In this document: positions 1 to 64,000 of the stretch, piece after piece
Layout: every line of letters begins with the position of its first letter
Position numbering within the stretch: the first letter of the stretch is position 1
IMG/VR virus record: IMGVR_UViG_3300035142_000037
Span: 1-64,000 of that record
Origin: a virus
Reading direction: 5' to 3' (one strand)
Length of the DNA: 64,000 nucleotides
The notes under the pieces: generated by a model
Told to the model about the DNA's origin: nothing
Databases searched by the model: none
Seen by the model: only the letters and a program-made list of their open reading frames with translations
Program-made: the position numbers and the translations under genes

Positions 1-2
1 TA

Positions 3-791
3 GGATGTAAGAATAAATGTGCATTTTGTTTAACATCCTGGACAAATAAATATCAGAAAAATCGTATATTGAATATTGAAAAAGCTGTAGAATTAAAAAG
101 AGTATCTATTGTCTCAAATGATAATATTGGGATGGAAGATATTAAAGAAAGCAGAAAATCTATAAAGCTACGTGATTTTATAAGAATAAGAAATCATTAT
201 TGTAATTATTACAGGATTGGGCTTGAATTTGCAACTGAGAAAAATAGAAAATTGACTGGGAAGTTTTTTACAAATGAGGAATTGTATTATGCAGTTGTCA
301 AAGCATGTAAGGAAAAGGTAAGGATTCAATTTTTTTGTATTTGTGGATTAGATTCTAAAGAAGAATGGGAAGAATTGATTAATAACATTCCTGATTTAGC
401 GTATGGATGGGGAATCTATTTCAAATTTACAAATCTTGAATATCAGATGTTTACTCCAATTTATAAAAAAAGATATAATATTGATTTGTTAAAATATATG
501 AATCAGGATGATATAAATAAGATTTATTATAATAATAGATTTAGATTAAAACCTTTAAGAACACGACCTATAAAATATCCTGCTCATGCTTTATGGAGAA
601 CAGGTATGACAAATTCTATAGATAGAAAACAATTTAGCATATTCTGGAATTTGCGAAATAATAAAAATCTTGATATATTATATAAAGCAATTATAGAATC
701 GGAAATATTTGAAAATGATTATTCCGATACAATTGACTTTCAACATAACCCTGTAAAACAGGGTAAAAGCAGGGCTTATGGCACAAAGTAA
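3..791 (+). CDS. radical SAM domain protein, 5' end off-window
   Basis: Frame open from window edge; nt 6-29 encode C-KNK-C-AF-C (CxxxCxxC); overlaps next gene by 14 nt. Confidence 0.6.
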   Translation, partial: GCKNKCAFCLTSWTNKYQKNRILNIEKAVELKRVSIVSNDNIGMEDIKESRKSIKLRDFIRIRNHYCNYYRIGLEFATEKNRKLTGKFFTNEELYYAVVKACKEKVRIQFFCICGLDSKEEWEELINNIPDLAYGWGIYFKFTNLEYQMFTPIYKKRYNIDLLKYMNQDDINKIYYNNRFRLKPLRTRPIKYPAHALWRTGMTNSIDRKQFSIFWNLRNNKNLDILYKAIIESEIFENDYSDTIDFQHNPVKQGKSRAYGTK

Positions 792-1095
792 GACATCCTG
801 GAAACCTGGGCAATCAGGTAATCCGAAAGGGCGGGCAAAGAAAGATCAAACTCTCACGGCAGCATTAAAAAAGTTCGGGAAAAAGCGGGTTGTAGAAATA
901 GATGGGAAAAAGTATTCCAGAAAAGATGCACTTGCTATTATTATGTGGGAAATGGCTTTACGGCAGAGATATTTCCCGGCAATAAAGTATTTGTATGACA
1001 GAATGGATGGGCTGCCTAAGCAACAAATAGATGCAAATTTAGAGCATGGTGGAGAAATAATTATAAAAAGAATAAAGGCCGAAGATGAAGAATGA
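778..1095 (+). CDS. terminase small subunit-like protein
   Basis: 105 aa directly upstream of and overlapping terL; N-terminal GQSGNPKGR motif common in small terminase-like phage proteins. Confidence 0.45.
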   Translation: MAQSKTSWKPGQSGNPKGRAKKDQTLTAALKKFGKKRVVEIDGKKYSRKDALAIIMWEMALRQRYFPAIKYLYDRMDGLPKQQIDANLEHGGEIIIKRIKAEDEE

Positions 1096-2408
1096 CAAAA
1101 ACTATACATTTCCACGAAGATGTAATATGTCCTGTTTATCGGTCTTATCTTGATGATTATAAACGGTATAATGTATTTTATGGTGGGGCTTCATCTGGAA
1201 AAAGTTATTTTGCAGCTCAAAGAGATGTTTTTCGGTGTATAAGTGAACAGGGGCATAATTATCTTATTCTTAGAAAAGTTGACAGAACTTCAAAAGATTC
1301 TACTTTTGCGGATGTGAAGAAAATAATAACAGACTGGAATCTCTGGCCATATTTTAAAAAAAATGAAACCGAACAACGATTAAAATGTTTAATTACCGGA
1401 AATAATATGATTTTCAAGGGCTTGGATAATCCCGAGAAGATCAAGTCAATAACCTTTGAGACAGGGCCGGTCACTGATATCAGGATGGAAGAGGCAACCG
1501 AGTTTACATATGATGATTTTAATCAGATAAAACTTAGATTAAGGGGAGAGGCAAGAGTTCCTAAACAAATAACTTTGACTTTTAATCCTATATCGGCATT
1601 GCATTGGGCTAAGAAATACTTTTTTGACATACCGTTACCATTAGATAAATGCAGTATTTTGAAGACGACTTATAAAGATAATCCCTTTCTTGAACAGGAG
1701 GATATAGAAGAAATCGAACGGATAAAACAAGAGGATCCGACTTATTGGAAGGTATATGGTTTAGGTGAATGGGGGGTACTCGGGAATCTGGTATTTCATA
1801 ATTATGTGATTGAAGAGTTTGATTTCACGGTTAAGGAATTGCAGAATAATTGCTATGGTCAAGATTACGGGTTTAATCATGCTAACACTTTAATTCCTGT
1901 GGGGTTTTATGATGGGGAAATTTATATATGGAATGAAGTATATTTGCTTAAACATACGAATCCTGAGTTTATCCATGTAGTGAATAATACGCCTTGGTTC
2001 AGTAAGAAAAACAGGATTACTGCTGATAGTGCAGAACCGGACCGGATAACAGAATGGAAAAAACAAGGATATAGGGTTTACCCGGCGAAAAAGGGGAAGG
2101 GTTCTTTGAAAACCGGAATTGATTATCTTAGAAGTAAAAGAATTCATGTGCATAGAACAAAAGCACCAAATACAGCCAGGGAATTACAGTTATTCAAATA
2201 TAGAGAGAATTCAGATGGAACTCCTATCGATGAATTTGTAGAATTATTTGATGATTGTATTGCGGGGATGCGATATGCTACAGAATGGTTATGGTCAAAG
2301 GGATTTGGCCGGGCCAGGGCATCCACAGTGAAGAAAAAAAAGTATGAGGGCAGCGTGTTAGATAAGATAATAGAGGCAGAGAATCGGAGACACGGGAAAA
2401 AGGCTTGA
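1092..2408 (+). CDS. terL: terminase large subunit
   Basis: 438 aa; Walker A GGASSGKS near N-terminus; PBSX/TerL-like layout with C-terminal nuclease-type acidic motifs. Confidence 0.9.
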   Translation: MTKTIHFHEDVICPVYRSYLDDYKRYNVFYGGASSGKSYFAAQRDVFRCISEQGHNYLILRKVDRTSKDSTFADVKKIITDWNLWPYFKKNETEQRLKCLITGNNMIFKGLDNPEKIKSITFETGPVTDIRMEEATEFTYDDFNQIKLRLRGEARVPKQITLTFNPISALHWAKKYFFDIPLPLDKCSILKTTYKDNPFLEQEDIEEIERIKQEDPTYWKVYGLGEWGVLGNLVFHNYVIEEFDFTVKELQNNCYGQDYGFNHANTLIPVGFYDGEIYIWNEVYLLKHTNPEFIHVVNNTPWFSKKNRITADSAEPDRITEWKKQGYRVYPAKKGKGSLKTGIDYLRSKRIHVHRTKAPNTARELQLFKYRENSDGTPIDEFVELFDDCIAGMRYATEWLWSKGFGRARASTVKKKKYEGSVLDKIIEAENRRHGKKA

Positions 2409-2483
2409 CATTTACCGGGGAATTTAGTACTATTAGGTATGGTGTGTGAAATAACCAGAAAAATCTAACTCAAAGGAAAATAT

Positions 2484-2840
2484 ATGGAAACTACAAAGCA
2501 AAAATTATGTAGAAATTGTAAACATTATGATTATTCTAATTATAGTGATTGGGCGCATGATATTGTTTTTCATACATGTAGGCACCCAAAAGCTCCAAAA
2601 GGAAAAAAATATAATTCAGATAATTGTTTTGAGATAAATAAAAATAATGATTGTACATTGTTTGAAGCAGGAGAACCTATTAACTCGCCTTATTATAAAA
2701 AAGAAATTGAAAAACAAGAAGGCGTTATGAGAAGAAGAGCAAGTGCTAATATTTTTATGGCAACAAGCAAATTTGTAAATCCTGATAAATTTAAGAAAAA
2801 AGGATTTTTAAAAAGAATGTTTAAATCTATATTTGGTTAA
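2484..2840 (+). CDS. hypothetical Cys-rich protein
   Basis: 118 aa ORF, AAAGGAAAA SD-like tract upstream; CRNC...C..C pattern. Confidence 0.5.
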   Translation: METTKQKLCRNCKHYDYSNYSDWAHDIVFHTCRHPKAPKGKKYNSDNCFEINKNNDCTLFEAGEPINSPYYKKEIEKQEGVMRRRASANIFMATSKFVNPDKFKKKGFLKRMFKSIFG

Positions 2841-2846
2841 AACCAT

Positions 2847-2912
2847 AGCCCCCTGTCACCTTATCCTCCTAGGAGAAGGCACATCTTACACACACCAACA
2901 GGGGGCTTATTT
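2847..2912 (+). terminator. long hairpin terminator
   Basis: AGCCCCCTGT (2847-2856) pairs with ACAGGGGGCT (2898-2907), then TATTT. Confidence 0.45.
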
Positions 2913-2926
2913 GAAAAGAGAAGGAA

Positions 2927-3154
2927 ATGGAAAAAGGCAAATATGATCCGAAAGAACATGCAGAGTATATTTATAATATGGATTTGCATGAATGTTTAAG
3001 TTTTTCAGATGAATTATACGTAACACGAGTTCCAGGTGGATGGATTTATGATAGAGCAATGCGTGGTGAAGATCATAGTCAAATAGGATTTTTACAATCT
3101 ATGTTTGTCCCGTTTAATACTGAATTTCGAGAAATATCAATAGAAGATTCATAA
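2927..3154 (+). CDS. hypothetical protein
   Basis: 75 aa ORF with GAGAAGGAA upstream. Confidence 0.5.
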   Translation: MEKGKYDPKEHAEYIYNMDLHECLSFSDELYVTRVPGGWIYDRAMRGEDHSQIGFLQSMFVPFNTEFREISIEDS

Positions 3155-3177
3155 ATATCAGTAAAAGTAAAAAATCC

Positions 3178-3206
3178 TTGCAATATTTTATAAATAATGC
3201 TATACT
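3178..3206 (+). promoter_or_regulatory. promoter TTGCAA-17-TATACT, near-leaderless for 3214
   Basis: -10 ends 7 nt before the ATG; upstream ATCAGTAAAA box shared with 21773 promoter. Confidence 0.5.
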
Positions 3207-3213
3207 CTAAGAA

Positions 3214-4662
3214 ATGCCTATATTCACCCAACCCAGGGGAACCTGGATAGATGAATCACTTATCGATCATAACCTATTAAACAATCTGCAAGGGGGGCAG
3301 GCCGGACAATACTATCATTTTACGGCTGCTGAATATGTAGATTTCGGCAATATACCCACAACTTATTTAAAACTTGATGCTTCAAATGACCCGGTAACCG
3401 GACAATTAGATATGTCAAATCATATAATACCTACAACAAAAGCTTTATATGACCTGGGCAGCTCATCTCTTTTCTGGAGAACCCTTTACTTAAGTAATAA
3501 CGGCGGGAATGTTGCTTTATGCGAAGGGGTTCAGTCCGGGGGTGGGCCTACTAATTACACTTTCAATTGTGGTGGTGGCCAGTTCGGAGGTGATCAAAAT
3601 CAAGGTGGGACGTTTACTTTCAAGATGAATGATATTTCAAGTTCATTAGGTACATGCAGAAATTTTCTTGTATTAGATCCGGGCAGACCGGATGTTTTTG
3701 CAGCCGGGACAACCAATGATGTTATTTTCCAGGCTTATAATGGGATAGCCACATATGGTTTTGTATCTAGCTTTGGCGGTTGGAATGATATTGAATACGG
3801 GCTTGAACTACGCAGGATATCAGGGACGGAAACCTTTGCGAAAACACTGATATTTGATAATCAAATTCCGGTAAGCGATTTTAGGCGGTCGATAGATTTT
3901 AGAATCGGCAGTGTAAATAAATTGACTATCGAAAATGATGGAACAGTCTTAGCTGTGGATAGGCTCCAAACTCCATTTTTAAATGCGACAGTGATTACAA
4001 ATGGGTTCAGTATTGGTATAGAAGGAGCGGGCACTTCATCATGGACTGGATATCCTAATTTTTTTGGACTTAATTGGTTTGATTATATAACAGTGTTTTC
4101 CACAACGACCAATCTACCAATGTGTTTGGGAATATTTCCAAATGGAACAGGTAATGCTGGTTATGTAAATGTGTACAATAATGGTAATATAGGTGCAACC
4201 GCCTGGTTAGAAATGGGTGTAAGAGGGGCTATTGCTGAATTGGTCGTCCGGGATTTTTCACAAACTACAAATATCACAACGCTTAATATTGGAAGTGGCG
4301 GGAATGATTTTCCTACATTTGATGTCACCTGTACTACGCTGACAGACATCAATCTGATTTTTGCCGGGGTAACATATTATAATTTTACTTCAACCTTATT
4401 GACTTTTTCAGATGCGGTGAATATGGCATTTAACACAGCAACCGGAACAAAAATAGGGACAGCGACAAATCAGAAATTAGCTTTCTATAATTCAATACCT
4501 ATCGTACAGCCTTCCAGTACTGGGCAAACAGCCGGACATACCGGAGGTGTAGGAGCAAATATACAAGTGGATTCAACTTTTACTGGGGGTGTCGGAGCAA
4601 TAGCATATACGATAGGGGATATAGTAAGACATCTAAAAAACTTAGGTTTAATCGCTGCATAG
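3214..4662 (+). CDS. fibre-like structural protein
   Basis: 482 aa; N-terminal DHNLLNNLQGG..YYHFT resembles the H..L.NL...H motif of phage fibre N-termini; Gly/Thr/Asn-rich; start codon 7 nt after a -10 box (near-leaderless). Confidence 0.5.
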   Translation: MPIFTQPRGTWIDESLIDHNLLNNLQGGQAGQYYHFTAAEYVDFGNIPTTYLKLDASNDPVTGQLDMSNHIIPTTKALYDLGSSSLFWRTLYLSNNGGNVALCEGVQSGGGPTNYTFNCGGGQFGGDQNQGGTFTFKMNDISSSLGTCRNFLVLDPGRPDVFAAGTTNDVIFQAYNGIATYGFVSSFGGWNDIEYGLELRRISGTETFAKTLIFDNQIPVSDFRRSIDFRIGSVNKLTIENDGTVLAVDRLQTPFLNATVITNGFSIGIEGAGTSSWTGYPNFFGLNWFDYITVFSTTTNLPMCLGIFPNGTGNAGYVNVYNNGNIGATAWLEMGVRGAIAELVVRDFSQTTNITTLNIGSGGNDFPTFDVTCTTLTDINLIFAGVTYYNFTSTLLTFSDAVNMAFNTATGTKIGTATNQKLAFYNSIPIVQPSSTGQTAGHTGGVGANIQVDSTFTGGVGAIAYTIGDIVRHLKNLGLIAA

Positions 4663-4670
4663 GAGGAAAT

Positions 4671-4964
4671 ATGGCTTTACAGATGAGGCAAACAAGCTTT
4701 ATTACAAAATTATCTTTATTTGTTAATAAAATGGAAGCATTATGGTATGAAGGTATGTGTCTTGAGAAATGTTTTGATGAGGAATTTGATACTGAAAAAG
4801 ACAACGCTTTAGATGAGGTAACGCAGGATATAGAAAATAGTTATGGTTTCAGCGCTACAAACATAGAAGATGCAATCACGGCGATAAAACAATTTAGAAA
4901 TTATTATGAAGGAAATGCCGTTATTACCAATGAATATGGAAAGGATATACGCCGAATAAAATGA
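4671..4964 (+). CDS. hypothetical protein
   Basis: 97 aa, GGAGG SD upstream. Confidence 0.5.
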   Translation: MALQMRQTSFITKLSLFVNKMEALWYEGMCLEKCFDEEFDTEKDNALDEVTQDIENSYGFSATNIEDAITAIKQFRNYYEGNAVITNEYGKDIRRIK

Positions 4965-5209
4965 GCGGAATAAATCAACAGATACAAGCAGCGCAATTAC
5001 TCGGGAAGGAAATTATTGAAGAATACAAAATGATTGAAGGTAATTTTTGCGTTGTAGTCATAATAAAGGCTGGAAAAGATCAGTCGTTTCCTATCCCCAT
5101 GAAAAAAGAAGAAGTTCTGAAAAAGCTTGAAAAGGAAAAAACTGATTTACAAACCCGATTAAAAAAGGTAGAATCTGATATAAAAACGATTAAAGGAATG
5201 AAATGTTGA
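4961..5209 (+). CDS. hypothetical coiled-coil protein
   Basis: 82 aa, ATGA overlap with upstream stop. Confidence 0.5.
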   Translation: MSGINQQIQAAQLLGKEIIEEYKMIEGNFCVVVIIKAGKDQSFPIPMKKEEVLKKLEKEKTDLQTRLKKVESDIKTIKGMKC

Positions 5210-5628
5210 TAGTGTCATTCTTTACAGAGCAGGGAGCGCCGAAAATCGGATTATCACCAACCGTGGATATTGTAGATATAGAAGCGGATAGTCTGGTAGT
5301 GAATGGAGCTACTATGTCTGCATTAACTACTATGACTCATTGTTATACATATAATTTTACCGGGTATAATGAGTTAAAAAAATATGCAATTACCGTGGAT
5401 GGAGGGGGAGCTTTAAATAATCTTGACCGGTATCAATATGCTGACAATATAGGCGGTGACGTGGAAATGGTACGAAAAAAAATTACGAATACCGGGGAAC
5501 TGGATGGAAGTAATAATATATTTACTGACTATGATGATGATCAAGTAACAGCTTTGCGGACCTTTATATTTAAGGACATCAACGGAAATCCGACAAATCG
5601 GAATGTGTTTAAAAAGGAACGTAATTGA
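5203..5628 (+). CDS. hypothetical protein
   Basis: 141 aa, AAAGGAA SD-like tract upstream. Confidence 0.5.
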   Translation: MLIVSFFTEQGAPKIGLSPTVDIVDIEADSLVVNGATMSALTTMTHCYTYNFTGYNELKKYAITVDGGGALNNLDRYQYADNIGGDVEMVRKKITNTGELDGSNNIFTDYDDDQVTALRTFIFKDINGNPTNRNVFKKERN

Positions 5629-5825
5629 GTTTTATAGTAAGCGAAGGATATGGACCGGAGGGCATGACAGACGATAGCGTAGGCGTAGATTTTGGCATAG
5701 ATAACGAAATTACCATGACTATGAATTTAGCTGTGGATGATAATGAAATAGCCATTAAAATTTCAGATGACAATATTGAAATAAGCCTGGATGTAATCAA
5801 CATAGACGTGGATATAGGAGAATAA
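5625..5825 (+). CDS. hypothetical acidic protein
   Basis: 66 aa, TTG start overlapping upstream stop; start uncertain. Confidence 0.35.
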   Translation: MSFIVSEGYGPEGMTDDSVGVDFGIDNEITMTMNLAVDDNEIAIKISDDNIEISLDVINIDVDIGE

Positions 5826-5826
5826 C

Positions 5827-6168
5827 ATGGCAGATATAACGATAAAAAAAGGTGAAGGTAAATGGTTGCAATTTACGATTACCCGGGATAATGATGTAAT
5901 AGACCTGTCCGCAGCAACTTTCAAACTCGGAATAAAAGCTGATATAGATGATGTGGCTTATCTTATTGAAAAGACAACGGTAGATTTCGACACATCACAA
6001 GCAGCCGTGGGAATTGTCCGGGTAAATCTTAGTGCTACGGACACGGATGGATTGACCGGAGACACAACTTACAAAATGGAACTTAAGATTATCATAACAG
6101 CAGATGTTGACGTGGATAAATCTGTGACTTATGATTTGCGTATAGAAAAATCTGTTATACATGATTAA
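5827..6168 (+). CDS. hypothetical protein, possible Ig-like/beta-sandwich virion domain
   Basis: 113 aa, GGAG SD; alternating beta-strand-like pattern typical of phage decoration/fibre domains. Confidence 0.45.
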   Translation: MADITIKKGEGKWLQFTITRDNDVIDLSAATFKLGIKADIDDVAYLIEKTTVDFDTSQAAVGIVRVNLSATDTDGLTGDTTYKMELKIIITADVDVDKSVTYDLRIEKSVIHD

Positions 6169-6177
6169 GGAGGGATT

Positions 6178-6552
6178 ATGAGTTGGCTTGAAAATAGAAC
6201 GTTACCGGTAGCAAAACGCAAGCACTACCAGGTATATTACCGGGGTGCAAGCGGGATGAGCGATTACCTTAGTTTAGGAGTGCCATTCATTCTAAACGCT
6301 GTGATATTTATAATGTCTGCTGCTCATCCGAGTGTAGAATATATGCATTGGTATCTTGTATATTCGCAGTTTTCGTTTGTATTGAAATTCTTTTCTACGG
6401 GAAACCTTAGCACTTCCTTTGCAGCAATATACAGGGCGGAAGGAAGTCAAATATATTTAGGAGCTTATGACCGGATACTGTTTTCTATGACGTTATCTGG
6501 GACAAATACAAACTGGAATATGATTGTAGATGGATGGTCGGTGATTGAATGA
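6178..6552 (+). CDS. hypothetical protein
   Basis: 124 aa, AAGGAGGG SD. Confidence 0.45.
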   Translation: MSWLENRTLPVAKRKHYQVYYRGASGMSDYLSLGVPFILNAVIFIMSAAHPSVEYMHWYLVYSQFSFVLKFFSTGNLSTSFAAIYRAEGSQIYLGAYDRILFSMTLSGTNTNWNMIVDGWSVIE

Positions 6553-6857
6553 TGGAAAAATATCTAACTTTTTTAGTAAAAGAAAATAGAATTGGAATAT
6601 TTAAGATTACACAGACTTTATTGGAAAATATTTCAAGAAAGAGAATAAATGCAATTTTCAAAGATGTTATAATAACCCATGCAAAAAGTTTTTATCATAA
6701 TAAACAAATAGAATATGCAGGATATTCAATACATTTTGAGGCAATTAAAGAAGGTGATAAAATACCTGTTTACACATTTGAATGTGAAATTGATAAGAAT
6801 TATAATATTGTAAAATCAAAATGGGTAAAAGTAGAAGGTGAATATGGGTTTTCTTGA
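6549..6857 (+). CDS. hypothetical protein
   Basis: 102 aa, overlaps upstream stop. Confidence 0.45.
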   Translation: MMEKYLTFLVKENRIGIFKITQTLLENISRKRINAIFKDVIITHAKSFYHNKQIEYAGYSIHFEAIKEGDKIPVYTFECEIDKNYNIVKSKWVKVEGEYGFS

Positions 6858-8166
6858 TTGGTTCCGAAAAAAAGAGCCAGTATTAAAAAAACAATACTCT
6901 GGGGTTGCTACTACAAAGATGGGACAGGTAAAGTGGTCTGGTAAGGATTATGAAAACTTTGCTAAGGAAGCCTACATAAAAAATGTAATAGCTTTTCGAT
7001 GTATATATGAGATAGCGAAATCCGGGGCGCAAGTTGAATGGAGTATTAAACGGGAAGTAAACGGAAAAAAGGAAAAAGTAACCGGGACACCTTACGACCA
7101 TCTTATAAAACGACCAAATCATGAGGATTCATTTGGATTTCTTATGATGAAAACTATATCTTTCTGGGAAATAGCAGGCAATACATATCCCCGGCAAGTA
7201 TTAAGGCAGACAGGTGAAGACAAGGGAATTCCCCTTGAATTGCATGTAATGCGGCCAGATAAAATGTCAATAATATGTAATGATAATGGTGTTATTACAG
7301 GATATAAATATACGAAAAGCTTTGGGAATGAAATAATTTATCCTGTGGATCCAATAACAGGGGAATCAGAAATCCTGCAAATAAAATGGTTCAATCCAGT
7401 AGATGAGTTATACGGCCTTTCTCCGGTAGAACCCGGTAGCATGTCAATAGACACAAATAACGAAGCGACAAAATGGAATATGCGGTTATTGCAGAATGAG
7501 GCCCGGATAGGGCTTATTTATTTATTCAACGGGATTCTAAGCGAAGATGATTACGATAAGGTTGTGGAAAATATCCGAGATTTTGAGGGTGCGGATAATG
7601 CCGGGAAATCTTTGGTGCTTGAATCAGAGAATGCGGTTGATGTAAAACCTTATGCATGGAATCCGAAAGAAATCGATTTTATCGAAGGCTGGAGACAAAC
7701 GGCCAGGTCTACATGTTTCGCTTTTGGTATGCCGCCGCAATTGGTAGGAATACCGGGTGATAATACTTATAGCAATTATAAGGAAGCCAGACAAGCACTT
7801 TGGGAAGAGACAAATCTGTTTACACTTAATTTATTGAGAGGTGAATTGAATAATTGGCTTTTCAAAACAGATGAATCCGGGCTGATGATAGACTATGATA
7901 CCGATAACGTCCCTGCCTTGGCAGAAAAACAGACTATGTTATGGAAACGGGCGGAAGAGAGTAATTTTCTTACCATAAACGAAAAGCGAGAAATGGTAGG
8001 AAAAGATCCGGTTCCTGGGGGCGATGTATTACTTGTACCCGCAAATATGCTACCACTGGGTGGGGAGCCGGTCCCGCAAGAGCCGGAACCTGGACAGGCC
8101 GGAAAAATACTGAATATGGATGATAAGCAGGCCCGGGTATTAATGGGTATAGAAGGAAAAACTTAG
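6838..8166 (+). CDS. portal protein (HK97-type)
   Basis: 442 aa; size, position before MuF-like protein, protease and capsid; conserved portal-like core (..YGLSP.., ..GMPP.L.G..). Confidence 0.85.
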   Translation: MNMGFLDWFRKKEPVLKKQYSGVATTKMGQVKWSGKDYENFAKEAYIKNVIAFRCIYEIAKSGAQVEWSIKREVNGKKEKVTGTPYDHLIKRPNHEDSFGFLMMKTISFWEIAGNTYPRQVLRQTGEDKGIPLELHVMRPDKMSIICNDNGVITGYKYTKSFGNEIIYPVDPITGESEILQIKWFNPVDELYGLSPVEPGSMSIDTNNEATKWNMRLLQNEARIGLIYLFNGILSEDDYDKVVENIRDFEGADNAGKSLVLESENAVDVKPYAWNPKEIDFIEGWRQTARSTCFAFGMPPQLVGIPGDNTYSNYKEARQALWEETNLFTLNLLRGELNNWLFKTDESGLMIDYDTDNVPALAEKQTMLWKRAEESNFLTINEKREMVGKDPVPGGDVLLVPANMLPLGGEPVPQEPEPGQAGKILNMDDKQARVLMGIEGKT

Positions 8167-8218
8167 AAAGGAAAAAGTACTTGCATTTATTACAGGAAAG
8201 GTATAAACTACTATACAA

Positions 8219-8974
8219 ATGTTGAATATAATTGCAAATAAAGCACGTCGACAGTACTGGAGAGAATACAATCAAGGATTAATTAACTTTGAACGCAATA
8301 TGTACAGGCGTATTTTTGCATCCCTAAAAAAACAATACCGGGCTGCCGCCAGGAATATAGAAGAAAACCAGCTAAATGAGATAGACTGGACTATTGATGA
8401 CCATAACCCGGAAATGTATTTAATATATGTAGAAGAATTTCAGAGACTCGGGGCCGTGTATAATGAAGATGTACAGGACCGGGTAAATCAAAAAGCAGTT
8501 GATACGGTATTCTGGACCTTCTTTTTCGGATGGATAAGGCGGTATGCAGCCGAAAAAGTGGTACAAATAAGCCTGACTACAAAAAATATCCTGAAAAGAT
8601 TAATAAAACTTGGTGAAGAAAACGGATTAAGCTACCGGGAAATAGGAAAAGATATTCTGGAAAAAACGGAAATACTGACCATGTACCGGGCTGCTAAGAT
8701 ATCACGAACAGAAGTACACACCGGAACTAATACGGCAATACATGAATCAGTGCGGGCTTTGGGAACTATTGATGAGAAAGAATGGCTTGCAGCTATGGAT
8801 ATAAGGACACGGCAAGAACATATGGACGCAGATGGGGAACGGGTAGGCATGAATGAAATGTATATGATGACCGGGGAACCTATGCGGTACCCAGGGGATC
8901 CAGCCGGAAGTGCATGGAATGTAATACATTGCCGGTGTGCAGAACTTTTCCACACAAGGAGGTTGGTTGCATGA
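8219..8974 (+). CDS. head morphogenesis protein (Mu gpF / SPP1 gp7 family)
   Basis: 251 aa; SRTEVHTGTN..., D.RTR.EH...DG, HCRC motifs typical of the family. Confidence 0.8.
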   Translation: MLNIIANKARRQYWREYNQGLINFERNMYRRIFASLKKQYRAAARNIEENQLNEIDWTIDDHNPEMYLIYVEEFQRLGAVYNEDVQDRVNQKAVDTVFWTFFFGWIRRYAAEKVVQISLTTKNILKRLIKLGEENGLSYREIGKDILEKTEILTMYRAAKISRTEVHTGTNTAIHESVRALGTIDEKEWLAAMDIRTRQEHMDADGERVGMNEMYMMTGEPMRYPGDPAGSAWNVIHCRCAELFHTRRLVA

Positions 8975-9990
8975 GTGATTTAAGACAGATATTTATTCCT
9001 GTTGAGGATTTACCATATAGCGTGAAAGATGTAGCTTTAGCAGATTGTGAAATTAAAATACTTGAAGAGGGAATTGTAACTGGATATGCAGCAACTTTTC
9101 ATAAAAAACCTGATTTGGGCGGGGACGTTATAGAACCAGGGGCTTTTCTTGAAACAATTAAAAATGGTGGTGTACATGGAAATGGTATAAAAGTTTTATG
9201 GCAACATCAGCATATGAAACCTATCGGGATTCCCTTGGAGATGAAAGAGGACAAACGGGGATTATTTGTAAAAACACAATTGGGAATGGAAACGCAGGAC
9301 GGCCACGATGCCTTTATTTGGGCAAAGATGGGCGCTATTGACGGACATTCAATAGGTTATAAAATATATGATTTCAGAAGAAATGATGAAGACAAAAATA
9401 AAGTTAGTAGATATTTAAAAAAACTCGGATTATATGAATATTCATTTGTTACCTTTGCCATGAATCCACGGGCAGGAATAACAAATGTTAAAACAGCTAT
9501 AAAGACAGCAAAAACTGAGAGAGAACTTGAAAGAGCCTTGCGGGATGCAGGGTTGTCAAAATCGGAAGCTCAATACGTGGTTGCGCTTTGCAAACCTAAA
9601 TTGAGACTGGCCGGTGAAGGAAACTTAAAGGATTTGCTGAAAACTATACAAAGTGTTAATGCAGACCTTCTATTAACACATATACTTAATTCTGCGGGAA
9701 GCGGAAAAGAGTATACATGGGAAGAAATGAAACCCTATGCAAATGAGCATTCATGCAGGTTGCAGGATCCAGGGAAATACAAAAAATTTCGTAGACAAAA
9801 TAATGCAGCAACAGTAGATGGAAAACGGATTGATTTTATTTATGGGATTTTAGCAGCTAACAAGTCAGAATTGCAGGCTATCAGATATCCGAAGGATATT
9901 TGGGAGGCTTCATCTGCACGGAGTCATTGCAAATCAAAAGGAGGTAATTTTGAACAGGCAAGCGGGAAGTTTGTTTGTAATTTAGAATAA
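8971..9990 (+). CDS. prohead protease (HK97 family) with C-terminal extension
   Basis: ATGA-coupled start with AAGGAGG SD; GYAATF...DLGGDVIEPGAF N-terminal signature; about 150 aa extra C-terminal region. Confidence 0.8.
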   Translation: MSDLRQIFIPVEDLPYSVKDVALADCEIKILEEGIVTGYAATFHKKPDLGGDVIEPGAFLETIKNGGVHGNGIKVLWQHQHMKPIGIPLEMKEDKRGLFVKTQLGMETQDGHDAFIWAKMGAIDGHSIGYKIYDFRRNDEDKNKVSRYLKKLGLYEYSFVTFAMNPRAGITNVKTAIKTAKTERELERALRDAGLSKSEAQYVVALCKPKLRLAGEGNLKDLLKTIQSVNADLLLTHILNSAGSGKEYTWEEMKPYANEHSCRLQDPGKYKKFRRQNNAATVDGKRIDFIYGILAANKSELQAIRYPKDIWEASSARSHCKSKGGNFEQASGKFVCNLE

Positions 9991-10009
9991 CAGAAAGGAA
10001 AACTCATTT

Positions 10010-11428
10010 ATGAGTGATACTATATTTACAGATCAAGAAGTTAATGATCTTATAAATAATTCTGATGAGAAAGAAGTTGTCAAAGCTGTAGTACGGGAAT
10101 TGAAGCGGTTTGGTGATAATACGAAAGCAACCTATACCGGTTTAAGAGAAGATGTGAAAAAATTGCAGGATAAGATTGACCGGGATGGAACTGATAATGA
10201 TACACAGCTTAAAAAGTTTATCGAGGACATCACAGTCAAACAGACAGCACTTGACAAGCAATCAGCCGAGTTTGTTGAAGCAACAAAGAAACGGCTTGAT
10301 GAATTCGAAGCTTATATTCAGCAACATGGAAAAGCTGTTGGTCAGAATTCAGAGCAGGATGAAAAACTGATTAAACAGTTTTATCTTGAATGTTTATCAG
10401 CCAGGAATCAGGACACCAAATTTCAGACTATGCAAAATTTCGAATACAATAAAGAAGCCGTTGAGGAATATAAAAAAGCGTTTGAAATCTACCTGAGAAC
10501 TCCTGATAAAAGATTCAACACAATGAGTGATTCAATTAAGGCCCTTACAGTTGGAATGGACCCGCATGGAGGATATACAGTAACCCCTACGATGTCAAAC
10601 CGGATGCTTCAAAGAATGTTTGAGATGGATCCAATTCGGCAGCTTGCTAATATCGAAACTATTTCAACCAGCGATGCATACGAAATACTTGTATCTTGGG
10701 GTGATTTTGGATTTGGATGGGTAGGTGAAACTGAAAGTCGGTCAGAGACCGAACACGGCGATTTGAAAAAAATTCGAATACCGGTTCATGAGATGTATGC
10801 AAATCCTTTTGCAACACAAATACTTGTTGAGGATTCAGGGATTAACATTGAAAATTGGATTGGTGACCGGGTAGCAGATAGATTCGCACGTGGCGAAGGT
10901 GCTGCTTTTGTTTCTGGAAACGGGATTAAGAGGCCTCGTGGTTTTCTTACTTATCCCAATTATACCACAGCAGGGACAGATCAGTTTGGAGCTATTGAAC
11001 GGATAGCTATGGGTGCTGCTGCTGCTGTTACGGCAGACGGCTATATTGACGTTAAGTTTTCGATGCTTGAGGAATTAATAGAAGCCGGCACATGGTTAAT
11101 GAATCGCACAACCCTGCGTGATACCTTGAAACTTACCACTGGGACCGGTGAATATATTTGGAGTCCCGGGCTTGCTGCTGATCAGTATAGTACTATTCTG
11201 AACCGGCCAGTTCGTATGTCAACATCTATGCCTGCTGTTGCTGCAAATGCTCTTGCGGTAGTATATGCAGATTTTAGACGGGCTTATACGATTGTTGATA
11301 GACTGGGTATATCAGTAATTCGGGACCCGCTTACAAATAAACCGTTTATTGAGTTTTATACTCGAAAACGTGTGGGCGGGGACATTACAGATTTCCAGGC
11401 TATGAAAATTGGTATCATAAGTACTTAA
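10010..11428 (+). CDS. major capsid protein (HK97 fold) with N-terminal coiled-coil delta domain
   Basis: 472 aa after the protease; charged coiled-coil first ~110 aa then HK97-like core. Confidence 0.85.
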   Translation: MSDTIFTDQEVNDLINNSDEKEVVKAVVRELKRFGDNTKATYTGLREDVKKLQDKIDRDGTDNDTQLKKFIEDITVKQTALDKQSAEFVEATKKRLDEFEAYIQQHGKAVGQNSEQDEKLIKQFYLECLSARNQDTKFQTMQNFEYNKEAVEEYKKAFEIYLRTPDKRFNTMSDSIKALTVGMDPHGGYTVTPTMSNRMLQRMFEMDPIRQLANIETISTSDAYEILVSWGDFGFGWVGETESRSETEHGDLKKIRIPVHEMYANPFATQILVEDSGINIENWIGDRVADRFARGEGAAFVSGNGIKRPRGFLTYPNYTTAGTDQFGAIERIAMGAAAAVTADGYIDVKFSMLEELIEAGTWLMNRTTLRDTLKLTTGTGEYIWSPGLAADQYSTILNRPVRMSTSMPAVAANALAVVYADFRRAYTIVDRLGISVIRDPLTNKPFIEFYTRKRVGGDITDFQAMKIGIIST

Positions 11429-11439
11429 GGGAGGTAGAG

Positions 11440-11943
11440 ATGAAAAGAGATATATATTCAAATTTTAGATTTTTACAGGCATTACCTCCGTTGATTTATC
11501 ATAGCGGTACTTTTCCGGCAGGTGGTGAAATATCAGGACCGTCTATTGATACCCAGGGATTTGAAGGACTTACCTTTGCAATCGAAACCGGAGATGTAGA
11601 TGTATCACAGGCTACCAGTCTTGTTGTAATCAGGATGATGCACGCAGAAGATTCAGGAGTAGGACCATCCACTTACATCAATGTGAGTGCAGAGGATATC
11701 ATACATAGTGCTTATTCATTTGGAGATGCTTTAACATCCGGGATTGTGTTCGATTTTTCTATATCCGGTACATCGGTTGCGGACTTGGAATCTACAACAT
11801 TTTATGTTGGCTATATTGGAACACAACGATATGTGAAACTTTTCGTTGAATCACATGGAACTGCGGATGCTGGATCAACATACATTGGAGCCACAGCCAT
11901 ACTCGGATACCCCAACAATTGGCCCGTTACTGAACCAGGTTAA
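11440..11943 (+). CDS. hypothetical head-associated protein
   Basis: 167 aa, GGGAGG SD, directly after capsid gene. Confidence 0.55.
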   Translation: MKRDIYSNFRFLQALPPLIYHSGTFPAGGEISGPSIDTQGFEGLTFAIETGDVDVSQATSLVVIRMMHAEDSGVGPSTYINVSAEDIIHSAYSFGDALTSGIVFDFSISGTSVADLESTTFYVGYIGTQRYVKLFVESHGTADAGSTYIGATAILGYPNNWPVTEPG

Positions 11944-11955
11944 GTGAGGTGATGT

Positions 11956-12516
11956 ATGGCAGAAACAAGTAGTAATTATCAAACAAAAATTGGTATAGAA
12001 AAAGAGGCTGAAAGATTTTTCATGCGAGAAGATGGATATTTCAACTTTTTTGATGAAGAATTTCCAGGCGGAATATTACGATCACTCGCACAACAAACAA
12101 AAGTATATACGATTACAAATTATTCAACAGCAGGAACTACATTGTCTGATCATGGAGGAAGTGCACCTCCTGTATTGCCGTCCGGTTATGGAACAATCAG
12201 AATAGAAGCGAGTGATGCCGGTACAAATCTTTCAGCACGATTGGCAAGTGCTTATTCAGGACAAGAACTTAATCTTGTACTAATGGCCGGATCAGTTGCA
12301 TCTGTGATTATATACTGTTCTGGACATGCATCCGGCATATCCGGGGTGAATGTAATTGGGTTACATCATTCGGCAGGCGCATCTGCATTATCATCAATCA
12401 GCATGAGACAATCAGCGGGAAGTTTTGCGAGAGTGAAACTAAGAGCATTAGATTCAGGCGATTGGGCTGTTGTAGAAATTGACTCCGTTGATAATGTAAC
12501 TGAAAGAAGAGCATAA
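11956..12516 (+). CDS. hypothetical head-associated protein
   Basis: 186 aa, GAGGTG SD; followed by a GC hairpin terminator. Confidence 0.55.
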   Translation: MAETSSNYQTKIGIEKEAERFFMREDGYFNFFDEEFPGGILRSLAQQTKVYTITNYSTAGTTLSDHGGSAPPVLPSGYGTIRIEASDAGTNLSARLASAYSGQELNLVLMAGSVASVIIYCSGHASGISGVNVIGLHHSAGASALSSISMRQSAGSFARVKLRALDSGDWAVVEIDSVDNVTERRA

Positions 12517-12519
12517 TTA

Positions 12520-12545
12520 AGGGGCCCCAGAGGGCCCCTATTTGG
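12520..12545 (+). terminator. GC hairpin after the head genes
   Basis: AGGGGCCC-CAGA-GGGCCCCT then ATTTGG; weak U-tract. Confidence 0.45.
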
Positions 12546-12553
12546 AGGGCTAT

Positions 12554-12763
12554 ATGAAAATTGAAATGTTAACAAGTAAACCAGTTGCCCCGGACGGAAT
12601 AAATATACAGTTATGGGGTAAAGGAAGTACACACGAAGTAAAAAAAGAATTAGGAGAAATGTTGGTCAAGGCAAAAATTGCGAAAAAAATAAGTAATCCA
12701 GTGGTGCAAACAGAAGAAATAAAAGAAGTGAAAGAAGAAAAGAAAAAGGCGAAGAAAAAATAA
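12554..12763 (+). CDS. hypothetical Lys-rich protein
   Basis: ATG at 12554 with GGAGGG SD; 69 aa. Confidence 0.5.
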   Translation: MKIEMLTSKPVAPDGINIQLWGKGSTHEVKKELGEMLVKAKIAKKISNPVVQTEEIKEVKEEKKKAKKK

Positions 12764-13360
12764 ATGATAAATCAACCTATTCTTGACATTAAAGGCAATC
12801 GCAAAATCAAGATTATAACAGAGCCATCTATCGAACCGGTTACTGTGGCAGAAATAAAAGAATTTGCCAGGATAGATCATAGTTATGAGGATACGCTTAT
12901 TTCCGGGTTTATTGTAGCTGCACGTAAACAGGTTGAGCGGTATATGTCAAAAAAATTGATTGAGCAGACGATCCGGTTGACTATGGATGAATGGAATTCT
13001 TATATAATTGAATTGCCTTATCCCCCTTTAATTTCAGTAACAGGTGTGTATTATGTATATGAAGATGATACAACAGAGGAATATGATTCTGACAACTATT
13101 ATGTCGACGCAAATACAATTCCGGGAAGATTGTGTATAAAAGATGGACAAAGTCCGCCCATAAACGATGACAGGATATATGGAGGTTATCGAATTGATTA
13201 TAAAGCCGGCTTCGGAAATAGCAGGGATGATATCTCGGATAATGTGAAATCAGCAATCATGGTATGGGCTACAGATCTATATGAAGGCCGGGCAGATATC
13301 AAATCAGCACCACAGCGTGTGCGGGCATTGCTTATGCCGGATTGGAACTTGAAACGATGA
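12764..13360 (+). CDS. head-tail connector protein (gp6-like)
   Basis: 198 aa; VTVAEIKEFARID...LI..FI.AAR..VE.Y motif typical of gp6-like connectors. Confidence 0.75.
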   Translation: MINQPILDIKGNRKIKIITEPSIEPVTVAEIKEFARIDHSYEDTLISGFIVAARKQVERYMSKKLIEQTIRLTMDEWNSYIIELPYPPLISVTGVYYVYEDDTTEEYDSDNYYVDANTIPGRLCIKDGQSPPINDDRIYGGYRIDYKAGFGNSRDDISDNVKSAIMVWATDLYEGRADIKSAPQRVRALLMPDWNLKR

Positions 13361-13794
13361 CATACATGGCCCCGAAACTTAAAAATAGAGTTCAATTTCA
13401 ACAAGGTGTTGATACCCCAAACAATAATGGCGGTTTTGACCGAAGTTACACGGAATTGACATCATGTTGGGCAGAGGTAAAGAATGTTTCAAAATATATT
13501 GAAGCTGTAAGAAATGAGCAGATAAAAGATGAATATACCCTGGAAATTGTAGTAAGGAAATCATCTGTTGATAGATTGGGAACTGCGTTTAGTTCTGCGT
13601 TTTCAGGAGCATTTAATTCAATCCCGGATATTAACCCGATCAAGAGTGATTGGTATTGTTTCATAGAAGCCGGGGAAAGTTATAAAGGCCGATTATTCCG
13701 GGTGGCCGGAACTAAACTGGATGAACGGAATAGCGAATACCTGGTAATCCGATTAAGAGAAGTTGAAGAACATGGAACCGGAGGGAATGAATGA
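13357..13794 (+). CDS. head closure / head-tail joining protein
   Basis: ATGA-coupled start; KLKNRVQFQ...WAEVK pattern typical of the family; carries a TAFSSAFSGAFN motif. Confidence 0.7.
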   Translation: MTYMAPKLKNRVQFQQGVDTPNNNGGFDRSYTELTSCWAEVKNVSKYIEAVRNEQIKDEYTLEIVVRKSSVDRLGTAFSSAFSGAFNSIPDINPIKSDWYCFIEAGESYKGRLFRVAGTKLDERNSEYLVIRLREVEEHGTGGNE

Positions 13795-14237
13795 TAGGTG
13801 TTGAAGTTAAAGGGTTAAATGAAACAAATCGGAAAATAAGCATGATGCGTCGTATCATCCCGGATGAAGCAACAAAGGGACTTTTTGACGTGGCTATTGA
13901 GATACGGAATAATGCGATTGTAAGTATGCAAAATACAGTTAGAAGAAGTGACCGGGTATATACAAGGGGAACTGTAAGACACAGGCCGTCAGCCCCTGGC
14001 TGGCCCCCTGCTATAGACAGAGGCGATCTTGTTGGTTCACTCATTCCGGAAATATTATCGGATGGAACTGTAATTATGGGATCGAGAATCACAACACCAC
14101 CTTATCCAGAATTCCTGGAAAAAGGAACTCGGAAAATGGCAGCCAGACCGTGGATGGATCCGGCGATTGATACGGTAGAGGAAGATATTGAGAATGGTGT
14201 AATGAATCGAATAATTGGAGGGATTGAGCGGTTATGA
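13791..14237 (+). CDS. HK97 gp10-family tail-neck protein
   Basis: 148 aa; ..GDLVGS.. and PYPEFLEKGTRKMAARPW motif. Confidence 0.75.
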   Translation: MIGVEVKGLNETNRKISMMRRIIPDEATKGLFDVAIEIRNNAIVSMQNTVRRSDRVYTRGTVRHRPSAPGWPPAIDRGDLVGSLIPEILSDGTVIMGSRITTPPYPEFLEKGTRKMAARPWMDPAIDTVEEDIENGVMNRIIGGIERL

Positions 14238-14557
14238 AAAATGAAGAAAGACTAATTGATTGTTTAAATAAACTTTTTCAGATAAGACCAATTACATATG
14301 GCGAATGGAATAAGTTAATAAGGTTTCCTGATAAAGAAGATGATTTATTAAATCTTGAAAAGGAATATCCTGAATTAGGTCTTGCAGGGGAAAATAATAA
14401 AAGTATATCTCTCATTTCAATAATGGCTACTATTACAGATTTTTTGTGTAAAAAAAGGTTTGCTGTGATTATTGACAGTGATGAAGAAACAAATATACCA
14501 CTTAAAAATAGAGTTATCAAAGGAGTATCTCTTGTAGATTTTAGGAGCGAAAAGTGA
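14234..14557 (+). CDS. hypothetical protein
   Basis: 107 aa, GGAGGG SD, overlaps both neighbours by 4 nt. Confidence 0.45.
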   Translation: MKNEERLIDCLNKLFQIRPITYGEWNKLIRFPDKEDDLLNLEKEYPELGLAGENNKSISLISIMATITDFLCKKRFAVIIDSDEETNIPLKNRVIKGVSLVDFRSEK

Positions 14558-15231
14558 GAATAGGCTATCTTGCTACATTATTAAGAGCAGGTGAAACAAC
14601 GTTCGGAAACTACGTTGCCGGGGCTGCGGAACTTGAAACTGCTATACGGGGTACTCTTAATTTTGATAGCGCTTTTGTCATTCCTCTTATTGACCGGGCA
14701 GACCGGAATCAATATTCCGGGTCTATCAATCAGGTATTGACAGAACGGTTTGGCATAGTTGTCGCATTAAGAAATGACTCGACAGACAAGGATAGACTTG
14801 GTATAATAGCATATGATAGGCTGCATAATATAAGAAATGAATTGTTTGGGGTTTTTCTTAATAAATCCATTTCGGAAGCAGAATCAGTCATATATTATGT
14901 AGGCGGTTCTTTGAAAGCAATCAATAATGGGTATATATGGTATCAATTTGAATTTGAGTACAAAGCAATATTAGGAGATGAAGGATTGCAAACATTTGAG
15001 GTTGATGACACGGAAGTACCTACAAGCTTTGATACGATATATGCTAATTACATATTAGCCCCGAGTGCTGAATTACCACATACAGGTGATTTGCCGTTGC
15101 CTGATGGATTTCCGGATGTAGCTATACCGGACATGGCACAATGGATTGATTTGACCGATGATCCAAGAGCCGGGGCATTTAGTGGCGCTTTTTCGACAGC
15201 GTTTGATATATATGATGAGGACAGGAGGTAA
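14554..15231 (+). CDS. tail completion/terminator-like protein (Mu gp37 position)
   Basis: 225 aa, GTG start after AGGAG; assignment by gene order only; C-terminal GAFSGAFSTAFD motif. Confidence 0.5.
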   Translation: MRIGYLATLLRAGETTFGNYVAGAAELETAIRGTLNFDSAFVIPLIDRADRNQYSGSINQVLTERFGIVVALRNDSTDKDRLGIIAYDRLHNIRNELFGVFLNKSISEAESVIYYVGGSLKAINNGYIWYQFEFEYKAILGDEGLQTFEVDDTEVPTSFDTIYANYILAPSAELPHTGDLPLPDGFPDVAIPDMAQWIDLTDDPRAGAFSGAFSTAFDIYDEDRR

Positions 15232-15233
15232 TT

Positions 15234-15392
15234 ATGATTATAAAAAAAATAATTGAAAAAATATTTTGGAGGAAAAAAATACAAAATGAAATTTTAAAAG
15301 AATTAAAATTATTAAATACCAATTTTGAAAAAATAATTAATTGTATAGATCGTGCGGGAGGAACGGGAGAATATAGAATTAAAACTATGTAA
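15234..15392 (+). CDS. hypothetical small protein
   Basis: 52 aa ORF below track cutoff; AGGAGG SD 6 nt upstream; very AT-rich. Confidence 0.4.
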   Translation: MIIKKIIEKIFWRKKIQNEILKELKLLNTNFEKIINCIDRAGGTGEYRIKTM

Positions 15393-15403
15393 TTGGAGGT
15401 AAT

Positions 15404-15625
15404 ATGAAAGAAATTGAAGTAAAGCCACAACCTGGATTAATTGTACGGATTCCTAATACCAAACAGGCATTGCCAGAAAATAAATTTTCACGGGTGCCTT
15501 ATAGCAGGTATTGGAGACGGCAAATAATGCAAGGTGCGGTAATTCAGAAAGAAGAAACCGGGGTAAAATTACATGAGCCGGTATATGAAAATAAGGAATT
15601 TAAACCGGGAGGTAAAAAGAAATGA
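15404..15625 (+). CDS. DUF2635-like small protein (Mu gp38 position)
   Basis: 73 aa immediately before the sheath gene as in Mu-like tails. Confidence 0.5.
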   Translation: MKEIEVKPQPGLIVRIPNTKQALPENKFSRVPYSRYWRRQIMQGAVIQKEETGVKLHEPVYENKEFKPGGKKK

Positions 15626-17142
15626 TAACATTTAATAATATACCTGATACAATCAGGACTCCGGGAGTTTTTGCAGAAATTGATAATAGCCGGGCTTTGC
15701 AGGGCCTTGTCGCAAATCCGCATAAAGTATTAATCATAGGCGATGGGATTGTAGGCGAGGGAAGTAAACCGACTCTTACACTGGAAGCGATAACACGGGA
15801 TAACCTGGCAGACGGATATTTCGGTGTAGGTTCACCATTGGCCCGGATGTGTAATTTCTTCAAGGATAACAATCCCAACACGGAATTATACGGTATTCGT
15901 ATTTCAGGAGGGACGGCACAGGCCAGTGCAAGGATAAATTTTTCAGTACTTCTTTCCCACGCAGGAATTGTAAGCACAAATAATGAGGTCGTGAAAATGT
16001 TACTTAACGGGAAAAAAGCCCATGTAACCTTAACATCAAATTGGTCAGCAGAAGACATCGCAAGTGCTTATGAAACCCTGATTAATGGTGATAGTACTTA
16101 TGGATTCACGGCAACCCGGACAAGTGGCGTTGCTGAAAGTCATATACTCCAAATATCTGCTGTGTTCTCTGGGGAACTCGGAAATTATGGGGATGTACGA
16201 TTCAATTATTATGAAGGTGAAAGTTGGCCGACTTGTTTTGATGATGTTGTGGCAATTGCAAGTGTGGTTTCTGGATTTGAAGGCGGTACAGGCAACCCAG
16301 ACCTGGGTGATATATGGGCGGTAATTGAGAATGAACAGTTTCAACATATCATACAGCCTTATATAGACTCTGGAAATCTTACAGAGATTGAAGATGAAAT
16401 GGCTGATAGATTCAAGCCGCTTGAGGATAAAGGTGGCCATGGGTACACATGTGTAAGAGGAGCCCAGGCAAGCTGTACGACACTCGGAAATCTTAGAAAT
16501 AGTCCACACAATACAATCATGGGTGTATATAATTCACCGACTCCCCCAGAAGAATGGGCGGCTGCTTTAGGTGCCCAGGCTTCTAAGAATTTAGAAAATG
16601 ATCCAGCCAGGCCATTGCATTATTTAGTACTTGACGGAGTATTACCACCCCCACAGGTGGACAGGTTTACACAAACAGAACGGAATATTTTACTCTATGA
16701 TGGAATTGCAACTTATATTGTAGACGGGGCTGGGAATGTGATGATAGAGCGATGTATTACAACATATCAGACAAATGCAGCCGGGGTGATTGATCCATCT
16801 TATCTTGACATCCAGACATTATTTACACTAATCGAAATTCGATATCAATTTAAAGCCCGGATGTTGACACGGTTTATTATACCCAGATTCAAACTTGCAG
16901 ATGATACTTTTCCAGTAAAGCCAGGATCTTATGTAGTAACTCCGAAAACAATTAAACAAGAAATAATTGCTTTATTTACATTACTTTATGCAAATGGATT
17001 AATTGAAAATATAGATGATTTTATCAACAATCTTGTGGTAGAACGGGATAGCGCAGATAGAAATCGAGTGAATGTATTATTACCGCCGGATTTGATTAAT
17101 CAGTTTAGAATTCTTGCAGCCCAAATTGGGTTTATATTATAA
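15622..17142 (+). CDS. tail sheath protein
   Basis: 506 aa; N-terminal IP...RTPGVFAEID motif typical of Mu/P2-type sheaths. Confidence 0.85.
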   Translation: MITFNNIPDTIRTPGVFAEIDNSRALQGLVANPHKVLIIGDGIVGEGSKPTLTLEAITRDNLADGYFGVGSPLARMCNFFKDNNPNTELYGIRISGGTAQASARINFSVLLSHAGIVSTNNEVVKMLLNGKKAHVTLTSNWSAEDIASAYETLINGDSTYGFTATRTSGVAESHILQISAVFSGELGNYGDVRFNYYEGESWPTCFDDVVAIASVVSGFEGGTGNPDLGDIWAVIENEQFQHIIQPYIDSGNLTEIEDEMADRFKPLEDKGGHGYTCVRGAQASCTTLGNLRNSPHNTIMGVYNSPTPPEEWAAALGAQASKNLENDPARPLHYLVLDGVLPPPQVDRFTQTERNILLYDGIATYIVDGAGNVMIERCITTYQTNAAGVIDPSYLDIQTLFTLIEIRYQFKARMLTRFIIPRFKLADDTFPVKPGSYVVTPKTIKQEIIALFTLLYANGLIENIDDFINNLVVERDSADRNRVNVLLPPDLINQFRILAAQIGFIL

Positions 17143-17152
17143 GGAGGTAAAT

Positions 17153-17542
17153 ATGGCATATCCAAGATTAACAGGAGCGGTTGAAATAATCGTCAATGCT
17201 CAGCCAGTATTAAATAAAGAAGGTGCCACAGCAAGTGGAGTAGGTATTTCAGGAGAAGCATCATTTGAGAGAACGCCACAATATGGAGATACTGGATTGC
17301 ATGGATATACAGAAGCTAATGTGGGCGCTATGTGTGAAGTGACATTGTCCGATAGAGAAGATCAATTGTTAGATACTCTTGCCAGAATTAATGGGGATGG
17401 AACAATAATTTTTCGGGCATATCGTGGAGGAAAAGTATATACTATGGAAGAAGCTACTTGTTTGGGTAATTTTTCTATATCCAACGGAGAAGTTACAAAT
17501 GTAAGATTTCATGGCGAAAAATGGACGGAGACTGTTGAATGA
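17153..17542 (+). CDS. tail tube protein
   Basis: ATG at 17153 with AAGGAGG SD; 129 aa after the sheath gene. Confidence 0.7.
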   Translation: MAYPRLTGAVEIIVNAQPVLNKEGATASGVGISGEASFERTPQYGDTGLHGYTEANVGAMCEVTLSDREDQLLDTLARINGDGTIIFRAYRGGKVYTMEEATCLGNFSISNGEVTNVRFHGEKWTETVE

Positions 17543-17844
17543 TATATATATTCAAGCATCCGCTTAAAATGGAAAATGATAAAGGACAAGATGTTGAATT
17601 AAGAGAAATATCTATACAACGTATGAAGGCTAAACATCTTAAGCTTATACCGGAAGAAATTTATAATATAAAAGATGCAAGAAAAAAAGTAAAAACTATA
17701 AATCCAGATAAACTATTACCACTTATAGCCGGATTGACTGGATTGACTAATGAGCAAATTGATGAAGTTGATATTGAAGATCTTCTTATAATAACAGATA
17801 AGGTAATGGTAATAGTGGGGGAAGCTTTGGGCCAGACGGTTTAA
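17539..17844 (+). CDS. tail assembly chaperone, short form
   Basis: 101 aa between tube and tape measure. Confidence 0.6.
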   Translation: MIYIFKHPLKMENDKGQDVELREISIQRMKAKHLKLIPEEIYNIKDARKKVKTINPDKLLPLIAGLTGLTNEQIDEVDIEDLLIITDKVMVIVGEALGQTV

Positions 17845-17993
17845 AATTTGATGATTGGAAAAAAGCTGTCTGGCTAATTGCGAAAACTTATAATTTCTTT
17901 GAACATGAAATATGGGAAATGGAAATTGAAAAAATGAATTTCTGGATTGAAGGGATTGAATGGCTACACAATATTCAGTATCCGTCTTACTGA
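17539..17993 (+). CDS. tail assembly chaperone, -1 frameshifted long form (slip at 17826-17832)
   Basis: -1 frame open from 17802 to TGA at 17991-17993; heptamer T TTG GGC in the zero frame; extension has a W..IA..Y...E...M....W pattern recalling P2 gpE-type C-termini. Confidence 0.5.
17826..17832 (+). promoter_or_regulatory. -1 ribosomal slippery heptamer T TTG GGC
   Basis: X XXY YYZ in the zero frame of 17539-17844, 12 nt before its stop; -1 frame open to 17993. Confidence 0.5.
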
Positions 17994-19807
17994 AACTAAT
18001 AGATCAACTCACTAATCCTCTCGGAAAAATAAGTGATAAGATGATGCGGTTTTCTGACCGACTGCGTAAAGTCGGTGAGAAAATGGCACAGGCTGGGAAA
18101 AAAATGACGCTCATGGTCACGGCACCGTTAGCATTATTGGGAAAACAGGCAATACAGACAGCCGGTGAATTCGAAAAAAATCAAATAGCTCTTGAGTCTA
18201 TGTTGGGCAGTGCGGAAAAGGCAAAGGTATTATTACAGGATCTGGTAGAATTTTCAGCAAAAACACCTTTTCAACTACCCGGATTAATCGAAGGCACAAA
18301 ACAACTTCTTGCCTTTGGTATTCCGGCGGATGACATAATTGAAAAGCTGCAAAATCTTGGGAATATTGCCCAAGGTGATCAGGGAAAACTTACTGGATTA
18401 GTCCAGGCATTTGGGAAAATACGGGCCAAAGGTGTGGCTTCCATGCGTGAACTTAACATGATGATTAATGCAGGTGTACCGATTATGAGAGCACTTTCGG
18501 AAGAATTCGGGGTAGCAGAAGCCGAAATATTCGAGATGAGCAGACGTGGTGAATTAACTTTTGACCGGATAGACAAGGCTATAACAAATCTTACAACCGG
18601 GACTGGGATGTTTGCAGGAATCCTTGAAAAGCAATCTCAATCACTGTTAGGGCTTTGGAGTACCCTGCTGGATAATTTTAGCCTATTAGGGAAAGAAATT
18701 GCCGAAACCTTTATGCCAGCTCTAAAAGGATTAATAAACGGGGTTATGGGAATTGTAAAATGGTTTCGTTCGCTATCAGAGGGTACTAAACATTTGATTG
18801 GTATTATAATTGCTTTGACTGCGGCGATAGGGCCGCTTATGATAGTACTCGGTAAGCTATTTATTTTAATTGCCACTGGTATGGGACCAATCGGTCTTAT
18901 ATTAGCGGGATTGGCTGCATTAGCAGCAGCAATAATTGGTGTCGCAGTGGCTATTGATAGACATAATAATCGCTTTCGGATAGCTGCACAAAGATATAGA
19001 GATCAGAAAGAAAGAGTCAGTGATCTTGCAGACGAATACGAAGCATTACAGAAAAAAACAAATCGAACGAGGGAAGAGCAAGACAGATTTTTGAGTTTGC
19101 AACGTCAATTAAAAACGGCAATTGGGGATAATGCCTTTGTGCTTAATGAAATGACAGGAGAACTTGAATTAAATAGAAAAGAATTTGAGCGATGGAGTGA
19201 GGAATTAAGAATCCTTGAAGTAAAAAATTTACAAAGGGATTTAGAAAAATTAGAAAAAAGATTACAAAAACAAATAAAAACTACAGAATGGGCAAGAAAA
19301 GAAGTAGCAGAGGCAAAAAAAGAAGGTCCGCATATGTGGGGTCCAGAGGTATATGAAGCGCAATTAGAAAAATCTTTAAAAGCTGAATTAGCTATAGAAA
19401 GTCAAATTGAAACAACAAAATCACTTATTGAAGAAATTATGAAAGGCATGATAGGAATGGAGGATTTTGCAGAAGAAGAAGAAAAAATAAAAACTGAAAC
19501 TGAAGAAACAAATAAAGAACTAAAAACTATGGCGGACCTTTTGGATGAAATAGATCAAAAAATGAAACAGCGGATTGTAGGAGAATTATTGAGAGGAAAA
19601 AGAGAAAGATTTTTCAGAACTACAGATGTGATTAAGCGATTTGAAAAAATGCAAAAAGAATCTAAGTCTAAAGTTGATGTATCAATAAAGGTTGAGGCAG
19701 AAGAGGGAACTTCTGCAAAAATTTCAAAAGTAGAAAAATCAGGAGAGGAAGCTGATGTATCTATTGAAGCTAAAAGTTATATAGGCATGCATCAGTTTAC
19801 AATGTAA
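17960..19807 (+). CDS. tail tape measure protein
   Basis: 615 aa; central hydrophobic segment, long coiled-coil C-terminal half, position after the chaperone pair. Confidence 0.85.
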   Translation: MATQYSVSVLLKLIDQLTNPLGKISDKMMRFSDRLRKVGEKMAQAGKKMTLMVTAPLALLGKQAIQTAGEFEKNQIALESMLGSAEKAKVLLQDLVEFSAKTPFQLPGLIEGTKQLLAFGIPADDIIEKLQNLGNIAQGDQGKLTGLVQAFGKIRAKGVASMRELNMMINAGVPIMRALSEEFGVAEAEIFEMSRRGELTFDRIDKAITNLTTGTGMFAGILEKQSQSLLGLWSTLLDNFSLLGKEIAETFMPALKGLINGVMGIVKWFRSLSEGTKHLIGIIIALTAAIGPLMIVLGKLFILIATGMGPIGLILAGLAALAAAIIGVAVAIDRHNNRFRIAAQRYRDQKERVSDLADEYEALQKKTNRTREEQDRFLSLQRQLKTAIGDNAFVLNEMTGELELNRKEFERWSEELRILEVKNLQRDLEKLEKRLQKQIKTTEWARKEVAEAKKEGPHMWGPEVYEAQLEKSLKAELAIESQIETTKSLIEEIMKGMIGMEDFAEEEEKIKTETEETNKELKTMADLLDEIDQKMKQRIVGELLRGKRERFFRTTDVIKRFEKMQKESKSKVDVSIKVEAEEGTSAKISKVEKSGEEADVSIEAKSYIGMHQFTM

Positions 19808-21129
19808 TGAGTTGGAAAGATAATCTTTTACAGGCAAGTTTTAGGGGCATTCCGTTTCATGTTCAATCACATGAATATAGCGGGGGCCGGAGAACGTCTA
19901 TATTCTACTTGCTCTATGGAGACAAAGATTTTGAGCCTGTTGTAGAAGATTCAGGCCCGGAAGCGGATGAGTTTTCTATTGAGGCTTATGTAATACAAAA
20001 CGATGCAAGTGATCTTGATTATTTTCCAAGACGAGATAACTTAATTGCAGCCTTAAAAAAATTAGGCCCTGGACTTCTTATTCATCCTTATTTGGGTGAA
20101 ATTAATGTTGCAGTACTCGGGCGTTTTTCTATGTCCGAAACCTGGGAAGAGGGAGGAATTGCCAGGTTTTCAATTACTTGTGCCCGAACTGTAAAAGCAA
20201 CACCTAAGCGTACATCTGAATCAGATTCAAGCATTGACGATAAAGTAGATGACGTAAATGATATAACAGTGGATAATTTTTCTGATCAATATGAACCGGG
20301 AGGTGTTTTTCAGCAGAATACAGCAGATACTTTCACGGCAAATTTAGAAAGTCTTTCTGAACAAATATACCAGATTCAAAGCATAATAAATACATATACA
20401 TCGGAAGCAGTGGCAACAATAGCAGCAATAATACAGACTATTGATAATATAATAGACGCACCATGTGATATAGCAATTGCCGGGCTAAATGCCATGAACC
20501 AGATGCTTAATGTTGTTGGGTTGGGTGTGGAAACGATTACAGGTGGTGTAGTAGGTGGTTGCTCAGGCGTAAGAAGAAATGCTGTAATTCTTGATGGATC
20601 ATATGTAACGGAGAAAATTGGTATTACTACTGCAAAAGCAATTGCCACAGTGGTTGAAAAGGATGCAACGGAAGGGATATATGTTACGGAAGAGCAGGCG
20701 ACTAATGTATTAGCGTTGAAAGATATGAATGATATTTTTCTCATAGGGGTAGGTTGCAAAATCCTTATACGTACAGATTTTACAAGCCAGGAAAAACTTA
20801 TTGAGTATATGAACTTTTTCAGCGATCTTATGGACTATGTTCTTGATCGGATAGGCGATGAGGACACAGACATTAAGACTACCGATATTTATAATGCCTT
20901 ACAGGATTTAAGAAACTTATTTGTAAACGAAATGCTGGAAAAGAATACCAGTATTGCGAAAACAAACGATTATATAGTTCCTGCCGGAAATATGTCATTA
21001 TTACAGCTTGCTTATGATTTGTATGAAGACTTGGACAGGTGCTGTGAAGTTTATGACCGGAATAAGCCCTTGGTGAAACATCCTGGATTTCCGCCCGGGG
21101 GAGAAACGTTGAAGGTATTAAGTGAGTAA
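19807..21129 (+). CDS. DNA circulation protein (Mu gpN/gp43-like)
   Basis: 440 aa; N-terminal W...L..ASFRGIPFHV....GGRR signature. Confidence 0.8.
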   Translation: MSWKDNLLQASFRGIPFHVQSHEYSGGRRTSIFYLLYGDKDFEPVVEDSGPEADEFSIEAYVIQNDASDLDYFPRRDNLIAALKKLGPGLLIHPYLGEINVAVLGRFSMSETWEEGGIARFSITCARTVKATPKRTSESDSSIDDKVDDVNDITVDNFSDQYEPGGVFQQNTADTFTANLESLSEQIYQIQSIINTYTSEAVATIAAIIQTIDNIIDAPCDIAIAGLNAMNQMLNVVGLGVETITGGVVGGCSGVRRNAVILDGSYVTEKIGITTAKAIATVVEKDATEGIYVTEEQATNVLALKDMNDIFLIGVGCKILIRTDFTSQEKLIEYMNFFSDLMDYVLDRIGDEDTDIKTTDIYNALQDLRNLFVNEMLEKNTSIAKTNDYIVPAGNMSLLQLAYDLYEDLDRCCEVYDRNKPLVKHPGFPPGGETLKVLSE

Positions 21130-21130
21130 A

Positions 21131-21170
21131 CCTCCACAAAATGTGGAACTACTTCCACAAAATGTGGAGG
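21131..21170. promoter_or_regulatory. tandem palindromic operator-like sites (2 x TCCACAAAATGTGGA)
   Basis: Two identical 15-bp palindromes 20 bp apart, 9 bp upstream of the -35 at 21179. Confidence 0.5.
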
Positions 21171-21178
21171 TTGTTCCA

Positions 21179-21297
21179 TTGACTTTTTTTGTGATGTTTA
21201 GTAATATAAAATAAGATCTGGTTACGGCAGGTTTAATAAAAGGCTATGAGATCGGGTGAGGTGCCGTAACCACCCCCCGTTCTGATAGCCTTTTTTA
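21179..21297 (+). promoter_or_regulatory. promoter TTGACT-17-TAATAT + leader L1 (interleaved helices, U-tract)
   Basis: Helix A 21220-21229/21262-21271 (10 bp); helix B 21238-21247/21285-21294; U-run then SD and ATG 21313. Confidence 0.55.
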
Positions 21298-21312
21298 ATG
21301 AAAGGAAGAATT

Positions 21313-21690
21313 ATGCAGATAATTATTAATTATTTTAAATCACTCACATTATTTGACATCATTGTAATATGCATGTCAACGTTAAGTAGTATTATTTCTT
21401 TAATACATTTTATAACCGGGAAAATATATATTAAGAGATTAATCAGATTATTTATCTATATAGCTATATGGACTATTATCCCTGTTACAATCTGGTTGTA
21501 TATTATAAATAATTACAATTTACGTATAGTACAAATTTGGTGTGCAATAGTTTTAATAGAAGTTATTTATTTCCTTTGTTTTTTCCCATTATTAGGATTA
21601 AAAGTACTGATTTTATGTACAAAAGATTGGTTAAAAGGTGGGTATATGTTTGAAAATGCAGAAGATTACTTTTGTATTTTTAAGGATTAA
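21313..21690 (+). CDS. multi-pass membrane protein (moron)
   Basis: ATG at 21313 after AAAGGAAG; about 4 hydrophobic helices; own promoter and leader inside the tail operon. Confidence 0.6.
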   Translation: MQIIINYFKSLTLFDIIVICMSTLSSIISLIHFITGKIYIKRLIRLFIYIAIWTIIPVTIWLYIINNYNLRIVQIWCAIVLIEVIYFLCFFPLLGLKVLILCTKDWLKGGYMFENAEDYFCIFKD

Positions 21691-21772
21691 TATCTACCTG
21701 CCGTTCTGATATAATTAAATTTTGCAAAAATGTTGCAACTGAATTGCAAATAAAATCAGTAAAAAATAATCC

Positions 21773-21801
21773 TTGCAATAAAGCTTAAACACTGCTATAA
21801 T
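21773..21801 (+). promoter_or_regulatory. promoter TTGCAA-17-TATAAT, short leader for 21813
   Basis: Same -35 context (AATCCTTGCAAT) and ATCAGTAAAA box; three extra TTGCAA hexamers at 21722-21750. Confidence 0.5.
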
Positions 21802-21812
21802 TAACTCATTAA

Positions 21813-22871
21813 ATGGCCGATGTAAAGCTAAAAGTTAATAAAAATATATACGCTGCCTGGACAAAAGTAAATATCTATTCAACTATGGATGCCATATCCG
21901 GAATAGCAGAATTGGAGTCAGTTAATTTTTATCAGGGCAATCTATCCGATTGGGAATTCAAACTCGGTGATAATTTTCAACTGCTGATAGATGATCAACT
22001 TGTAATGACCGGGTATATAGATCAGATTGATCTAATCTACAAAAACCGGATGCATTTTCTTAAATTGATACTCCGTGATAAAACGGCAGACCTGGTAGAT
22101 TGCAATTGGAATGAAGATGTTACGGAATGGAAAAACCAGACAGTATTGAATCTCACGCAGAATCTTTGCAATCCTTTCAATATTCAGGGTGCCAGTGATT
22201 CAGAAGTTGCCGGGGAAATTGGAAAGATTATTGAAACTTTCAAAATAAATGAGGGTGAATGTATTTCTGACGCAATAATGCGATATTGTAATCAGTTTGA
22301 TTTGATTCCCCTGTCTTATGGTGATGGATATCTTACTCTTTCAAAAAGTACAAATACTAAAAAAAGCTATGATGCAATTGATCTGAATGCAAATGTGGTT
22401 TCCAGGATTGCTGTATATAGCAACTTAGAAAGATTTAGTAATTATATAGTAAAGGGGATGGGATGTGGTACGGATCAAAAAAATAATTATACAGATTACA
22501 TACAGCCTGCTGGGAGTGTTGAAGACTCGGTAATACAACGATATAGACCAATAACTTTTTTCGATGACGTAGTCACGGATGCGGGAAAGTGTGAAGAGCG
22601 GGCAAAATGGATTAAGCAGGTCAGGGCCGGTCAATCAAGGGGACTTAATTATACGGTTGTAGGATGGGGTCAATCAAATGGGGATATATGGCGGATTAAC
22701 AGGATAGTCCGGGTATCGGACCCTATGGCCGGAATTGACAAGGATATGCTTATATCTAGTGTGCGGTATACGTTTAGGAATGAAGAAGGCACAAAAACAG
22801 AGTTGACAGTGGTAGATAAAAACACGTATACTAAAGTACAGAGAGATATCAAAACGGAGTTTGATCTATGA
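21813..22871 (+). CDS. baseplate hub protein (Mu gp44 / late control D-like)
   Basis: 352 aa; position after the DNA circulation protein; near-leaderless start after a TTGCAA-17-TATAAT promoter. Confidence 0.7.
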   Translation: MADVKLKVNKNIYAAWTKVNIYSTMDAISGIAELESVNFYQGNLSDWEFKLGDNFQLLIDDQLVMTGYIDQIDLIYKNRMHFLKLILRDKTADLVDCNWNEDVTEWKNQTVLNLTQNLCNPFNIQGASDSEVAGEIGKIIETFKINEGECISDAIMRYCNQFDLIPLSYGDGYLTLSKSTNTKKSYDAIDLNANVVSRIAVYSNLERFSNYIVKGMGCGTDQKNNYTDYIQPAGSVEDSVIQRYRPITFFDDVVTDAGKCEERAKWIKQVRAGQSRGLNYTVVGWGQSNGDIWRINRIVRVSDPMAGIDKDMLISSVRYTFRNEEGTKTELTVVDKNTYTKVQRDIKTEFDL

Positions 22872-23002
22872 AAAAAATGCTTTGTCCATTATGTAAATGG
22901 CGGCAAAATAAAAAATGTAGAGCAAGAGATGGGAAAATTCCAGATTCATTATTAACTTGCTTAGCATTTGAATTAAAGAGAGATGATAGGAAAACTGATT
23001 GA
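22868..23002 (+). CDS. hypothetical small Cys protein
   Basis: 44 aa, ATGA-coupled; CPLC....C motif; overlaps the gp45-like start by 20 nt. Confidence 0.3.
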   Translation: MKKMLCPLCKWRQNKKCRARDGKIPDSLLTCLAFELKRDDRKTD

Positions 23003-23546
23003 GAAAATAAAGAAAAAGCTTTTTCTCATAATAGGCCGGGGAATACTTGCGCTTGTGGAAAGTGCATCTGAAAAGACTATGAAAATCCAAATTGATGGGT
23101 TATCCGGGGAAACGATAACCGATGTGGAAAGATTGCAGGAGTATGGGTTTGAAAGCTATCCTGAGCAGGGGGAAGTGGTAATATTATCCCCTGGGGGTAA
23201 CCGTGATCAAGCAGTGTGCATAAAAGTACATGACCGTGAAAATAGACCGAAAACATTAAATGCTGGGGAAGTATGTGTATGGAACAAAGCTGGGCAAACC
23301 ATTTTGTTGACATCAACCCAGGTTTTAATTTGTGCAGGAAATGAATCCTTTATAAAAGGGGATACAGCGAAAACAGAAATGGATAAAGATCAGACGCTTA
23401 TGAGTGCATTGCAGGCTGCCATGACTGCATGGGTTCCCGTTCCCGGGGATGGGGGGGGAGCTTTAAAAATTGCTCTGGCCGCTTTTCTTGCTTTGCCACA
23501 AGCAAGCTATGCAAATATTTTGAGTAGTAAAATCAAAGGTGAGTAA
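22983..23546 (+). CDS. baseplate spike/assembly protein (Mu gp45-like)
   Basis: 187 aa; ..ERLQEYGFESYP..G.VVILSPGGNRD....GEV.VWN motif pattern of gp45/gpV. Confidence 0.75.
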   Translation: MIGKLIEKIKKKLFLIIGRGILALVESASEKTMKIQIDGLSGETITDVERLQEYGFESYPEQGEVVILSPGGNRDQAVCIKVHDRENRPKTLNAGEVCVWNKAGQTILLTSTQVLICAGNESFIKGDTAKTEMDKDQTLMSALQAAMTAWVPVPGDGGGALKIALAAFLALPQASYANILSSKIKGE

Positions 23547-23773
23547 TGGATGAGAAAATAATAAAAAATGGTTCTATTTCAATTCGTGTGGGAAAATATT
23601 GTGATTGGAAGGATAAAAAAGATTTATGGTATATTAATATAAAAGATGCAAATATTTTCAATCTAAACGAAAGTAAAGGGTTTAAAACTATCGAAGAAAT
23701 AACAAAATATATAAATATAGAGTTTCAAAAAATTGCTCAAAGCTTAAGGAAGCAGGAATGGCAAGTGATATAA
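23546..23773 (+). CDS. hypothetical protein
   Basis: 75 aa, AAGGTGAG SD; inserted between gp45- and gp46-like genes. Confidence 0.45.
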   Translation: MDEKIIKNGSISIRVGKYCDWKDKKDLWYINIKDANIFNLNESKGFKTIEEITKYINIEFQKIAQSLRKQEWQVI

Positions 23774-24222
23774 AAATACAGTTCGATGAGCTTACACAGG
23801 AGTTTGATTTTTCATACAATAATGGCGATTTAGTCCGGGAGGAAGGACTGGAAACGGCTGTATTGATATCGCTTTTCACAGACCGACGGGCAAATGAAGA
23901 TGATGAATTAATCAACCAGGGGCAATACCGGGGATGGTGGGGGGATCTGCTATCCGAAGATGATCAGATAGGTTCCCGGTTATGGCTGATAAGACAAAAA
24001 GCTACTCAGCAGAATGTTAATCTTGCAAAGGAATACATCATAGAAGCATTACAATGGATGATTGATGATAGAGTGGTTGCTAAAATAGATGTGGAAACGG
24101 AAGCACAGGGACCGGCAGAAAATAAAAGGCTTGCAGCACGGATAAGAATATATTATAATGATGGGAACGTGGAAGCGATAGAGTTTAAAAATTTATGGGA
24201 GGCGCAGATTGCCGTTTCTTAG
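23758..24222 (+). CDS. baseplate protein (Mu gp46 family)
   Basis: 154 aa; GLETAVLISLFTDRRA...WWGD...GSRLWL signature. Confidence 0.85.
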   Translation: MASDIKIQFDELTQEFDFSYNNGDLVREEGLETAVLISLFTDRRANEDDELINQGQYRGWWGDLLSEDDQIGSRLWLIRQKATQQNVNLAKEYIIEALQWMIDDRVVAKIDVETEAQGPAENKRLAARIRIYYNDGNVEAIEFKNLWEAQIAVS

Positions 24223-25324
24223 ACCGACACTTTCAGAACTATACGAACGAAACAAGGGCGATATAAAGAATGCTCTTGCAGAACCGCAAACTCTTTTACG
24301 GCGGTCGGCTTTATTGATTCTTGCAGCGATGCACTCTGGGGGTTTACATCTACAGTATGGTTTCCTTCAATATATGAGAGAACAGATTTTCGCACTTACG
24401 GCAGATACTGAAAACCTGGAGAATCATGGGAATGAGTTTGGTATTATACGAAAAGAAGGAGCAAAGTCTACCGGCCAGGTAACAATAACTGGAACCGTGG
24501 GGCAAACAATCCCTGCATTGACTCAATTGCAAAGTTCATCCGGGAATATATATCTTACAGATGATGCCTACACTATTGGCGGGGCCGGAAGTGTAACGGC
24601 AAATATAACCGCACAGGATTATGGAGATGATTATGATGAAGATGGGGGAATAACTTTGAATTTCATTTCTCCAATTTCAGGCATAAATACAAACTGTACA
24701 GTAAGTTCTGCCGGAATAACCGGGGGAACGGATGAGGAAGATGATGAAAATTACCGAGAACGAATATTATTAAGGAAACGGCGGACACCACATGGCGGGG
24801 CTAGTTTCGATTATGAGGCTTGGATGTTGGAAGTCTCTGGGGTAACACGGGCCTGGTCAATTCCACAATATTACGGGGATGGTACAATAGGATGTGCATT
24901 TGTATATGATATCGAAGAAAATGGAGAAAAAAGTATAATTATACCAAATTCGACACAGCGGGAAGCGGTAAGACAATATATTCTTACACATATCAATCCA
25001 TCTACTAACACAACAGTAGGGGCTCCAGTAACAGCAGAACATGGAATTATAATGATTGAACTACGGGCCAGAGCAATTAACTTCAATATACAGATATATC
25101 CTAATACAGCGGATGTCCAGGCAAGTGCACGGAGTAGATTGCAGGATCTTATTGACACCTACGGGGGACCGGAACAAAATGTAGCATTATCACAAATGAC
25201 AGAGGCTATCGGATCGGCGGTGGGAGAAATACGGCATAGAATAATAAGTCCCACGGATGATGAAGTGGCCGCATCAAATGAAGTACATACGTTAGGGGAG
25301 GTGACATTTTTAGCTTATGAGTAG
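24209..25324 (+). CDS. baseplate J-like protein (Mu gp47)
   Basis: 371 aa, TTG start after GGGAGG; gene order and size. Confidence 0.8.
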   Translation: MPFLRPTLSELYERNKGDIKNALAEPQTLLRRSALLILAAMHSGGLHLQYGFLQYMREQIFALTADTENLENHGNEFGIIRKEGAKSTGQVTITGTVGQTIPALTQLQSSSGNIYLTDDAYTIGGAGSVTANITAQDYGDDYDEDGGITLNFISPISGINTNCTVSSAGITGGTDEEDDENYRERILLRKRRTPHGGASFDYEAWMLEVSGVTRAWSIPQYYGDGTIGCAFVYDIEENGEKSIIIPNSTQREAVRQYILTHINPSTNTTVGAPVTAEHGIIMIELRARAINFNIQIYPNTADVQASARSRLQDLIDTYGGPEQNVALSQMTEAIGSAVGEIRHRIISPTDDEVAASNEVHTLGEVTFLAYE

Positions 25325-26111
25325 AAGCGTAGAACAATACAGAAATCTATTACACTCATTACTTCCCCAGGGAGAAATCTGGAAAAAAGATAATTCAAAA
25401 GTACTTGCAAAAATATTGCTTGGTTTAGCATATGAATTCAATCGTATAGATATAAGAACAGAAGAATTATTGACAGAACGGGATAGCCGGTATGTTGAAG
25501 AATTGCTTACAGAGTTTGAAGCAGAGTATGGATTACCGGAAGAAGGGCTGGAACTTGAATCGACAACGGAGCGTCGAAGAAATGTTGTGCACTCAAAAGT
25601 AATTGCAATAGGCGATCAGGATGAGGATTACTTTATCGCAATTGCGGAAGCCTTAGGCTATACTATAGAGATTGAAACTTTCCGGCCAGCCTGGGCAGGT
25701 GTGGCAACGGCCGGGGACACATGCGGTGATCAGAATGTGCTATTCAAATGGATCGTGTGGGTTGATGCTAATGCTATAGAATATAGCATTGACGTGAATC
25801 TTACACAGTTAATTCACGATATTGTGAAAGTAAAACCAGGACATACACAGGTATTTTTTCGGTGGAAAGGACCAGCTTTTTCACGGGCATTTAGCAGGGC
25901 GTTTGACAGTGTACCGCATTATGATAATTACTGGCCCGAATCCGAAAATGCTTTTAGTCCTGCTTTTTCAGATGCCTTTCCAAATAATACAAGTTATCAT
26001 GGTGTTAATTATACGGGTGCTTTTTCGCAAGCTTTTTCAATAGCTTTTGATAGAAAATCAGGAGGGGCATTCAGTAAAGCTTTTGCACAAGCATTCGATC
26101 AACCAAACTAA
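25317..26111 (+). CDS. baseplate/tail protein (Mu gp48, DUF2313-like) with C-terminal AFSxAF repeats
   Basis: 264 aa; N-terminal YRNLLHSLLPQGEIW signature; four or five AFSxAFSxAF-type repeats at nt 25875-26099. Confidence 0.8.
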   Translation: MSRSVEQYRNLLHSLLPQGEIWKKDNSKVLAKILLGLAYEFNRIDIRTEELLTERDSRYVEELLTEFEAEYGLPEEGLELESTTERRRNVVHSKVIAIGDQDEDYFIAIAEALGYTIEIETFRPAWAGVATAGDTCGDQNVLFKWIVWVDANAIEYSIDVNLTQLIHDIVKVKPGHTQVFFRWKGPAFSRAFSRAFDSVPHYDNYWPESENAFSPAFSDAFPNNTSYHGVNYTGAFSQAFSIAFDRKSGGAFSKAFAQAFDQPN

Positions 26112-26122
26112 GGAGGTAAACA

Positions 26123-26725
26123 ATGGCAGATACAGCGAGAACCAGGGCTGCTATATTAAGTCTTTTTGCGGATAATGTCACGGGGCAATGTGGGGCACAG
26201 GATCAGAGAGATTTCATTGTAACGGTGATGCCGGATGATTTCGTGAATCCAGGTGATTTTTTTACACGGCCACAGGCAAAATATCATTATACTGACAAAA
26301 CTGCATGGGGGTGGATTGAATATTCACAATTCATTTATCAAGCATGTAGTTTTGGCAATATTCTTACCATGGATGAGTCAACAGGTGGATGGTATTTGGC
26401 AGATGCGGCGGATTCAGCATTACAAGGGTTGCTTGCAATGGCTATGGATTCATATGCAGCAAACGAAAGTCAAGGGCAGGTATTGAAGGAAGGACTTGTG
26501 TGTAATTCGGTATTTTCCACAGTTTTTTCTAGGTATATCGGAAGGCCGGTTTATTTAGACAGAACCGGAGACGGCAGTATTACAGTAAGTGTCTCGGTAA
26601 CTTCGGCTGCAAGTTTTATCAGAATTGGTGCTGTGGTCATAAGCACTCCGATGTCGATTACATCGGCTGACAGTACAAGTGCTTATTGGTATTTCAAACC
26701 GGATTGGGCAGTAATAAGTGCATAA
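26123..26725 (+). CDS. putative tail fibre-associated protein
   Basis: 200 aa, AAGGAGG SD; N-terminal R.AILSLFADN.TG....QD.RDF pattern seen in phage fibre-type proteins. Confidence 0.5.
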   Translation: MADTARTRAAILSLFADNVTGQCGAQDQRDFIVTVMPDDFVNPGDFFTRPQAKYHYTDKTAWGWIEYSQFIYQACSFGNILTMDESTGGWYLADAADSALQGLLAMAMDSYAANESQGQVLKEGLVCNSVFSTVFSRYIGRPVYLDRTGDGSITVSVSVTSAASFIRIGAVVISTPMSITSADSTSAYWYFKPDWAVISA

Positions 26726-26776
26726 TATAAGGAGAAAAAATGGATATTCATTCTATTATTAATAGGAGGTATTGGT

Positions 26777-28354
26777 ATGCATAGGACAGAAGGCGAAAAT
26801 GCTGTGCTTGATTTAAATGGGCATAGAATATATACAGAAGGTCCACCACCAACCACTATTACAGCAGCAAGTTTAAATGCGCTACAAGAAGAAATTTGCC
26901 ATGTAATTGAACAGGCAGGATTTACACTAAAAACAGCACAAACAGATACGCATACGCAATTATATGAAGCTATTGCGACATTGGGCAATCCTTACGATTA
27001 CGTAGTATATAGTAATCCTACTTTTTTAGATGCAATTGAAAGAGTGGCAGCAAATCAATATAAATTCAAGGATAATATTGAATCAATACATTTCAAATCT
27101 TCTGAATATTCGATGTCTTATGTTTTGTCAGGCGGGGATACATGGGGATATCTTGAAACAAATCAATGCAAATATATAGATTTTGAAATGGGCGCTTATA
27201 TTAATATGGGAAATGAACGGGGATATATTGAAGCAAACACAGAAGGATGTTTGTTGCAAAACGTAAGTATTAGAGGGCTTGGCACTGTTGCTTCTGCAAT
27301 TGCAAGGTCATATTTATTGAATGCTAGTTATGTCACATTTAATAATTGCGATTCTCAAATCAGATTAACAAATACTGATTGTATTGTATTTGAAGGATCA
27401 GGAACAAGCTTACATAATGATACTTCGGTTTATAATGGATGTAAGGTGATCAACTTTACTTCATCTAGTGGAAATTTAAATATTATGAAGGATACAAAGA
27501 ATGTAAGTAACTTCATAATATATGATATTGAATCTACTTCTGGAAGTGCTTTTGATAATATTTTTATAATGGAAAATTGTTATAATTGCAATAACATAAC
27601 GGTTAAAAAAATTGATCATAGCGGAAGTGGTGATATAGTCGGGATTAAGAACTGTTATAATGTTTCTAATATTTATATAGAAGATGTCGACGGAAATGAT
27701 GATTTTTTCGGAATATCCTTAAGTTATTTTTTAAGTAATATATATATAATAGACATAGATATGGGCGATTCTTGTTTTGGAATTTATAGTGGTGGAAATT
27801 TTACAAATGTATACGTAGCAGATATGACTGGGGTAGTTTGTTATGGATTTTATAGTCCTGGGTTACTTTGGGGCTTGAATAATTGTAAGGCCATTCAATT
27901 AGATGCAACTGGAAATTGCTATGGATTTTATAACTGCGCCAACTTATCAAGTTGTTATGCAGAGGATATAGATAGTTCCGGTGGTAATTATCATGGATTT
28001 TATCAATGTAATCAATTATCTTCCTGCTATGCAACAGATTGCGAAGATGGATTTAATACATGTAAGCAAGTAACTGGATGTCAAGCTGAAGCAAATGATA
28101 ATGATGGATTCAATGATTGTAATAATATAGCAGGGAGTCGGGCAACATCAAACGGTAACGATGGATATAATACTTGCACCTGCATATCAGCTTGTCGGGC
28201 AAATACCAATACAGGAAATGGCTATAATGGTTGCAATACCATGACGGCGAATAGAGCAGCCGGGAATACAGCAGCACAGTATAATAATTCATTTGCCGAT
28301 CTTGCGGGATTAAATGCATGCGCTGACACCTCGTTAGGCGGTTATAATGGATAG
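26777..28354 (+). CDS. tail fibre / receptor-binding protein with Cys-rich C-terminal repeats
   Basis: 525 aa; N-terminal ...SLNALQEEICHVIEQAGF.L......QLYEAI fibre motif; C-terminal about 20-aa repeats G(F/Y)..C..(L/I)..C.A. Confidence 0.65.
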   Translation: MHRTEGENAVLDLNGHRIYTEGPPPTTITAASLNALQEEICHVIEQAGFTLKTAQTDTHTQLYEAIATLGNPYDYVVYSNPTFLDAIERVAANQYKFKDNIESIHFKSSEYSMSYVLSGGDTWGYLETNQCKYIDFEMGAYINMGNERGYIEANTEGCLLQNVSIRGLGTVASAIARSYLLNASYVTFNNCDSQIRLTNTDCIVFEGSGTSLHNDTSVYNGCKVINFTSSSGNLNIMKDTKNVSNFIIYDIESTSGSAFDNIFIMENCYNCNNITVKKIDHSGSGDIVGIKNCYNVSNIYIEDVDGNDDFFGISLSYFLSNIYIIDIDMGDSCFGIYSGGNFTNVYVADMTGVVCYGFYSPGLLWGLNNCKAIQLDATGNCYGFYNCANLSSCYAEDIDSSGGNYHGFYQCNQLSSCYATDCEDGFNTCKQVTGCQAEANDNDGFNDCNNIAGSRATSNGNDGYNTCTCISACRANTNTGNGYNGCNTMTANRAAGNTAAQYNNSFADLAGLNACADTSLGGYNG

Positions 28355-28409
28355 AGAAAAATGGGTCAAACTCCTTGGAATAAGGGATTGAAAATGAATA
28401 GGAAGAATA

Positions 28410-28673
28410 ATGATGAAACTTAAAATAACAACAGACAAAACTTTTCGTATGTACGGTATAGATTCAATCACGCCGCTGCAAAGTATAGATGGCCGGCAGG
28501 TTGATTATCGATATTCCGATCCTGCGGATACTAATCCTGTGTATAATTACTTTGAAATTGCGATGAACGGAAACACAAAAGTGCTTGCCGTTTCTGGAAA
28601 AGTAGAACAATGGGAAATCCCGGACACCGCACAAAAAGTAGATGAATGGGAAAAACCAAATAAAAATAAATAG
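28410..28673 (+). CDS. hypothetical protein
   Basis: 87 aa, AGGAAG SD. Confidence 0.45.
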   Translation: MMKLKITTDKTFRMYGIDSITPLQSIDGRQVDYRYSDPADTNPVYNYFEIAMNGNTKVLAVSGKVEQWEIPDTAQKVDEWEKPNKNK

Positions 28674-28683
28674 GGGTAAAATT

Positions 28684-29061
28684 ATGGATAAAAACATGAA
28701 GGAAGCTTTTGTCCAGTCTGGTACGACTGGAAAAGTAATCATTGGATTTTGTCTGATAGTTATGATTTTTCTTGGTGTATTTGCGTGGCTTTCAGCAGAG
28801 GGGAATGCGCAGGGAAATCGGCTGATCATGAAATTAACAGAGCTTATTGAAGAGCAAAAACAATTAGAATTTTTCAAGAAATGCGTTCATGAAGATTTAG
28901 GGGAGGCAACAATATATTATAATGATGAGTTAATACCTGAAATAGGGAAAATATTAACCGAAAATAATATACCCTTTCCCCAAGGGCTTAATGTTAAGTT
29001 TATGAAGTATCGGGAAAAAATGGAAGCAATCAAGGATTGTTTGATTTTTCCAGATAGATAG
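28684..29061 (+). CDS. membrane-anchored protein
   Basis: ATG at 28684; one N-terminal TM helix (VIIGFCLIVMIFLGVFAWL); followed by a terminator. Confidence 0.5.
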   Translation: MDKNMKEAFVQSGTTGKVIIGFCLIVMIFLGVFAWLSAEGNAQGNRLIMKLTELIEEQKQLEFFKKCVHEDLGEATIYYNDELIPEIGKILTENNIPFPQGLNVKFMKYREKMEAIKDCLIFPDR

Positions 29062-29147
29062 CTTAATTTTTACTTAACAGTTACAACAATTAGTTTCTGT
29101 CACTCCCGCACCCACACCATGAGGTTTATTGGTAGTCATACCACTTT

Positions 29148-29172
29148 AGGCAGCCGTGTGCTGCCTTTTTTT
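29148..29172 (+). terminator. intrinsic terminator
   Basis: AGGCAG-7nt-CTGCCT followed by T7. Confidence 0.7.
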
Positions 29173-29176
29173 ATGC

Positions 29177-29325
29177 TTGACTTTTTTTCCGGTATCTGAT
29201 ATATTATGTATGTGTATGTACCGGTTTGCTTCATATGATACTCCTTTGTATTTTTCTCCTTTCTTCTTAGCATACACATTTATCCGGTTCGGCAGTTCCC
29301 CCATTCTGCCGACCGGAAATTTTTG
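29177..29325 (+). promoter_or_regulatory. promoter TTGACT-16-TATATT + leader with 12-bp hairpin and U5
   Basis: Hairpin TCCGGTTCGGCAG/CTGCCGACCGGA at 29283-29317 followed by AATTTTT, upstream of 29341. Confidence 0.5.
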
Positions 29326-29340
29326 AAAGGCGGTTGAATA

Positions 29341-29589
29341 ATGAAAATTAAAAAAGGACCTGCATTTCTTATAACTCATATAACTTTTTTCGTTATGTTT
29401 CTGCTGATAGTTTTTTTTGCTCCGGATCAGTTGCTTGCAGCCGGGGTCCCGATCATACTCGCAATGGCGGCTAATATAGCCCAGTTCTGCGGGTTCCAGG
29501 TGGCTGACAACTGGCAAAAGGGGAAAAATTATCACTGGGAATTAGACAGTAACATGAAAAGCAAAACGGAAAAGATTGACTATAATTAG
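29341..29589 (+). CDS. holin-like two-TM protein
   Basis: 82 aa, two hydrophobic helices, first gene after a promoter, upstream of a peptidase gene. Confidence 0.45.
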   Translation: MKIKKGPAFLITHITFFVMFLLIVFFAPDQLLAAGVPIILAMAANIAQFCGFQVADNWQKGKNYHWELDSNMKSKTEKIDYN

Positions 29590-29603
29590 GAAGGACAGGG
29601 GAA

Positions 29604-30140
29604 ATGAAATGGCAAAGAACACTTATATTATGTATAGTATTATCCTTATTATCGGGTGCTTGTTATGGGCTGGAATCGGATACTGCATCTGTTTTACAAT
29701 TCAATCCGGAAAACTGCGTAATGTCCAGGCCAGTGAAAAATTACTTTCTGAACAACTTGAATCAGCAATTGCAACTATTGACCGACTTAACACAATTAAT
29801 GATATTAATAAATCCAGGATCGAAAGAGATGCAGAAACTATTGAGCAGCTACAAAGGGATATTCACGATACAAAGGAAAATTATAGAGAACTTGAACAGC
29901 AAAATAATCGACTCGGAGAAGCAAATAACCGACTTACAGAGCTCAAACGAAGAATGGAAGAAAGAGAACGAAAAGCAGGCGAAATTATTGAACAGCTTAG
30001 AGGAAAAGTTGAGCAATTCAGAGCAGATATTGAAGCGATACCAGAGACGTATATGGATTGAGAGGGTGAGCCTGATAACGGTGGCCGTGGCTGCGGTTAT
30101 ATGGGGAGCGAGACAAAGGAGGTATAAATGGAACGATTGA
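29604..30140 (+). CDS. alternative-frame ORF: signal peptide/lipobox-like N-terminus and C-terminal hydrophobic segment
   Basis: 178-codon ORF fully overlapping 29609-30061 in another frame; N-terminus MKWQRTLILCIVLSLLSGAC; fills the otherwise non-coding 30062-30127. Confidence 0.35.
   Translation: MKWQRTLILCIVLSLLSGACYGLESDTASVLQFNPENCVMSRPVKNYFLNNLNQQLQLLTDLTQLMILINPGSKEMQKLLSSYKGIFTIQRKIIENLNSKIIDSEKQITDLQSSNEEWKKENEKQAKLLNSLEEKLSNSEQILKRYQRRIWIERVSLITVAVAAVIWGARQRRYKWND
29609..30061 (+). CDS. N-terminal TM + coiled-coil protein (lysis accessory / i-spanin-like architecture)
   Basis: ATG at 29609, GGGG 8 nt upstream; purine-first, A/T-third codon pattern through the coiled-coil part. Confidence 0.55.
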   Translation: MAKNTYIMYSIILIIGCLLWAGIGYCICFTIQSGKLRNVQASEKLLSEQLESAIATIDRLNTINDINKSRIERDAETIEQLQRDIHDTKENYRELEQQNNRLGEANNRLTELKRRMEERERKAGEIIEQLRGKVEQFRADIEAIPETYMD

Positions 30141-30550
30141 AAAAACATAATATAATTAAGCGTATCACAATAAGCCTGATACTGGTTATAATTAATTTAG
30201 GATTATTCTGGCTTATAAGTTCTGCTTATAACATAATGGATATCCTGGATACCCGAAATCATGAGACAGAAGCACGAATAGTTTTTTATGCCATTGTATA
30301 TATAGCGGTTATTTTGAATGGCATGTTTATTTATCACCTGCCCAACTGGGTAGATTCCTGGGTGAAAGGGCAGGGCAAGTGGCATCTTGAGCATACTATA
30401 GCTTATTATAATAATATACTTGACAGAGATGAGGCAGAGCCTATTACTTTGAAGGGTATTTATAATGAGAATAAATCGAGAATTGAAGGTGCTTTAAAAA
30501 AAGCATTGATAGGTGAGAAGAATCTTAAAAAAATAGGAGGTAAGGAATGA
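30128..30550 (+). CDS. membrane protein (2 TM)
   Basis: 140 aa, AAGGAGG SD. Confidence 0.5.
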   Translation: MERLKKHNIIKRITISLILVIINLGLFWLISSAYNIMDILDTRNHETEARIVFYAIVYIAVILNGMFIYHLPNWVDSWVKGQGKWHLEHTIAYYNNILDRDEAEPITLKGIYNENKSRIEGALKKALIGEKNLKKIGGKE

Positions 30551-31170
30551 AAAAGGTTAATGGAGAAAATATATATTATAGTCAGAAAAATAATGCATTT
30601 GTCGAAGTATTTCAAGATTATTTTTTTCGGGAATATGAAAAGGTAAGAGGGGAAGCAACCGGGGAGGTTAAAAAGACTTTAGATGACCTTCGTAGAAAAA
30701 TATTTCTACACGTCACATGTTTCCCTACCAGTATGGCGGATGGTATACATTCATGTGGCTGGCCGATGGATATTTTCCCTCCAGGTTTACAGCCCGAAGA
30801 TGGGATTATGTGCATACTTAATAACCCTGTGATTGCAAAAAAATTACACCAGGGTTCTCGATACGTACCGCCATCCTGGGCGTATAATGAGATACCGGAT
30901 TATTATCCTACTGCAATTAATGCAGCATGGGGAAATAAGCAGGTATGCAAATTTGAGCGAAATATTACAATACAGGAATATTCCGGGTATATCGATCATG
31001 GTTATTGCATAGCATATGCGCATCCTGGACATGTTATAATAGGGAAGGGGTATGATATTGTGAATGGCAAGACATTTAGGGTTTACAATGATCCATATCG
31101 AAAACCTAAAATGATAGAACCTGCGAAAACATTAGCCTGGGGAGTAGTGATTTTTCCGTTCCAAAAATAA
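30547..31170 (+). CDS. putative papain-like cysteine peptidase (candidate endolysin)
   Basis: 207 aa; candidate Cys (..HVTCFPTS..) and His (..HPGHVIIGKGYD..NDPY) arrangement; last gene of the membrane-protein cluster. Confidence 0.45.
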   Translation: MKKVNGENIYYSQKNNAFVEVFQDYFFREYEKVRGEATGEVKKTLDDLRRKIFLHVTCFPTSMADGIHSCGWPMDIFPPGLQPEDGIMCILNNPVIAKKLHQGSRYVPPSWAYNEIPDYYPTAINAAWGNKQVCKFERNITIQEYSGYIDHGYCIAYAHPGHVIIGKGYDIVNGKTFRVYNDPYRKPKMIEPAKTLAWGVVIFPFQK

Positions 31171-31215
31171 CCAAGGGGGTGGCAGTGCTCCCCCCCCCCC
31201 CCCCGTCCTTACCCG
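31171..31215. terminator. convergent-operon hairpin containing a C15/G15 run
   Basis: GGGGGTGG-7nt-C15; on the - strand the hairpin is followed by UUGGUUAUUUUUGG. Confidence 0.4.
31190..31204. repeat. homopolymer C15 (G15 on - strand)
   Basis: Counted directly: C at 31190-31204. Confidence 0.95.
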
Positions 31216-31274
31216 GACAGTATCCAGGCGATTACCCTCATCTAGCGTCGGGCGGCTGATCCGGGTTATTAAGG

Positions 31275-31520
31275 CTACCGGACGAGACCTTTTTTTGACC
31301 AACAATAATAAAACCCAAATGATCCCCATAAACCTATGGCGATATTTATTCCGCTTTTACCCATTGTAATATGGAATTCTATATTGAAAGTAGTTAGCCG
31401 CCAATTGAAAAATATTGCACCTCGCCGATTGAAATTCTTATCAACAATTTTCCAACTTGCATGAGCATGTATTTCATTTAGCAGATTTCGCTTAAAATAT
31501 ATTTCTTCTTTTATGATCAT
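31275..31520 (-). CDS. hypothetical protein with C-terminal hydrophobic segment
   Basis: 81 aa, GGAGGAA SD on the - strand. Confidence 0.5.
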   Translation of the reverse strand: MIIKEEIYFKRNLLNEIHAHASWKIVDKNFNRRGAIFFNWRLTTFNIEFHITMGKSGINIAIGLWGSFGFYYCWSKKGLVR

Positions 31521-31534
31521 GTCTTTATTCCTCC

Positions 31535-31753
31535 TTACATCCCTGCGAAATCAGATGAGCTCTGTATTGTTGCTATAACCCAGCTGCTATGAGTCATAGA
31601 GGTTTGTGTACATTTAGATTCCCGGCCAGATGGTAGATATTTTAATATTGCGGTATCTCCTTGAATATCTATTACTTTTATAACCGGGAGACCTCTTTGA
31701 GTAGATTTTAATTTATCTCCGATATGAATCGTAAATCCTTGACTATCTGTCAT
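31535..31753 (-). CDS. hypothetical protein ending in DFAGM
   Basis: 72 aa, AAGGAGGAA SD; last 18 nt identical to the 3' end of the upstream gene. Confidence 0.55.
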   Translation of the reverse strand: MTDSQGFTIHIGDKLKSTQRGLPVIKVIDIQGDTAILKYLPSGRESKCTQTSMTHSSWVIATIQSSSDFAGM

Positions 31754-31770
31754 AGTTTTCCTCCTTATTA

Positions 31771-32091
31771 TTACATCCCTGCGAAATCCAGGGTATTTAT
31801 ATCTATGTCACAAGGTGCCTGTGACATAATAGCCTTACGAGTTTTCAGGTATTTTCCAGGGGACATGTCAGAATTCAACATGTTGTCAAATTCTATCTGT
31901 TCGAGATTCCATCTTCTACGATCTGTATTATGTACTTTCATGGCAGCTATCACACAGCTTTTCCAATTCTGATAAGAAGTACCTGTCTTAATCCCTGCCC
32001 ATGACATCTTAAGTCCTTCTGATAGGGATAAGTTGTACTTGACTCTTAGGCTGTGGGCTTCGGTCATAATCTGGCTTAAATTATATTTCAT
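31771..32091 (-). CDS. hypothetical protein ending in DFAGM; N-terminus paralogous to 33859-34359
   Basis: 106 aa, first gene of the leftward operon, AAGGAGGAA SD. Confidence 0.6.
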   Translation of the reverse strand: MKYNLSQIMTEAHSLRVKYNLSLSEGLKMSWAGIKTGTSYQNWKSCVIAAMKVHNTDRRRWNLEQIEFDNMLNSDMSPGKYLKTRKAIMSQAPCDIDINTLDFAGM

Positions 32092-32111
32092 GTTTTCCTC
32101 CTTACATTGAT

Positions 32112-32140
32112 AATATACATCAATATGATATAAAAGTCAA
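32112..32140 (-). promoter_or_regulatory. leftward promoter TTGACT-17-TATATT
   Basis: Read on the - strand; drives 32091-31275 operon. Confidence 0.5.
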
Positions 32141-32148
32141 TAGGTCTC

Positions 32149-32177
32149 TTGACTTTTTTCACACAATATGATATATT
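32149..32177 (+). promoter_or_regulatory. rightward promoter TTGACT-17-TATATT
   Basis: Back-to-back with the leftward promoter (-35 boxes 8 bp apart). Confidence 0.5.
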
Positions 32178-32195
32178 TTTTCATGGAGGTACTTT

Positions 32196-32396
32196 ATGAC
32201 CATTAATCAATTAATAGAACGATGTAAAAGTGTTAAAGGTTTCCACCCACATCGTAGAGCAATATACCGGGAACTTCGAAACCTTAATATTCCCCGGGTT
32301 GGATATCGGGGGGAGTATAATATTACCATGGCACAGGCAAAGGAAATATTAAAGCATCTGCATACACACCGGGGAAGGCCGAGAAAGGAAATATAG
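32196..32396 (+). CDS. small basic DNA-binding-like protein
   Basis: 66 aa, GGAGG SD, first rightward gene; C-terminal RGRPRK (AT-hook-like). Confidence 0.55.
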   Translation: MTINQLIERCKSVKGFHPHRRAIYRELRNLNIPRVGYRGEYNITMAQAKEILKHLHTHRGRPRKEI

Positions 32397-32608
32397 TGAA
32401 AACAATATTTCTCACTGTGACTGATGAGTGGTACGCAGCAATCAAGGAATGTATGGATGCGTATAATATAACAGAACTCGGCGCTCTTGTACAAGGGTAT
32501 ATGGCTTATACTGCGATACATGTTGAGGATAACTTGATAGAAACTATGAGGTTGAAAAAATTAATTGAAACATTTGAGGAAAAGCTGGCCAAAGAAAAGG
32601 CAGGATAA
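32396..32608 (+). CDS. hypothetical protein
   Basis: 70 aa, GTG start abutting the upstream stop. Confidence 0.45.
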   Translation: MKTIFLTVTDEWYAAIKECMDAYNITELGALVQGYMAYTAIHVEDNLIETMRLKKLIETFEEKLAKEKAG

Positions 32609-32715
32609 TGTATTAATATAGAAGATACTTGAAAGTGCTTATAAAACCACTTAACAAGTGTTAAGAATATGGAAGAAAAAAAACAACATTTTTTTGATTT
32701 TTTTTCATAAAAACC

Positions 32716-32744
32716 TTGACAAATAAATCATACTGTGTTATATT
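32716..32744 (+). promoter_or_regulatory. promoter TTGACA-17-TATATT
   Basis: Consensus-like boxes preceding the purine-rich RNA. Confidence 0.5.
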
Positions 32745-32750
32745 ATATAA

Positions 32751-33003
32751 TAGAAAGGGTGAGGGAAACAGGGACGGAGGTTAATTGACAAGCAGCCGGG
32801 CGGTCGGAAGTGATCGCATCGGGGTTGAGGGCAGAAACCTGGAGGTGAGTACAGGCGGAAAGCGGGAAACCGAATTAGCCCAGGGCCAACCGAAACGGAG
32901 TGATTGAGAGAAGGAGTAACCAGGGAAACAGGGGCGTGTGACTTGAATACATACACTGCCGTTCAACTCGGCAGGTTTCCAGACGAAAGTCAGAGGAGGA
33001 ATC
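32751..33003 (+). ncRNA. purine-rich structured leader RNA (contains E1)
   Basis: Starts about 7 nt after TTGACA-17-TATATT; stops in all + frames; GNRA-capped hairpins (CGG-GAAA-CCG, GAC-GAAA-GTC); duplicated GGGAAACAGGG. Confidence 0.45.
32924..32980 (+). ncRNA. tRNA-like element E1 (acceptor-like stem + hairpin + T-arm mimic, no D-arm)
   Basis: GGAAAC/GTTTCC closing stem; GTGTG-9nt-CATAC hairpin; CTGCCG-TTCAACT-CGGCAG T-arm-like hairpin; 23 nt before ATG 33004. Confidence 0.4.
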
Positions 33004-33174
33004 ATGGAACTAAAAAGGTACGAAGTGAGGGAAAAATTTTCTCTACAAACTTTAGGCTCCTACGATACGAAGGAAGAAGCCTTTAATAGGCTTGCTTTTT
33101 TCTACGATTCAAAAATGCATAAATGGCATATTGCAATACAAATATATGACCATATAGAAAAAGTTGAAATCTAA
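33004..33174 (+). CDS. hypothetical small protein
   Basis: 56 aa (below track cutoff); AGAGGAGGA SD 5 nt upstream. Confidence 0.5.
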   Translation: MELKRYEVREKFSLQTLGSYDTKEEAFNRLAFFYDSKMHKWHIAIQIYDHIEKVEI

Positions 33175-33232
33175 TCAGTCCAGTGACAGGGGAGCGGGCG
33201 CTCCCCTTACCGGTTCAACTCCGGTTTGATTA
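33172..33232 (+). ncRNA. tRNA-like element E5 (tetraloop hairpin in place of anticodon arm)
   Basis: TAATCA/TGATTA closing stem; GGGGAGC-GGGC-GCTCCCC; ACCGG-TTCAACT-CCGGT; 26 nt before ATG 33259. Confidence 0.4.
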
Positions 33233-33258
33233 CATAGTCGAAAGACAAGGAGGGAATT

Positions 33259-33585
33259 ATGAAATTATATCACGCAACCCCAGAAAAATATTCTAACGAT
33301 ATCGGAAAGTATGGTCTTAGACCAAACGAATCTATCAAAAAATCAAATGATACAAGATTGAACATAGAAGCAGTTTACGGCTTTATCGATCAGGATAGTG
33401 CAATCAATTTTGCAATAGATAATTGCTGGGAATCATTTACGGTTTTTTGTTTTGATACTGGTGAAAACGAAGTAATTGAAGACACGGAATATGACGGGGA
33501 ATCAATAGCTGTTTTGACTGAAGAAAATATACCAGTATCGGCGATATCTGTAAAATATGATCATGGGATGAAAGTGAAAGAATAA
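33259..33585 (+). CDS. hypothetical protein
   Basis: 108 aa, AAGGAGGG SD; N-terminal KLYHAT...YGL.P. Confidence 0.55.
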   Translation: MKLYHATPEKYSNDIGKYGLRPNESIKKSNDTRLNIEAVYGFIDQDSAINFAIDNCWESFTVFCFDTGENEVIEDTEYDGESIAVLTEENIPVSAISVKYDHGMKVKE

Positions 33586-33595
33586 GGAGGAATGT

Positions 33596-33754
33596 ATGAA
33601 GAAAGAAATTGATGTATATAAATTTATCGATAGCCTCAATTTATCTGAAAAAGAAAAATTAGAACTTGCAAGCAGGATTATGCTTTATCTTACGTGGGAT
33701 ACGGAAAAACAAGAATATAATGATATTTACGAGAGTATAGAAAAAATAAAATAG
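33596..33754 (+). CDS. hypothetical small protein
   Basis: 52 aa, AAGGAGG SD. Confidence 0.45.
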   Translation: MKKEIDVYKFIDSLNLSEKEKLELASRIMLYLTWDTEKQEYNDIYESIEKIK

Positions 33755-33858
33755 CCATCACAGGGAAACAACACAGTAACCATGCTGGCGACACGGTACC
33801 GAGACCGTGTGTTTCCGTATTTTGCCGGCGGGCAGAAAACGCAGAAAGGCAGGTTATT

Positions 33859-34359
33859 ATGACCTATAATTTAAGTGAAATTATGAAGGCAGCCTGGGGA
33901 TACCGGGCAGAGGGAATGAGTCAGAGTGAGTCACTTTCCCAGGCTTGGAAGGATGTCAAGGAAAGTACAGAAGCCCTCATGGAACTCAAAAAAGAACTTA
34001 CCAGCCAACTCGACTGGGTTAATGCCCAGCTCGAAGCCAAAAAAAACAATAAGTCAATCTATGAATTCGATTTCTCATCAGATACCCGGAAGCGTGGTTG
34101 TTGTTATGCAGCCCGCATAACCGGTATAGATGATGAGGGAAAACTGATCCGTGAATTCATTAATCTTGACCGGGATTATAACAAGAATGATTGTAGAGTC
34201 TATGGAACATTCGAAATTACAGAAGGTGAAATTATCGAGATGCGGACCGGTGGATCATGGAAGAATGATTATAGAGATTTCTATATATGCAAGAATGGTA
34301 ATCTCGAACACCTGTGTAGCTCTTATGATAAGAAAACTGTCAAGGAATATTTGAAATAA
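33859..34359 (+). CDS. hypothetical protein; N-terminal 30 aa paralogous to 31771-32091(-)
   Basis: 166 aa; M.YNLS.IM..A...R......SE.L...W shared motif. Confidence 0.6.
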   Translation: MTYNLSEIMKAAWGYRAEGMSQSESLSQAWKDVKESTEALMELKKELTSQLDWVNAQLEAKKNNKSIYEFDFSSDTRKRGCCYAARITGIDDEGKLIREFINLDRDYNKNDCRVYGTFEITEGEIIEMRTGGSWKNDYRDFYICKNGNLEHLCSSYDKKTVKEYLK

Positions 34360-34393
34360 TCCCGGCGGGGTAGAAACGCAGAAAGGAATTACT

Positions 34394-34870
34394 ATGAAAG
34401 ATAACAGTATTATCAACAGCCTAAAAAGGCTAGAACGTGTGGGAGACGAAACCTCCCGAGTAACACAAAAGCTGAAAGATGCTTGTGTTAATGTGGCACA
34501 GGAAATTCTTGAAGTAATCAAGGATTCTGGTATTATTGATGTACCTGATTATTATGACGGAATTGTAGAGTATCAATTACCTTGCTATCTTGTTGACGAA
34601 GAAAGATTTACTACGCAAAAAGCGGAAAAAGAGGATACGAACAAAAAACGGCATATCGTAAGATTGTATGTTGATTGCCAGGATAATTGGTGGCTTGCAT
34701 ACAATGATTCCGGGGTCACAAATAGCAAGCTTACAGGTGAACCTTCCAGAGAAGATGCTCTGTCCTTTGCCTGGATTGTCAGCAAAGGATTGGTTGGTGC
34801 CGTGGCTGGCTGGATTGAAGCTGAAAAGAAAAAAGATGAAAAAAGAATAGAAATGCTTGCAATAGAATAA
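34394..34870 (+). CDS. hypothetical protein
   Basis: 158 aa; shares a 25-nt 5'UTR motif with 33859. Confidence 0.6.
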   Translation: MKDNSIINSLKRLERVGDETSRVTQKLKDACVNVAQEILEVIKDSGIIDVPDYYDGIVEYQLPCYLVDEERFTTQKAEKEDTNKKRHIVRLYVDCQDNWWLAYNDSGVTNSKLTGEPSREDALSFAWIVSKGLVGAVAGWIEAEKKKDEKRIEMLAIE

Positions 34871-34993
34871 CAACGGAAGAGCGTCCCTGCGGGGGCGCTC
34901 TCCTCTATGCGGCTGCCTTGCTTGCAGGACAGCTACACGGAGGTAGCTCCGAAAATACCCGGTCCCCAGGGTTAAGGGGAGAGGAGAAGTAGT

Positions 34994-35218
34994 ATGAAGA
35001 ATTACAGAGTCACTATAATAAGAAGGGTGTTAGACAGGGAAGTGGAATTTTGTATTCCGATTCGTGGGGAAAACGAAGAAGATGTCAGACAATATGTAGA
35101 GAATGAATTTATTCCCGAGATGGCAAAGGGTAGAACTTCTCTATGCATATATGATCCTAATGCAGTATATTGTATAGAGAAAATCACCCACCCCCGATTA
35201 AGGGGAAAGGAGAAGTAG
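34994..35218 (+). CDS. hypothetical protein
   Basis: 74 aa, GAGAGGAG SD. Confidence 0.55.
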   Translation: MKNYRVTIIRRVLDREVEFCIPIRGENEEDVRQYVENEFIPEMAKGRTSLCIYDPNAVYCIEKITHPRLRGKEK

Positions 35219-35219
35219 T

Positions 35220-35480
35220 ATGTATAACAAAGGATTTCGCTTGAGGCAAGGGAATTTTTGCCTGCGGGAATTGAAAAATGGAACGCTATCATCAAGTCAT
35301 GATGATTGCGAGAATTGTAAATTCCTGATATCTTGTCATGATCCCACGGCAAAAATTATCTATGCAAACTACAGGTGCCCTTATTGTAATTATAAGGGTG
35401 TAGAGGTAAAGTATAAAGGTAAATTTTTTCATAAAGATTGCCTTGGAAAATTAAAGAAACAATTAAAACCCCAGGGTTAA
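35220..35480 (+). CDS. Zn-ribbon-like small protein
   Basis: 86 aa; CENC...C and CPYC motifs. Confidence 0.55.
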   Translation: MYNKGFRLRQGNFCLRELKNGTLSSSHDDCENCKFLISCHDPTAKIIYANYRCPYCNYKGVEVKYKGKFFHKDCLGKLKKQLKPQG

Positions 35481-35499
35481 GGGGAGAAAGAGGAGAACT

Positions 35500-35712
35500 A
35501 TGAAGATGGAAATATTAGAAAAACTTGATGGTTGCATATTCAGTAACGGTGAACATGATGTATGTAGCATATGCGGGAAAACCGCAGAGTTACGGCCATA
35601 TGGGAAAGGCGGGGCATGGATATGTTATCCATGCATGATGAAGGATAAGAACCTTCAAAAAAACGCCGAAAAAATAATCACTGCTTTTGTGACAGCAATT
35701 ATAGATTCATAG
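35500..35712 (+). CDS. Zn-ribbon-like small protein
   Basis: 70 aa; CSICGK ... CYPC. Confidence 0.55.
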   Translation: MKMEILEKLDGCIFSNGEHDVCSICGKTAELRPYGKGGAWICYPCMMKDKNLQKNAEKIITAFVTAIIDS

Positions 35713-35722
35713 GGGGAAAAGT

Positions 35723-36175
35723 ATGAAGATAGTATTTTTCAATTGTAGTATTATGACAGGCGAAGGCATTTTTCTTAAGAGAAAAATTGCGCTGGAAGTT
35801 GTGAAAAAAATGATACAAAGTGCTGATGAGATAGAATCAGCAATCGGACATGAATCAACTGCTCAAATTCTTACAGAATTAACAGGTATTAATATTCCTG
35901 TCAACAGGGTGAAGTATGAGCAATCTTGCAATGAGATTGCTATTATATTTCAACTTCGTTCACGTCCGAACGAAGGGAAAATTCTTACCAGAGAAGAAAT
36001 AGAGGAAACTGGGTACGATTTTTTCTTAGTGAAAAAATTTAAATCAGTGAATGTAGGCGGAAATTATTTCGGCTTGAATGAGATAGATATTGATCGACCG
36101 GCATTAACACGAATTACAGGATTACCGGGCGGGATGCAATCATTTTTGAAAGGAGGTTGTAATGTGGAAGATTAA
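35723..36175 (+). CDS. DUF1874 (STIV B116-like) family protein
   Basis: 150 aa; ..SAIGHESTAQILTELTG..IPVNR..... motif typical of the family. Confidence 0.65.
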   Translation: MKIVFFNCSIMTGEGIFLKRKIALEVVKKMIQSADEIESAIGHESTAQILTELTGINIPVNRVKYEQSCNEIAIIFQLRSRPNEGKILTREEIEETGYDFFLVKKFKSVNVGGNYFGLNEIDIDRPALTRITGLPGGMQSFLKGGCNVED

Positions 36176-36512
36176 GGAGAAAGGACGAAACTTTATAATT
36201 GTCCCTCATTCTGAATGTACAACAATATACTCAGTAACCGGGAATTTCGTGTCTGCGGAAATCAAGGGAAAAACAAGATACAGCTCTTCGGATGGGTCCT
36301 GGGATGGGAAAACGGGTTGGTTTTTTGAAACGATTTTTGGCAAATGCTGTATTTGTAAGAAGACAAAAAAGTTTGATTTCCTTAGATACCTCGGGAATAA
36401 TTATTCTGATGATGAATGCATCTGTCCAGAATGCATCATCCGGATGGGTGATGATTTTTTGACAGCATATAATTCTATTAAGGAGGAAAAGTATGAAACC
36501 GATTATAATTGA
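36162..36512 (+). CDS. hypothetical Cys-rich protein
   Basis: 116 aa; CCICKK ... CICPEC. Confidence 0.5.
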   Translation: MWKIKEKGRNFIIVPHSECTTIYSVTGNFVSAEIKGKTRYSSSDGSWDGKTGWFFETIFGKCCICKKTKKFDFLRYLGNNYSDDECICPECIIRMGDDFLTAYNSIKEEKYETDYN

Positions 36513-37041
36513 AAATCTTAATCAGATCAAATCCGATACTTGCAGAGAACAGGTACAGGAACGCATTGCCAATTATGCACATGATATAATTGTGCGTGAT
36601 TCCTGTGGATATGTATCTGTGTTTTCTGACATGCCTGATGAAACTGGGCGGGGCCAGTGGGTTGCATCAGTATGCGATTACATACCTACCTGGAAAATAA
36701 GGCTGGCTTCTTTTTGTGAAAAGCTATTCCTTACAGGAGGTATAGAAATCCAACAAAAATTGACTCAAAATTCATGGTGCGAATGTCCATATGATGAATG
36801 GGATCCAGCGGTTGACACAGAATATTATTATCTCTGTGTATGGGTTGAAAAAACAGAAAGACGTTATCCATGCCCATTTTTTACGGGTTATGATGAAAAC
36901 TGGGAATGGTGGAAAATAATGCCTTTCATGATATTGCATCCTTTTTTATTTTTCAGGATAAGAAAGGAATGTAAAAAATATTATGAAAAAAGGGAAAAAT
37001 ATTTAATCAAAATCAATTATAATGGAAAAGGAGAAAAATAA
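36493..37041 (+). CDS. hypothetical protein
   Basis: 182 aa, AAGGAGGAA SD. Confidence 0.55.
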   Translation: MKPIIIENLNQIKSDTCREQVQERIANYAHDIIVRDSCGYVSVFSDMPDETGRGQWVASVCDYIPTWKIRLASFCEKLFLTGGIEIQQKLTQNSWCECPYDEWDPAVDTEYYYLCVWVEKTERRYPCPFFTGYDENWEWWKIMPFMILHPFLFFRIRKECKKYYEKREKYLIKINYNGKGEK

Positions 37042-37108
37042 CCAGCAAGGATGCAGGGGCGGGTTATCCCGTCCCTGCCGGGTCAGTACCGGCGGGTTGT
37101 AAAAAGCA

Positions 37109-37291
37109 ATGAAAAAAACACCAATTAAGGGGTGGGTAGTGCGGGACGATCTAAGTCTTGAATTTACAGGCCATTTTTGCCCGCATTGCATCCCCTTGCA
37201 AAAATTGATAGAACTAGAGTTTACCTTTACATGTCCTGTCTGTAACTGGACATGGGAGAAAGATATGAAACAAGGTGAACTTTTTACTTGA
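37109..37291 (+). CDS. Zn-ribbon-like small protein
   Basis: 60 aa; CPHC ... CPVC. Confidence 0.4.
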   Translation: MKKTPIKGWVVRDDLSLEFTGHFCPHCIPLQKLIELEFTFTCPVCNWTWEKDMKQGELFT

Positions 37292-37407
37292 CTTTTTTCC
37301 CTGGTTTTCGTATATTATCAATGGTCATGGGGATTAAGCCCATTTGGGTGTTACCGGGGATACCCCATGACCAATGGTCCTTGGTAACATCCGAACGGGC
37401 TTTTTTA
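37288..37407 (+). promoter_or_regulatory. promoter TTGACT-17-TATATT + leader L2 (interleaved helices, U-tract)
   Basis: Helix A 37323-37332/37363-37372 (10 bp); helix B 37336-37341/37397-37402 extended by 37346-37355/37383-37392; U6. Confidence 0.6.
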
Positions 37408-37444
37408 TTGGAGGTAAGTATGATTGAAAATGGGAGAGGAATCC

Positions 37445-37567
37445 ATGAAATGTCCAGAATGTGAAGGGAATGTTAAGAATTGCCCTTTAGCTCCTTATTG
37501 TGAATGTAAATACTGCCGAGAATCTGGAAAGGTTTCTTTTCAGAACATGATACAAATAATTGTTGAT
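37445..37567 (+). CDS. hypothetical Cys-rich micro-protein
   Basis: 40 aa; CPEC...C...C.C..C; GGGAGAGGA upstream. Confidence 0.3.
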
Positions 37568-37600
37568 ATGATAAGAAGATTTTTGAAAAGTATATAATAA

Positions 37601-37750
37601 CCCTGGTATTGATGGCGGGACTGTAGCCGGGATTGATCATCCGCTGACGGAAAGACCGTGAAAACGCATACCTATGCAGTCCAGGTCACGGAGGAAGAAA
37701 TTGACAGGAGCATGGAATTGATCATCCATGCCCCGCCATGAATACCAGGA
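37601..37750 (+). ncRNA. structured RNA closed by an 18-bp helix with two UUGAUCA-loop hairpins
   Basis: CCTGGTATTGATGGCGGG (37603-37620) pairs with CCCGCCATGAATACCAGG (37733-37750), one mismatch; internal hairpins GGA-TTGATCA-TCC and CATGGA-ATTGATCA-TCCATG. Confidence 0.5.
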
Positions 37751-37762
37751 CCGGAGGGCGAT

Positions 37763-37981
37763 ATGGATAAAACAGAAGAAAACCGTATATTAAATTCTAT
37801 AAATGGGGATATTCATGTGATTGGAAAAACATCTGGACAATATATATATTATAAAGCATTTGATAATGGAACTTATGAAATATATATACCACCTAAATGT
37901 ACAGTCGTAGCAAAAAATTTAGAATGGATGCAAGGATTTATTGCAGGAATGAAAGAAGTTTTCTTGCTTGAAAAGATATGA
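37763..37981 (+). CDS. hypothetical protein
   Basis: 72 aa, GGAGGG SD. Confidence 0.5.
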   Translation: MDKTEENRILNSINGDIHVIGKTSGQYIYYKAFDNGTYEIYIPPKCTVVAKNLEWMQGFIAGMKEVFLLEKI

Positions 37982-37985
37982 TATA

Positions 37986-38052
37986 GGGGAGCTAAGGATT
38001 GCTACGGAGTTATGCAAGCTCTGTGTGAGGGGTTCAATTCCCCTGCTCTCCA
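37986..38052 (+). ncRNA. tRNA-like element E2 / pseudo-tRNA (truncated D-arm)
   Basis: Acceptor GGGGAGC/GCTCTCC (one G-U), T-arm AGGGG-TTCAATT-CCCCT, anticodon-like arm GGAGT-TATGCAA-GCTCT lacking U33; 67 nt. Confidence 0.45.
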
Positions 38053-38196
38053 GTATACCGGGGACCGGAAGTGAAATAAGCAGTTTACGCTTATTAAGCG
38101 GGCAATATTGAGGCGGCAAGTCGACACCGATAAATATTGTCGGGAATTGCAATAGACAATTCCCCCCGGATATTTTGAAATAGAAAGGAGAATGGT

Positions 38197-39123
38197 ATGA
38201 TAAGGAAACCATCAGAACTGAAAGCAAAAAAACTTTTCAAAGGGCTTATTGCCGGGTTACCTGGCATAGGCAAGTCAACACTTGGCGTATCCGCCCCGGC
38301 CGCACTGCTTATAGATGCGGATGATGGATGGGATCGGATACCTGCCCAATTCAGGGTACCGGTAATTCAGCCACAAAGTTATGAGGAAATTTTACAGGAT
38401 TTGAAACCGGATAATTCAGAACTTAAGGATTTTGAAACTCTGGTTTTTGATACCGGGGGGTCCCTGCTTACTTACATGAAATCCTGGGCAATCAAAAAAG
38501 ATATGAAGAACGGACAAAAAGACGGAGTGACATTATCCATGAGAGGATATGGTACAATTGGGCGGGAATTTATGCGGTTAATGGATCACTGTATTTATGC
38601 TTTGCAGAAAAACATTATCGTTATTTTCCATGTGATTGAGAAGTCTGATAATGATGAAACGGTTTACAGGATTGATGCAGAGGGGCAGACAAAAAATAAC
38701 ATCTGGAAAATCATGGATTTTGGTGGGCTTATGTTGAGTTCCAATAACAAGCGGATAATTGGATTTTCTCCGACCGATAAATATTATGCAAAGGGAACCC
38801 ACGGATTGACCGGGACTCATGAGATACCCAATCCTATGAAAACCGGACAAAATACATTCCTTGCTGATCTTTTTATACAGCTTAATGATAATATTGAAAG
38901 CGAATCACAATATGCGGAAGACTATAAAATAGTCATGAATGAAATCCGTTCTAAAATTGCTGGAATAAAAGACATAAAGACAGCAGAAAAAGCATATGAA
39001 GAAATCAAGGACCTGGAGCATGTATTTTCATCCAAACAGGAAGCCAGTACTTTAATGAAAGAAAAACTTGCCAGTATAGGGATGACGTTTAGGAATGGCA
39101 AATTCACAAAGGTGAAAAAATGA
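38197..39123 (+). CDS. AAA_24 / Sak4-like RecA-type ATPase
   Basis: 308 aa; Walker A GLPGIGKST; Walker B-like LVFDT. Confidence 0.8.
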   Translation: MIRKPSELKAKKLFKGLIAGLPGIGKSTLGVSAPAALLIDADDGWDRIPAQFRVPVIQPQSYEEILQDLKPDNSELKDFETLVFDTGGSLLTYMKSWAIKKDMKNGQKDGVTLSMRGYGTIGREFMRLMDHCIYALQKNIIVIFHVIEKSDNDETVYRIDAEGQTKNNIWKIMDFGGLMLSSNNKRIIGFSPTDKYYAKGTHGLTGTHEIPNPMKTGQNTFLADLFIQLNDNIESESQYAEDYKIVMNEIRSKIAGIKDIKTAEKAYEEIKDLEHVFSSKQEASTLMKEKLASIGMTFRNGKFTKVKK

Positions 39124-39719
39124 AATATTTATTAACCTATTCACTCTTAAATTCTTTTTCCTGGTTGTATAAAATATACAGCCAGGGAAAGGATAATGAG
39201 TTTAAAAACGCTTTAAAACGGCTTCCTATTCCTGATAATGAATATATGAAGGCAGGTAGAGAATTTGAAAATGATGTAAAAAAATATTTATTTTATGATT
39301 TTAGATCAGATTCCGCATCTCCTGGATATATTGATAGTGTTATTACAATAGGAAATATTGTCGAAGGTGGTACATGGCAAGTAAAAGGCTATTGCGATTT
39401 GCAAATAGCCGGAATCAATTTCCTGCTTTACGGTATTGCCGATGTCCTTAAAGGTCCCATAATCTATGATATCAAATACGTGAAAAAATATGAATACGGA
39501 AAATATCAGGATTCAGAACAGCATAAAGTATATTTCCGGCTTTTTCCTGGAATGAGAGAGTTTATTTATCTCATTTCGGATGGAAATAATGTTTATAAAG
39601 AAAATTACCAAAGGGACCAAACGGTATTACTTAACTCTGAAATATCAGATTTTTGGTCATGGATGCTTGCAAACCCTGAATACATGAAATTATATACAGA
39701 GAATTGGGAGGCTTTATGA
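39120..39719 (+). CDS. PD-(D/E)XK family nuclease (Cas4/RecB-like)
   Basis: 199 aa; ..GIADVL...IYDIKY.. matches D...(D/E)xK; follows the Sak4-like ATPase. Confidence 0.55.
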   Translation: MKYLLTYSLLNSFSWLYKIYSQGKDNEFKNALKRLPIPDNEYMKAGREFENDVKKYLFYDFRSDSASPGYIDSVITIGNIVEGGTWQVKGYCDLQIAGINFLLYGIADVLKGPIIYDIKYVKKYEYGKYQDSEQHKVYFRLFPGMREFIYLISDGNNVYKENYQRDQTVLLNSEISDFWSWMLANPEYMKLYTENWEAL

Positions 39720-39973
39720 ACAGACAGGAAGCAGTGGAAAGAATATTAAATTTGACAAGGGGCGGGGAATTTGCAGTCAATCTTTTAAAAACAATTAGAA
39801 TTGCAGATTCAGTAAATTTAATTTTACTTTCAAGAGGATTTCCAAATGAAGTTGAAGCACATCTTGTATATACACAAGGAATAACTCTCGAACAGTTTAC
39901 CAATAATACTGAATTAAAGAATTCATTAAACGATACTGCTGAATACAATAGAAAATGGCACGAAGGCTATTAA
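39716..39973 (+). CDS. hypothetical protein
   Basis: 85 aa; ATG at 39716 with GGGAGG SD, overlaps upstream stop. Confidence 0.5.
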   Translation: MNRQEAVERILNLTRGGEFAVNLLKTIRIADSVNLILLSRGFPNEVEAHLVYTQGITLEQFTNNTELKNSLNDTAEYNRKWHEGY

Positions 39974-39999
39974 GTACTGGTAGGAAAGGAAAAGTGGAA

Positions 40000-40281
40000 A
40001 TGAATATATCCGGAAATGACATGAAACATATATGGTGGGATTGGTTCCTTGCAAACAAAAAATACTGGCACCATGGATTGACATATGCAAGATTGAATAG
40101 AGCGCAAACACACATATGGCTTGATACCGAGATATGGTATGACTTACTTAATAGGCATGGTATGATTGACAAGTTTCCCTGGAAAGCTGAAATAGAAGAC
40201 AAGGAAAATTATGATCATGCTATAGGTAATTTTGCCGGGAATATTTCGGCGAGAATATTAAGATTTTCAGGAGGGATGTAA
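40000..40281 (+). CDS. hypothetical Trp-rich protein
   Basis: ATG at 40000 after GGAAAGGAAAAG (alternative start 39955). Confidence 0.45.
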   Translation: MNISGNDMKHIWWDWFLANKKYWHHGLTYARLNRAQTHIWLDTEIWYDLLNRHGMIDKFPWKAEIEDKENYDHAIGNFAGNISARILRFSGGM

Positions 40282-40466
40282 TGTACGAAGTAACCGTAAA
40301 ACTTACCTGTGATGCACCTGGTTGTGATAACCAGGTAAAAGTAAAGGCATATAATCCCAGGTATCATGATGCTATTGCAGAAATTCAAGACAGCCTAAAA
40401 GAGAAAGGCATTATTCTTGGAGTTGCTTTGTGCGGGGAATGTATAAAGCAATCTAATGAAAGATGA
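40281..40466 (+). CDS. hypothetical small protein
   Basis: 61 aa, GGAGGG SD. Confidence 0.5.
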   Translation: MYEVTVKLTCDAPGCDNQVKVKAYNPRYHDAIAEIQDSLKEKGIILGVALCGECIKQSNER

Positions 40467-40974
40467 GGAGTTACCGGATATGATACAGGGCGATAAATTA
40501 TACAATCAACGCTGTCCTACCTGCGGACAAACAATAGCCCAGCCCAGGTCAATTGGGAAGCACTCGCAAAATAATATCACACACGGCGATTGTAACACGA
40601 TTGCAAAACAGCTTAATGAACGTAACAACCCAGAGCATCATATAACTGGTGTAATGGTATATGACATTTTAAAAAGGTTTGCCGTAAGAGAAGGATATCC
40701 GGCTATCAAATTCAATTTTAATGGGCTTATATTGCTTGAACCAATTTCGCAGGCAGATGCAAGCATGTCTGAAGTTAATATTTTTACCCGGGTAATTAAT
40801 CAATATGCAGATGATAATGATATGTGGCTTTGGCGATATCTGCCGGACGGCAAGACAAAATATAAAAGCATAGGTGGGAGGTCCCTGGAAGAAATGAGCC
40901 GGGATTATCCCGAACTTAACCGGGAATTTCGGCAATCGGAGGAAATGAGTCAAGAAGAATTGGAGATATTTTGA
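40456..40974 (+). CDS. hypothetical protein
   Basis: 172 aa; N-terminal CPTCGQ. Confidence 0.5.
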   Translation: MKDEELPDMIQGDKLYNQRCPTCGQTIAQPRSIGKHSQNNITHGDCNTIAKQLNERNNPEHHITGVMVYDILKRFAVREGYPAIKFNFNGLILLEPISQADASMSEVNIFTRVINQYADDNDMWLWRYLPDGKTKYKSIGGRSLEEMSRDYPELNREFRQSEEMSQEELEIF

Positions 40975-41165
40975 TGAAAGAAGCTGTTGAGGTTTGTAAA
41001 AATGCATTAAATGAAATACATCAACAAATTTGCGATGATAAATATTCTATTGCCGAGATATCAGAACGAAGTGATAGGATAATATATAATTTTCTCATCA
41101 CAATTGGATATGAAGAAATAGCAGAAGAATGGTATTTTTTAGGAGGATTAAGAAAATGGAAATAA
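40971..41165 (+). CDS. hypothetical protein
   Basis: 64 aa, ATGA overlap. Confidence 0.5.
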   Translation: MMKEAVEVCKNALNEIHQQICDDKYSIAEISERSDRIIYNFLITIGYEEIAEEWYFLGGLRKWK

Positions 41166-41180
41166 AGAGTATGGTCTGTT

Positions 41181-41351
41181 ATGATCTATAATAGAGGACT
41201 TAACAGAGGACTTTTCAAGCAATTATATGAATTTCTTGAAAATAATAAAGAAGGTATAAAAATACTTATAAAGATTGAAAATGATTATCAAAAAACAAAA
41301 GAAACTTTATATAAAATTGAAAGTATCATGAAAGATTATAAGGAGGAATAA
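41181..41351 (+). CDS. hypothetical small protein
   Basis: 56 aa, fills the gap between annotated ORFs; stop abuts the next ATG. Confidence 0.4.
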   Translation: MIYNRGLNRGLFKQLYEFLENNKEGIKILIKIENDYQKTKETLYKIESIMKDYKEE

Positions 41352-41552
41352 ATGAGCCCAGAACAAATGGAATCACAGGAATTGTGGAATACAATTCGCA
41401 ATTATCTTTGCCTATTAAATGCCAGTCCCTTTAATAAGCAGGCTATTGAATGCCTGGATGAAATGAATAAACGGGTTATGGCAGCCGATGCTAAAATAAA
41501 AGAGCTTAATGATTGTTTGCGTAAAAGCTTAACTTATCAACCGGGGTTATAA
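41352..41552 (+). CDS. hypothetical protein
   Basis: 66 aa, AAGGAGGAA SD. Confidence 0.5.
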   Translation: MSPEQMESQELWNTIRNYLCLLNASPFNKQAIECLDEMNKRVMAADAKIKELNDCLRKSLTYQPGL

Positions 41553-42298
41553 TGAAAGTAAAAAAACTTGAACTGATAGAAAAGCCCCTTGTCCGGATAC
41601 ATTATGATAACGGACAGGTGGAAATCAAGACGGCCCGACCCCTGCTTATGCAACCCTGGGGGGTCCTGGCAACCCTGGAAGGAAGGAAAACGCAGACACG
41701 CAGGATTATTGTACCACAGCCCATTCATAAGGGTAACGGGATAATAGAAGAACCCGGAACATTGAAGACCGCTTTAGACTGGATTGAATGGAAGAAAAAA
41801 AATTACGATGAAATAGAAGATATTATGCAATATTACCCGGGAGATTTGTTTTACATTCGTGAGCCTTATTTTGACTGGGGGTATTGGAGATATACTAAAT
41901 ATAAAAAAATATGGGAAGGGCAAAAAAAATACAGATATATAGAAGAAGAAAAATATTATCCCCCTAACCATAACGGAAAATGCATATGGAGAAAAAGGCC
42001 ATCACTCCACATGCCACGAGAAGCAGCCCGTGTATGGATAATCCTGGATAGAGTCCGGGTGGAACGGGTGCAGGATATCACGGAGGAAGATGCAATTAAT
42101 GAGGGTGCTCCTTGGGAAGCATATAATATTTCTGGTTATGATGTTTTTTCATGGTTTCAAGAAACATGGGATTCCATCAACGCCAACCGTAAAGATAAGG
42201 AAGGCCGGATCCTGCCGTATTCCTGGAAAGACAATCCTTTCGTGTGGCCCCTGGATTACCGGCTGTTTTTTCAAGGCAGAGGGGAGGTGGCAGCATGA
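41552..42298 (+). CDS. ASCH-like domain protein
   Basis: 248 aa; ..LEGRKTQTRR.. motif recalling ASCH-type phage proteins. Confidence 0.4.
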   Translation: MKVKKLELIEKPLVRIHYDNGQVEIKTARPLLMQPWGVLATLEGRKTQTRRIIVPQPIHKGNGIIEEPGTLKTALDWIEWKKKNYDEIEDIMQYYPGDLFYIREPYFDWGYWRYTKYKKIWEGQKKYRYIEEEKYYPPNHNGKCIWRKRPSLHMPREAARVWIILDRVRVERVQDITEEDAINEGAPWEAYNISGYDVFSWFQETWDSINANRKDKEGRILPYSWKDNPFVWPLDYRLFFQGRGEVAA

Positions 42299-42477
42299 AC
42301 GAATGGATAAATGCAAAAGATGTATTGCCTGGAGAAGATGAGTGGGTATTAGGTTTTTCTCCTAAATACCCTGTTGGAAATGATATGAGGTATAGGATTT
42401 TGCAAGGGCGATTCGTAAAATATGCCGATATAACGCACTGGCAATTTTTGCCGCCAGATCCGGAGGTGATAAAATGA
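42295..42477 (+). CDS. DUF551-like protein
   Basis: 60 aa; W....D.LP......VL........HWQ.LP pattern. Confidence 0.55.
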   Translation: MNEWINAKDVLPGEDEWVLGFSPKYPVGNDMRYRILQGRFVKYADITHWQFLPPDPEVIK

Positions 42478-42794
42478 AACGCACCCACATAAAACGAATC
42501 GGCAAGATAGGCCGGATTAACCAGAAAGCAAACAGACATCTTAAGGCTATCTATGCAGAGAAAGGCATCACCTGTTGTGAAGTGAACTTACCAGGGTGTC
42601 TACTTACCTGGGCGCTATCATGGCACCATCGTTACCCCCGGGAGGATTACTATGACCGGGACAGAAAAAAGCATATTGCTAATTTAGCAGATTTTCAGAC
42701 AACTTTGTTAGTATGTAGTAAGTGCCACCAAATATTACAGAAGAATTATAATAACATAAGTGAAGATTATTTTAAGGAGTTGAGAGATGCATGA
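42474..42794 (+). CDS. HNH/NinG-like Cys-His protein
   Basis: 106 aa; CCE..LPGC ...HH... CSKCH. Confidence 0.45.
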   Translation: MKRTHIKRIGKIGRINQKANRHLKAIYAEKGITCCEVNLPGCLLTWALSWHHRYPREDYYDRDRKKHIANLADFQTTLLVCSKCHQILQKNYNNISEDYFKELRDA

Positions 42795-42939
42795 TAAGTA
42801 TATAGAAAAATTAGGACAGGTGAGAGATATTATAGAGTGGTGTATGTGGAAAGAAATAGACACAGATCCAGAAATTCCTGAAAAGATTATAAATAATCTT
42901 GCTGAATTGTGGAGAAATTTAAAGGAGTATCTAAAATGA
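42787..42939 (+). CDS. hypothetical small protein
   Basis: 50 aa, overlaps upstream stop. Confidence 0.4.
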   Translation: MHDKYIEKLGQVRDIIEWCMWKEIDTDPEIPEKIINNLAELWRNLKEYLK

Positions 42940-43067
42940 AATCAGAGTATAAATGCCGCCATGTAAAAGGTGTGGAGTGCCGGGCTTATCCCCGGGATTG
43001 TGATCAGTGCCCTTTCTGGCAGGGCGTGGGAATTGTCCCAGTGATAGAAAAGAAGAGGGAGGAATAA
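42936..43067 (+). CDS. hypothetical small Cys protein
   Basis: 43 aa, AAAGGAG SD, ATGA overlap. Confidence 0.35.
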   Translation: MKSEYKCRHVKGVECRAYPRDCDQCPFWQGVGIVPVIEKKREE

Positions 43068-43231
43068 TGACAGTCGATCAATTGAAAGAATACCTGAAGG
43101 ATAAAAAAGGATATCGTAAGGTGTATATTCTATATGGAAGTAACCAGGTAGAATTAGAAATAACCCATTTAGCATTCGGGCTTGACCATCAGCAGGTAGA
43201 AAAATGGGAACATACCCTTGACTTAAAATAA
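43067..43231 (+). CDS. hypothetical small protein
   Basis: 54 aa, GGGAGGAA SD. Confidence 0.45.
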   Translation: MTVDQLKEYLKDKKGYRKVYILYGSNQVELEITHLAFGLDHQQVEKWEHTLDLK

Positions 43232-43249
43232 TCGAGAAGGGAGAGATTT

Positions 43250-43465
43250 ATGAAAATTTTTTATTGGGATGATTTTTTGCCGAACTGGAGCAGTGGAATA
43301 GCTGTAGTGATTGCTGAAAATTTAAAACATGCAAGAGAAATTTTATGGGAAGCATGTTGTGATGACGCAATGGATTATGATTATGTGAAAAAAGAGATTT
43401 ATAATAAAAAACCTATTGAATTCTCAATGCAAAAAAAAGCTTTTTATTGTCACGGTGGAAGTTAA
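43250..43465 (+). CDS. hypothetical protein
   Basis: 71 aa, AAGGGAGAG SD. Confidence 0.5.
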   Translation: MKIFYWDDFLPNWSSGIAVVIAENLKHAREILWEACCDDAMDYDYVKKEIYNKKPIEFSMQKKAFYCHGGS

Positions 43466-43473
43466 AAAAAGCC

Positions 43474-43583
43474 TTGACAATTCTTCCGGTATTTGCTATA
43501 CTGTGATTATCAGGGTGCAGACTGAATGAGCCGTATCACGGCTGGAGGGCTGCACCCCGAAGGCCATGAGACGGCTTTTTTTA
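43474..43583 (+). promoter_or_regulatory. promoter TTGACA-17-TATACT + leader L3 (interleaved helices, U-tract)
   Basis: Helix A 43513-43520/43550-43557; helix B 43529-43534/43571-43576 with competing local partner 43538-43543; U7. Confidence 0.5.
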
Positions 43584-43596
43584 TTAGGAGGTAATT

Positions 43597-43761
43597 ATGA
43601 AATGTAATAGATGTAATTTTGAAGGGACTCCAAATGAATTTGAAGCATCTTTTTCTGTATATCATGATGTAAAATGTCCTAAATGTGGAACAACAAATAT
43701 AGATACATCTGATATACGTAATTATGATTATGGGGAAAATAATTTTTCACAGATTGATTAA
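43597..43761 (+). CDS. Zn-ribbon small protein
   Basis: 54 aa; CNRC ... CPKC; AGGAGG SD right after leader U-tract. Confidence 0.45.
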   Translation: MKCNRCNFEGTPNEFEASFSVYHDVKCPKCGTTNIDTSDIRNYDYGENNFSQID

Positions 43762-43775
43762 TAAGGGAGGTAATC

Positions 43776-43940
43776 ATGAAAGTATGTAATTATACAGACT
43801 GTTGTGATTATTCAGAAGATACAAAAAATCACTGTTTTAGTTTGATAGACATAAAAAAATGCGATCAGCATAAAACTAATCCGATTGTATGGTTAAAAAA
43901 ACTATGGTTTAAGATTAAAATATTTCTTGAATGTTTATAG
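43776..43940 (+). CDS. hypothetical Cys-rich small protein
   Basis: 54 aa, GGGAGG SD. Confidence 0.45.
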   Translation: MKVCNYTDCCDYSEDTKNHCFSLIDIKKCDQHKTNPIVWLKKLWFKIKIFLECL

Positions 43941-43950
43941 GGAGGTAATC

Positions 43951-44097
43951 ATGAATATAAGGGAAAAACCGCTTAAGCTTAGATGGTATACGGTAGGAAA
44001 AAATACCATACAGGCTGGGAGTCCTGGAGAAGCCAGACGGATAATCCAGGATATGGAGCGGTATAGAAATAAGACAGGTACGCAACCGTGTCGGTGA
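43951..44097 (+). CDS. hypothetical small protein
   Basis: 48 aa, GGGAGG SD. Confidence 0.45.
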   Translation: MNIREKPLKLRWYTVGKNTIQAGSPGEARRIIQDMERYRNKTGTQPCR

Positions 44098-44185
44098 CCG
44101 GGTGCCTGACAATATTTTTGTTACTTTATGTTTTTAGTAGTAGTATTTATTGAGAAGGCGTCCCGCTAAAGAGGCCGGGACGCTG

Positions 44186-44258
44186 CGGGGTGTCGCCAAG
44201 GTGGTAAGGCTAAGGGTTACATACCTGACATGCAGGGGTTCAATTCCCCTTGCCCCGA
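44186..44258 (+). ncRNA. tRNA-like element E3 / pseudo-tRNA (Gln-type D-arm, defective anticodon stem)
   Basis: Acceptor CGGGGTG/TGCCCCG, D-arm GCC-AAGGTGGTAA-GGC, T-arm identical to E2, anticodon stem only 3 bp. Confidence 0.45.
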
Positions 44259-44432
44259 CGCTCAACAGCCGGGATATAAGTAAGGATCTTGCCTATAAGC
44301 AAGATCACCTGCTGAACCAGGCGAGACAGGAATGCCGGCTTAATGAATCTTGGGAAATATTGCCGAGAGGCAATCGTGAGGCAAGCACTAGCCGTCCAAA
44401 CTGATCATGCGACGTAAAACTTGCCAGATCGT

Positions 44433-44605
44433 ACAGCGGTAATCTTCTGTAGGGAAGAAACGCCATTGACATCTAAATAGAGGTTTACCACCCTCGGCGT
44501 TTGAAAAGGTAGATGATAGGGTGATTCCTACAGGTAACGTGGTCCTATCGGTCGTGTGCCGAAAAAAAGCACAATCAATCACGGGTTCAAATCCCGGCTG
44601 CTGTA
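44433..44605 (+). ncRNA. expanded tRNA-like module (acceptor, D-arm and T-arm with about 110-nt insert)
   Basis: ACAGCGG/CTGCTGT acceptor pairing, TCTT-8nt-AAGA D-arm, ACGGG-TTCAAAT-CCCGG T-arm, ACGCC/GGCGT stem enclosing 31 nt. Confidence 0.3.
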
Positions 44606-44699
44606 TAGTTATTATCATCTTGCTATGACGAGATGACGGCGGCCCGTGTCGGCTCTCGGGATAATCCTTGATAGGGATGACAGCCGGAAAGACGGTGTA

Positions 44700-44767
44700 C
44701 AGTAGAGGCTATAGAGTGCCTGGGGCATGCTGATTGTCAATGTCCGGTTCGAATCCGGGTCTACTGT
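44700..44767 (+). ncRNA. tRNA-like element E4 / pseudo-tRNA
   Basis: Perfect 7-bp acceptor CAGTAGA/TCTACTG, T-arm TCCGG-TTCGAAT-CCGGG, loop ATGCTGA (U33, R37) on a weak stem; ATG 44769 follows. Confidence 0.45.
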
Positions 44768-44768
44768 A

Positions 44769-44912
44769 ATGAAGAATCCAGAATGGTGCACATTTGGGGA
44801 TACATGTCCCTACGTACTGAAAAATCAACCCTGTATTACTGCGTGCTGGTTTCACCGGGATGAGGTTGAAAAACGCAGAATCAACCGGGAAACCTGGGAG
44901 GAAAGAAAGTGA
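44769..44912 (+). CDS. hypothetical Cys-rich small protein
   Basis: 47 aa; ATG 2 nt after the 3' end of a tRNA-like element; no SD. Confidence 0.4.
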   Translation: MKNPEWCTFGDTCPYVLKNQPCITACWFHRDEVEKRRINRETWEERK

Positions 44913-44979
44913 CTATAATAGAATCAATCCAGAAAATTAAAGATTTCTTTCACGAAATAGCAGAAAGAAAGGTAGGTAT

Positions 44980-45129
44980 ATGAAAGAAATATTAAAAGGC
45001 AGTGAGACTTTCAGGCAAATCAATGGAGAGTTTGAAAAGTGGTGGGAAAAGAATCTTGAAGGGCGGATGTCGAAGAATAAATATCTAGCCCGAAAAGCAT
45101 GGTTTGCATCACGGGGGTTTAAGTTGTAG
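44980..45129 (+). CDS. hypothetical small protein
   Basis: 49 aa, AAAGGTAGG upstream. Confidence 0.4.
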   Translation: MKEILKGSETFRQINGEFEKWWEKNLEGRMSKNKYLARKAWFASRGFKL

Positions 45130-45138
45130 GAGGAATAT

Positions 45139-45321
45139 ATGGACCTTGAAAAAGTATATTATGATACAGAAGGAAGGAAACGGAATATTTTGCAACTTGT
45201 AAAAGAAGAGCCCGAATGGGCAGCGAACAGAATTCAGGAAGGTGAAAAATATAAAAAGATGTGGGAAGATATAATTAATAACTTGATATGCATAAGAAAT
45301 CAAATTAAGGAGATAGAATGA
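45139..45321 (+). CDS. hypothetical protein
   Basis: 60 aa, AGGAGGAA SD. Confidence 0.5.
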   Translation: MDLEKVYYDTEGRKRNILQLVKEEPEWAANRIQEGEKYKKMWEDIINNLICIRNQIKEIE

Positions 45322-45512
45322 AAGCAATAATTTCTATGAAATCATGTTTTAGTTGCAGGAATCATAATATATGCAAGCATCGAAGCAGAATTTTTGACAA
45401 TTTTGAATTAGCAAGTTTTATAATGGAAGATATTTCGGGGCTTATAAATCTTATTTCTATGGGTATTGCATGTCGATGTAAATATTATGAACCACATGTG
45501 GAAGGCAAATAA
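45318..45512 (+). CDS. hypothetical Cys-rich protein
   Basis: 64 aa, AAGGAG SD. Confidence 0.5.
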   Translation: MKAIISMKSCFSCRNHNICKHRSRIFDNFELASFIMEDISGLINLISMGIACRCKYYEPHVEGK

Positions 45513-45841
45513 TGGCCAGTAAAAAAAATACTATACGTGAAAAAATAAGGCATTTTATTTTACATGAAAAAATCCCTTTGCCTGCCTGGTTATATTACTG
45601 GATGCTTAAGCGATTATCGAAATGTAAAACCTGCCTTGACGGTATTTGTTTCCCTATTTATGGCACATGTCCTAAGGAGAAAAAAGAAAATTGGCCAGAT
45701 AATTATGATGATGTAGACAGAGGCTGCGGGGTTTATTATTGCCCTGAAAAGAATTGTAAATATTCAAAGGAAAAGCAGCATAAACAATTATATAGACTTT
45801 ATAATAACCCTGAAAGGCTAAATAATGGAAGATATGAATAA
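45512..45841 (+). CDS. hypothetical Cys-rich protein
   Basis: 109 aa, stop-start abutting. Confidence 0.5.
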   Translation: MASKKNTIREKIRHFILHEKIPLPAWLYYWMLKRLSKCKTCLDGICFPIYGTCPKEKKENWPDNYDDVDRGCGVYYCPEKNCKYSKEKQHKQLYRLYNNPERLNNGRYE

Positions 45842-46001
45842 TAAAATCAAAAAAATGACTATAGAAGCCATTCAAAAATATCCAGGTAATATAGAACAGT
45901 TAAGAAATGATTGGCCTGGTATAATAGAAGATATCCTGGAGATAGCTTTTTATGAATATGATCAAGAAAACGGCATTACGATGGAGCATAATGAAATGTA
46001 A
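45825..46001 (+). CDS. hypothetical small protein
   Basis: 58 aa, overlaps upstream 3' end in another frame. Confidence 0.4.
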   Translation: MEDMNNKIKKMTIEAIQKYPGNIEQLRNDWPGIIEDILEIAFYEYDQENGITMEHNEM

Positions 46002-46002
46002 T

Positions 46003-46040
46003 AATAGCCCGTGAAAAGAAAGGAAATTTTATGGATAAAA
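46003..46040 (+). repeat. 37-nt repeat TAGCCCGTGAAAAGAAAGGAAATTTTATGGATAAA, copy 1
   Basis: Second copy at 46702-46739 (one mismatch); partial third (CCCATGAAAAGAAAGGA) at 46855-46871. Confidence 0.8.
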
Positions 46041-46360
46041 TCGATAACATGCAATCTTTAGAGGAACACATCGAAAAAATACCAGGGTTTGAATTGACTT
46101 TGGAATTAGATACAATAGGGGATGTTGTGAAGATATGCGAAATGGCAGGAGTTAAATTGCCGGTTATGCAAGAGGAGTATTTTGATAACGGGAGGGCAAT
46201 TAAAAAACTCCTGGATGACAGACGGCGATTAACAAAGCTGTGCCTTGCTATGTTCAGAATTCTTTTTTATGGACACACAGACCCGCCTGCAATTCACGAA
46301 CCAGAAGTATGGCAAATATTAAGAGAAGCAACCGGCAAAACAATTGATGAATTATTATAG
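46031..46360 (+). CDS. hypothetical protein
   Basis: 109 aa; start region is one copy of a 37-nt repeat. Confidence 0.5.
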   Translation: MDKIDNMQSLEEHIEKIPGFELTLELDTIGDVVKICEMAGVKLPVMQEEYFDNGRAIKKLLDDRRRLTKLCLAMFRILFYGHTDPPAIHEPEVWQILREATGKTIDELL

Positions 46361-46368
46361 CAGGCCCC

Positions 46369-46496
46369 TTGACACACCTGCAAAATTATGATAAATTAAG
46401 ACAGGGCAAAATACAGTAGTATAAAGAAGGCATAATTTAGCCCGGGGGACTACTGCCCGGCACCTGCCCGGTGATTGCTAAGTTATGCCTTTTTTA
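46369..46496 (+). promoter_or_regulatory. promoter TTGACA-17-TAAATT + leader L4 (interleaved helices, U-tract)
   Basis: Helix A 46414-46420/46449-46455; helix B 46429-46441/46477-46489 (13 bp, one G-U); U6. Confidence 0.6.
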
Positions 46497-46511
46497 TTGA
46501 AAGGGGAGTTT

Positions 46512-46703
46512 ATGAAATGTTTCAAAATAATTCCAGATTATAATACTAAAACTGGAAAAGGATTAAATCCATGTATTGAAAGTAAAATAGAGAATCTATC
46601 TATATGGTTTGAAGATGCTGAACCAGGGGAAAAATTTTTGATTCAAGTTATTGAAATGACAGAAAGTCAATATAATACTTTACCGGAATACATGGGACCG
46701 TAG
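46512..46703 (+). CDS. hypothetical protein
   Basis: 63 aa; ATG at 46512 after GGGGAG, just past the leader U-tract. Confidence 0.5.
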   Translation: MKCFKIIPDYNTKTGKGLNPCIESKIENLSIWFEDAEPGEKFLIQVIEMTESQYNTLPEYMGP

Positions 46704-46726
46704 CCCGTGAAAAGAAAGGGAATTTT

Positions 46727-46861
46727 ATGGATAAAGAACAATTATATAACAGACTAGATGAAGATGAAGAATTAACAGATGAGGAGAAAAGAGAAATATA
46801 TTTTACTGAAATAGCATTTGCAGAAGAAGAGGAGCGTTGGAAGGAAAATAATGGCCCATGA
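46727..46861 (+). CDS. hypothetical acidic small protein
   Basis: 44 aa; start region is the second copy of the 37-nt repeat. Confidence 0.4.
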   Translation: MDKEQLYNRLDEDEELTDEEKREIYFTEIAFAEEEERWKENNGP

Positions 46862-47693
46862 AAAGAAAGGATATGGAATAATTCCTACCTGGATAATGAA
46901 AGCAAATTTATCTCATAAGGCAAAATTGATACTTATGTGTTTAGCATGTTATGCAGGTGATAAAGATTATTGTTATCCTTCTATTTCTACTATTTGCTCT
47001 GATTTGAAAATAGGCAGAACCACTGCTATTAATATTTTAAAAAAAGCAGAAGAAAAAAAGTTTATAAAAATAGAAAAATTATATCCTGGAAATCCGTTTA
47101 AAAAGCACAACAAATATACGTTATTATTTAAAAACGGTAGTTCTATATGCAGGACCACCGGAAGTCCCAATGCAGGACCACCGGAAGTCCCAATGCAGGA
47201 CCATGAAAAACATGAAAATCCAGTCCCAATGCAGGACTCTCGAAGTCCCAATGCAGGACTCTCGAAGTCCCAATGCAGGACGGAGAATATTAACATTAAT
47301 ATAATAACAGAAAAGGATTTGCAAAAAACTAGAGAGAATGATCTTAAAAAGCTTAAACAGATTACATTAGAGATTTTTAAAAAAATCTCTCCTGAACAAT
47401 TTAAGACAAAAAACGATTTTGCAAGGGAAGGAAGTGCAATAAAGAAATTCTGCGAAGATGCAGTTGAAAGATTCAAAGATTTCAATGAACAAAAAAAATG
47501 GGTTGAAGACATAACGGATATTTACAGAAAAATCTGTTTTTCAGAGATTAAGCATAAATGGCTAAATGATTCAGTTTTTATCCCATCCCGGATGAGATCG
47601 AAAGGAATTTGGCCGGAAGTAGTTAATGCACTTAAAGAAAAACGTCCTAAAAACAAAAAAATGCCTGATTATTCCAGTTATAAGGAGGATTAA
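46851..47693 (+). CDS. replication initiator / replisome organizer with internal iterons
   Basis: N-terminal winged-helix-like YGIIP..I......AKLI...L..YAG....C.PS...I...L.....T....L; five 15-bp iterons inside the gene (lambda O-like layout). Confidence 0.7.
   Translation: MAHEKKGYGIIPTWIMKANLSHKAKLILMCLACYAGDKDYCYPSISTICSDLKIGRTTAINILKKAEEKKFIKIEKLYPGNPFKKHNKYTLLFKNGSSICRTTGSPNAGPPEVPMQDHEKHENPVPMQDSRSPNAGLSKSQCRTENININIITEKDLQKTRENDLKKLKQITLEIFKKISPEQFKTKNDFAREGSAIKKFCEDAVERFKDFNEQKKWVEDITDIYRKICFSEIKHKWLNDSVFIPSRMRSKGIWPEVVNALKEKRPKNKKMPDYSSYKED
47146..47281. repeat. iteron array (5 x GTCCCAATGCAGGAC + partial), candidate origin
   Basis: Copies at 47164, 47187, 47223, 47245, 47267; each has GTCC...GGAC dyad; AT-rich stretch follows at 47282-47310. 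Confidence 0.8.
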
Positions 47694-48413
47694 ATGAATT
47701 GTAAAAGCTGTGGAAAAGAAATAGAAAAAGGTGAATTCTGTAATGAATATTGTAAAAAAGCATATATGATAAATTCGTCATTGACAGATATTGAAAAAAC
47801 TGAAACGGTAGAAGAAAATCCGATTATAATAACGCCTGTTATTAATTTGTTCGGGAAACGATATTCAGAATGTTCTTTTGAAAATTTTAAATGTAAAACA
47901 GAAGATCAGAAAAAAGTGTTAAATCGTATCATAGAAATTACGGAACAAATAAAAAATGGGAAAGGATTAATATTTGCATTTATAGGCGGATGGGGAACTG
48001 GAAAAGATCATCTTGCAGCGGCAATAGTGAGAAAACTTGCTAATTATAGAATCATTCACACAACTGTAATGAGAATGTCTAGAGAAATAAGAGAAGCCGG
48101 GAAAAATGATTCAAAATTTAAACAGCAAGATATTATTGATTCGTTTTCACTTTGTGATTTTCTTATACTTAATGAAATTGGAGTACAATCGGTAACTGCG
48201 TTTGAACGGAATATTATTCATGAAATAATTGATAGTCATTACAGAGCTATGACAAGTGTATTACTTATATCGAATGAACAGAAAGAGAAATTTCAGGAAT
48301 GTATAGACGCTCCAGGATTAAACCGAGTATGGGATCGTATAGATGAAAAGCTTTTATTTACATGGGGAAGCGAAAGAAAAAATGAACGGATGAAGCAAGT
48401 AAGGAAGGTGTAA
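47694..48413 (+). CDS. DnaC/IstB-like helicase loader ATPase with N-terminal Zn-ribbon
   Basis: 239 aa; Walker A GGWGTGKDHL, Walker B-like FLILNEIG. Confidence 0.75.
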   Translation: MNCKSCGKEIEKGEFCNEYCKKAYMINSSLTDIEKTETVEENPIIITPVINLFGKRYSECSFENFKCKTEDQKKVLNRIIEITEQIKNGKGLIFAFIGGWGTGKDHLAAAIVRKLANYRIIHTTVMRMSREIREAGKNDSKFKQQDIIDSFSLCDFLILNEIGVQSVTAFERNIIHEIIDSHYRAMTSVLLISNEQKEKFQECIDAPGLNRVWDRIDEKLLFTWGSERKNERMKQVRKV

Positions 48414-48416
48414 TGA

Positions 48417-48575
48417 ATGGATGAAGTAACGTTGAAAAAAATCATCAAAGCACAGGCGGAACTATTGGCAAGTTATAGACTGCAAAGAGAGCCACCTGCT
48501 AAAATTATGAACTATCTAAGACAGCATCAAAATGAAATTGATGTAATTGTGAGAAATATTAAGATTAAGGGGTGA
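48417..48575 (+). CDS. hypothetical small protein
   Basis: 52 aa, AAGGAAGG upstream. Confidence 0.4.
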   Translation: MDEVTLKKIIKAQAELLASYRLQREPPAKIMNYLRQHQNEIDVIVRNIKIKG

Positions 48576-48578
48576 AGA

Positions 48579-48773
48579 ATGAATGACCTGATAAAACAAA
48601 TGAGAGAGAATGCAGAAAAAGCTATAAAATTTTATTCTGATAACTTTATAAAAACAGGTGAAAATGATTATGATATAGGAAAAAAGTACGCAGATATTAT
48701 TTGTTCAATTATCAAAAATGAATCAGAAGATTTTGTGCAAGGTGTTATGGATAGATTTGTTGATCCGTTATGA
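48579..48773 (+). CDS. hypothetical protein
   Basis: 64 aa, AAGGGG SD. Confidence 0.5.
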   Translation: MNDLIKQMRENAEKAIKFYSDNFIKTGENDYDIGKKYADIICSIIKNESEDFVQGVMDRFVDPL

Positions 48774-48786
48774 ATAGGAGGGAGAA

Positions 48787-49236
48787 GTGAAACACGAAAA
48801 TGAAACTATCATAGTAATAGAATATTGTAATGGATTACCATTCTCTGTATACACGGAATGCAACGATTATGCCTTTGACATGCACGCTAATGGGTGGTTA
48901 ATGTTTGAATTAGTAGGTTGCGGGCGTAATTACATAAAAGAAGGTAAAAAAAAGATAATAAAGGATTTAGGTTTTTCTTTATCAAATCCAAAGTTTTCAT
49001 ATTCAGTATGGTTTGATCCCGGTTATGAATTGCGTTTGACCCAGCCGGTAAGATTGAGTATTATTGATAGACCAATAATGATACCATTTGAAGGAAATTG
49101 GGTAACGGAAAAATATAATAATCCGTTTAAGGCCGGCAGTGAGGTAAATGAGATTTATTACTGTGAAAAATGCAATGCATTTTATGATGATGAATGTCCC
49201 GAACACGGATATTATGCCGAAGAGGAAGTATTGTAA
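48787..49236 (+). CDS. hypothetical protein
   Basis: 149 aa, GTG start after GGAGGGAG. Confidence 0.5.
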   Translation: MKHENETIIVIEYCNGLPFSVYTECNDYAFDMHANGWLMFELVGCGRNYIKEGKKKIIKDLGFSLSNPKFSYSVWFDPGYELRLTQPVRLSIIDRPIMIPFEGNWVTEKYNNPFKAGSEVNEIYYCEKCNAFYDDECPEHGYYAEEEVL

Positions 49237-49381
49237 AGGAGAATAAAATGGAATATAGAAGTGATCTAGAAGAATTACAAAAAGAGATAGATGCTTTAAA
49301 GAAAGAAATACAATTCATATGGAAATATATAGAAGGAGATCAATCAGCAATAGGAGCAAGAAAGCTATCTAAAATTTTGGA
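49235..49381 (+). repeat. direct repeat copy 1 (about 147 nt)
   Basis: Near-identical to 59623-59769. Confidence 0.85.
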
Positions 49382-49391
49382 AGGCAGGTAA
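49248..49391 (+). CDS. small coiled-coil protein, copy 1 of a duplicated gene
   Basis: 47 aa; about 97% nt identity to 59636-59779. Confidence 0.5.
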   Translation: MEYRSDLEELQKEIDALKKEIQFIWKYIEGDQSAIGARKLSKILEGR

Positions 49392-49393
49392 GT

Positions 49394-50176
49394 ATGAAAC
49401 GTAAGGCAAACAAGGATTGGTGGGACTTCCCATATAATCCGATTAAGGGATGCGGGTTTAATCCGTTCTGTACATATTGTTATGCCAGGCGGATAGTGAA
49501 ACGACTGGGATATGCTGAAAAGGTGGCGGATTCAGAAATGACGTATCAATATGGTCAACATTGGCCAGTTTTGATGAAAGGTGGAGAACATTACGAATTG
49601 ATTGAAAGAATCAAAGCCTTCAAACCCACCTTTTTTGAGTACGTTCTGGCCCAGAAGCTACGGAAAAAGCCGACACTTTATTTTTTCAGCATGTCCGATC
49701 CGGCGTATTGGGAGAAGGAATGGTATGAGAGAATAGTCGATAAAATAGCAAGGCATATGCAGCATACTTTTGTGGTACTGACAAAGCAGCCGGAAATATA
49801 TAAAAAGTATACTTTTCCACATAATACCATACTCGGGATAACAGCCATAAATAATCACAATCTTGGAGTAGCCGTGGGGTATATGACAATGTATAAGCAT
49901 TATCTAGTTACTCCATTAATAAATAAATTACTTATTGTAATTGAACCGGTTCAAGAGAAAATACGATTAGATATACATGGTAGAAACATAGAAAAATATG
50001 TTGACTGGCTGCACATAGGCATAGAAACCGGAAACCGGAAAGGCAAGTATATACCTACCCGGAAAGAAATAGAGCCGTTCTATAACCTGGACATCCCGAT
50101 ATTTATGAAAAATAGTCTGGCTGGGATAACCAGCAGGAAGTTAAGGCAGAAATTTCCAGATGGGGTAAAGGAATGA
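49394..50176 (+). CDS. phage Gp37/Gp68 (DUF5131)-like protein
   Basis: 260 aa; N-terminal W...YNPIKGC....C.YCYA motif. Confidence 0.65.
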   Translation: MKRKANKDWWDFPYNPIKGCGFNPFCTYCYARRIVKRLGYAEKVADSEMTYQYGQHWPVLMKGGEHYELIERIKAFKPTFFEYVLAQKLRKKPTLYFFSMSDPAYWEKEWYERIVDKIARHMQHTFVVLTKQPEIYKKYTFPHNTILGITAINNHNLGVAVGYMTMYKHYLVTPLINKLLIVIEPVQEKIRLDIHGRNIEKYVDWLHIGIETGNRKGKYIPTRKEIEPFYNLDIPIFMKNSLAGITSRKLRQKFPDGVKE

Positions 50177-50667
50177 TAAGAAAAGCAGTCATAGAAGATA
50201 ATTATAGGTATCAATTATACCGGGAATGGGATGCTGAAAAACCATGCATATTATGGATTATGCTGAATCCTTCGATTGCGGACGGGGAGAAAGATGATCC
50301 GACGATTAAAAAGATAGTACGGATATCGGATAATTTGGGATTTGGCAGTTTATATGTAGGCAATCTATACGCTTATATTTGCACGGATTCAAATCAGCTT
50401 TTTAAAAAAAATATAGATTACAAAGGTCCTTACAGATATTTACATTTACAGAACATGTTATGTCAGACTGAAAAAGTAATACTTGCGTGTGGCAGAAAGG
50501 CAAAAGAAAAAGATTTGCAGGCTTTAATGAAAATGATGAAAGTTTATAAAAATAAAATATACTGCCTGAAAATCAATAAAGACGGAACCCCTGCTCATCC
50601 TTTGTATTTACCTGAAAAGAATATTAAGTTGATTGAATATAGATTACCGGAGGAGAATGAAAGATGA
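50173..50667 (+). CDS. DUF1643-like protein
   Basis: 164 aa; ..YRY.L.R.W......WIMLNPS.AD...DDPT motif. Confidence 0.65.
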   Translation: MIRKAVIEDNYRYQLYREWDAEKPCILWIMLNPSIADGEKDDPTIKKIVRISDNLGFGSLYVGNLYAYICTDSNQLFKKNIDYKGPYRYLHLQNMLCQTEKVILACGRKAKEKDLQALMKMMKVYKNKIYCLKINKDGTPAHPLYLPEKNIKLIEYRLPEENER

Positions 50668-50969
50668 AACAAACAAAACCTGAATGGATAAGACAGAAAT
50701 TAGAGAACGAATATGTCTATGGATATTTTTTCAAGTTATCAGCGGTTATAGTTGATCCGATGTTGAGACCGCTTTACGAAGCCTTTAAGGCATTGGAAGA
50801 AGAAAACCGGGATTTGCGATGTTGTGGGAACTGTAAACATAATAATGTAATGGAAACTGGGGATATAAGAGAAGAAAATTGTGGTTTGGACAAATCAATA
50901 GATGCAAGTTATCAATATTGTAAGCAGTGGGAATTTGACGGGCTAAAACAGGAGGATAGAGAGGTATGA
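50664..50969 (+). CDS. hypothetical protein
   Basis: 101 aa, 4-nt overlaps both sides. Confidence 0.5.
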   Translation: MKQTKPEWIRQKLENEYVYGYFFKLSAVIVDPMLRPLYEAFKALEEENRDLRCCGNCKHNNVMETGDIREENCGLDKSIDASYQYCKQWEFDGLKQEDREV

Positions 50970-51619
50970 AAAATGGATTATTCCCGGAAAATGAAACAAC
51001 CCCGGTAATAAAATCTATCTCATATTCGCAAGATGCAATATTACAATCAATAATATATCTATTCATTCCGGCTGGCCGGATTCATCTTGACCCCTGTTAC
51101 AATAAGGGCGGTTTTTACAGGTCCGGAAAAATAACGGCGCCGGCGCCGGAATTTCGGTATGATATTAATCCTATCCCGGGTACCCAGTCGCAAAAAGGAG
51201 ATTGCAGAAATCTACCGATTACCGATAATTCGATAGAAAGTATAATTTTTGACCCGCCTTTTCTTACTACGAACCCGACCGGAAAAGAAAAGGAAAACAG
51301 CAATATCATGCATTCCCGATTTTCATCATTTAAAAATATGACTGAATTTCAATTTTTTATGATAGATTCCGTCGCAGAGTTTCAAAGGGTACTTATACCA
51401 GGCGGAATTCTTATTGTGAAATGCCAGGATACTGTAAGAAGCGGGACGCAATACTGGGTACATATTACAGTGAAAAATATAGCAACTGATTATTTTTTTA
51501 CACCGGAAGATTTGTTTATCCTGCTGGCAAAGAATCGGCCAATTTCTGGTAAGATTAAGAGACAGCAGCATGCCCGAAAATTTCATAGTTACTTCTGGGT
51601 GTTTAGAAAGGGGAAATAA
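50966..51619 (+). CDS. putative DNA (amino) methyltransferase
   Basis: 217 aa; IIFDPPF (DPPF/Y-type catalytic motif) and upstream D.CYNKGGF AdoMet-like motif. Confidence 0.55.
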   Translation: MKNGLFPENETTPVIKSISYSQDAILQSIIYLFIPAGRIHLDPCYNKGGFYRSGKITAPAPEFRYDINPIPGTQSQKGDCRNLPITDNSIESIIFDPPFLTTNPTGKEKENSNIMHSRFSSFKNMTEFQFFMIDSVAEFQRVLIPGGILIVKCQDTVRSGTQYWVHITVKNIATDYFFTPEDLFILLAKNRPISGKIKRQQHARKFHSYFWVFRKGK

Positions 51620-52311
51620 TGAAAACAATAGTCAATTTTTCAGGCGGTAAAGATTCAACAGCTATGCTATTATGCATGATTGAGAAAAAGATTCCCTTTG
51701 ATGAGATAGTCTATTTTGATTCAGGTTCTTGGGAATTTCCGGAAATGAAAAAACATATTAGACTGGTAGAGCAATACACAGGGCGTAAAATTATACGGCT
51801 TAAGCCAGAAAAGTCTTTTTCATATTGGTTTTGGCAGCACTGGCCGACCCGGGAACATAAACAACCCGGGCTGGGGAAAAGCTGGCCGACGCCTATAAGG
51901 AGGTGGTGTACCCGGGTGAAAAATGAAACTCAGGATAAATATTGTAAGGATGCGGTGCGGTATATCGGGTTTGCCTATGATGAGCAAAAAAGAGTAAAAT
52001 CAAAAAATATACAAAAGCTTAATGCTAAATTTCCGCTTATAGAATGGGGAATGACAGAAAAGGATTGCCTTGAATATTGTTATGAAAAAGGATTCATTTG
52101 GAATTATCTATACAACGCATTTAATCGGGTTTCCTGTTGGTGCTGTCCTTTGCAACCGCTCAAAGCTTTGAAAATGCTATATATTTATTTCCCAAGATTA
52201 TGGGGAATTCTTAAGATGATGGATGCTAATACCTGGCAGCAATTCAGGAAAGATTACTCCGTGATGGAGCTTGAAGATAAATTTAAAAATGAGGGAAAAT
52301 ATTGGGCTTAA
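51619..52311 (+). CDS. PAPS reductase-like / PP-loop ATPase family protein
   Basis: 230 aa; SGGKDS PP-loop at N-terminus; C-terminal CWCCP. Confidence 0.75.
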   Translation: MKTIVNFSGGKDSTAMLLCMIEKKIPFDEIVYFDSGSWEFPEMKKHIRLVEQYTGRKIIRLKPEKSFSYWFWQHWPTREHKQPGLGKSWPTPIRRWCTRVKNETQDKYCKDAVRYIGFAYDEQKRVKSKNIQKLNAKFPLIEWGMTEKDCLEYCYEKGFIWNYLYNAFNRVSCWCCPLQPLKALKMLYIYFPRLWGILKMMDANTWQQFRKDYSVMELEDKFKNEGKYWA

Positions 52312-52320
52312 GGAGGAATA

Positions 52321-52473
52321 ATGGAAGAATGCAGGCGGCATGATTGGGAACTAATCGAATACAGAGAGCCTAACTTCGGGACAGTATGGGCATATGGAAG
52401 AAGGTGTAAAATATGTGGAAGAAGAGAGGGGACTACCGGGGATATTCCATGGATTAGGCTTAAGGAGGAGTAA
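52321..52473 (+). CDS. hypothetical small protein
   Basis: 50 aa, AAGGAGGAA SD. Confidence 0.4.
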   Translation: MEECRRHDWELIEYREPNFGTVWAYGRRCKICGRREGTTGDIPWIRLKEE

Positions 52474-52542
52474 TCGGAAAGATGAAGGTAGCTGTATTAT
52501 GTGAGTTTAGCGGAATAGTCCGCTTCAATGGGGAGGACTTAA

Positions 52543-52767
52543 TTGAGCTGTAATATATGTGGGACTTGTAATATTATAGAAGGATGTGGAGGTATTAATC
52601 TGGAATACATAATTTCAGAAGATAAAATTCAAAGAACAATGAAAAAAGTTACAGACGCAATATGTAATGGGGATAAAACAATTGACATAGAATATGCATT
52701 GATATTACATGATTATATACAACAGGAGAAAGTTAAGAAAGAAGAAGGATTTGGCATCCAGGATTAA
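52543..52767 (+). CDS. hypothetical protein
   Basis: 74 aa, TTG start, start uncertain. Confidence 0.35.
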   Translation: MSCNICGTCNIIEGCGGINLEYIISEDKIQRTMKKVTDAICNGDKTIDIEYALILHDYIQQEKVKKEEGFGIQD

Positions 52768-52828
52768 GAGAATGATTACCTAGAAAAAGAAATGATACAG
52801 GCAAAATTACTCATATTAAGGAGGAGTA

Positions 52829-53221
52829 ATGGAAGAAGACATACAACGATATCACCTATCACAGTTATTTAATTTTGCAGATCTAACACAGGCAAATGCA
52901 ATTATAGCACAATTGGGAATAGAAAAGTTACAACGATTCGATATGTGGGAATCCACGGATTACATAGTCGCTACCCTGGGACCTGGGGTGTACATGATCC
53001 TGGAAGGTAGAAAAGTTGTGTACGTGGGATGTGCAAAGGAGATGAGGACACGGGTAAAACAGCATGAAAAGAAAGGTGACAAACTACGGCCTGGGGAGTG
53101 GGTGGTAACCGTGAAAACCGTGGATTTCCAGCAGGCGAAAAAGCTGGAAACTAAATTAATGCCGGATATCAATCCGGTACGAAATAAGATAAAAGGGTTG
53201 TTTGGGAGGAAATATAAATGA
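52829..53221 (+). CDS. GIY-YIG domain protein
   Basis: 130 aa; GVYMI....VVYVG......R..QH pattern. Confidence 0.55.
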   Translation: MEEDIQRYHLSQLFNFADLTQANAIIAQLGIEKLQRFDMWESTDYIVATLGPGVYMILEGRKVVYVGCAKEMRTRVKQHEKKGDKLRPGEWVVTVKTVDFQQAKKLETKLMPDINPVRNKIKGLFGRKYK

Positions 53222-53448
53222 GCGAAGTATATGATTTTATAATAGCTAAAATATTAGAATATAAAGATGATGGGAAAACGGAATTACTTGAAAGAACAAA
53301 ACAGATTCAAAGATATAAACGAATAAAAAAGAAAATTATAAAAAAAATGGAAGAAGCAGGGATAAATTCAAGTAACATAAAGGTAGGAAAGACAGAACAG
53401 GCATGGTGGGAGTTTCTAAGTAAAAATCCTGAAAAGAATAATTACTGA
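53218..53448 (+). CDS. hypothetical protein
   Basis: 76 aa, ATGA overlap. Confidence 0.5.
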   Translation: MSEVYDFIIAKILEYKDDGKTELLERTKQIQRYKRIKKKIIKKMEEAGINSSNIKVGKTEQAWWEFLSKNPEKNNY

Positions 53449-53783
53449 TGGAGGAAAAAATGAACATACAGAAGCTAAAAGATATAAAAGAATCTATCAA
53501 AAACGAATGGGAAATAATACTATCAGGGATAGCTCTTATCCAGGATTCAAAAAACTATACAAAACGAATGCAGCATGGTATATCAAACCAGGAATATGAA
53601 CAAAAATGTATCAAGGCTACTAATGATATAGCTGCAATATTAATTAAGATGAAAGTATATGAGTCAGTACTTGCAGATACCTGGAGGGCACGGTTATTGA
53701 TAAAAGCAAACAAGATGCATAAAGCGTTGCTTAACCTAAAAGATGATAAGAAAGGGCTTGACAAAAAGATTGAAAAAAGATAG
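53448..53783 (+). CDS. hypothetical protein
   Basis: 111 aa; 3' end overlaps a promoter. Confidence 0.5.
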   Translation: MEEKMNIQKLKDIKESIKNEWEIILSGIALIQDSKNYTKRMQHGISNQEYEQKCIKATNDIAAILIKMKVYESVLADTWRARLLIKANKMHKALLNLKDDKKGLDKKIEKR

Positions 53784-53888
53784 ATTATGATAACAGATAC
53801 CTGGGGAATTAAGAAAGGCTTTAAGGCCGGATGGGTTTCCCCCAGGTAGCCCAACCCGTAAGGGAATCCGGCGTTAAAGCTTTTTTTA
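53758..53888 (+). promoter_or_regulatory. promoter TTGACA-17-TAGATT + leader L6 (interleaved helices, U-tract) upstream of tRNAs
   Basis: Helix A 53799-53806/53840-53847; helix B 53818-53832/53866-53880 (7+7 bp); U7; leader contains CCCAGGTAGCCCAAC resembling the 5' part of the next tRNA. Confidence 0.6.
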
Positions 53889-53889
53889 T

Positions 53890-53963
53890 GCCTGGGTAGC
53901 CCAACAGGAAGAGGCAACTGGTTTAAGCCCAGTAAAGTGGAAGTTCAAATCTTCTCCCAGGCA
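53890..53963 (+). tRNA. tRNA, anticodon UAA (Leu by anticodon) but class I (5-nt variable loop)
   Basis: Acceptor GCCTGGG/CCCAGGC, anticodon stem ACTGG/CCAGT, loop TTTAAGC, T-arm GGAAG-TTCAAAT-CTTCT, discriminator A. Confidence 0.75.
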
Positions 53964-53964
53964 A

Positions 53965-54038
53965 GCCGGAGTAGCCCAATTGGAAGAGGCGCTTGATTTA
54001 GGATCAAGAAGTTGTGAGTTCGAATCTCACCTTCGGTA
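53965..54038 (+). tRNA. tRNA, anticodon UAG (Leu by anticodon) but class I (5-nt variable loop)
   Basis: Acceptor GCCGGAG/CTTCGGT (two G-U pairs), anticodon stem CTTGA/TCAAG, loop TTTAGGA, T-arm GTGAG-TTCGAAT-CTCAC. Confidence 0.7.
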
Positions 54039-54040
54039 TA

Positions 54041-54126
54041 GGGAGTATATACCGTAAGTAGTAGCGGGGCTGACTGTAGATCAGTTGAGCTTAGTCTCTC
54101 GGGTGGTGCGACTCCATCTACTCCCA
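54041..54126 (+). tRNA. class II tRNA, anticodon GUA (Tyr-like), atypical T-loop
   Basis: Acceptor GGGAGTA/TACTCCC, anticodon stem GCTGA/TCAGT, loop CTGTAGA, long variable arm, T-loop TGCGACT, 4 nt between acceptor and D stem. Confidence 0.6.
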
Positions 54127-54140
54127 TATAAGGAGGTTAT

Positions 54141-54902
54141 ATGCGTTATTTACCAATAATCCTTGCACGTATGAATAGTACCCGATTACCCGGTAAAGTA
54201 ATGATGGACTTATGCGGGAAACCGGTATTAGAGCGGATAATTGAGAGAATAAGGAGAGTATCACAGATTGAGCATATATGTGTTGCTACAACTTTAAACA
54301 ATTGTGATAAAAAAATAATTGAGTTTTGCGTAGAAAAAGGAATTATATGGTTTGCTGGTAGCGAAAAAGATGTATTGCATAGATTTGTTACGGCTTCGCA
54401 AAATATAGAATCAGGAGGATATGAACATGATTACATCATAGATATCACTGCCGATTGTCCCCTTGCCTGCCCGGAAATAATTGGTAACCTTATTTATGCA
54501 TGTGAACGATACCAGCCTGATTATGCAAGTAATATAGGTGTGCGTTCTTTTTGTGATGGCTTTGATGTCCAGATTGTAAAAAAAGAAGTGCTGTACGATA
54601 TCTATGACAAAGTACAGCCTTACCATAGATGTCATAGTGCTTGGAATGTACTTGCCTATGCACAGGGAATCAAGGTTTATAATCTCACCCCGGCAAAACA
54701 AGAATACTGGATGCCGGAGGTAGGCTTAACTCTTGACACAGCTATGGATTTGGTAGTTATCAGGCAGATTTATGAACAATTTGAGCATCGGGATTATGTT
54801 TTCAACCATTACGATATATGTGAATTACTTCTTACACGTCCTGAAATACTGGATGTTAATAAGAACGTAAAGCGAAAAACGCCCGGAAAGGATGTGTCAT
54901 GA
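54141..54902 (+). CDS. NulO cytidylyltransferase-like protein (SpsF/PseF/NeuA family)
   Basis: 253 aa; N-terminal IILARMNSTRLPGKV...L.GKP motif; AAGGAGG SD 5 nt after tRNA. Confidence 0.8.
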   Translation: MRYLPIILARMNSTRLPGKVMMDLCGKPVLERIIERIRRVSQIEHICVATTLNNCDKKIIEFCVEKGIIWFAGSEKDVLHRFVTASQNIESGGYEHDYIIDITADCPLACPEIIGNLIYACERYQPDYASNIGVRSFCDGFDVQIVKKEVLYDIYDKVQPYHRCHSAWNVLAYAQGIKVYNLTPAKQEYWMPEVGLTLDTAMDLVVIRQIYEQFEHRDYVFNHYDICELLLTRPEILDVNKNVKRKTPGKDVS

Positions 54903-54981
54903 TAGCATGTATTGCAATAATATTATCTATAATAGCGATTTTGATTAATATACTCAGGTGTATTTTATAGCAGGAAGGGAA

Positions 54982-55947
54982 ATGGCAATAATGTATAATG
55001 TACTTATTATAGGATGTGGTTCAATCGGGGCACTTAAACCAGACAAGTATGATTCCCCGGATACTGAAAATATACTTACACATTGTCATGCGGTGAAGAA
55101 ACATGATAAGTTTAGACTATGGGGGGTAATGGATAGCGATTATGATAAAATGATGAAAGCTGCACGAAAATGGGGTTGTATGGGTTTTCCTGGATTCAAA
55201 GCTTTAGGGAAAATAGATGACGAAATAGATATTGCAGTAATAGCAACACCTATCGAAACACATTATCGCATTTACAGGAAGATAAAAGACCGGAATCTCA
55301 AGGCTATTATTATAGAAAAACCTTGCGGTATTGATTATGATATGTGTAATTTAATGAAAGGCGAAAGAGTGGTAGTCAATTATACCAGGCGGTTTCTTCC
55401 GAGATATAAAAATTTCAAGAAAGAATTTGAAAGCGGGGCATGTAAAATATTATCCTGTGTTGTGTATTATGTTCGGGGGCTTTTAAGAGATGGGTGCCAT
55501 GCTATTGATCTTTGTAGGTATTTTTTCGGGGAGATATTGGATGTCAAGAAGTTAAGCACTGGCCCGGACGATTATTCCCCGGATGATACAACCGATTGTA
55601 TATGGATGCAAGCTGAAAGATGCCCGAATATTGTTATAATCCCTGGAGATGGAAGAGTCGCAGACTGTTTTGATTTCGAGATTATGACAGATAAAGGAAT
55701 GATTTGCCTTTACGAACATGGTGCAAAGCTTTTTATAAGAGGAATTGAAAAGGAGAGAGTTTACGGTGATTATGATTCTTTAACCGGCAAGCAGATAAAG
55801 TATAATTTCGATATGGGCTTTAGCAGGCAGGCTTTATTATCTTTATATGATAATGTAGCCGGAGTTATTGAAGGCAAAGAAAAACCAATATGTACGGTGG
55901 AAGATGCACTGATAGTGCATGAAATTATAGAGAAAGTGAGGAATTAA
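54982..55947 (+). CDS. Gfo/Idh/MocA-family oxidoreductase
   Basis: N-terminal Rossmann VLIIGCGSIG; ATG at 54982 after AGGAAGGGA. Confidence 0.7.
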   Translation: MAIMYNVLIIGCGSIGALKPDKYDSPDTENILTHCHAVKKHDKFRLWGVMDSDYDKMMKAARKWGCMGFPGFKALGKIDDEIDIAVIATPIETHYRIYRKIKDRNLKAIIIEKPCGIDYDMCNLMKGERVVVNYTRRFLPRYKNFKKEFESGACKILSCVVYYVRGLLRDGCHAIDLCRYFFGEILDVKKLSTGPDDYSPDDTTDCIWMQAERCPNIVIIPGDGRVADCFDFEIMTDKGMICLYEHGAKLFIRGIEKERVYGDYDSLTGKQIKYNFDMGFSRQALLSLYDNVAGVIEGKEKPICTVEDALIVHEIIEKVRN

Positions 55948-57296
55948 TGCTATTTGATAACATAGAAAACCATGGGAAAAATAACCGGATAGATTACATG
56001 CCGGATCAGTATTATGGTGGATACACAAAGGAAGCGGCACATAGAATTGGTGATAAAATAGGAAAAATGACAGGCTATAATATTTATTCATACTATCGGG
56101 GTAATGGAAGTAAACATTTTTGGGGTGGCCTGGAAGTTCAGAAACTGGAAAAAGCTTTTGAGAAGTATCTTGGGGATGGGGTGAAATGTCTTGCTGTTAA
56201 TTCCTGTACATCTGCTCTTATAATAGCATGTGGAGCGGTAGGGATTGAGCCGGGTGATGAGGTAATTGTGAGTCCTTGGTCAATGTCCTGCTCTGCAACT
56301 GCACCGATGCATTACGGAGGAATCCCGGTATTTACGGATATTGAAGATCAGTATTTTTGTCTGGATCCGGATGATATTGAGAGAAAGATTACAGAAAAAA
56401 CAAAGGCAATTATAGCCGTGGACCTTTTCGGGCAGCCTGCGGATTATGAAACAATTTATGAAAAAATTGGAAATAAAAAGATAGATAGAATTATGAAAAT
56501 AGTAGATCAAAATAATATATATATTATTGAAGATGCAGCCCAGGCAATAGGCTCATTTAATTTGAGAAGAGGAAAAGAAGCCGGGACATTTGGGCATATA
56601 GGTTGTTTTTCTTTTACCCAGGGTAAACATATGACAGCCGGTGAGGGGGGTATGATTGTTACAAGGAATAAGGAACTTTATGCGAAATGTGCTTTATTAC
56701 GGAATCATGCAGAGGCGGTAATGAATGATCTTGATAGCGAATTCGAAAACGATACAATACATCCTGTCGGACAATATTCTAATCTTATAGGCTTTAATAT
56801 GCGTATGACAGAAATCCAAGCAGTTATACTACAAGAACAGTTGAAATATTTAGATGATATCGTGAAATTGCGAAAAAGAAATGTGCGATTGTTAATGAAA
56901 AATATGCCATCAACAATTTCATTATACCCAACCAGGAAAGGATATTCACACAGCTTTTATGTCATGCCCTTAAAATATACCGGGAAAGATATAAAACGAT
57001 TTGTAGACCTGGTAAAAAGAAATCTTAAACCAGAACGAAATCGAGTTGACAGGGGGGTCCCTATAGGAGCGGGATACATCAAGCCGCTTTATAAGTTTCC
57101 TTGTTTTCAAGGAACTAATATGCACTGGGCAATCAAGGAGCGGGATTATTCAAGGGTAAGTTGTCCGAACGCAGAACGTTTAAATGGTGAATTGATTATA
57201 TGCTTGCTTCATGGGCTGGATTTATCTGAACAAGATATTAAAGATATTTGCTATGCTTTTCAGAAAGCTGACGAAATTGTAAACGGAGGTTTATGA
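55947..57296 (+). CDS. DegT/DnrJ/EryC1-type PLP aminotransferase (PseC/LegC/SpsC-like)
   Basis: 449 aa; ..IEDAAQA.GS.. and SF...K..T.GEGG motifs; about 60 aa N-terminal extension. Confidence 0.85.
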   Translation: MLFDNIENHGKNNRIDYMPDQYYGGYTKEAAHRIGDKIGKMTGYNIYSYYRGNGSKHFWGGLEVQKLEKAFEKYLGDGVKCLAVNSCTSALIIACGAVGIEPGDEVIVSPWSMSCSATAPMHYGGIPVFTDIEDQYFCLDPDDIERKITEKTKAIIAVDLFGQPADYETIYEKIGNKKIDRIMKIVDQNNIYIIEDAAQAIGSFNLRRGKEAGTFGHIGCFSFTQGKHMTAGEGGMIVTRNKELYAKCALLRNHAEAVMNDLDSEFENDTIHPVGQYSNLIGFNMRMTEIQAVILQEQLKYLDDIVKLRKRNVRLLMKNMPSTISLYPTRKGYSHSFYVMPLKYTGKDIKRFVDLVKRNLKPERNRVDRGVPIGAGYIKPLYKFPCFQGTNMHWAIKERDYSRVSCPNAERLNGELIICLLHGLDLSEQDIKDICYAFQKADEIVNGGL

Positions 57297-57535
57297 TGCA
57301 TAATACATGGAAAGATAATTATGGAGAAATATGGGGCTTATTTTTTTGTGAAGGATTTGAAGAACATTGGCATAGATATGTAATAGAAAAATCTATGGAA
57401 TATGCAATAAAAGCATATGAAAAAGAAATGGAAAGACCCTGTAAAAAAATAGAATTTATATGTGTACTTGGTGATATTTTAGATCCTAATAAAACTTTTA
57501 ATAAACTGATAACAGAAAGTATTGAAAATTGGTAA
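57293..57535 (+). CDS. hypothetical protein
   Basis: 80 aa, ATGA overlap. Confidence 0.45.
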   Translation: MMHNTWKDNYGEIWGLFFCEGFEEHWHRYVIEKSMEYAIKAYEKEMERPCKKIEFICVLGDILDPNKTFNKLITESIENW

Positions 57536-57541
57536 TGACTA

Positions 57542-57655
57542 TTGACATAATAAAATATATATGTATAATGGTATTATCTCTTTGTAAGGGGTTATGGATG
57601 TACAGCCTAACCCCATCCATAATTACAGAGAGAAAGCTATTACAAGGAGAGAAAT
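57542..57655 (+). promoter_or_regulatory. internal promoter TTGACA-16-TATAAT + short structured leader
   Basis: GGGG+TTATGGAT ... CCCC+ATCCATAA arranged in the same interleaved order, no U-tract. Confidence 0.4.
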
Positions 57656-58480
57656 ATGGTAAAGTTTATATGTGATGTAGGATCTTGTCATAATCAATCT
57701 ATAAGCCGGGCTATTGAATTGATAGACCTTGCAAAAGCCTGTAAGGCATGGGCAATAAAATTACAATACTTCCAGGTAGAAAAGCTATATCATCCATCTG
57801 CTGATATAGTCTTTGAAGCCTTAAAAAAAATGGAGTTACCTCGTGAGTGGATACCAGAACTTTGTGAGTATGCAAAAAAGATAGGACTAGCAGTTGGTGT
57901 AACTTTCTTTCATACCGGGATAATGAACCAGTTTGCAGATTGCCGTTTTGATTTTATTAAGATAAGTTCATTTGACACTGGGAGGGATGATTTTATCCGG
58001 GAAGCTTTGATATACACTGACAAACGGCTCATCATAAGCACTGGGTTAATGACTATACCAGAAATAACCGTACTGAATGAGAAAATAGCCACATGGGAAA
58101 GTCAGCTTGCAATACCGCATAAAGAGTTGACTTTTTTGCATTGTGTTTCTGAATATCCGGCCAAAGATGCTTATATGGGATTTATGCTGAAAATGGTAAA
58201 AGAAGGCTGGAATGTAGGATATTCGGATCATACTGTTGATCATGTGAATATTATGAGAGCTGCTATTTTAGGCGCTGAATATATTGAGGTGCATATAGAT
58301 TTAGATGATAAATTAGGGATGGAAAATATAGGACATTGCTGGACTAAGAAAAAATTAAAAACGACGATAACAGCAATTAATTCTATGCAGTTGAATGACA
58401 AAGTCATCACAGATAAAATGCTTAAAAACAAGGCTGATCCGGGTGACGGGATGCGGCCGTTAAGGAGGTTTAGAAAATGA
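57656..58480 (+). CDS. NeuB/PseI/SpsE-like nonulosonic acid synthase (no C-terminal SAF domain)
   Basis: 274 aa; N-terminal I.DVGS.HN.S...A.ELI..A...A.AIKLQ pattern; shorter than typical NeuB. Confidence 0.7.
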   Translation: MVKFICDVGSCHNQSISRAIELIDLAKACKAWAIKLQYFQVEKLYHPSADIVFEALKKMELPREWIPELCEYAKKIGLAVGVTFFHTGIMNQFADCRFDFIKISSFDTGRDDFIREALIYTDKRLIISTGLMTIPEITVLNEKIATWESQLAIPHKELTFLHCVSEYPAKDAYMGFMLKMVKEGWNVGYSDHTVDHVNIMRAAILGAEYIEVHIDLDDKLGMENIGHCWTKKKLKTTITAINSMQLNDKVITDKMLKNKADPGDGMRPLRRFRK

Positions 58481-58641
58481 CAGAGTTAGGATTCTTAATA
58501 GGTATATCACCAATATTAATAGGATTTATGATGTTATTAATTTATATTTATTGTGAATTTTACAGACCTAAATATAGAAAGTTTAGGATAAAAAATGAAG
58601 ATGGTACATATGAGGATATTGAAATAAATATAAATGAATAA
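58477..58641 (+). CDS. small membrane protein
   Basis: 54 aa, ATGA-coupled, one TM helix. Confidence 0.4.
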   Translation: MTELGFLIGISPILIGFMMLLIYIYCEFYRPKYRKFRIKNEDGTYEDIEININE

Positions 58642-58650
58642 GGAAATATA

Positions 58651-59634
58651 ATGATTGATGGCAAAGAATTTCTTATAACCGGAGGTTCCGGGACACTCGG
58701 AAAAGAGCTGGTATATCAGATTAAGAAAGATTACAATCCCCGGGGAATACGTATATATTCCAGGGATGAATACAAACATCTGCTTGCCAAGGAATGGTTT
58801 TTGAGCCGGGGGATTAATCTTGAAAAAATAGAATTTATAATTGGGGATATAGCAGATTATACCCAGTTAAAACGGGTGATGTCCGGGGTTGATATAGTAA
58901 TTCATACCGCAGCACTAAAACAAGTACTTGCTTGTGAGGATAATCCAATAGAAGCGATACGGGTAAATATCATAGGCGCTGAAAATGTTGTAATGGCAGC
59001 ATGGGAAAATCAGATTGAACAAGTGATAAATATTGCAACTGATAAAGGGGTATACCCGGTAAACCTGTATGGAATGGGAAAAGCTATTGCAGAAAAGTTG
59101 ATGGTTTTCGGTGCAGTTTATACTGGGGGCCGGAAACCTTTTTTTAAATCTTGTCGTTATGGAAATGTAATCGGTTCTCGGGGTTCAGTAGTTCCCGTAT
59201 GGAAAAGGCAAGTGAAGGATACTGGAAAGATAACGATTACAAACAGAGAAATGACACGGTTTTTCATTCCCCTTGAAAAAGTGGCAAAGTTTATATTGGA
59301 AAGACTTCAGGAAAATGAAACCGGAAAAATATATGTGCCTAAAATGAAGTCAATACAAATGGGTGAGTTTGCAGACATGCTTTTTCCTGGGGTGCCACAG
59401 CAGGAAATAGGGATACGGCCAGGGGAAAAAATACATGAGATTATTATCACTGGGGAAGAAAACATATTCACGCAGAAAGTCAACAAGCATTATGTAATAG
59501 ATGCATATCGAATGAAAATAGACCGCTTTCCCTCGAAGGATTGGGAATCAGGACTTACCAGTTATGGTCTTGATTCTTATAATAACCCTGAAAGATGGGG
59601 GGAAGAGATTTTGAAGTATTGCAAAGGAGAATAA
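58651..59634 (+). CDS. UDP-sugar 4,6-dehydratase (PseB/CapD/FlaA1-like SDR)
   Basis: 327 aa; ITGGSGTLGKEL Rossmann motif and Y...K catalytic pair (YGMGKAIAEK). Confidence 0.85.
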   Translation: MIDGKEFLITGGSGTLGKELVYQIKKDYNPRGIRIYSRDEYKHLLAKEWFLSRGINLEKIEFIIGDIADYTQLKRVMSGVDIVIHTAALKQVLACEDNPIEAIRVNIIGAENVVMAAWENQIEQVINIATDKGVYPVNLYGMGKAIAEKLMVFGAVYTGGRKPFFKSCRYGNVIGSRGSVVPVWKRQVKDTGKITITNREMTRFFIPLEKVAKFILERLQENETGKIYVPKMKSIQMGEFADMLFPGVPQQEIGIRPGEKIHEIIITGEENIFTQKVNKHYVIDAYRMKIDRFPSKDWESGLTSYGLDSYNNPERWGEEILKYCKGE

Positions 59635-59769
59635 GATGGAATATAGAAATGATCTGGAAGAATTACAAAAAGAGATAGATGCTTTAAAGAAAGAAATACA
59701 ATTCATGTGGAAATATATAGAAGGAGATCAATCAGCAATAGGAGCAAGAAAGATATCTAAAATTTTGGA
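59623..59769 (+). repeat. direct repeat copy 2 (about 147 nt)
   Basis: Near-identical to 49235-49381. Confidence 0.85.
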
Positions 59770-59779
59770 TGGAAAATAA
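59636..59779 (+). CDS. small coiled-coil protein, copy 2 of a duplicated gene
   Basis: 47 aa; 4 mismatches in about 133 nt versus 49248-49391. Confidence 0.5.
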   Translation: MEYRNDLEELQKEIDALKKEIQFMWKYIEGDQSAIGARKISKILDGK

Positions 59780-59802
59780 ATAAAGTATTGTGAGGTGAAG
59801 GA

Positions 59803-60030
59803 ATGAGAATTGAAAAGGATAAATTGATTTTTGAAAGTGGTAAAATAGTACAGCCATACCAAGGAATTGTAGGAATCAATAATAGATTTGATATAACAGA
59901 GGGATATGATGGATATATAAGGGACACTCAGCTTGAATCTGAAACTGAATTATCGAAAGAAGAGTTAATAGAATTAGCTGATTATATGATAGGTTTATGG
60001 AAAAGATTTAAAGATGAGGTGAAAAAATGA
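59803..60030 (+). CDS. hypothetical protein
   Basis: 75 aa, GAGGTGAAGG SD. Confidence 0.45.
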   Translation: MRIEKDKLIFESGKIVQPYQGIVGINNRFDITEGYDGYIRDTQLESETELSKEELIELADYMIGLWKRFKDEVKK

Positions 60031-60605
60031 TTTACCAGAAAGATAATATAATATTAAGCCCATTTACAGATTTAGATGCATGGGATAGATATGCAACCTG
60101 GTTTGAAAAACCGGAAGTTGTAAAACTTACCAGCCACGGAATATTTCCGAAAAATATAAAAGATTTTGAAGAATATACAAGCAATAATGGTAATGGATAT
60201 ATTGTCTATAAAATTGAATGTGATATTGAAAAAGATAATCCAGAATATAATGCAAATTGGGAACATGTTGGTAATATATCCCTACAACAAATAAACTGGA
60301 TTAACCGATCTGCTGAACTTGCAATAATTATAGGTGAGAAGGATTACCATGGGAAAGGTATTGGAACCTATGCGGTAAAGTGCATGTTGTATCATGCTTT
60401 TATGAAGATGGGACTTAACCGGATATGGTCCGGGACAAGTGAAAAAAATATAGGTATGCAGAAGGTGTTTGAAAAGTGTGGTTTGGAAAGGGAGGGGATA
60501 TTTCGACAGGCTAAGTTTTTGAACGGTGAGTTTTCAGATATATGGGAATATGCCATTTTGAAGAATGATTTTGATTTAGGAAAGGAATTTTTATTTGATG
60601 AATAA
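60027..60605 (+). CDS. GNAT N-acetyltransferase (RimJ/PseH-like)
   Basis: 192 aa; ...HGKGIGT.A......A......R motif of GNAT motif A. Confidence 0.8.
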   Translation: MIYQKDNIILSPFTDLDAWDRYATWFEKPEVVKLTSHGIFPKNIKDFEEYTSNNGNGYIVYKIECDIEKDNPEYNANWEHVGNISLQQINWINRSAELAIIIGEKDYHGKGIGTYAVKCMLYHAFMKMGLNRIWSGTSEKNIGMQKVFEKCGLEREGIFRQAKFLNGEFSDIWEYAILKNDFDLGKEFLFDE

Positions 60606-60792
60606 GAAATTGGAAAATAAAATAGATATAATATGTAAAATAAGTGAAATAAGAAATAAAAATAATGAATGTTGGATGAGTATACTAAAGGTTGCCTTTA
60701 AATATGCCCCAGAAGAAGCAAAAAAGATTTTTCAGAAAATAACAAAAAATGACCGGAAAATAAATGAACTATCAAAGGAGTTATGTGAATGA
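60595..60792 (+). CDS. hypothetical protein
   Basis: 65 aa, overlaps both neighbours. Confidence 0.45.
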   Translation: MMNKKLENKIDIICKISEIRNKNNECWMSILKVAFKYAPEEAKKIFQKITKNDRKINELSKELCE

Positions 60793-63449
60793 TTAACTAT
60801 AAAAAAAACATATCCATAATAGAATCATATAACCAGGAAATGGCAAAGAAAATTGATGAAGCAAAACAGCCTGATTATATTAAGATTTTAAAAGCCCGTA
60901 ATAAACAAGAGAATTTTCTATATAAACACGGATCTTCTTTTTTTGCTGCTTATGACATGAATAATCCTAACAAAGTAATTCGTACAATTTTGAAAAAAGA
61001 AGAGTTTCATAAAGACAAAGGAAGTATTTTAATCGGAGCTGGGTTAGGACATTACGTATATGAATTTTGCAGGCATAAGCAGAAAGAACACCGGCTTATA
61101 GTCCTGGAACCATATCCATGGTTTATTAAGAAAACCTTTGAAAATTATGATTTGTCAAAGTGGTTTTCAAATGGTACTCTCATGTTTGTAGGTCGGGAAA
61201 TGGACCTTAACTATGCGGTGGGGGCCATAGATACTATTGCGGTTATTCAGGGATGGAACGTGATCTGTTCAAATTATGCCTATAATCGGCCGAATGAATA
61301 CGGGAGTTATATTGAATATGCAAATGGCCTGGTGAACCAGTTACATTGCAATATTGGGACGGTGATGGGGGCCGGTCCACAGATAGCGAAGAATGACATT
61401 ATGAACCTGCCGTATATAATTAGACACCGGGGGGTGAATATACTTAAGGATGTATTCAAGGGATGCCCTGCCGTGATAGTAAGTACCGGGCCAAGCCTGG
61501 AAAAAAATGTATTCCATCTGAAAAAGATGGGATCCAGGGTAATTATAATTGCGGTTGCCCAGGCATTACGGGTATTATTGGCATATGATATCAAACCGGA
61601 TTTTATATGCACGGTGGATTATGGAAAAGTGAATGAGGATCACTTTAAGGGACTATATGACTGCAATGTCCCGTTGGTAGCACTTAATCGGACATATGCG
61701 CCTATACTGAAAAAATGGAAAGGTACAAAGTATATTGTATCAAGCCAGCCAGAAATACAGGAATTTAAGGATACGGTAACCGGGATAATTGCACAAAAAG
61801 GTAGTCTTGCCCAGGGAGGTAGTGTGTCTCATATGGCTTTCAGTTTGGGAATGCATATGGGATGTGATCCGCTTATTCTGATAGGGCAGGACCTGGGCTA
61901 TCCGGATGACAAATCTCATATACCGCTTGCAGACGCTTCAGGAAAAATAATCGAAAAAGACGGCAGACTCGAATGGGACATAAAAGACGGGCGGTCTTCT
62001 TTAGGGAAGCAAAAATATCTTATGAGCAATACAGTGATGGCTCATGGGTATTATGGGGGATTCGTGAGAACAAACCGGGGGTTAGCATCGTTTATCATAA
62101 CTTTTGAACGGATTATCGCAGATTTAAAAGATTCGAAAATTGTGATAAATGCTACAGAGGGAGGGGCCAGGATAAAAGGAGCTTTACAATATACTCTTAG
62201 AGAAGCAATAGAAAAATATGCAAAATTTAACATAAATAAAAAGCGAATTAAGAATTATTCTGGATTGGTTGAAAATTCAGATAAAATAATTAAAGCGGTT
62301 ATACCTTTATTGGATTATGAAATCGATATTATGAAAGAAGTGGCCGGGAATGCGAAAAAAGGATTAAAGACCGTTGAGGAAATGAAAAAGTTGAACAAAG
62401 GTAAGGAAAATAAAGAAGAGATTCAGGAATTACTAAAACAGAATAAAGAGCATTCAGTAAAAGCTCAGGAAAAGGCGCAAAAGTTACCTCTTCTCGGGTT
62501 GATGATATATCACGAAAGTCGGTTAATCCAGAATAAAGAATTGAAGGTGACAGGGAAAATCAGACATGTGTTAAAAAACCGGGATGATTTGGAGATCAGG
62601 CTAAACCGGAATAAAATTATCCTTACCGCAGCAAAAAAAGCCTGTGAGGAATTGATAGGGTTGTACAAAAAAACAAAGCAGATATTGCAAGATCACCTGA
62701 ACGGAAAAGATGTATTGACTTCAAAAGAAAAATATATACCGGACATCTCGGACGCAGAGGAAATGTTTGATGCAGGGAATTGGGGACGGCCATTATTGGA
62801 AGCACAACAGCTATTGAAAATGAAAGGCTTAGAACAATTTGATATAAATAGAGCAAATAGTACAATAGAAATAGCAAAACAAATGCGTAAAGAATCTATT
62901 GAGCGAAATAAAAAAGAAAATGTAGATAACTCACAGTTAATTCGGTATTTTCGATATATAGAAAAAGCCAGGAAGAAAGGACAGAAAGCAGAGTTTCAAG
63001 AAGCATTAACCCTGCTTAAAGAAGCGGTAGCATTGTTCCCGGATCGAGAAGAGGGACTATGGGGATACGCTACAATACTCCATCATTGTAAAAGAATACA
63101 AGAGGCACTTAAGCAATACAAAAAGCTTATGGAAATAGCCCCGGATAATCTACAATACAAGTTTGAATATGGCCAGGTACTGATGCGGGAAGATATACAG
63201 GCTGGTATGAAAGTTATTGGGGAGGTAATGGCAAAAACAGAGGAATTTGACCATTTCCTTGTCCGGGTAGGTGACCTATATTTTGAAAAGGGCATGTACG
63301 ATCAGGCTATAATAGCATATGAGAACTTCCATAAGAAATACCCCCCGGACCCTGGAAGTTTGACAAATCTTGCGAAGTCGTATACAATGATAGGTAAGAA
63401 ACGATTAGCCGATAAGCTGATTAGGAAATACAAGGCATGGGTGAAATAA
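60789..63449 (+). CDS. Maf-like (DUF115/MptE-like) glycosyltransferase with C-terminal TPR repeats
   Basis: 886 aa; ..GCPAVIVSTGPSLEKN.. core motif of DUF115; C-terminal about 200 aa with TPR-like periodicity. Confidence 0.75.
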   Translation: MINYKKNISIIESYNQEMAKKIDEAKQPDYIKILKARNKQENFLYKHGSSFFAAYDMNNPNKVIRTILKKEEFHKDKGSILIGAGLGHYVYEFCRHKQKEHRLIVLEPYPWFIKKTFENYDLSKWFSNGTLMFVGREMDLNYAVGAIDTIAVIQGWNVICSNYAYNRPNEYGSYIEYANGLVNQLHCNIGTVMGAGPQIAKNDIMNLPYIIRHRGVNILKDVFKGCPAVIVSTGPSLEKNVFHLKKMGSRVIIIAVAQALRVLLAYDIKPDFICTVDYGKVNEDHFKGLYDCNVPLVALNRTYAPILKKWKGTKYIVSSQPEIQEFKDTVTGIIAQKGSLAQGGSVSHMAFSLGMHMGCDPLILIGQDLGYPDDKSHIPLADASGKIIEKDGRLEWDIKDGRSSLGKQKYLMSNTVMAHGYYGGFVRTNRGLASFIITFERIIADLKDSKIVINATEGGARIKGALQYTLREAIEKYAKFNINKKRIKNYSGLVENSDKIIKAVIPLLDYEIDIMKEVAGNAKKGLKTVEEMKKLNKGKENKEEIQELLKQNKEHSVKAQEKAQKLPLLGLMIYHESRLIQNKELKVTGKIRHVLKNRDDLEIRLNRNKIILTAAKKACEELIGLYKKTKQILQDHLNGKDVLTSKEKYIPDISDAEEMFDAGNWGRPLLEAQQLLKMKGLEQFDINRANSTIEIAKQMRKESIERNKKENVDNSQLIRYFRYIEKARKKGQKAEFQEALTLLKEAVALFPDREEGLWGYATILHHCKRIQEALKQYKKLMEIAPDNLQYKFEYGQVLMREDIQAGMKVIGEVMAKTEEFDHFLVRVGDLYFEKGMYDQAIIAYENFHKKYPPDPGSLTNLAKSYTMIGKKRLADKLIRKYKAWVK

Positions 63450-64000
63450 GTGGCAAGTAAAAAAGTAATCAAAATAAAGTGTGAAGGAACCCAATACGTA
63501 GATTTTCATAAGCTTAATGAATTTCAGGAAGACATTAAACAAAGCTCAAGAGAGGATTTGGATAAGCTAAAAGAAGAAATTAAGAAAGCGTTTAAACTGC
63601 CGTTTAGTTTATGGAAAAATAAAGAAAAGTGGTGGATTTTAGACGGACATCAAAGAAAAAAAGCTTTAACAGAATTGGAAAAAGAAGGATGGTGTGTTCC
63701 TCTACTTCCTGCGGTAGAAATTAAAGCAGGTACAAAAGCAGAAGCAAAAAAAAATGTATTACTTTTCATTTCTCAAACCGGGGAAGTAGATAAAGATAAG
63801 CTTAAAATATATGTTGAGCAATACAAAATTGAGTTGAAAAATATTGTGATTCGCCATAAAGAAATGGAAATAGAGCCTATCAGATTAAATATAATTGAAA
63901 ATACCGGGTTAATAGGAACTGATCAAAAAAGTAAATATCTACAAAATCGAATGATGATTAAAGTAGGGGATATTGAGTTTTTTCTTAAAAAAAAGGATTA
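63450..64000 (+). CDS. ParB/Srx-like N-terminal domain protein, 3' end off-window
   Basis: GTG start abutting the Maf-like stop; ..WWILDGHQR.. motif. Confidence 0.6.
   Translation, partial: MASKKVIKIKCEGTQYVDFHKLNEFQEDIKQSSREDLDKLKEEIKKAFKLPFSLWKNKEKWWILDGHQRKKALTELEKEGWCVPLLPAVEIKAGTKAEAKKNVLLFISQTGEVDKDKLKIYVEQYKIELKNIVIRHKEMEIEPIRLNIIENTGLIGTDQKSKYLQNRMMIKVGDIEFFLKKKD

Follow-up and report, generated by a model that had tools for sequence, protein, structure and literature searches.

Phage tRNA genes are usually read as tools for codon usage or anti-defence. The tRNA region of T4 is a cluster in which tRNAs are co-transcribed with small stable RNAs, species 1 and 2. The tRNA shape also serves as a processing signal, as in mitochondrial tRNA punctuation, plant mitochondrial t-elements, and MALAT1-mascRNA. 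Frameshift-suppressor tRNAs of the sufD type carry 8-nt anticodon loops, and the lambda nut boxB and HK022 put RNAs are signals for processive antitermination.

We analyzed a 64,000-nt stretch of an IMG/VR virus record (the window) and found that the region from 44150 to 44768 is a real non-coding cassette with one odd tRNA (tRNA1), two tRNA-shaped RNAs (M2 and T3), and several hairpins. The cassette belongs to an uncultivated tailed phage and sits among its early genes, in a block that runs rightward; a regular tRNA cluster (Leu, Leu, Tyr) is present elsewhere in the window at 53889-54126. As in phage tRNA clusters of the T4 type, tRNA or tRNA-like RNAs stand head to tail and are presumably matured by RNase P. 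However, only one module here passes the tRNA model, and does so with an 8-nt anticodon loop, and M2 has conserved parts that are not tRNA. The cassette resembles tRNA punctuation in having T3 at a cistron boundary and a stable structure directly upstream of the presumed RNase P site. It differs from tRNA punctuation and MALAT1-mascRNA in belonging to a bacterial virus, in that cleavage is only predicted, and in having a small conserved hairpin upstream instead of a triple helix. The features are listed in Table 1.

Table 1. Features of the cassette and the ORF that follows it, in window coordinates.
Feature	Coordinates	Strand	Basis
Weak sigma-70-like promoter candidate TTGTTA-17-TAGTAT	44118-44146	+	8/12 consensus positions, below scan threshold
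Hairpin H1, GCGUCCCG-CUAAAGAGGC-CGGGACGC	44158-44183	+	Covarying stem, conserved loop
tRNA1, aberrant tRNA	44186-44259	+	ARAGORN, Rfam tRNA
S1 helix ACAGCCGG...CCGGCUUA with ~62-nt insert	44264-44343	+	Sequence, MFE fold
Remaining S1: AUUGCC-GAGA-GGCAAU (44359-74) and GGCAAG...CUUGCC (44380-85/44420-25)	44359-44425	+	Sequence, MFE fold
M2, conserved ~170-nt RNA	44433-44604	+	nhmmer, compensatory changes
Spacer hairpin CAUCUUG-CUAUGA-CGAGAUG	44616-44635	+	Sequence, MFE fold
Widespread hairpin UGACA-GCCG-GAAAGA-CGGU	44678-44696	+	Shared 17-mer, covariation elsewhere
T3, degenerate tRNA-like element	44700-44767	+	Sequence; silent in ARAGORN and Rfam tRNA
Next ORF, 47 aa	44769-44912	+	No Pfam family match

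The GC content was 0.47-0.52 over 44100-44800 compared to 0.27-0.40 in the flanks. ORFs in the region were short (84 aa or less) and overlapping, and lay on both strands. Six-frame tblastn against homologous loci identified no conserved reading frame (best E = 0.017), and the weak matches fell in several frames on both strands at a nucleotide-conserved spot. A sequence-only reading that preceded this work had described the region as GC-rich and lacking a credible coding frame, which these data confirm, and the homologues conserve no frame either. The helices it had listed are all present as written, and its three T-arm/acceptor modules agree in position with the T-loop consensus GGTTCRANTCC, found at 44237, 44584, and 44746. 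These three matches lie within 600 nt, each with a 7-bp terminal stem; the whole window has 5 matches, against 0.14 expected. The MFE of the region was -219 kcal/mol (z = -2.3), and 1 of 20 shuffles was equally stable. Fold energy alone is modest support for structure, and compensatory change in relatives is stronger support. The description of the region as structured is upheld by its helices and by the compensatory changes that the suggested comparison with related phage contigs revealed.

A cmscan search of positions 43900-45000 at E<=10, covering the 4227 families of Rfam 15 in full, gave a sole match, to tRNA, at 44186-44258. Models for tmRNA (RF00023), RNase P RNA, and group I introns had no match in this interval at that threshold. 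GOLLD, ROOL, HEARO, and OLE models were without a match both there and, at gathering scores, on the whole window. No similar DNA was found among 50,697 GenBank phage records. Scanning found no terminator or convincing promoter for the cassette, and the promoter put forward in the sequence-only reading stayed below threshold (Table 1). The run TAGTAGTAGTA (44135-44145), which overlaps that candidate, is kept in the related contigs L247 (9184-9194) and L249 (9373-9383).

H1, whose helix strands were listed earlier as GCGTCCCG/CGGGACGC, ends 2 nt ahead of tRNA1, and its loop, AAAGAGGC, is conserved among related contigs. H1 is GCGUCCCG-UUAAAGAGGC-CGGGGCGC in L247 and CCCCCUG-CGAAAGAGGC-CAGGGGG in L249; all stem positions differ between the window and L249, with pairing kept. 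Leader-peptide attenuation through a small ORF, MFLVVVFIEKASR, that ends in the H1 loop was considered and rejected. By our reading the ORF is not conserved, because the corresponding frame of L247 lacks a start codon. The adjacent tRNA1 has a mismatch in its anticodon stem, and its 8-nt anticodon loop is GUUACAUA. ARAGORN labeled it 'tRNA-??? (taca)', and it scored 33.2 bits with Rfam RF00005 (gathering score 29), its anticodon arm being unaligned. In its 8-nt loop on an otherwise tRNA-like body, tRNA1 is like the sufD-type suppressors, but its anticodon stem is mismatched and it has no assigned identity.

M2 was matched by nhmmer in the window, L247, L249, and L250 only (E 1e-34 to 1e-38). 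It is closed by a 7-bp stem, ACAGCGG/CUGCUGU, next to a T arm, CGGG-UUCAAAU-CCCG. Inside are a D-arm-like hairpin, an extended arm (ACGCC...GGCGU) with a distal hairpin (GAGG/CCUC), and two further hairpins. The closing stem shows a compensatory change from A3-U to G3-C, and the inner stem occurs as ACGCC/GGCGU, ACCGG/CCGGU, and UCCGGG/CCCGGA; covariation statistics are weak because only 3-4 members are known. The blocks AAAUAG and AAAACUAAG.GYAACC are conserved and are not tRNA sequences. The tRNA-like parts of M2 and T3 are limited to the acceptor stem and T arm; neither RNA had an Rfam tRNA match at E<=10 in the 1.1-kb search or an ARAGORN call at default settings. L249 and L251 keep the M2 closing stem and lack the consensus T-loop, so recognition of M2 by RNase P is not assured in all relatives. 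We rejected M2 as an intron-containing tRNA; ARAGORN intron mode gave an implausible 252-nt 'intron' spanning M2 to T3, and the loops of three M2 homologues share no common anticodon. Exact and degenerate patterns for H1, for the TAG run plus H1, and for the M2 3' end returned either nothing or chance coding matches from IMG/VR and metagenomes.

Within spacer S1, the long helix (AGCCGG/CCGGCT in DNA form, 44267-72/44335-40) surrounds GATCTTGC-CTATAA-GCAAGATC, that is, the hairpin GAUCUUGC-CUAUAA-GCAAGAUC at 44286-44307. This domain may be an expanded-loop relative of the UGACA-GAAAGA hairpin described below. It is not conserved in L247, whose spacer is about 40 nt, and no conservation of the remaining S1 was seen in relatives. 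The helices GATAGG/CCTATC and TGTGC-CGAAAAAAA-GCACA were also verified in the sequence. In T3 the acceptor stem (CAGUAGA/UCUACUG) pairs perfectly over 7 bp, and CCGG-UUCGAAU-CCGG forms the T arm. Neither the D arm nor the anticodon arm is canonical; the putative loop UGCUGAU carries G at position 33. The ATG of the next ORF starts 2 nt past the discriminator base of T3 and is not preceded by a Shine-Dalgarno sequence.

L247, L249, and L251 share a common module order of hairpin, odd tRNA(s), spacer, and M2. Their tRNAs differ (a 6-nt loop, an 18-nt loop, A33), and spacer lengths vary. H1 and M2 are retained among relatives, and the tRNAs, S1, and T3 are swapped, lost, or resized. The neighboring protein is only about 44-57% identical among the phages sharing H1 and M2. 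The cassette was absent from about 80 more distant metagenomic relatives of the 248-aa neighbor, and contigs found through the HTH_36 and DnaC-like neighbors were likewise without it.

The most widely conserved element of the region, the UGACA-GAAAGA hairpin, had been overlooked in the sequence-only reading. It lies about 3-4 nt upstream of T3 (gap 44697-44699). Its exact 17-mer is also present in L001 and in at least 119 IMG/VR contigs, and the hairpin was found in at least 240 IMG/VR contigs, always intergenic. The window has a single copy compared to 0.06 expected, even with 3 mismatches allowed; the linear 7-mer GAAAGAC showed no enrichment there, with 10 occurrences against 7 expected. 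In a search whose pattern did not fix three of the stem positions, 102 of the 117 non-redundant matches were fully paired compared to 1 of 117 for a shifted control. Eight stem variants were seen, and the 3' strand varies among copies as CGG(C/U)-A. Additional copies within 100 nt were on the same strand in 19 cases and on the opposite strand in none. All three frames are closed upstream of the hairpin. The element is therefore a real RNA hairpin, strand-specific and intergenic, in which the stem covaries and the loop and flank are fixed. It is absent from Rfam 15, its motif string was not found in the literature searched, and no named phage tRNA-leader hairpin was found there either.

Tight spacing between this hairpin and a tRNA is seen across many phages. 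Seventeen of 157 non-redundant phage copies lie 3-9 nt upstream of a tRNA called by ARAGORN, which is the first of its cluster in 14 of the 17. All 81 tRNAs within 1.2 kb of hairpin copies are on the same strand. In L001 the same hairpin is followed by a normal tRNA-Gly(tcc) in place of T3. About 80-90% of copies do not adjoin a tRNA, and the other frequent position is shortly upstream of a ribosome-binding site. Five copies, along with a tRNA-like element, occupy a ~950-nt untranslated early leader of an E. coli prophage, directly downstream of a promoter and beside a cI-like repressor gene, which we take to be the position of nutL and N in lambda. Of the complete E. coli genomes, about 9% have a prophage leader with the repeated hairpin; strain SE11 (NC_011415) is one carrier of this type of prophage. 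The L013 copy is located about 115 nt downstream of a terminator-promoter pair. Reading of representative sequences also placed it between scaffold-like and capsid-like genes, and in some Actinomycetota MAGs the pseudoknot 2-4 region of genuine tmRNAs is made up of three tandem copies. Hosts of many phyla have similar copies; about 70 chance matches are expected, and only part of the copies are confirmed by context.

Several roles for the hairpin were tested and rejected. A stop-codon or SECIS-like role for the UGA in UGACA does not hold, since this UGA is in frame with a long upstream ORF in only 2% of copies. TGACA as part of a sigma-70 promoter is contradicted by the lack of a conserved -10 element and by a tRNA 5' end that is too near. 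An RNase P mini-substrate with a 3' ACC tail does not fit, as A(A)CC follows the hairpin in only 34 of 174 copies. Theta ribozymes, which are HDV-like, are located at tRNA 3' ends (PMC10879173). By our reading, neither their core sequences nor those of the hammerhead fit, and no conservation is seen in the stretch that precedes the hairpin.

We tentatively favor, at a probability of roughly 0.4, an explanation in which the tRNA-shaped modules are cut from the early transcript by host tRNA-processing enzymes, which would release RNAs and punctuate the mRNA. The cassette would be co-transcribed with the surrounding small early genes. Host machinery would recognize tRNA1, M2, and T3: RNase P would cut 5' of each acceptor stem, and 3' endo- or exonucleases would act beyond it. 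The operon transcript would thus be split into separate pieces, and the released products would be an aberrant tRNA and the conserved M2 RNA, which may be stable and may have a function. The stable hairpins 2-5 nt upstream of the modules, H1 before tRNA1 and the UGACA-GAAAGA hairpin before T3, would remain as structured 3' ends of the upstream fragments, and a cut behind T3 would give the next ORF scarcely any leader. If the hairpin only protected RNA ends, the strong conservation of its loop and its UGACA flank would have no explanation, and this counts against the processing explanation, as do the many copies away from any tRNA and the lack of a terminator or convincing promoter in the scan.

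The cassette could instead be a cis-regulatory untranslated leader controlling elongation, termination, or stability of the downstream early or replication genes, with its hairpins serving as nut- or put-like or host-factor sites. We judge this unlikely, even though the E. coli prophage leader and the L013 copy are placed as it predicts and the hairpin marks the start of long untranslated tRNA arrays. As in boxB, the hairpin is short, with a 5-bp stem and a purine-rich loop, but the loop and flank differ from those of nut boxB and put, and the hairpin is spread over many bacterial phyla and also turns up near late genes and tRNAs. The copies between scaffold-like and capsid-like genes and inside tmRNAs are in places unexpected for an antiterminator, and in the window the hairpin comes close to the 3' end of the untranslated stretch instead of opening it. 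No protein family, N-like or other, is shared within 4 kb of the copies (the largest cluster covers 18 of about 119 loci). The motif is absent from HK022 24000-32000 even with 4 mismatches; the immunity region is expected to fall in this interval, and with it the put sites, which are unannotated in the record. A decaying tRNA gene array, its modules being pseudogenes of former phage tRNAs in functionless drift, would account for the failure of T3 and M2 in tRNA models, the defects of tRNA1, the odd tRNAs of relatives, and the intact tRNA-Gly of L001. However, the H1 and M2 helices have been kept by compensatory changes in phages whose neighboring protein has diverged widely, M2 has its conserved non-tRNA blocks, and GC is still well above that of the flanks, so decay seems decidedly unlikely. 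The earlier suggestion of a decayed tRNA array or something new came close to the truth.

Two further readings fare worse. A divergent tmRNA-like or otherwise aminoacylatable system, with M2 and/or T3 as tRNA-like domains and the hairpin as a tmRNA-type module, gains from the absence of a decoding anticodon arm in these domains, from the tandem hairpins in actinobacterial tmRNAs, and from relaxed ARAGORN candidates (-ps80) that take the hairpin as a 'resume consensus'. Those calls appear only below the default threshold, with tags unassigned. The window, L247, and L249 conserve no plausible tag ORF, M2 and T3 have neither the G3-U70 pair that gives Ala identity nor an encoded CCA, and the Rfam tmRNA model is silent, which makes this very improbable. 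The sequence-only reading had also suggested membership of, or kinship with, the GOLLD and ROOL classes, and a new class of such large ornate RNAs was considered with them. Like those RNAs, the cassette is phage-borne, non-coding, GC-rich, about 620 nt long, and beside tRNA-like elements. It has no match to their Rfam models, however, its fold z-score is only -2.3, and relatives have acquired, lost, or resized its modules independently of one another. The cassette is thus a modular composite and not one conserved fold, and a single ~620-nt ornate RNA is hardly credible.

The hairpin itself was also compared to RNase P RNA (Rfam RF00010 consensus), namely to helix P4 and the two joiners that flank it, CR-I GAGGAAAGUCCGGgC and CR-V ACAGAACCCGGCUUA. 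Written as UGACAG-CCGG-GAAAG-A-CCGG-C, it contains ACAG plus CCGG, then GGAAAG-N-CCGG-C, in the strand topology of P4, and it is often beside predicted RNase P cleavage sites. In contrast to P4, it is 21 nt, circularly permuted, without other RNase P elements, and freely variable in stem sequence, and the resemblance may be due to chance because it was found after comparing the motif with several conserved RNAs. We therefore regard as doubtful, and as something of a long shot, that the hairpin is an undescribed RNA module, employed by phages of many bacterial phyla, mimicking the catalytic P4 core (ACAG joiner, CCGG helix, GGAAAG joiner) and engaging RNase P at 5' boundaries. Such a mimic might bind the RNase P protein, or engage the enzyme otherwise, at the 5' edges of cistrons and tRNA arrays and so steer the cutting of phage transcripts; the tandem hairpins in some tmRNAs would reflect the same interaction.

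With processing by host tRNA enzymes as the preferred explanation, the cassette suggests that the tRNA shape can act as a handle for processing and can also scaffold the conserved M2 RNA. For a hairpin so conserved and widespread, the simplest reader is a host machine that is itself conserved, such as RNase P, the ribosome, or RNA polymerase. Since it is repeated in the leader of an E. coli prophage, the question is testable in a standard laboratory host. The reader of the hairpin, if found, would account for the way in which many phages flag where their genes and tRNA arrays begin.

The cassette is a series of separable RNA modules selected for structure, and is neither a single large RNA nor a gene. 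GC content was 0.47-0.52 at 44100-44800 of the window compared to mostly 0.27-0.40 in the 2-kb flanks on each side, and the ORFs on both strands of this interval were all short and overlapping. A six-frame comparison with relatives identified no conserved reading frame in the cassette; this absence and the modular make-up of the relatives indicate separable RNA modules under structural selection. The minimum free energy of the whole cassette region was only modestly better than that of shuffles (z = -2.3). The T-loop consensus GGTTCRANTCC occurred 3 times within 600 nt, at 44237, 44584, and 44746, and 5 times in the 64-kb window compared to 0.14 expected. Each of these three T arms precedes one strand, the 3' one, of a 7-bp stem that has its partner upstream, which defines three modules, tRNA1, M2, and T3. 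The sequence-only reading, which had described a non-coding, GC-rich region with three tRNA-like T-arm/acceptor modules, was therefore correct in these respects, and the helices that it listed were all found exactly as given. Its promoter remains a candidate that matched 8 of 12 consensus positions but fell below the scan threshold.

The window was searched by cmscan with all 4227 Rfam 15 families, and only tRNAs were matched at gathering thresholds. At E <= 10, the interval 43900-45000 contained one tRNA match (33.2 bits, 44186-44258), and the other matches were at chance level, far under their family thresholds. GOLLD, ROOL, HEARO, tmRNA, RNase P, and group I introns were unmatched among these families, and the kinship to GOLLD or ROOL that had been suggested is thus wrong. 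ARAGORN called tRNA1 as 'tRNA-???' with an anticodon loop of 8 nt, GUUACAUA; M2 and T3 were called tRNA by neither ARAGORN nor cmscan. Three tRNA genes, Leu(taa), Leu(tag), and Tyr(gta), form a normal cluster 9 kb downstream of the cassette at 53889-54126; all three were called by ARAGORN, and both Leu genes were confirmed by Rfam (57-61 bits).

The source of the window is a tailed-phage-like contig with neighboring genes that include AAA_24, HTH_36, a DnaC-like loader, and DUF5131, and no close relative was found among GenBank phages. Through homologues of a 248-aa protein encoded 1.9 kb upstream of the cassette, four related contigs were reached in which a similar non-coding stretch is present (L247, L249, L251, and L001). 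Between the window and L249, every position of the stem of hairpin H1 was changed while pairing was kept, and the loop was conserved. Directly 3' of the H1-type hairpin, the relatives carried one or two unusual tRNAs. Spacer S1 was 173 nt in the window compared to about 40 nt in L247. The T3 position with its preceding hairpin was found only in the window and L001; in L001, a normal tRNA-Gly(tcc) takes the place of T3.

Coordinates and sequences of features in the window and compared contigs
Feature	Contig	Position	Sequence or remarks
tRNA1	window	44186-44259	
M2	window	44433-44604	
Hairpin motif	window	44678-44696	
T3	window	44700-44767	
Comparable non-coding stretch	L247	9150-9760	
Comparable non-coding stretch	L249	9330-9716	
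Comparable non-coding stretch	L251	9300-9730	
Comparable non-coding stretch	L001	11640-12260	
Conserved run upstream of H1	window	44135-44145	TAGTAGTAGTA
Conserved run upstream of H1	L247	9184-9194	TAGTAGTAGTA
Conserved run upstream of H1	L249	9373-9383	TAGTAGTAGTA
H1	window		GCGUCCCG-CUAAAGAGGC-CGGGACGC
H1	L247		GCGUCCCG-UUAAAGAGGC-CGGGGCGC
H1	L249		CCCCCUG-CGAAAGAGGC-CAGGGGG
Class-II-like element	L247		111 nt, 18-nt anticodon loop
tRNA with 6-nt anticodon loop	L247	9343-9413	Rfam 49 bits; ARAGORN anticodon 'tc'
tRNA-Arg(tct)	L251	9424-9498	A33 in place of U33
Non-canonical 135-nt tRNA	L001	11898-12032	Large insert; Rfam 38.8 bits
Prophage leader	L246 (E. coli NZ_CP098214)	4011-4956	Promoter, five GGAAAGAC hairpin copies, tRNA-like element at ~4441-4530, terminator-like hairpin
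tmRNA with three tandem UGACNG-stem-GAAAGA-stem hairpins	L182	5736-6119	
Same	L226	4299-4678	
Same	L160		
Same	L214		
Same	L174		

One frame of the conserved run upstream of H1 gives three amber codons, another gives GUA codons for valine, and no consistent small ORF was found over the run. UAC was present in the enlarged anticodon loops of the odd tRNAs that follow the run (GUUACAUA in the window, AUUACAUA in L001, and ACUACAAG in L247). In L001, a variant hairpin, GACAGUCGG-GAAUAGA-CCGGC, precedes the 135-nt tRNA.

M2, of which few members are known, is a candidate for a new RNA family. An nhmmer search of 3.7 Mb recovered it only in the window, L247, L249, and L250, a duplicate of L249 (E 1e-34 to 1e-38), with a profile built from the very window, L247, and L249 sequences that the search recovers; L251 has a short form of 74 nt. 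The closing stem varied as ACAGCGG/CUGCUGU, AUGGCAG/CUGCCGU, ACAGCAG/CUGCUGU, and ACGGCAG/CUGCCGU, with the third pair alternating between A-U and G-C, and the inner stem as ACGCC/GGCGU, ACCGG/CCGGU, and UCCGGG/CCCGGA. The distal hairpin was GAGG/CCUC or GGG/CCC, with a conserved AAAUAG before it, and of these M2 copies only those of the window and L247 retained a consensus T-loop. The compensatory changes in H1 and M2 contradict the view that a tRNA array has simply decayed. The fallback of the sequence-only reading, a decayed tRNA array or something new, was partly right.

Other tRNA-like elements were observed in the window. A 59-nt mini element in the intergenic gap at 33173-33246 has the closing stem AAUCA/UGAUU, then UGACA and the hairpin GGGGAGC-GGGC-GCUCCCC, and the T arm CCGG-UUCAACU-CCGG; it is followed by GUC-GAAA-GAC, which includes GAAAGAC, directly upstream of a Shine-Dalgarno sequence and the ATG at 33260. 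A 67-nt element at 37986-38052 (on to 38196), upstream of the AAA_24 gene, has a T arm and an acceptor stem of the alanine type (GGGGAGC/GCUCUCC, G3-U70, discriminator A), and no recognizable D or anticodon arms. In L247, a normal tRNA-Ile(tat) occupies the homologous gap (4291-4365).

The hairpin motif, of which the window holds one copy, is widespread, and no earlier description of it was found: no Rfam 15 family matched it, its sequence string was absent from the searchable literature, and the motif was absent from the HK022 put region. It folds as UGACA, a 4-5-bp stem, a GAAAGA loop, the returning stem, and then A. The 17-mer GACAGCCGGAAAGACGG was exact in the window and L001, just upstream of the last tRNA-like element of each, and was present in at least 119 IMG/VR contigs, where the chance estimate was below 10. 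Among GTDB genomes, at least 120 contigs, spread over many phyla, also contained it; approximately 70 are expected there by chance, and those matches are therefore a mix of real and chance occurrences. An independent scan with three free stem positions (TGACANNNGGGAAAGACC) identified at least 120 contigs. Among the non-redundant matches listed, all three free positions were paired in 102 of 117, compared to 1 of 117 with a shifted partner; the stem was GCCGG/CCGGC in 82 of the 102 paired copies listed, and the remaining paired stems covaried (e.g., UGCGG/CCGCA, GCUGG/CCAGC, and GUCGG/CCGAC). Extra copies with other stems within 100 nt of the first were on the same strand in 19 cases and on the opposite strand in 0. 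Loop variants obeyed GAA-(0-2 nt)-AGA. The base preceding GACA was U in most copies, but the scan pattern had fixed it in roughly half of the 174; it is therefore informative for the 17-mer class only, within which it was also mostly U. The base after the hairpin was A in 63% of the 174 copies.

In viral contigs the motif was intergenic, with all three upstream frames closed, and its position was set relative to the downstream feature, the distance to the upstream gene being spread over 0-300 nt. A tRNA followed within 3-9 nt in 17 of 157 non-redundant copies and was the first of a cluster in 14 of those 17; all tRNAs within 1.2 kb (81/81) were on the same strand. A Shine-Dalgarno sequence and start codon were located within 90 nt in 31 of the 157 copies (median 38 nt), and no protein family was common to the neighborhoods. 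In four large phage contigs of ~130 kb (L374, L377, L380, and L424), a Leu-Leu-Pro-Gln-Leu tRNA array began 5-8 nt after the hairpin. Contig L027 has tRNAs at intervals of ~1 kb, and two of them (four by Rfam) had a copy 8-10 nt upstream of each. In Pseudomonas (pro)phage contigs (e.g., L008, L153, and L217), another conserved hairpin, CCGAUGC-CCUGCUCCCCAUCGCAGGCU-GCAUCGG, came after the motif; the location of this pair, within ~6 nt after a stop codon, suggests a lineage-specific larger element.

The hairpin, read as UGACAG-CCGG-GAAAG-A-CCGG-C, also resembles part of bacterial RNase P RNA, in which the Rfam consensus ACAGAACCCGGCUUA (CR-V) and GAGGAAAGUCCGGgC (CR-I) form helix P4 and two 5' joiners. 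The order of joiner and helix strand is the same on each side, but the hairpin is miniature and circularly permuted. In E. coli rnpB (L480), CR-V (ACAG..CCGG) joined to CR-I (GGAAAG-N-CCGG-C) resembles the window hairpin, and spacer S1 (44264-44343) terminates in CCGGCUUA, the same as the 3' part of CR-V. The motif often adjoins predicted RNase P cleavage sites. The resemblance to P4 may serve as a lead only, and chance is a serious alternative, since several conserved RNAs had been compared beforehand and the stem sequence is variable.

The main rival to a role in RNA processing is that the cassette is a regulatory leader with an antitermination or factor-binding function. The hairpin contexts in contig L013 and the E. 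coli prophage favor it. In enteric lambdoid elements the hairpin lies within the early leader, and the E. coli prophage leader region, which includes a ~950-nt untranslated stretch beside a cI-like gene, was matched at least partly in 509 of 5426 complete E. coli genomes; no N-like gene was annotated at the L246 prophage leader. However, a leader function is disfavored by the position of the hairpin in the window and by copies between late genes and inside tmRNAs. One phage group had the hairpin between scaffold-like and capsid-like genes, as assigned from sequence reading without a Pfam scan. Genuine tmRNAs of five Actinomycetota MAGs had three tandem hairpins in place of pseudoknots 2-4; these tmRNAs have normal tags (e.g., ANDNLALAA), and their 122-nt hairpin stretch was left unaligned by Rfam.

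Processing by host tRNA-maturation enzymes at the tRNA-shaped modules is the best-supported reading, although it accounts neither for the strong conservation of the hairpin loop and flanks nor for the fact that most copies do not adjoin tRNAs. The cassette would be co-transcribed with early genes, and cleavage by these enzymes at the modules would free tRNA1 and M2 and punctuate the transcript. What would be left as structured 3' ends are the hairpins, which lie 2-5 nt upstream of each module, and a cut after T3 would make the 44769 ORF nearly leaderless. 3' exonucleases need a tail of some length to engage, and the 3-9-nt spacing between hairpin and tRNA across phages would fit a tail too short for such engagement. 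The cassette is a phage cluster of tRNA and tRNA-like RNAs, a known kind in a new form.

Follow-up and report, generated by a model that had tools for sequence, protein, structure and literature searches.

Can a tailed phage make a sialic-like sugar by itself and attach it to protein, and if so, to whose protein? Nonulosonic acids and Maf transferases are a bacterial means of decorating flagella, and what phages have been known to do with these sugars is bind them, cleave them or edit them slightly. The window considered here, a stretch of 64,000 nucleotides, raises the question with a block of genes at 54141-63449, all of whose ORFs lie on the + strand. The window itself is a complete-looking, or nearly complete, genome of a myovirus (tailed phage). 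It encodes terminase, portal, protease, major capsid protein, sheath, tube, tape measure and baseplate, with the structural genes at 1-28 kb and a ParB-like gene after Maf. The first-pass annotation had read the block as a phage-borne nonulosonic-acid pathway ending in a Maf-like transferase with TPR repeats. Its genes, with the tRNAs directly 5' of them, are as follows.

53889..54126, + strand: three tRNA genes, Leu-TAA, Leu-TAG and Tyr-GTA (ARAGORN; Rfam tRNA, 57-61 bits)
54141..54902, + strand: cytidylyltransferase (CTP_transf_3, SpsF/NeuA-like), 253 aa (Pfam, 88 bits)
54982..55947, + strand: Gfo/Idh/MocA NAD(P)-dependent oxidoreductase, 321 aa (Pfam GFO_IDH_MocA N- and C-terminal domains)
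55947..57296, + strand: DegT/DnrJ/EryC1-type PLP aminotransferase, 449 aa (Pfam DegT, 249 bits)
57293..57535, + strand: 80-aa ORF (no Pfam match)
57656..58480, + strand: NeuB-family PEP-condensing synthase, 274 aa (Pfam NeuB, 124 bits)
58651..59634, + strand: PseB/CapD-like UDP-GlcNAc 4,6-dehydratase, inverting type, 327 aa (Polysacc_synt_2, 267 bits)
60027..60605, + strand: GNAT N-acetyltransferase, 192 aa (Acetyltransf_3, 74 bits)
60595..60792, + strand: o65, a 65-aa helical protein directly 5' of Maf, conserved in relatives
60789..63449, + strand: Maf-1-type glycosyltransferase, 886 aa (Pfam MptE-like plus TPRs)

The ORFs are present as first claimed, and the seven domain assignments, from the cytidylyltransferase to the Maf-like protein, hold in Pfam and NCBIfam profile searches. 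The E-values run from 1e-10 to 1e-92 across the cassette, far past chance. Together with PDB sequence matches, a confident Maf model that matches 5MU5, and phage genes on both sides, these searches support the core reading, including the lack of PseG or LegG. The Gfo/Idh/MocA reading frame is open from a GTG at 54958, and the database protein begins at the ATG at 54982, as annotated.

It is worth considering the enzymes in the order in which a pathway would use them. The dehydratase, proposed for the first step, scores best of all models against PseB (TIGR03589, 309 bits, cut-off 408), followed by FnlA (196) and LegB (48 bits against a cut-off of 475). Its top PDB match is H. pylori FlaA1/PseB (2gn4, 225 bits), and it is clearly nearer PseB than LegB. 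The DegT enzyme is proposed to be a 4-aminotransferase in the PseC/LegC role. It reaches 164 bits with PseC (cut-off 423.5) and 146 bits with LegC, both under cut-off, and its top PDB match is of the BtrR type (152 bits). PseH-like 4-N-acetylation is proposed for the GNAT, which scores 38 bits with the PseH model, below the cut-off of 93. The NeuB homologue is a TIM barrel only: its match stops at about position 250 of the 327-329-position NeuB and PseI models, and profile search matched no SAF domain in its 274 residues. It scores 106 bits with NeuB and 100 bits with PseI (PseI cut-off 340), and matches SpsE (58 bits) and PseI (52 bits) in the PDB. Homologues in its family have a median length of 278 aa and conserve K35, Q37, K102, S105, an SDH motif at 190-192, E211 and H213. 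The domain has its metal and PEP residues but no SAF, and the role of nonulosonate synthase is proposed for it. The cytidylyltransferase, preceded by a strong AAGGAGG ribosome-binding site, is a proposed CMP-nonulosonate synthetase. Its top PDB match is the cytidylyltransferase 6oew (76 bits, full length), and the Kdo and PseF models match more weakly, all below cut-off (PseF 21 bits, cut-off 206). The Gfo/Idh/MocA family keeps an invariant GxGxIG motif, an EKP motif and His173. Its model (pLDDT 96) matches the generic Gfo fold, including sugar 3-dehydrogenases/ketoreductases and NAD-dependent glycosidases, so the fold fails to discriminate among possible roles.

Which sugar would these enzymes make? 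All cassette enzymes score below the NCBIfam equivalog cut-offs, which prevents naming the sugar; it may be a variant. The first-pass annotation had left the choice between Pse, Leg and other types to profile searches; these upheld the domains and reassigned none, but they assigned no type. The marks of a legionaminic route are absent: the dehydratase falls far short of LegB, no Epimerase_2/NeuC domain was found, and the acetyltransferase is a GNAT and not of the left-handed-helix LegH kind. We infer a Pse-like nonulosonate, a candidate only as to stereochemistry. Helicobacter and Campylobacter make CMP-pseudaminic acid by the route PseB-PseC-PseH-PseG-PseI-PseF, and the Bacillus subtilis sps genes form a legionaminic acid pathway. 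The phage cassette has one homologue each of the dehydratase, aminotransferase, GNAT, synthase and cytidylyltransferase of the pseudaminic route. Unlike both pathways, it has no PseG or NeuC/LegG, its synthase has no SAF, and it carries an extra Gfo/Idh/MocA gene paired with the cytidylyltransferase.

The missing hydrolase deserves attention. No PseG or NeuC/LegG-type domain occurs in the scanned window ORFs of at least 100 aa, nor is there a PseG/NeuC-like gene in about 46 related cassettes, their extra ORFs included. The UDP-sugar hydrolase step has no candidate anywhere in the clade. One can imagine a scenario where the pathway is incomplete alone and boosts or diverts a host Pse or Leg pathway, with the host giving the PseG/LegG step. 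It would then work only in hosts that make Pse or Leg. The absent gene speaks for this scenario, and so does the glycan cluster of Azospirillum argentinense plasmid p6, where the cytidylyltransferase-Gfo pair is conserved (29% and 23% identity, full length): this coupling of the two genes in cellular DNA argues against Gfo replacing PseG. Beside the Azospirillum pair there is no homologue of NeuB, nor does the annotation of the retrieved stretch list one. The pair also recalls the LegF-PtmF genes of legionaminic acid clusters, where a cytidylyltransferase directly precedes an oxidoreductase of about 325 aa, a likeness of arrangement (PMC4481668, table 5). However, a deep phage clade that retained five of six steps and the transferase throughout, yet always borrowed the same remaining step, would be strange. 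The minimal cassettes are uniform as well: ten loci, the window among them, have no extra ORF of at least 120 aa, so the conserved gene set seems sufficient. NAD-dependent glycoside hydrolases have the Gfo fold, so a solution within the cassette is chemically conceivable. We consider completion by the host unlikely.

We argue for a self-contained scheme, every chemical step of which is proposed from homology. Host UDP-GlcNAc would be converted to a 4-keto-6-deoxy sugar by the PseB-like dehydratase, aminated by the DegT enzyme and acetylated by the GNAT. After loss of UDP, the SAF-less NeuB homologue would join the hexose to PEP, giving a 5,7-diacetamido-nonulosonic acid, and the cytidylyltransferase would make the CMP-sugar. 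The Gfo/Idh/MocA enzyme probably tailors the sugar by oxidising or epimerising it, or possibly supplies the missing UDP-release step. A cytoplasmic Maf-1-type transferase would then put the sugar on Ser/Thr of a protein bound by its C-terminal TPR. Virion proteins are made in that same cytoplasm, and we propose them as the acceptor, slightly favoured over host flagellin. The full reading, of a self-contained CMP-nonulosonate pathway with a protein O-glycosyltransferase module that marks a phage lineage and leans towards virion acceptors, we regard as evenly balanced between right and wrong. A bolder version, which we think doubtful, is that an uncultured myovirus lineage decorates its own virions (e.g. 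tail or head fibres) through a captured and re-targeted flagellin glycosylation system, with the sugar made by a PseG-independent route where Gfo and/or o65 replaces UDP release.

For the acceptor, the Maf protein is of interest. Its N-terminal domain is followed by the MAF_flag10/DUF115 catalytic domain (about 200-375) and then by helices, and TPR repeats make up the C-terminus (about 700-885). PF01973 (MptE-like/DUF115) matches residues 202-373 with 151.6 bits against a cut-off of 34.6, and the NCBIfam PseD model NF050051 gives 99.5 bits, under its cut-off of 670. The top Foldseek match of the AlphaFold model (pLDDT 89.7, pTM 0.83) is Maf 5MU5 (E 1e-15, 745 aligned columns, TM 0.48 on target), at only ~13% identity, and its TPR resembles those of OGT/SPY. 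The protein shares its domain layout with 5MU5 of Magnetospirillum magneticum and Maf-1 of Shewanella oneidensis MR-1, and its size with the latter (822 aa against 886 aa in the phage). A cytoplasmic location and a CMP-nonulosonate donor, as in those proteins, are proposed for it. It differs from them in being virus-encoded, in having no flagellin gene nearby and in its conserved 65-aa partner ORF. We considered a novel fusion of Maf with TPR and rejected it, since flagellin glycosyltransferases of the Maf-1 type are already known to be built this way (10.1101/2023.12.03.569772). The C-terminal TPR of S. oneidensis Maf-1 binds the acceptor and is needed for glycosylation (10.1101/2023.12.03.569772).

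The same module could act on host flagellin or another host surface protein, re-glycosylating flagella with the phage's own sugar. This could block flagellotropic competitors or the phage's own progeny (superinfection exclusion, akin to seroconversion) or alter motility. [quoted passage not shown] The nearest cellular homologues point the same way: the bacterial Maf-TPR proteins of L060 and L061 (27-30% identical) are encoded between a flagellin gene, which they follow immediately, and a Gfo/Idh/MocA gene, and flagellin linkage is seen in L066 too. Prophage genes that alter host nonulosonic acids are also known, namely epaA/epaB (PMC12053666). Against this, the window is free of flagellin-like ORFs, as is the DNA within +/-10 kb of Maf in the phage loci. 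The search for homologues of the Maf protein gave 689. Phage Mafs group by themselves and share at most about 35% identity with any cellular homologue found. Surface conversion is typically a trait of temperate phages, but the nearly complete 64-kb genome and the flanks of related loci yielded no recognisable lysogeny gene such as an integrase or repressor. New flagellin would need export and polymerisation, presumably slow relative to a lytic cycle. Finally, the whole clade keeps the cassette as a fixed core block of 6-10 kb, unlike a sporadic accessory gene. We judge a host flagellin acceptor somewhat unlikely.

That the block is fixed is seen from its relatives. The order CTP–Gfo–DegT–NeuB–PseB–GNAT–o65–Maf is repeated in about 46 non-redundant viral contigs with Mafs 34–75% identical, and matching order is found in 49 IMG/VR loci. 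Two relatives, 70%-identical and 42%-identical, keep it within phage DNA. The cassette was not found in 50,697 deposited phage genomes, nor in isolate genomes. All seven families are present in 29 of the 36 loci having at least 9 kb upstream. Five of the seven incomplete loci lack the outermost genes alone, and in these the cassette seems to extend beyond the flank retrieved; the other two show no PseB (L006) or no NeuB (L014). Retrieval by Maf is biased, and a small control based on the baseplate protein gave nine loci where close relatives with enough downstream sequence carry Maf, two more on contigs having Maf elsewhere, and six of seven distant relatives without Maf. By these gene comparisons the cassette is a hallmark of one large uncultured myovirus lineage, which seems undescribed. 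Some cassettes include a BNR sialidase-like gene.

In about 35 loci the cassette converges on a tail-fibre gene, and Maf is followed at once by tail genes. The window and L001 instead have it just upstream of ParB-like and terminase genes, the L001 terminase being downstream of Maf. The cassette thus adjoins the structural module in both genome layouts, though adjacency to tail genes may be the mere border of two transcription units. Just upstream of the cassette in the window are DUF5131, DUF1643, a methylase fragment and a PAPS-reductase-like gene. These DNA-modification-type genes, the ParB-like gene downstream and the occasional sialidase-like gene might suggest a non-protein acceptor (a host polysaccharide, a lipid-linked glycan or phage DNA) or bacterial DNA misjoined to a phage contig. 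However, relatives have other neighbours (SbcCD upstream, tail genes downstream), which leaves no consistent tie to DNA modification. No hydroxymethyl-pyrimidine genes were seen, and the TPR tail points to a protein partner. Mis-assembly is ruled out by the repetition of the arrangement in dozens of independent contigs, amid bona fide phage genes on both sides. A non-protein acceptor or misjoined DNA is highly improbable.

If our reading holds, this complete pathway and its transferase, fixed in one phage lineage, would be the first case of protein "sialylation" encoded by a phage. Mycobacteriophages have capsid and tail glycosyltransferases, chloroviruses and mimivirus have glycosylation machineries, and giant viruses also carry sugar-nucleotide pathways for decorating virion proteins in the cytoplasm. 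Like these viruses, the phage carries its own glycosyltransferase, here a predicted one. We know of no virus-encoded virion glycosylation that uses a nonulosonic acid with a Maf-type transferase. The epaA-epaB genes of an Acinetobacter baumannii prophage are two tailoring genes that need host psaA-F and change the capsule (PMC12053666). They are likewise phage-borne, concern a 5,7-diamino-nonulosonic acid and pair a cytidylyltransferase-like protein with an oxidoreductase. That oxidoreductase is an SDR, whereas the cassette has Gfo/Idh/MocA, a whole pathway and a protein glycosyltransferase. The question raised is whether environmental phages glycosylate their particles or host flagella with sialic-like sugars, be it for stability, adsorption, exclusion or evasion of defences or grazers. 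For glyco-engineering, the cassette also provides small and divergent enzymes, namely a synthase without SAF, a Maf guided by its TPR and a route that dispenses with PseG.

Small ORFs had been noted as interleaved with the enzymes. They are present, but the sole one conserved in relatives is o65 (60595-60792). Its motif is IxxIRxxNNxxWMxLLRxA...P..A..I...I..D..I, and it belongs to no Pfam family by Pfam search. It adjoins Maf in most related loci, is fused to GNAT in L030 and L036, and has homologues in 535 representative clusters. Fusion partners were identified in 8 of 10 fusion proteins tested: GNAT (5), formyltransferase (2) and CTP_transf_3 (1). On this pattern o65 is a new small domain tied to N-acyltransferases of nonulosonate-type pathways, and defining it is a gain for annotation. 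Within the pathway it may act as an accessory at the acyltransferase/Maf end. The 80-aa ORF at 57293..57535 has no homologue in related cassettes or loci.

The cassette had also been described as driven from a promoter, leader and tRNA unit. The three tRNAs are real, but Rfam found no leader RNA, and promoter-like sites in the window are not above chance (57 observed against 48.8 +/- 6.6 in shuffled sequence). By inspection, 53800-53888 is a hairpin or degenerate tRNA-like stretch. A promoter-like TTGACA-17-TAGATT is located upstream of the tRNAs at 53758-53786, and the promoter scan gives a perfect TTGACA-16-TATAAT (12/12) at 57542-57569, in the gap between the 80-aa ORF and NeuB.

The seven ORFs that the first-pass annotation had placed in this block are all on the + strand where it put them. 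Its seven domain assignments were upheld by Pfam and NCBIfam profile searches, and none of them moved to an unrelated function. A small additional ORF, which we call o65, lies directly before the Maf-like gene.

Genes of the cassette at 54141-63449
54141-54902, + strand, cytidylyltransferase (CTP_transf_3; Pfam, 88 bits)
54982-55947, + strand, Gfo/Idh/MocA oxidoreductase (N- and C-terminal domains both matched; ORF open from GTG 54958, start in the database protein ATG 54982)
55947-57296, + strand, DegT aminotransferase (249 bits)
57656-58480, + strand, NeuB-family synthase of 274 aa without SAF domain (124 bits; match ends at about position 250 of the NeuB/PseI models, which have 327-329 positions)
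58651-59634, + strand, PseB/CapD-like dehydratase (Polysacc_synt_2, 267 bits; PseB model, 309 bits)
60027-60605, + strand, GNAT acetyltransferase (74 bits)
60595-60792, + strand, o65, 65 aa, helical, overlapping both neighbour genes, with a clear motif
60789-63449, + strand, Maf-like transferase of 886 aa with TPR tail (MptE-like/DUF115, 152 bits, cut-off 34.6; C-terminal TPR repeats, residues about 700-886)

The cassette is indeed phage-borne, as had been claimed. The window has a terminase, portal, protease, HK97-type capsid, Mu-like sheath, tube, tape measure and baseplate, and its structural genes lie on one strand only. The cassette was also said to be driven from a promoter, leader and tRNA unit. 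The three tRNAs directly upstream are real (ARAGORN, Rfam). The promoter and leader find no support: promoter-like sites are not commoner than in shuffled sequence, and Rfam gives tRNAs only. There is a perfect TTGACA-16-TATAAT in the gap 5' of the NeuB gene and a strong AAGGAGG 5' of the first cassette gene, and both fit a bacterial host. The region before the first tRNA (53800-53888) has a hairpin (cctgggg...ccccagg) and a repeat of the 5' part of the next tRNA (gtagcccaac). This resembles a tRNA remnant more than it does a leader. A further ARAGORN tRNA at 44186-44259 has a four-base anticodon loop reading (taca), no assigned amino acid and only 33 bits in Rfam. It may be degenerate or frameshift-suppressor-like.

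Maf-TPR has 689 database homologues (E <= 1e-10), and the best 120 of these are 796-1024 aa long with 36-75% identity. Two relatives keep the same gene order within phage-like DNA, one 70% identical on a 62.8-kb contig and the other 42% identical on a 122.6-kb contig. A single-sequence scan of viral contigs gave no match; an alignment query was required, and it retrieved 49 IMG/VR loci. Phmmer and ORF clustering show the order cytidylyltransferase-Gfo-DegT-NeuB-PseB-GNAT-o65-Maf kept nearly everywhere in the loci. In 29 of the 36 loci that reach 9 kb or more to the 5' side of Maf, all seven families are present. Five of the remaining seven miss the outermost genes alone, because inserted genes stretch the cassette past the fetched flank. 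The exceptions are a locus without PseB (L006) and one without NeuB (L014). Ten loci, including the window, have no extra ORF of at least 120 aa inside the cassette.

Searched against 50,697 deposited phage records, the cassette DNA matched at tRNA-Tyr alone. No homologue of a Maf or NeuB of this kind was found by tblastn in those 50,697 genomes, and PseB matches there are in six dubious or unannotated records. These searches yielded no relative in culture. No PHROGs family matches the cassette, and BFVD has just shorter DUF115 proteins from uncultured phages and one giant virus. Across 185,579 species genomes, relatives above about 35% identity are found solely on MAG contigs of mutually inconsistent taxonomy. 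Most simply, these are mis-binned phage contigs. Host assignment from the MAG labels was dropped, since Melioribacteraceae, WWE3, Woesearchaeota, Desulforudis, Thermodesulfobacteriota and Promethearchaeota disagree. As a control for retrieval bias, IMG/VR was searched with the baseplate wedge protein instead of Maf. Among close baseplate relatives (at least 290 bits; sheath about 600 bits), all nine loci that extend far enough downstream to be informative have Maf; two more are on contigs with Maf elsewhere, and one contig ends too early. Among distant baseplate relatives (251 bits or less) Maf is absent in 6/7. The cassette is therefore a hallmark of one phage clade.

The conserved enzymes match the six steps of the pseudaminic acid (Pse) pathway one-for-one, except that a Gfo/Idh/MocA enzyme occurs and PseG does not. 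By its profile scores the dehydratase is clearly PseB-like, with 309 bits versus 48 for LegB, and its top PDB match is H. pylori PseB. The aminotransferase scores alike with the PseC and LegC models, and its nearest PDB entries are BtrR-type enzymes. The synthases keep the PEP/metal residues family-wide, none has a SAF domain, their median length is 278 aa, and their scores do not separate NeuB, PseI and LegI. The cytidylyltransferase is similar over its full length to the 6oew cytidylyltransferase. HMM searches had been proposed for assigning the type of nonulosonic acid. They confirm the families but leave the type unassignable, as no enzyme score reaches an NCBIfam equivalog cut-off. We therefore call the predicted product simply a 5,7-diacetamido-nonulosonic acid, Pse-like in origin, and leave its stereochemistry unspecified.

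No PseG/LegG-like hydrolase was recognised among the scanned window ORFs, in agreement with the first-pass annotation, and no PseG- or NeuC-like candidate for the UDP-release step is present in the window or among the accessory ORFs of any cassette. Those accessory ORFs were considered as a hiding place for PseG and rejected. They are BNR sialidase-like, a weak xylose-isomerase-type TIM barrel, fn3, SPFH, radical SAM, endonucleases, a SAM methyltransferase and a sigma factor. The BNR/sialidase-like beta-propeller (about 360 aa) is inside the cassette of 8 relatives (L043:6291-7385, L001:9010-10014 and six more) and not in the window. It sits in the GNAT/Maf gap in some loci and the NeuB/PseB gap in others, and the nonulosonic acid may be its substrate or ligand. 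One cassette has the sigma-70-family factor gene (L014:6689-7423 region) and another the SAM-dependent methyltransferase (L049:8163-8933 region), a possible sugar-tailoring enzyme.

One might suppose that Gfo substitutes for PseG by oxidation-elimination. In Gfo the NAD site is intact and the catalytic EKP/His motifs are present. The confident model of Gfo hit three kinds of enzyme to a similar degree, namely sugar 3-dehydrogenases, 3-ketoreductases and NAD-dependent glycoside hydrolases. Neither this model nor a PDB profile search tells dehydrogenase, ketoreductase and NAD-dependent glycosidase apart. The substitution is countered by the pairing of Gfo with the cytidylyltransferase. Homologues of the two (29% and 23% identity, full length) are adjacent and overlapping in an Azospirillum plasmid glycan cluster. 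LegF and PtmF are adjacent in legionaminic (Leg) clusters, an adjacency like that of the phage pair (PMC4481668), and epaA-epaB is a cytidylyltransferase-like/oxidoreductase pair that resembles it (PMC12053666). We argue from these pairings that Gfo is more likely a tailoring or epimerising enzyme linked to activation; replacement of PseG is a minor possibility.

An AlphaFold model of Maf built with 30 homologues (pLDDT 89.7, pTM 0.83) has Magnetospirillum Maf 5MU5 as its top PDB match by far (E 1e-15, 745 columns). At the C-terminus the model matches the TPR superhelices with which OGT and SPINDLY, both protein glycosyltransferases, grip their substrates. The Maf plus TPR architecture is already known and not new: Maf-1 of Shewanella oneidensis has it, and binds its acceptor through the TPR domain. 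The TPR-less Maf-2 requires GlfM instead, a small helical specificity factor (10.1101/2023.12.03.569772). Homologous Maf-TPR proteins of bacteria share about 30% identity with the phage one, and their genes are in true cellular DNA with panC, hrcA and transketolase genes. A flagellin gene is directly before each Maf-TPR gene and a Gfo/Idh/MocA gene after, and thus the phage block looks like a captured flagellin-glycosylation island. On two bacterial MAG contigs (L060:7786-14400, L061:7547-13824) the genes are flagellin, Maf-TPR (984-1070 aa) and Gfo/Idh/MocA, with a xylose-isomerase-type TIM barrel upstream. The bacterial source of the phage module was probably of this type. Neither the window nor the flanking DNA of the phage loci has a gene for a flagellin-like protein.

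Going beyond the gene identities, folds, motifs, conservation and phage location, which the analysis shows, we propose that the module would make CMP-nonulosonate out of host UDP-GlcNAc, PEP, acetyl-CoA and CTP. Cytoplasmic Maf would then move its sugar to Ser/Thr of a TPR-held protein. Virion proteins are our tentative choice of acceptor, at somewhat below an even chance. The block is a fixed feature throughout the clade and nearly self-sufficient, and phage Mafs are distant from cellular Mafs. Maf is active in the cytoplasm, where virions are assembled, and no lysogeny genes were recognised in the practically complete 64-kb genome. The block also adjoins structural genes. About 35 related loci have the cassette and tail module convergent on opposite strands, in the order Maf, tail-fibre gene, baseplate, hub, tape measure, with 0.4-4 kb between the two gene ends. 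The window and its closest relative have all genes co-directional, with a ParB-like (methylase) gene after the cassette and the terminase next. Structural genes adjoin the cassette in both layouts. This adjacency is suggestive, but it may be a mere border between transcription units. Host flagellin or surface proteins are somewhat less likely acceptors in our estimate; all precedent and the bacterial synteny of flagellin before Maf-TPR speak for flagellin. Other acceptors take the remainder. Candidate targets are the tail fibre (26777-28354), with a Cys-rich repeated C-terminal motif (GFYxCxNLSSCYA-like), and a fibre-like Ser/Thr-rich 482-aa protein in the terminase/portal gap (3214-4662) that matches no family. 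The major capsid protein (10010-11428) and a 200-aa protein (26123-26725) are further candidate acceptors. DNA glycosylation was rejected, since flanking genes are unconserved and supporting genes are missing. Those flanks hold the ParB-like (DGHQR) gene at 63450-64000 and DNA-modification-type genes at 49394-52311 (DUF5131, DUF1643, an N6/N4 methylase fragment and a PAPS-reductase-like protein).

The small ORF o65 is a domain that had no name before and is in no Pfam family; an exhaustive search gave 535 representative clusters. It is kept beside Maf in most loci, is fused to the GNAT C-terminus in two phages (L030:5685-6575, L036:2849-3667) and did not turn up near any of the bacterial Maf-TPR genes examined. 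It is C-terminal in ten longer proteins: a GNAT in 5/10, a formyltransferase in 2/10 and a CTP_transf_3 enzyme in 1/10. The module is linked to the pathway and may serve as a docking element or specificity factor.

Pse/Leg-type pathways, Maf-1-type transferases and phage genes editing nonulosonic acids are known kinds. Judged by the deposited genomes, profile libraries and literature searched, what is new is a complete pathway plus protein glycosyltransferase as a phage-lineage signature, an enzyme set with Gfo and without PseG or SAF, and the o65 module. No description of a phage cassette of this type was found in the literature searched, the coverage of which is incomplete.

Some loci are interrupted. 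In L042, L043 and L044 the Maf gene (Maf region about 9970-13500) is broken into two ORFs, separated by a small inserted one, which suggests an intron, intein or homing-endonuclease insertion. HNH/NUMOD4 endonuclease genes break up other cassettes (e.g. L002:929-1447). Two IMG/VR loci of a different viral lineage (L051:8895-15305 and L052) have a Maf of about 620 aa that is distantly related (28% identity) and in which no TPR tail was detected; genes for Gfo, DegT and GNAT come after it. The Gfo-DegT-GNAT set may therefore be a travelling unit.
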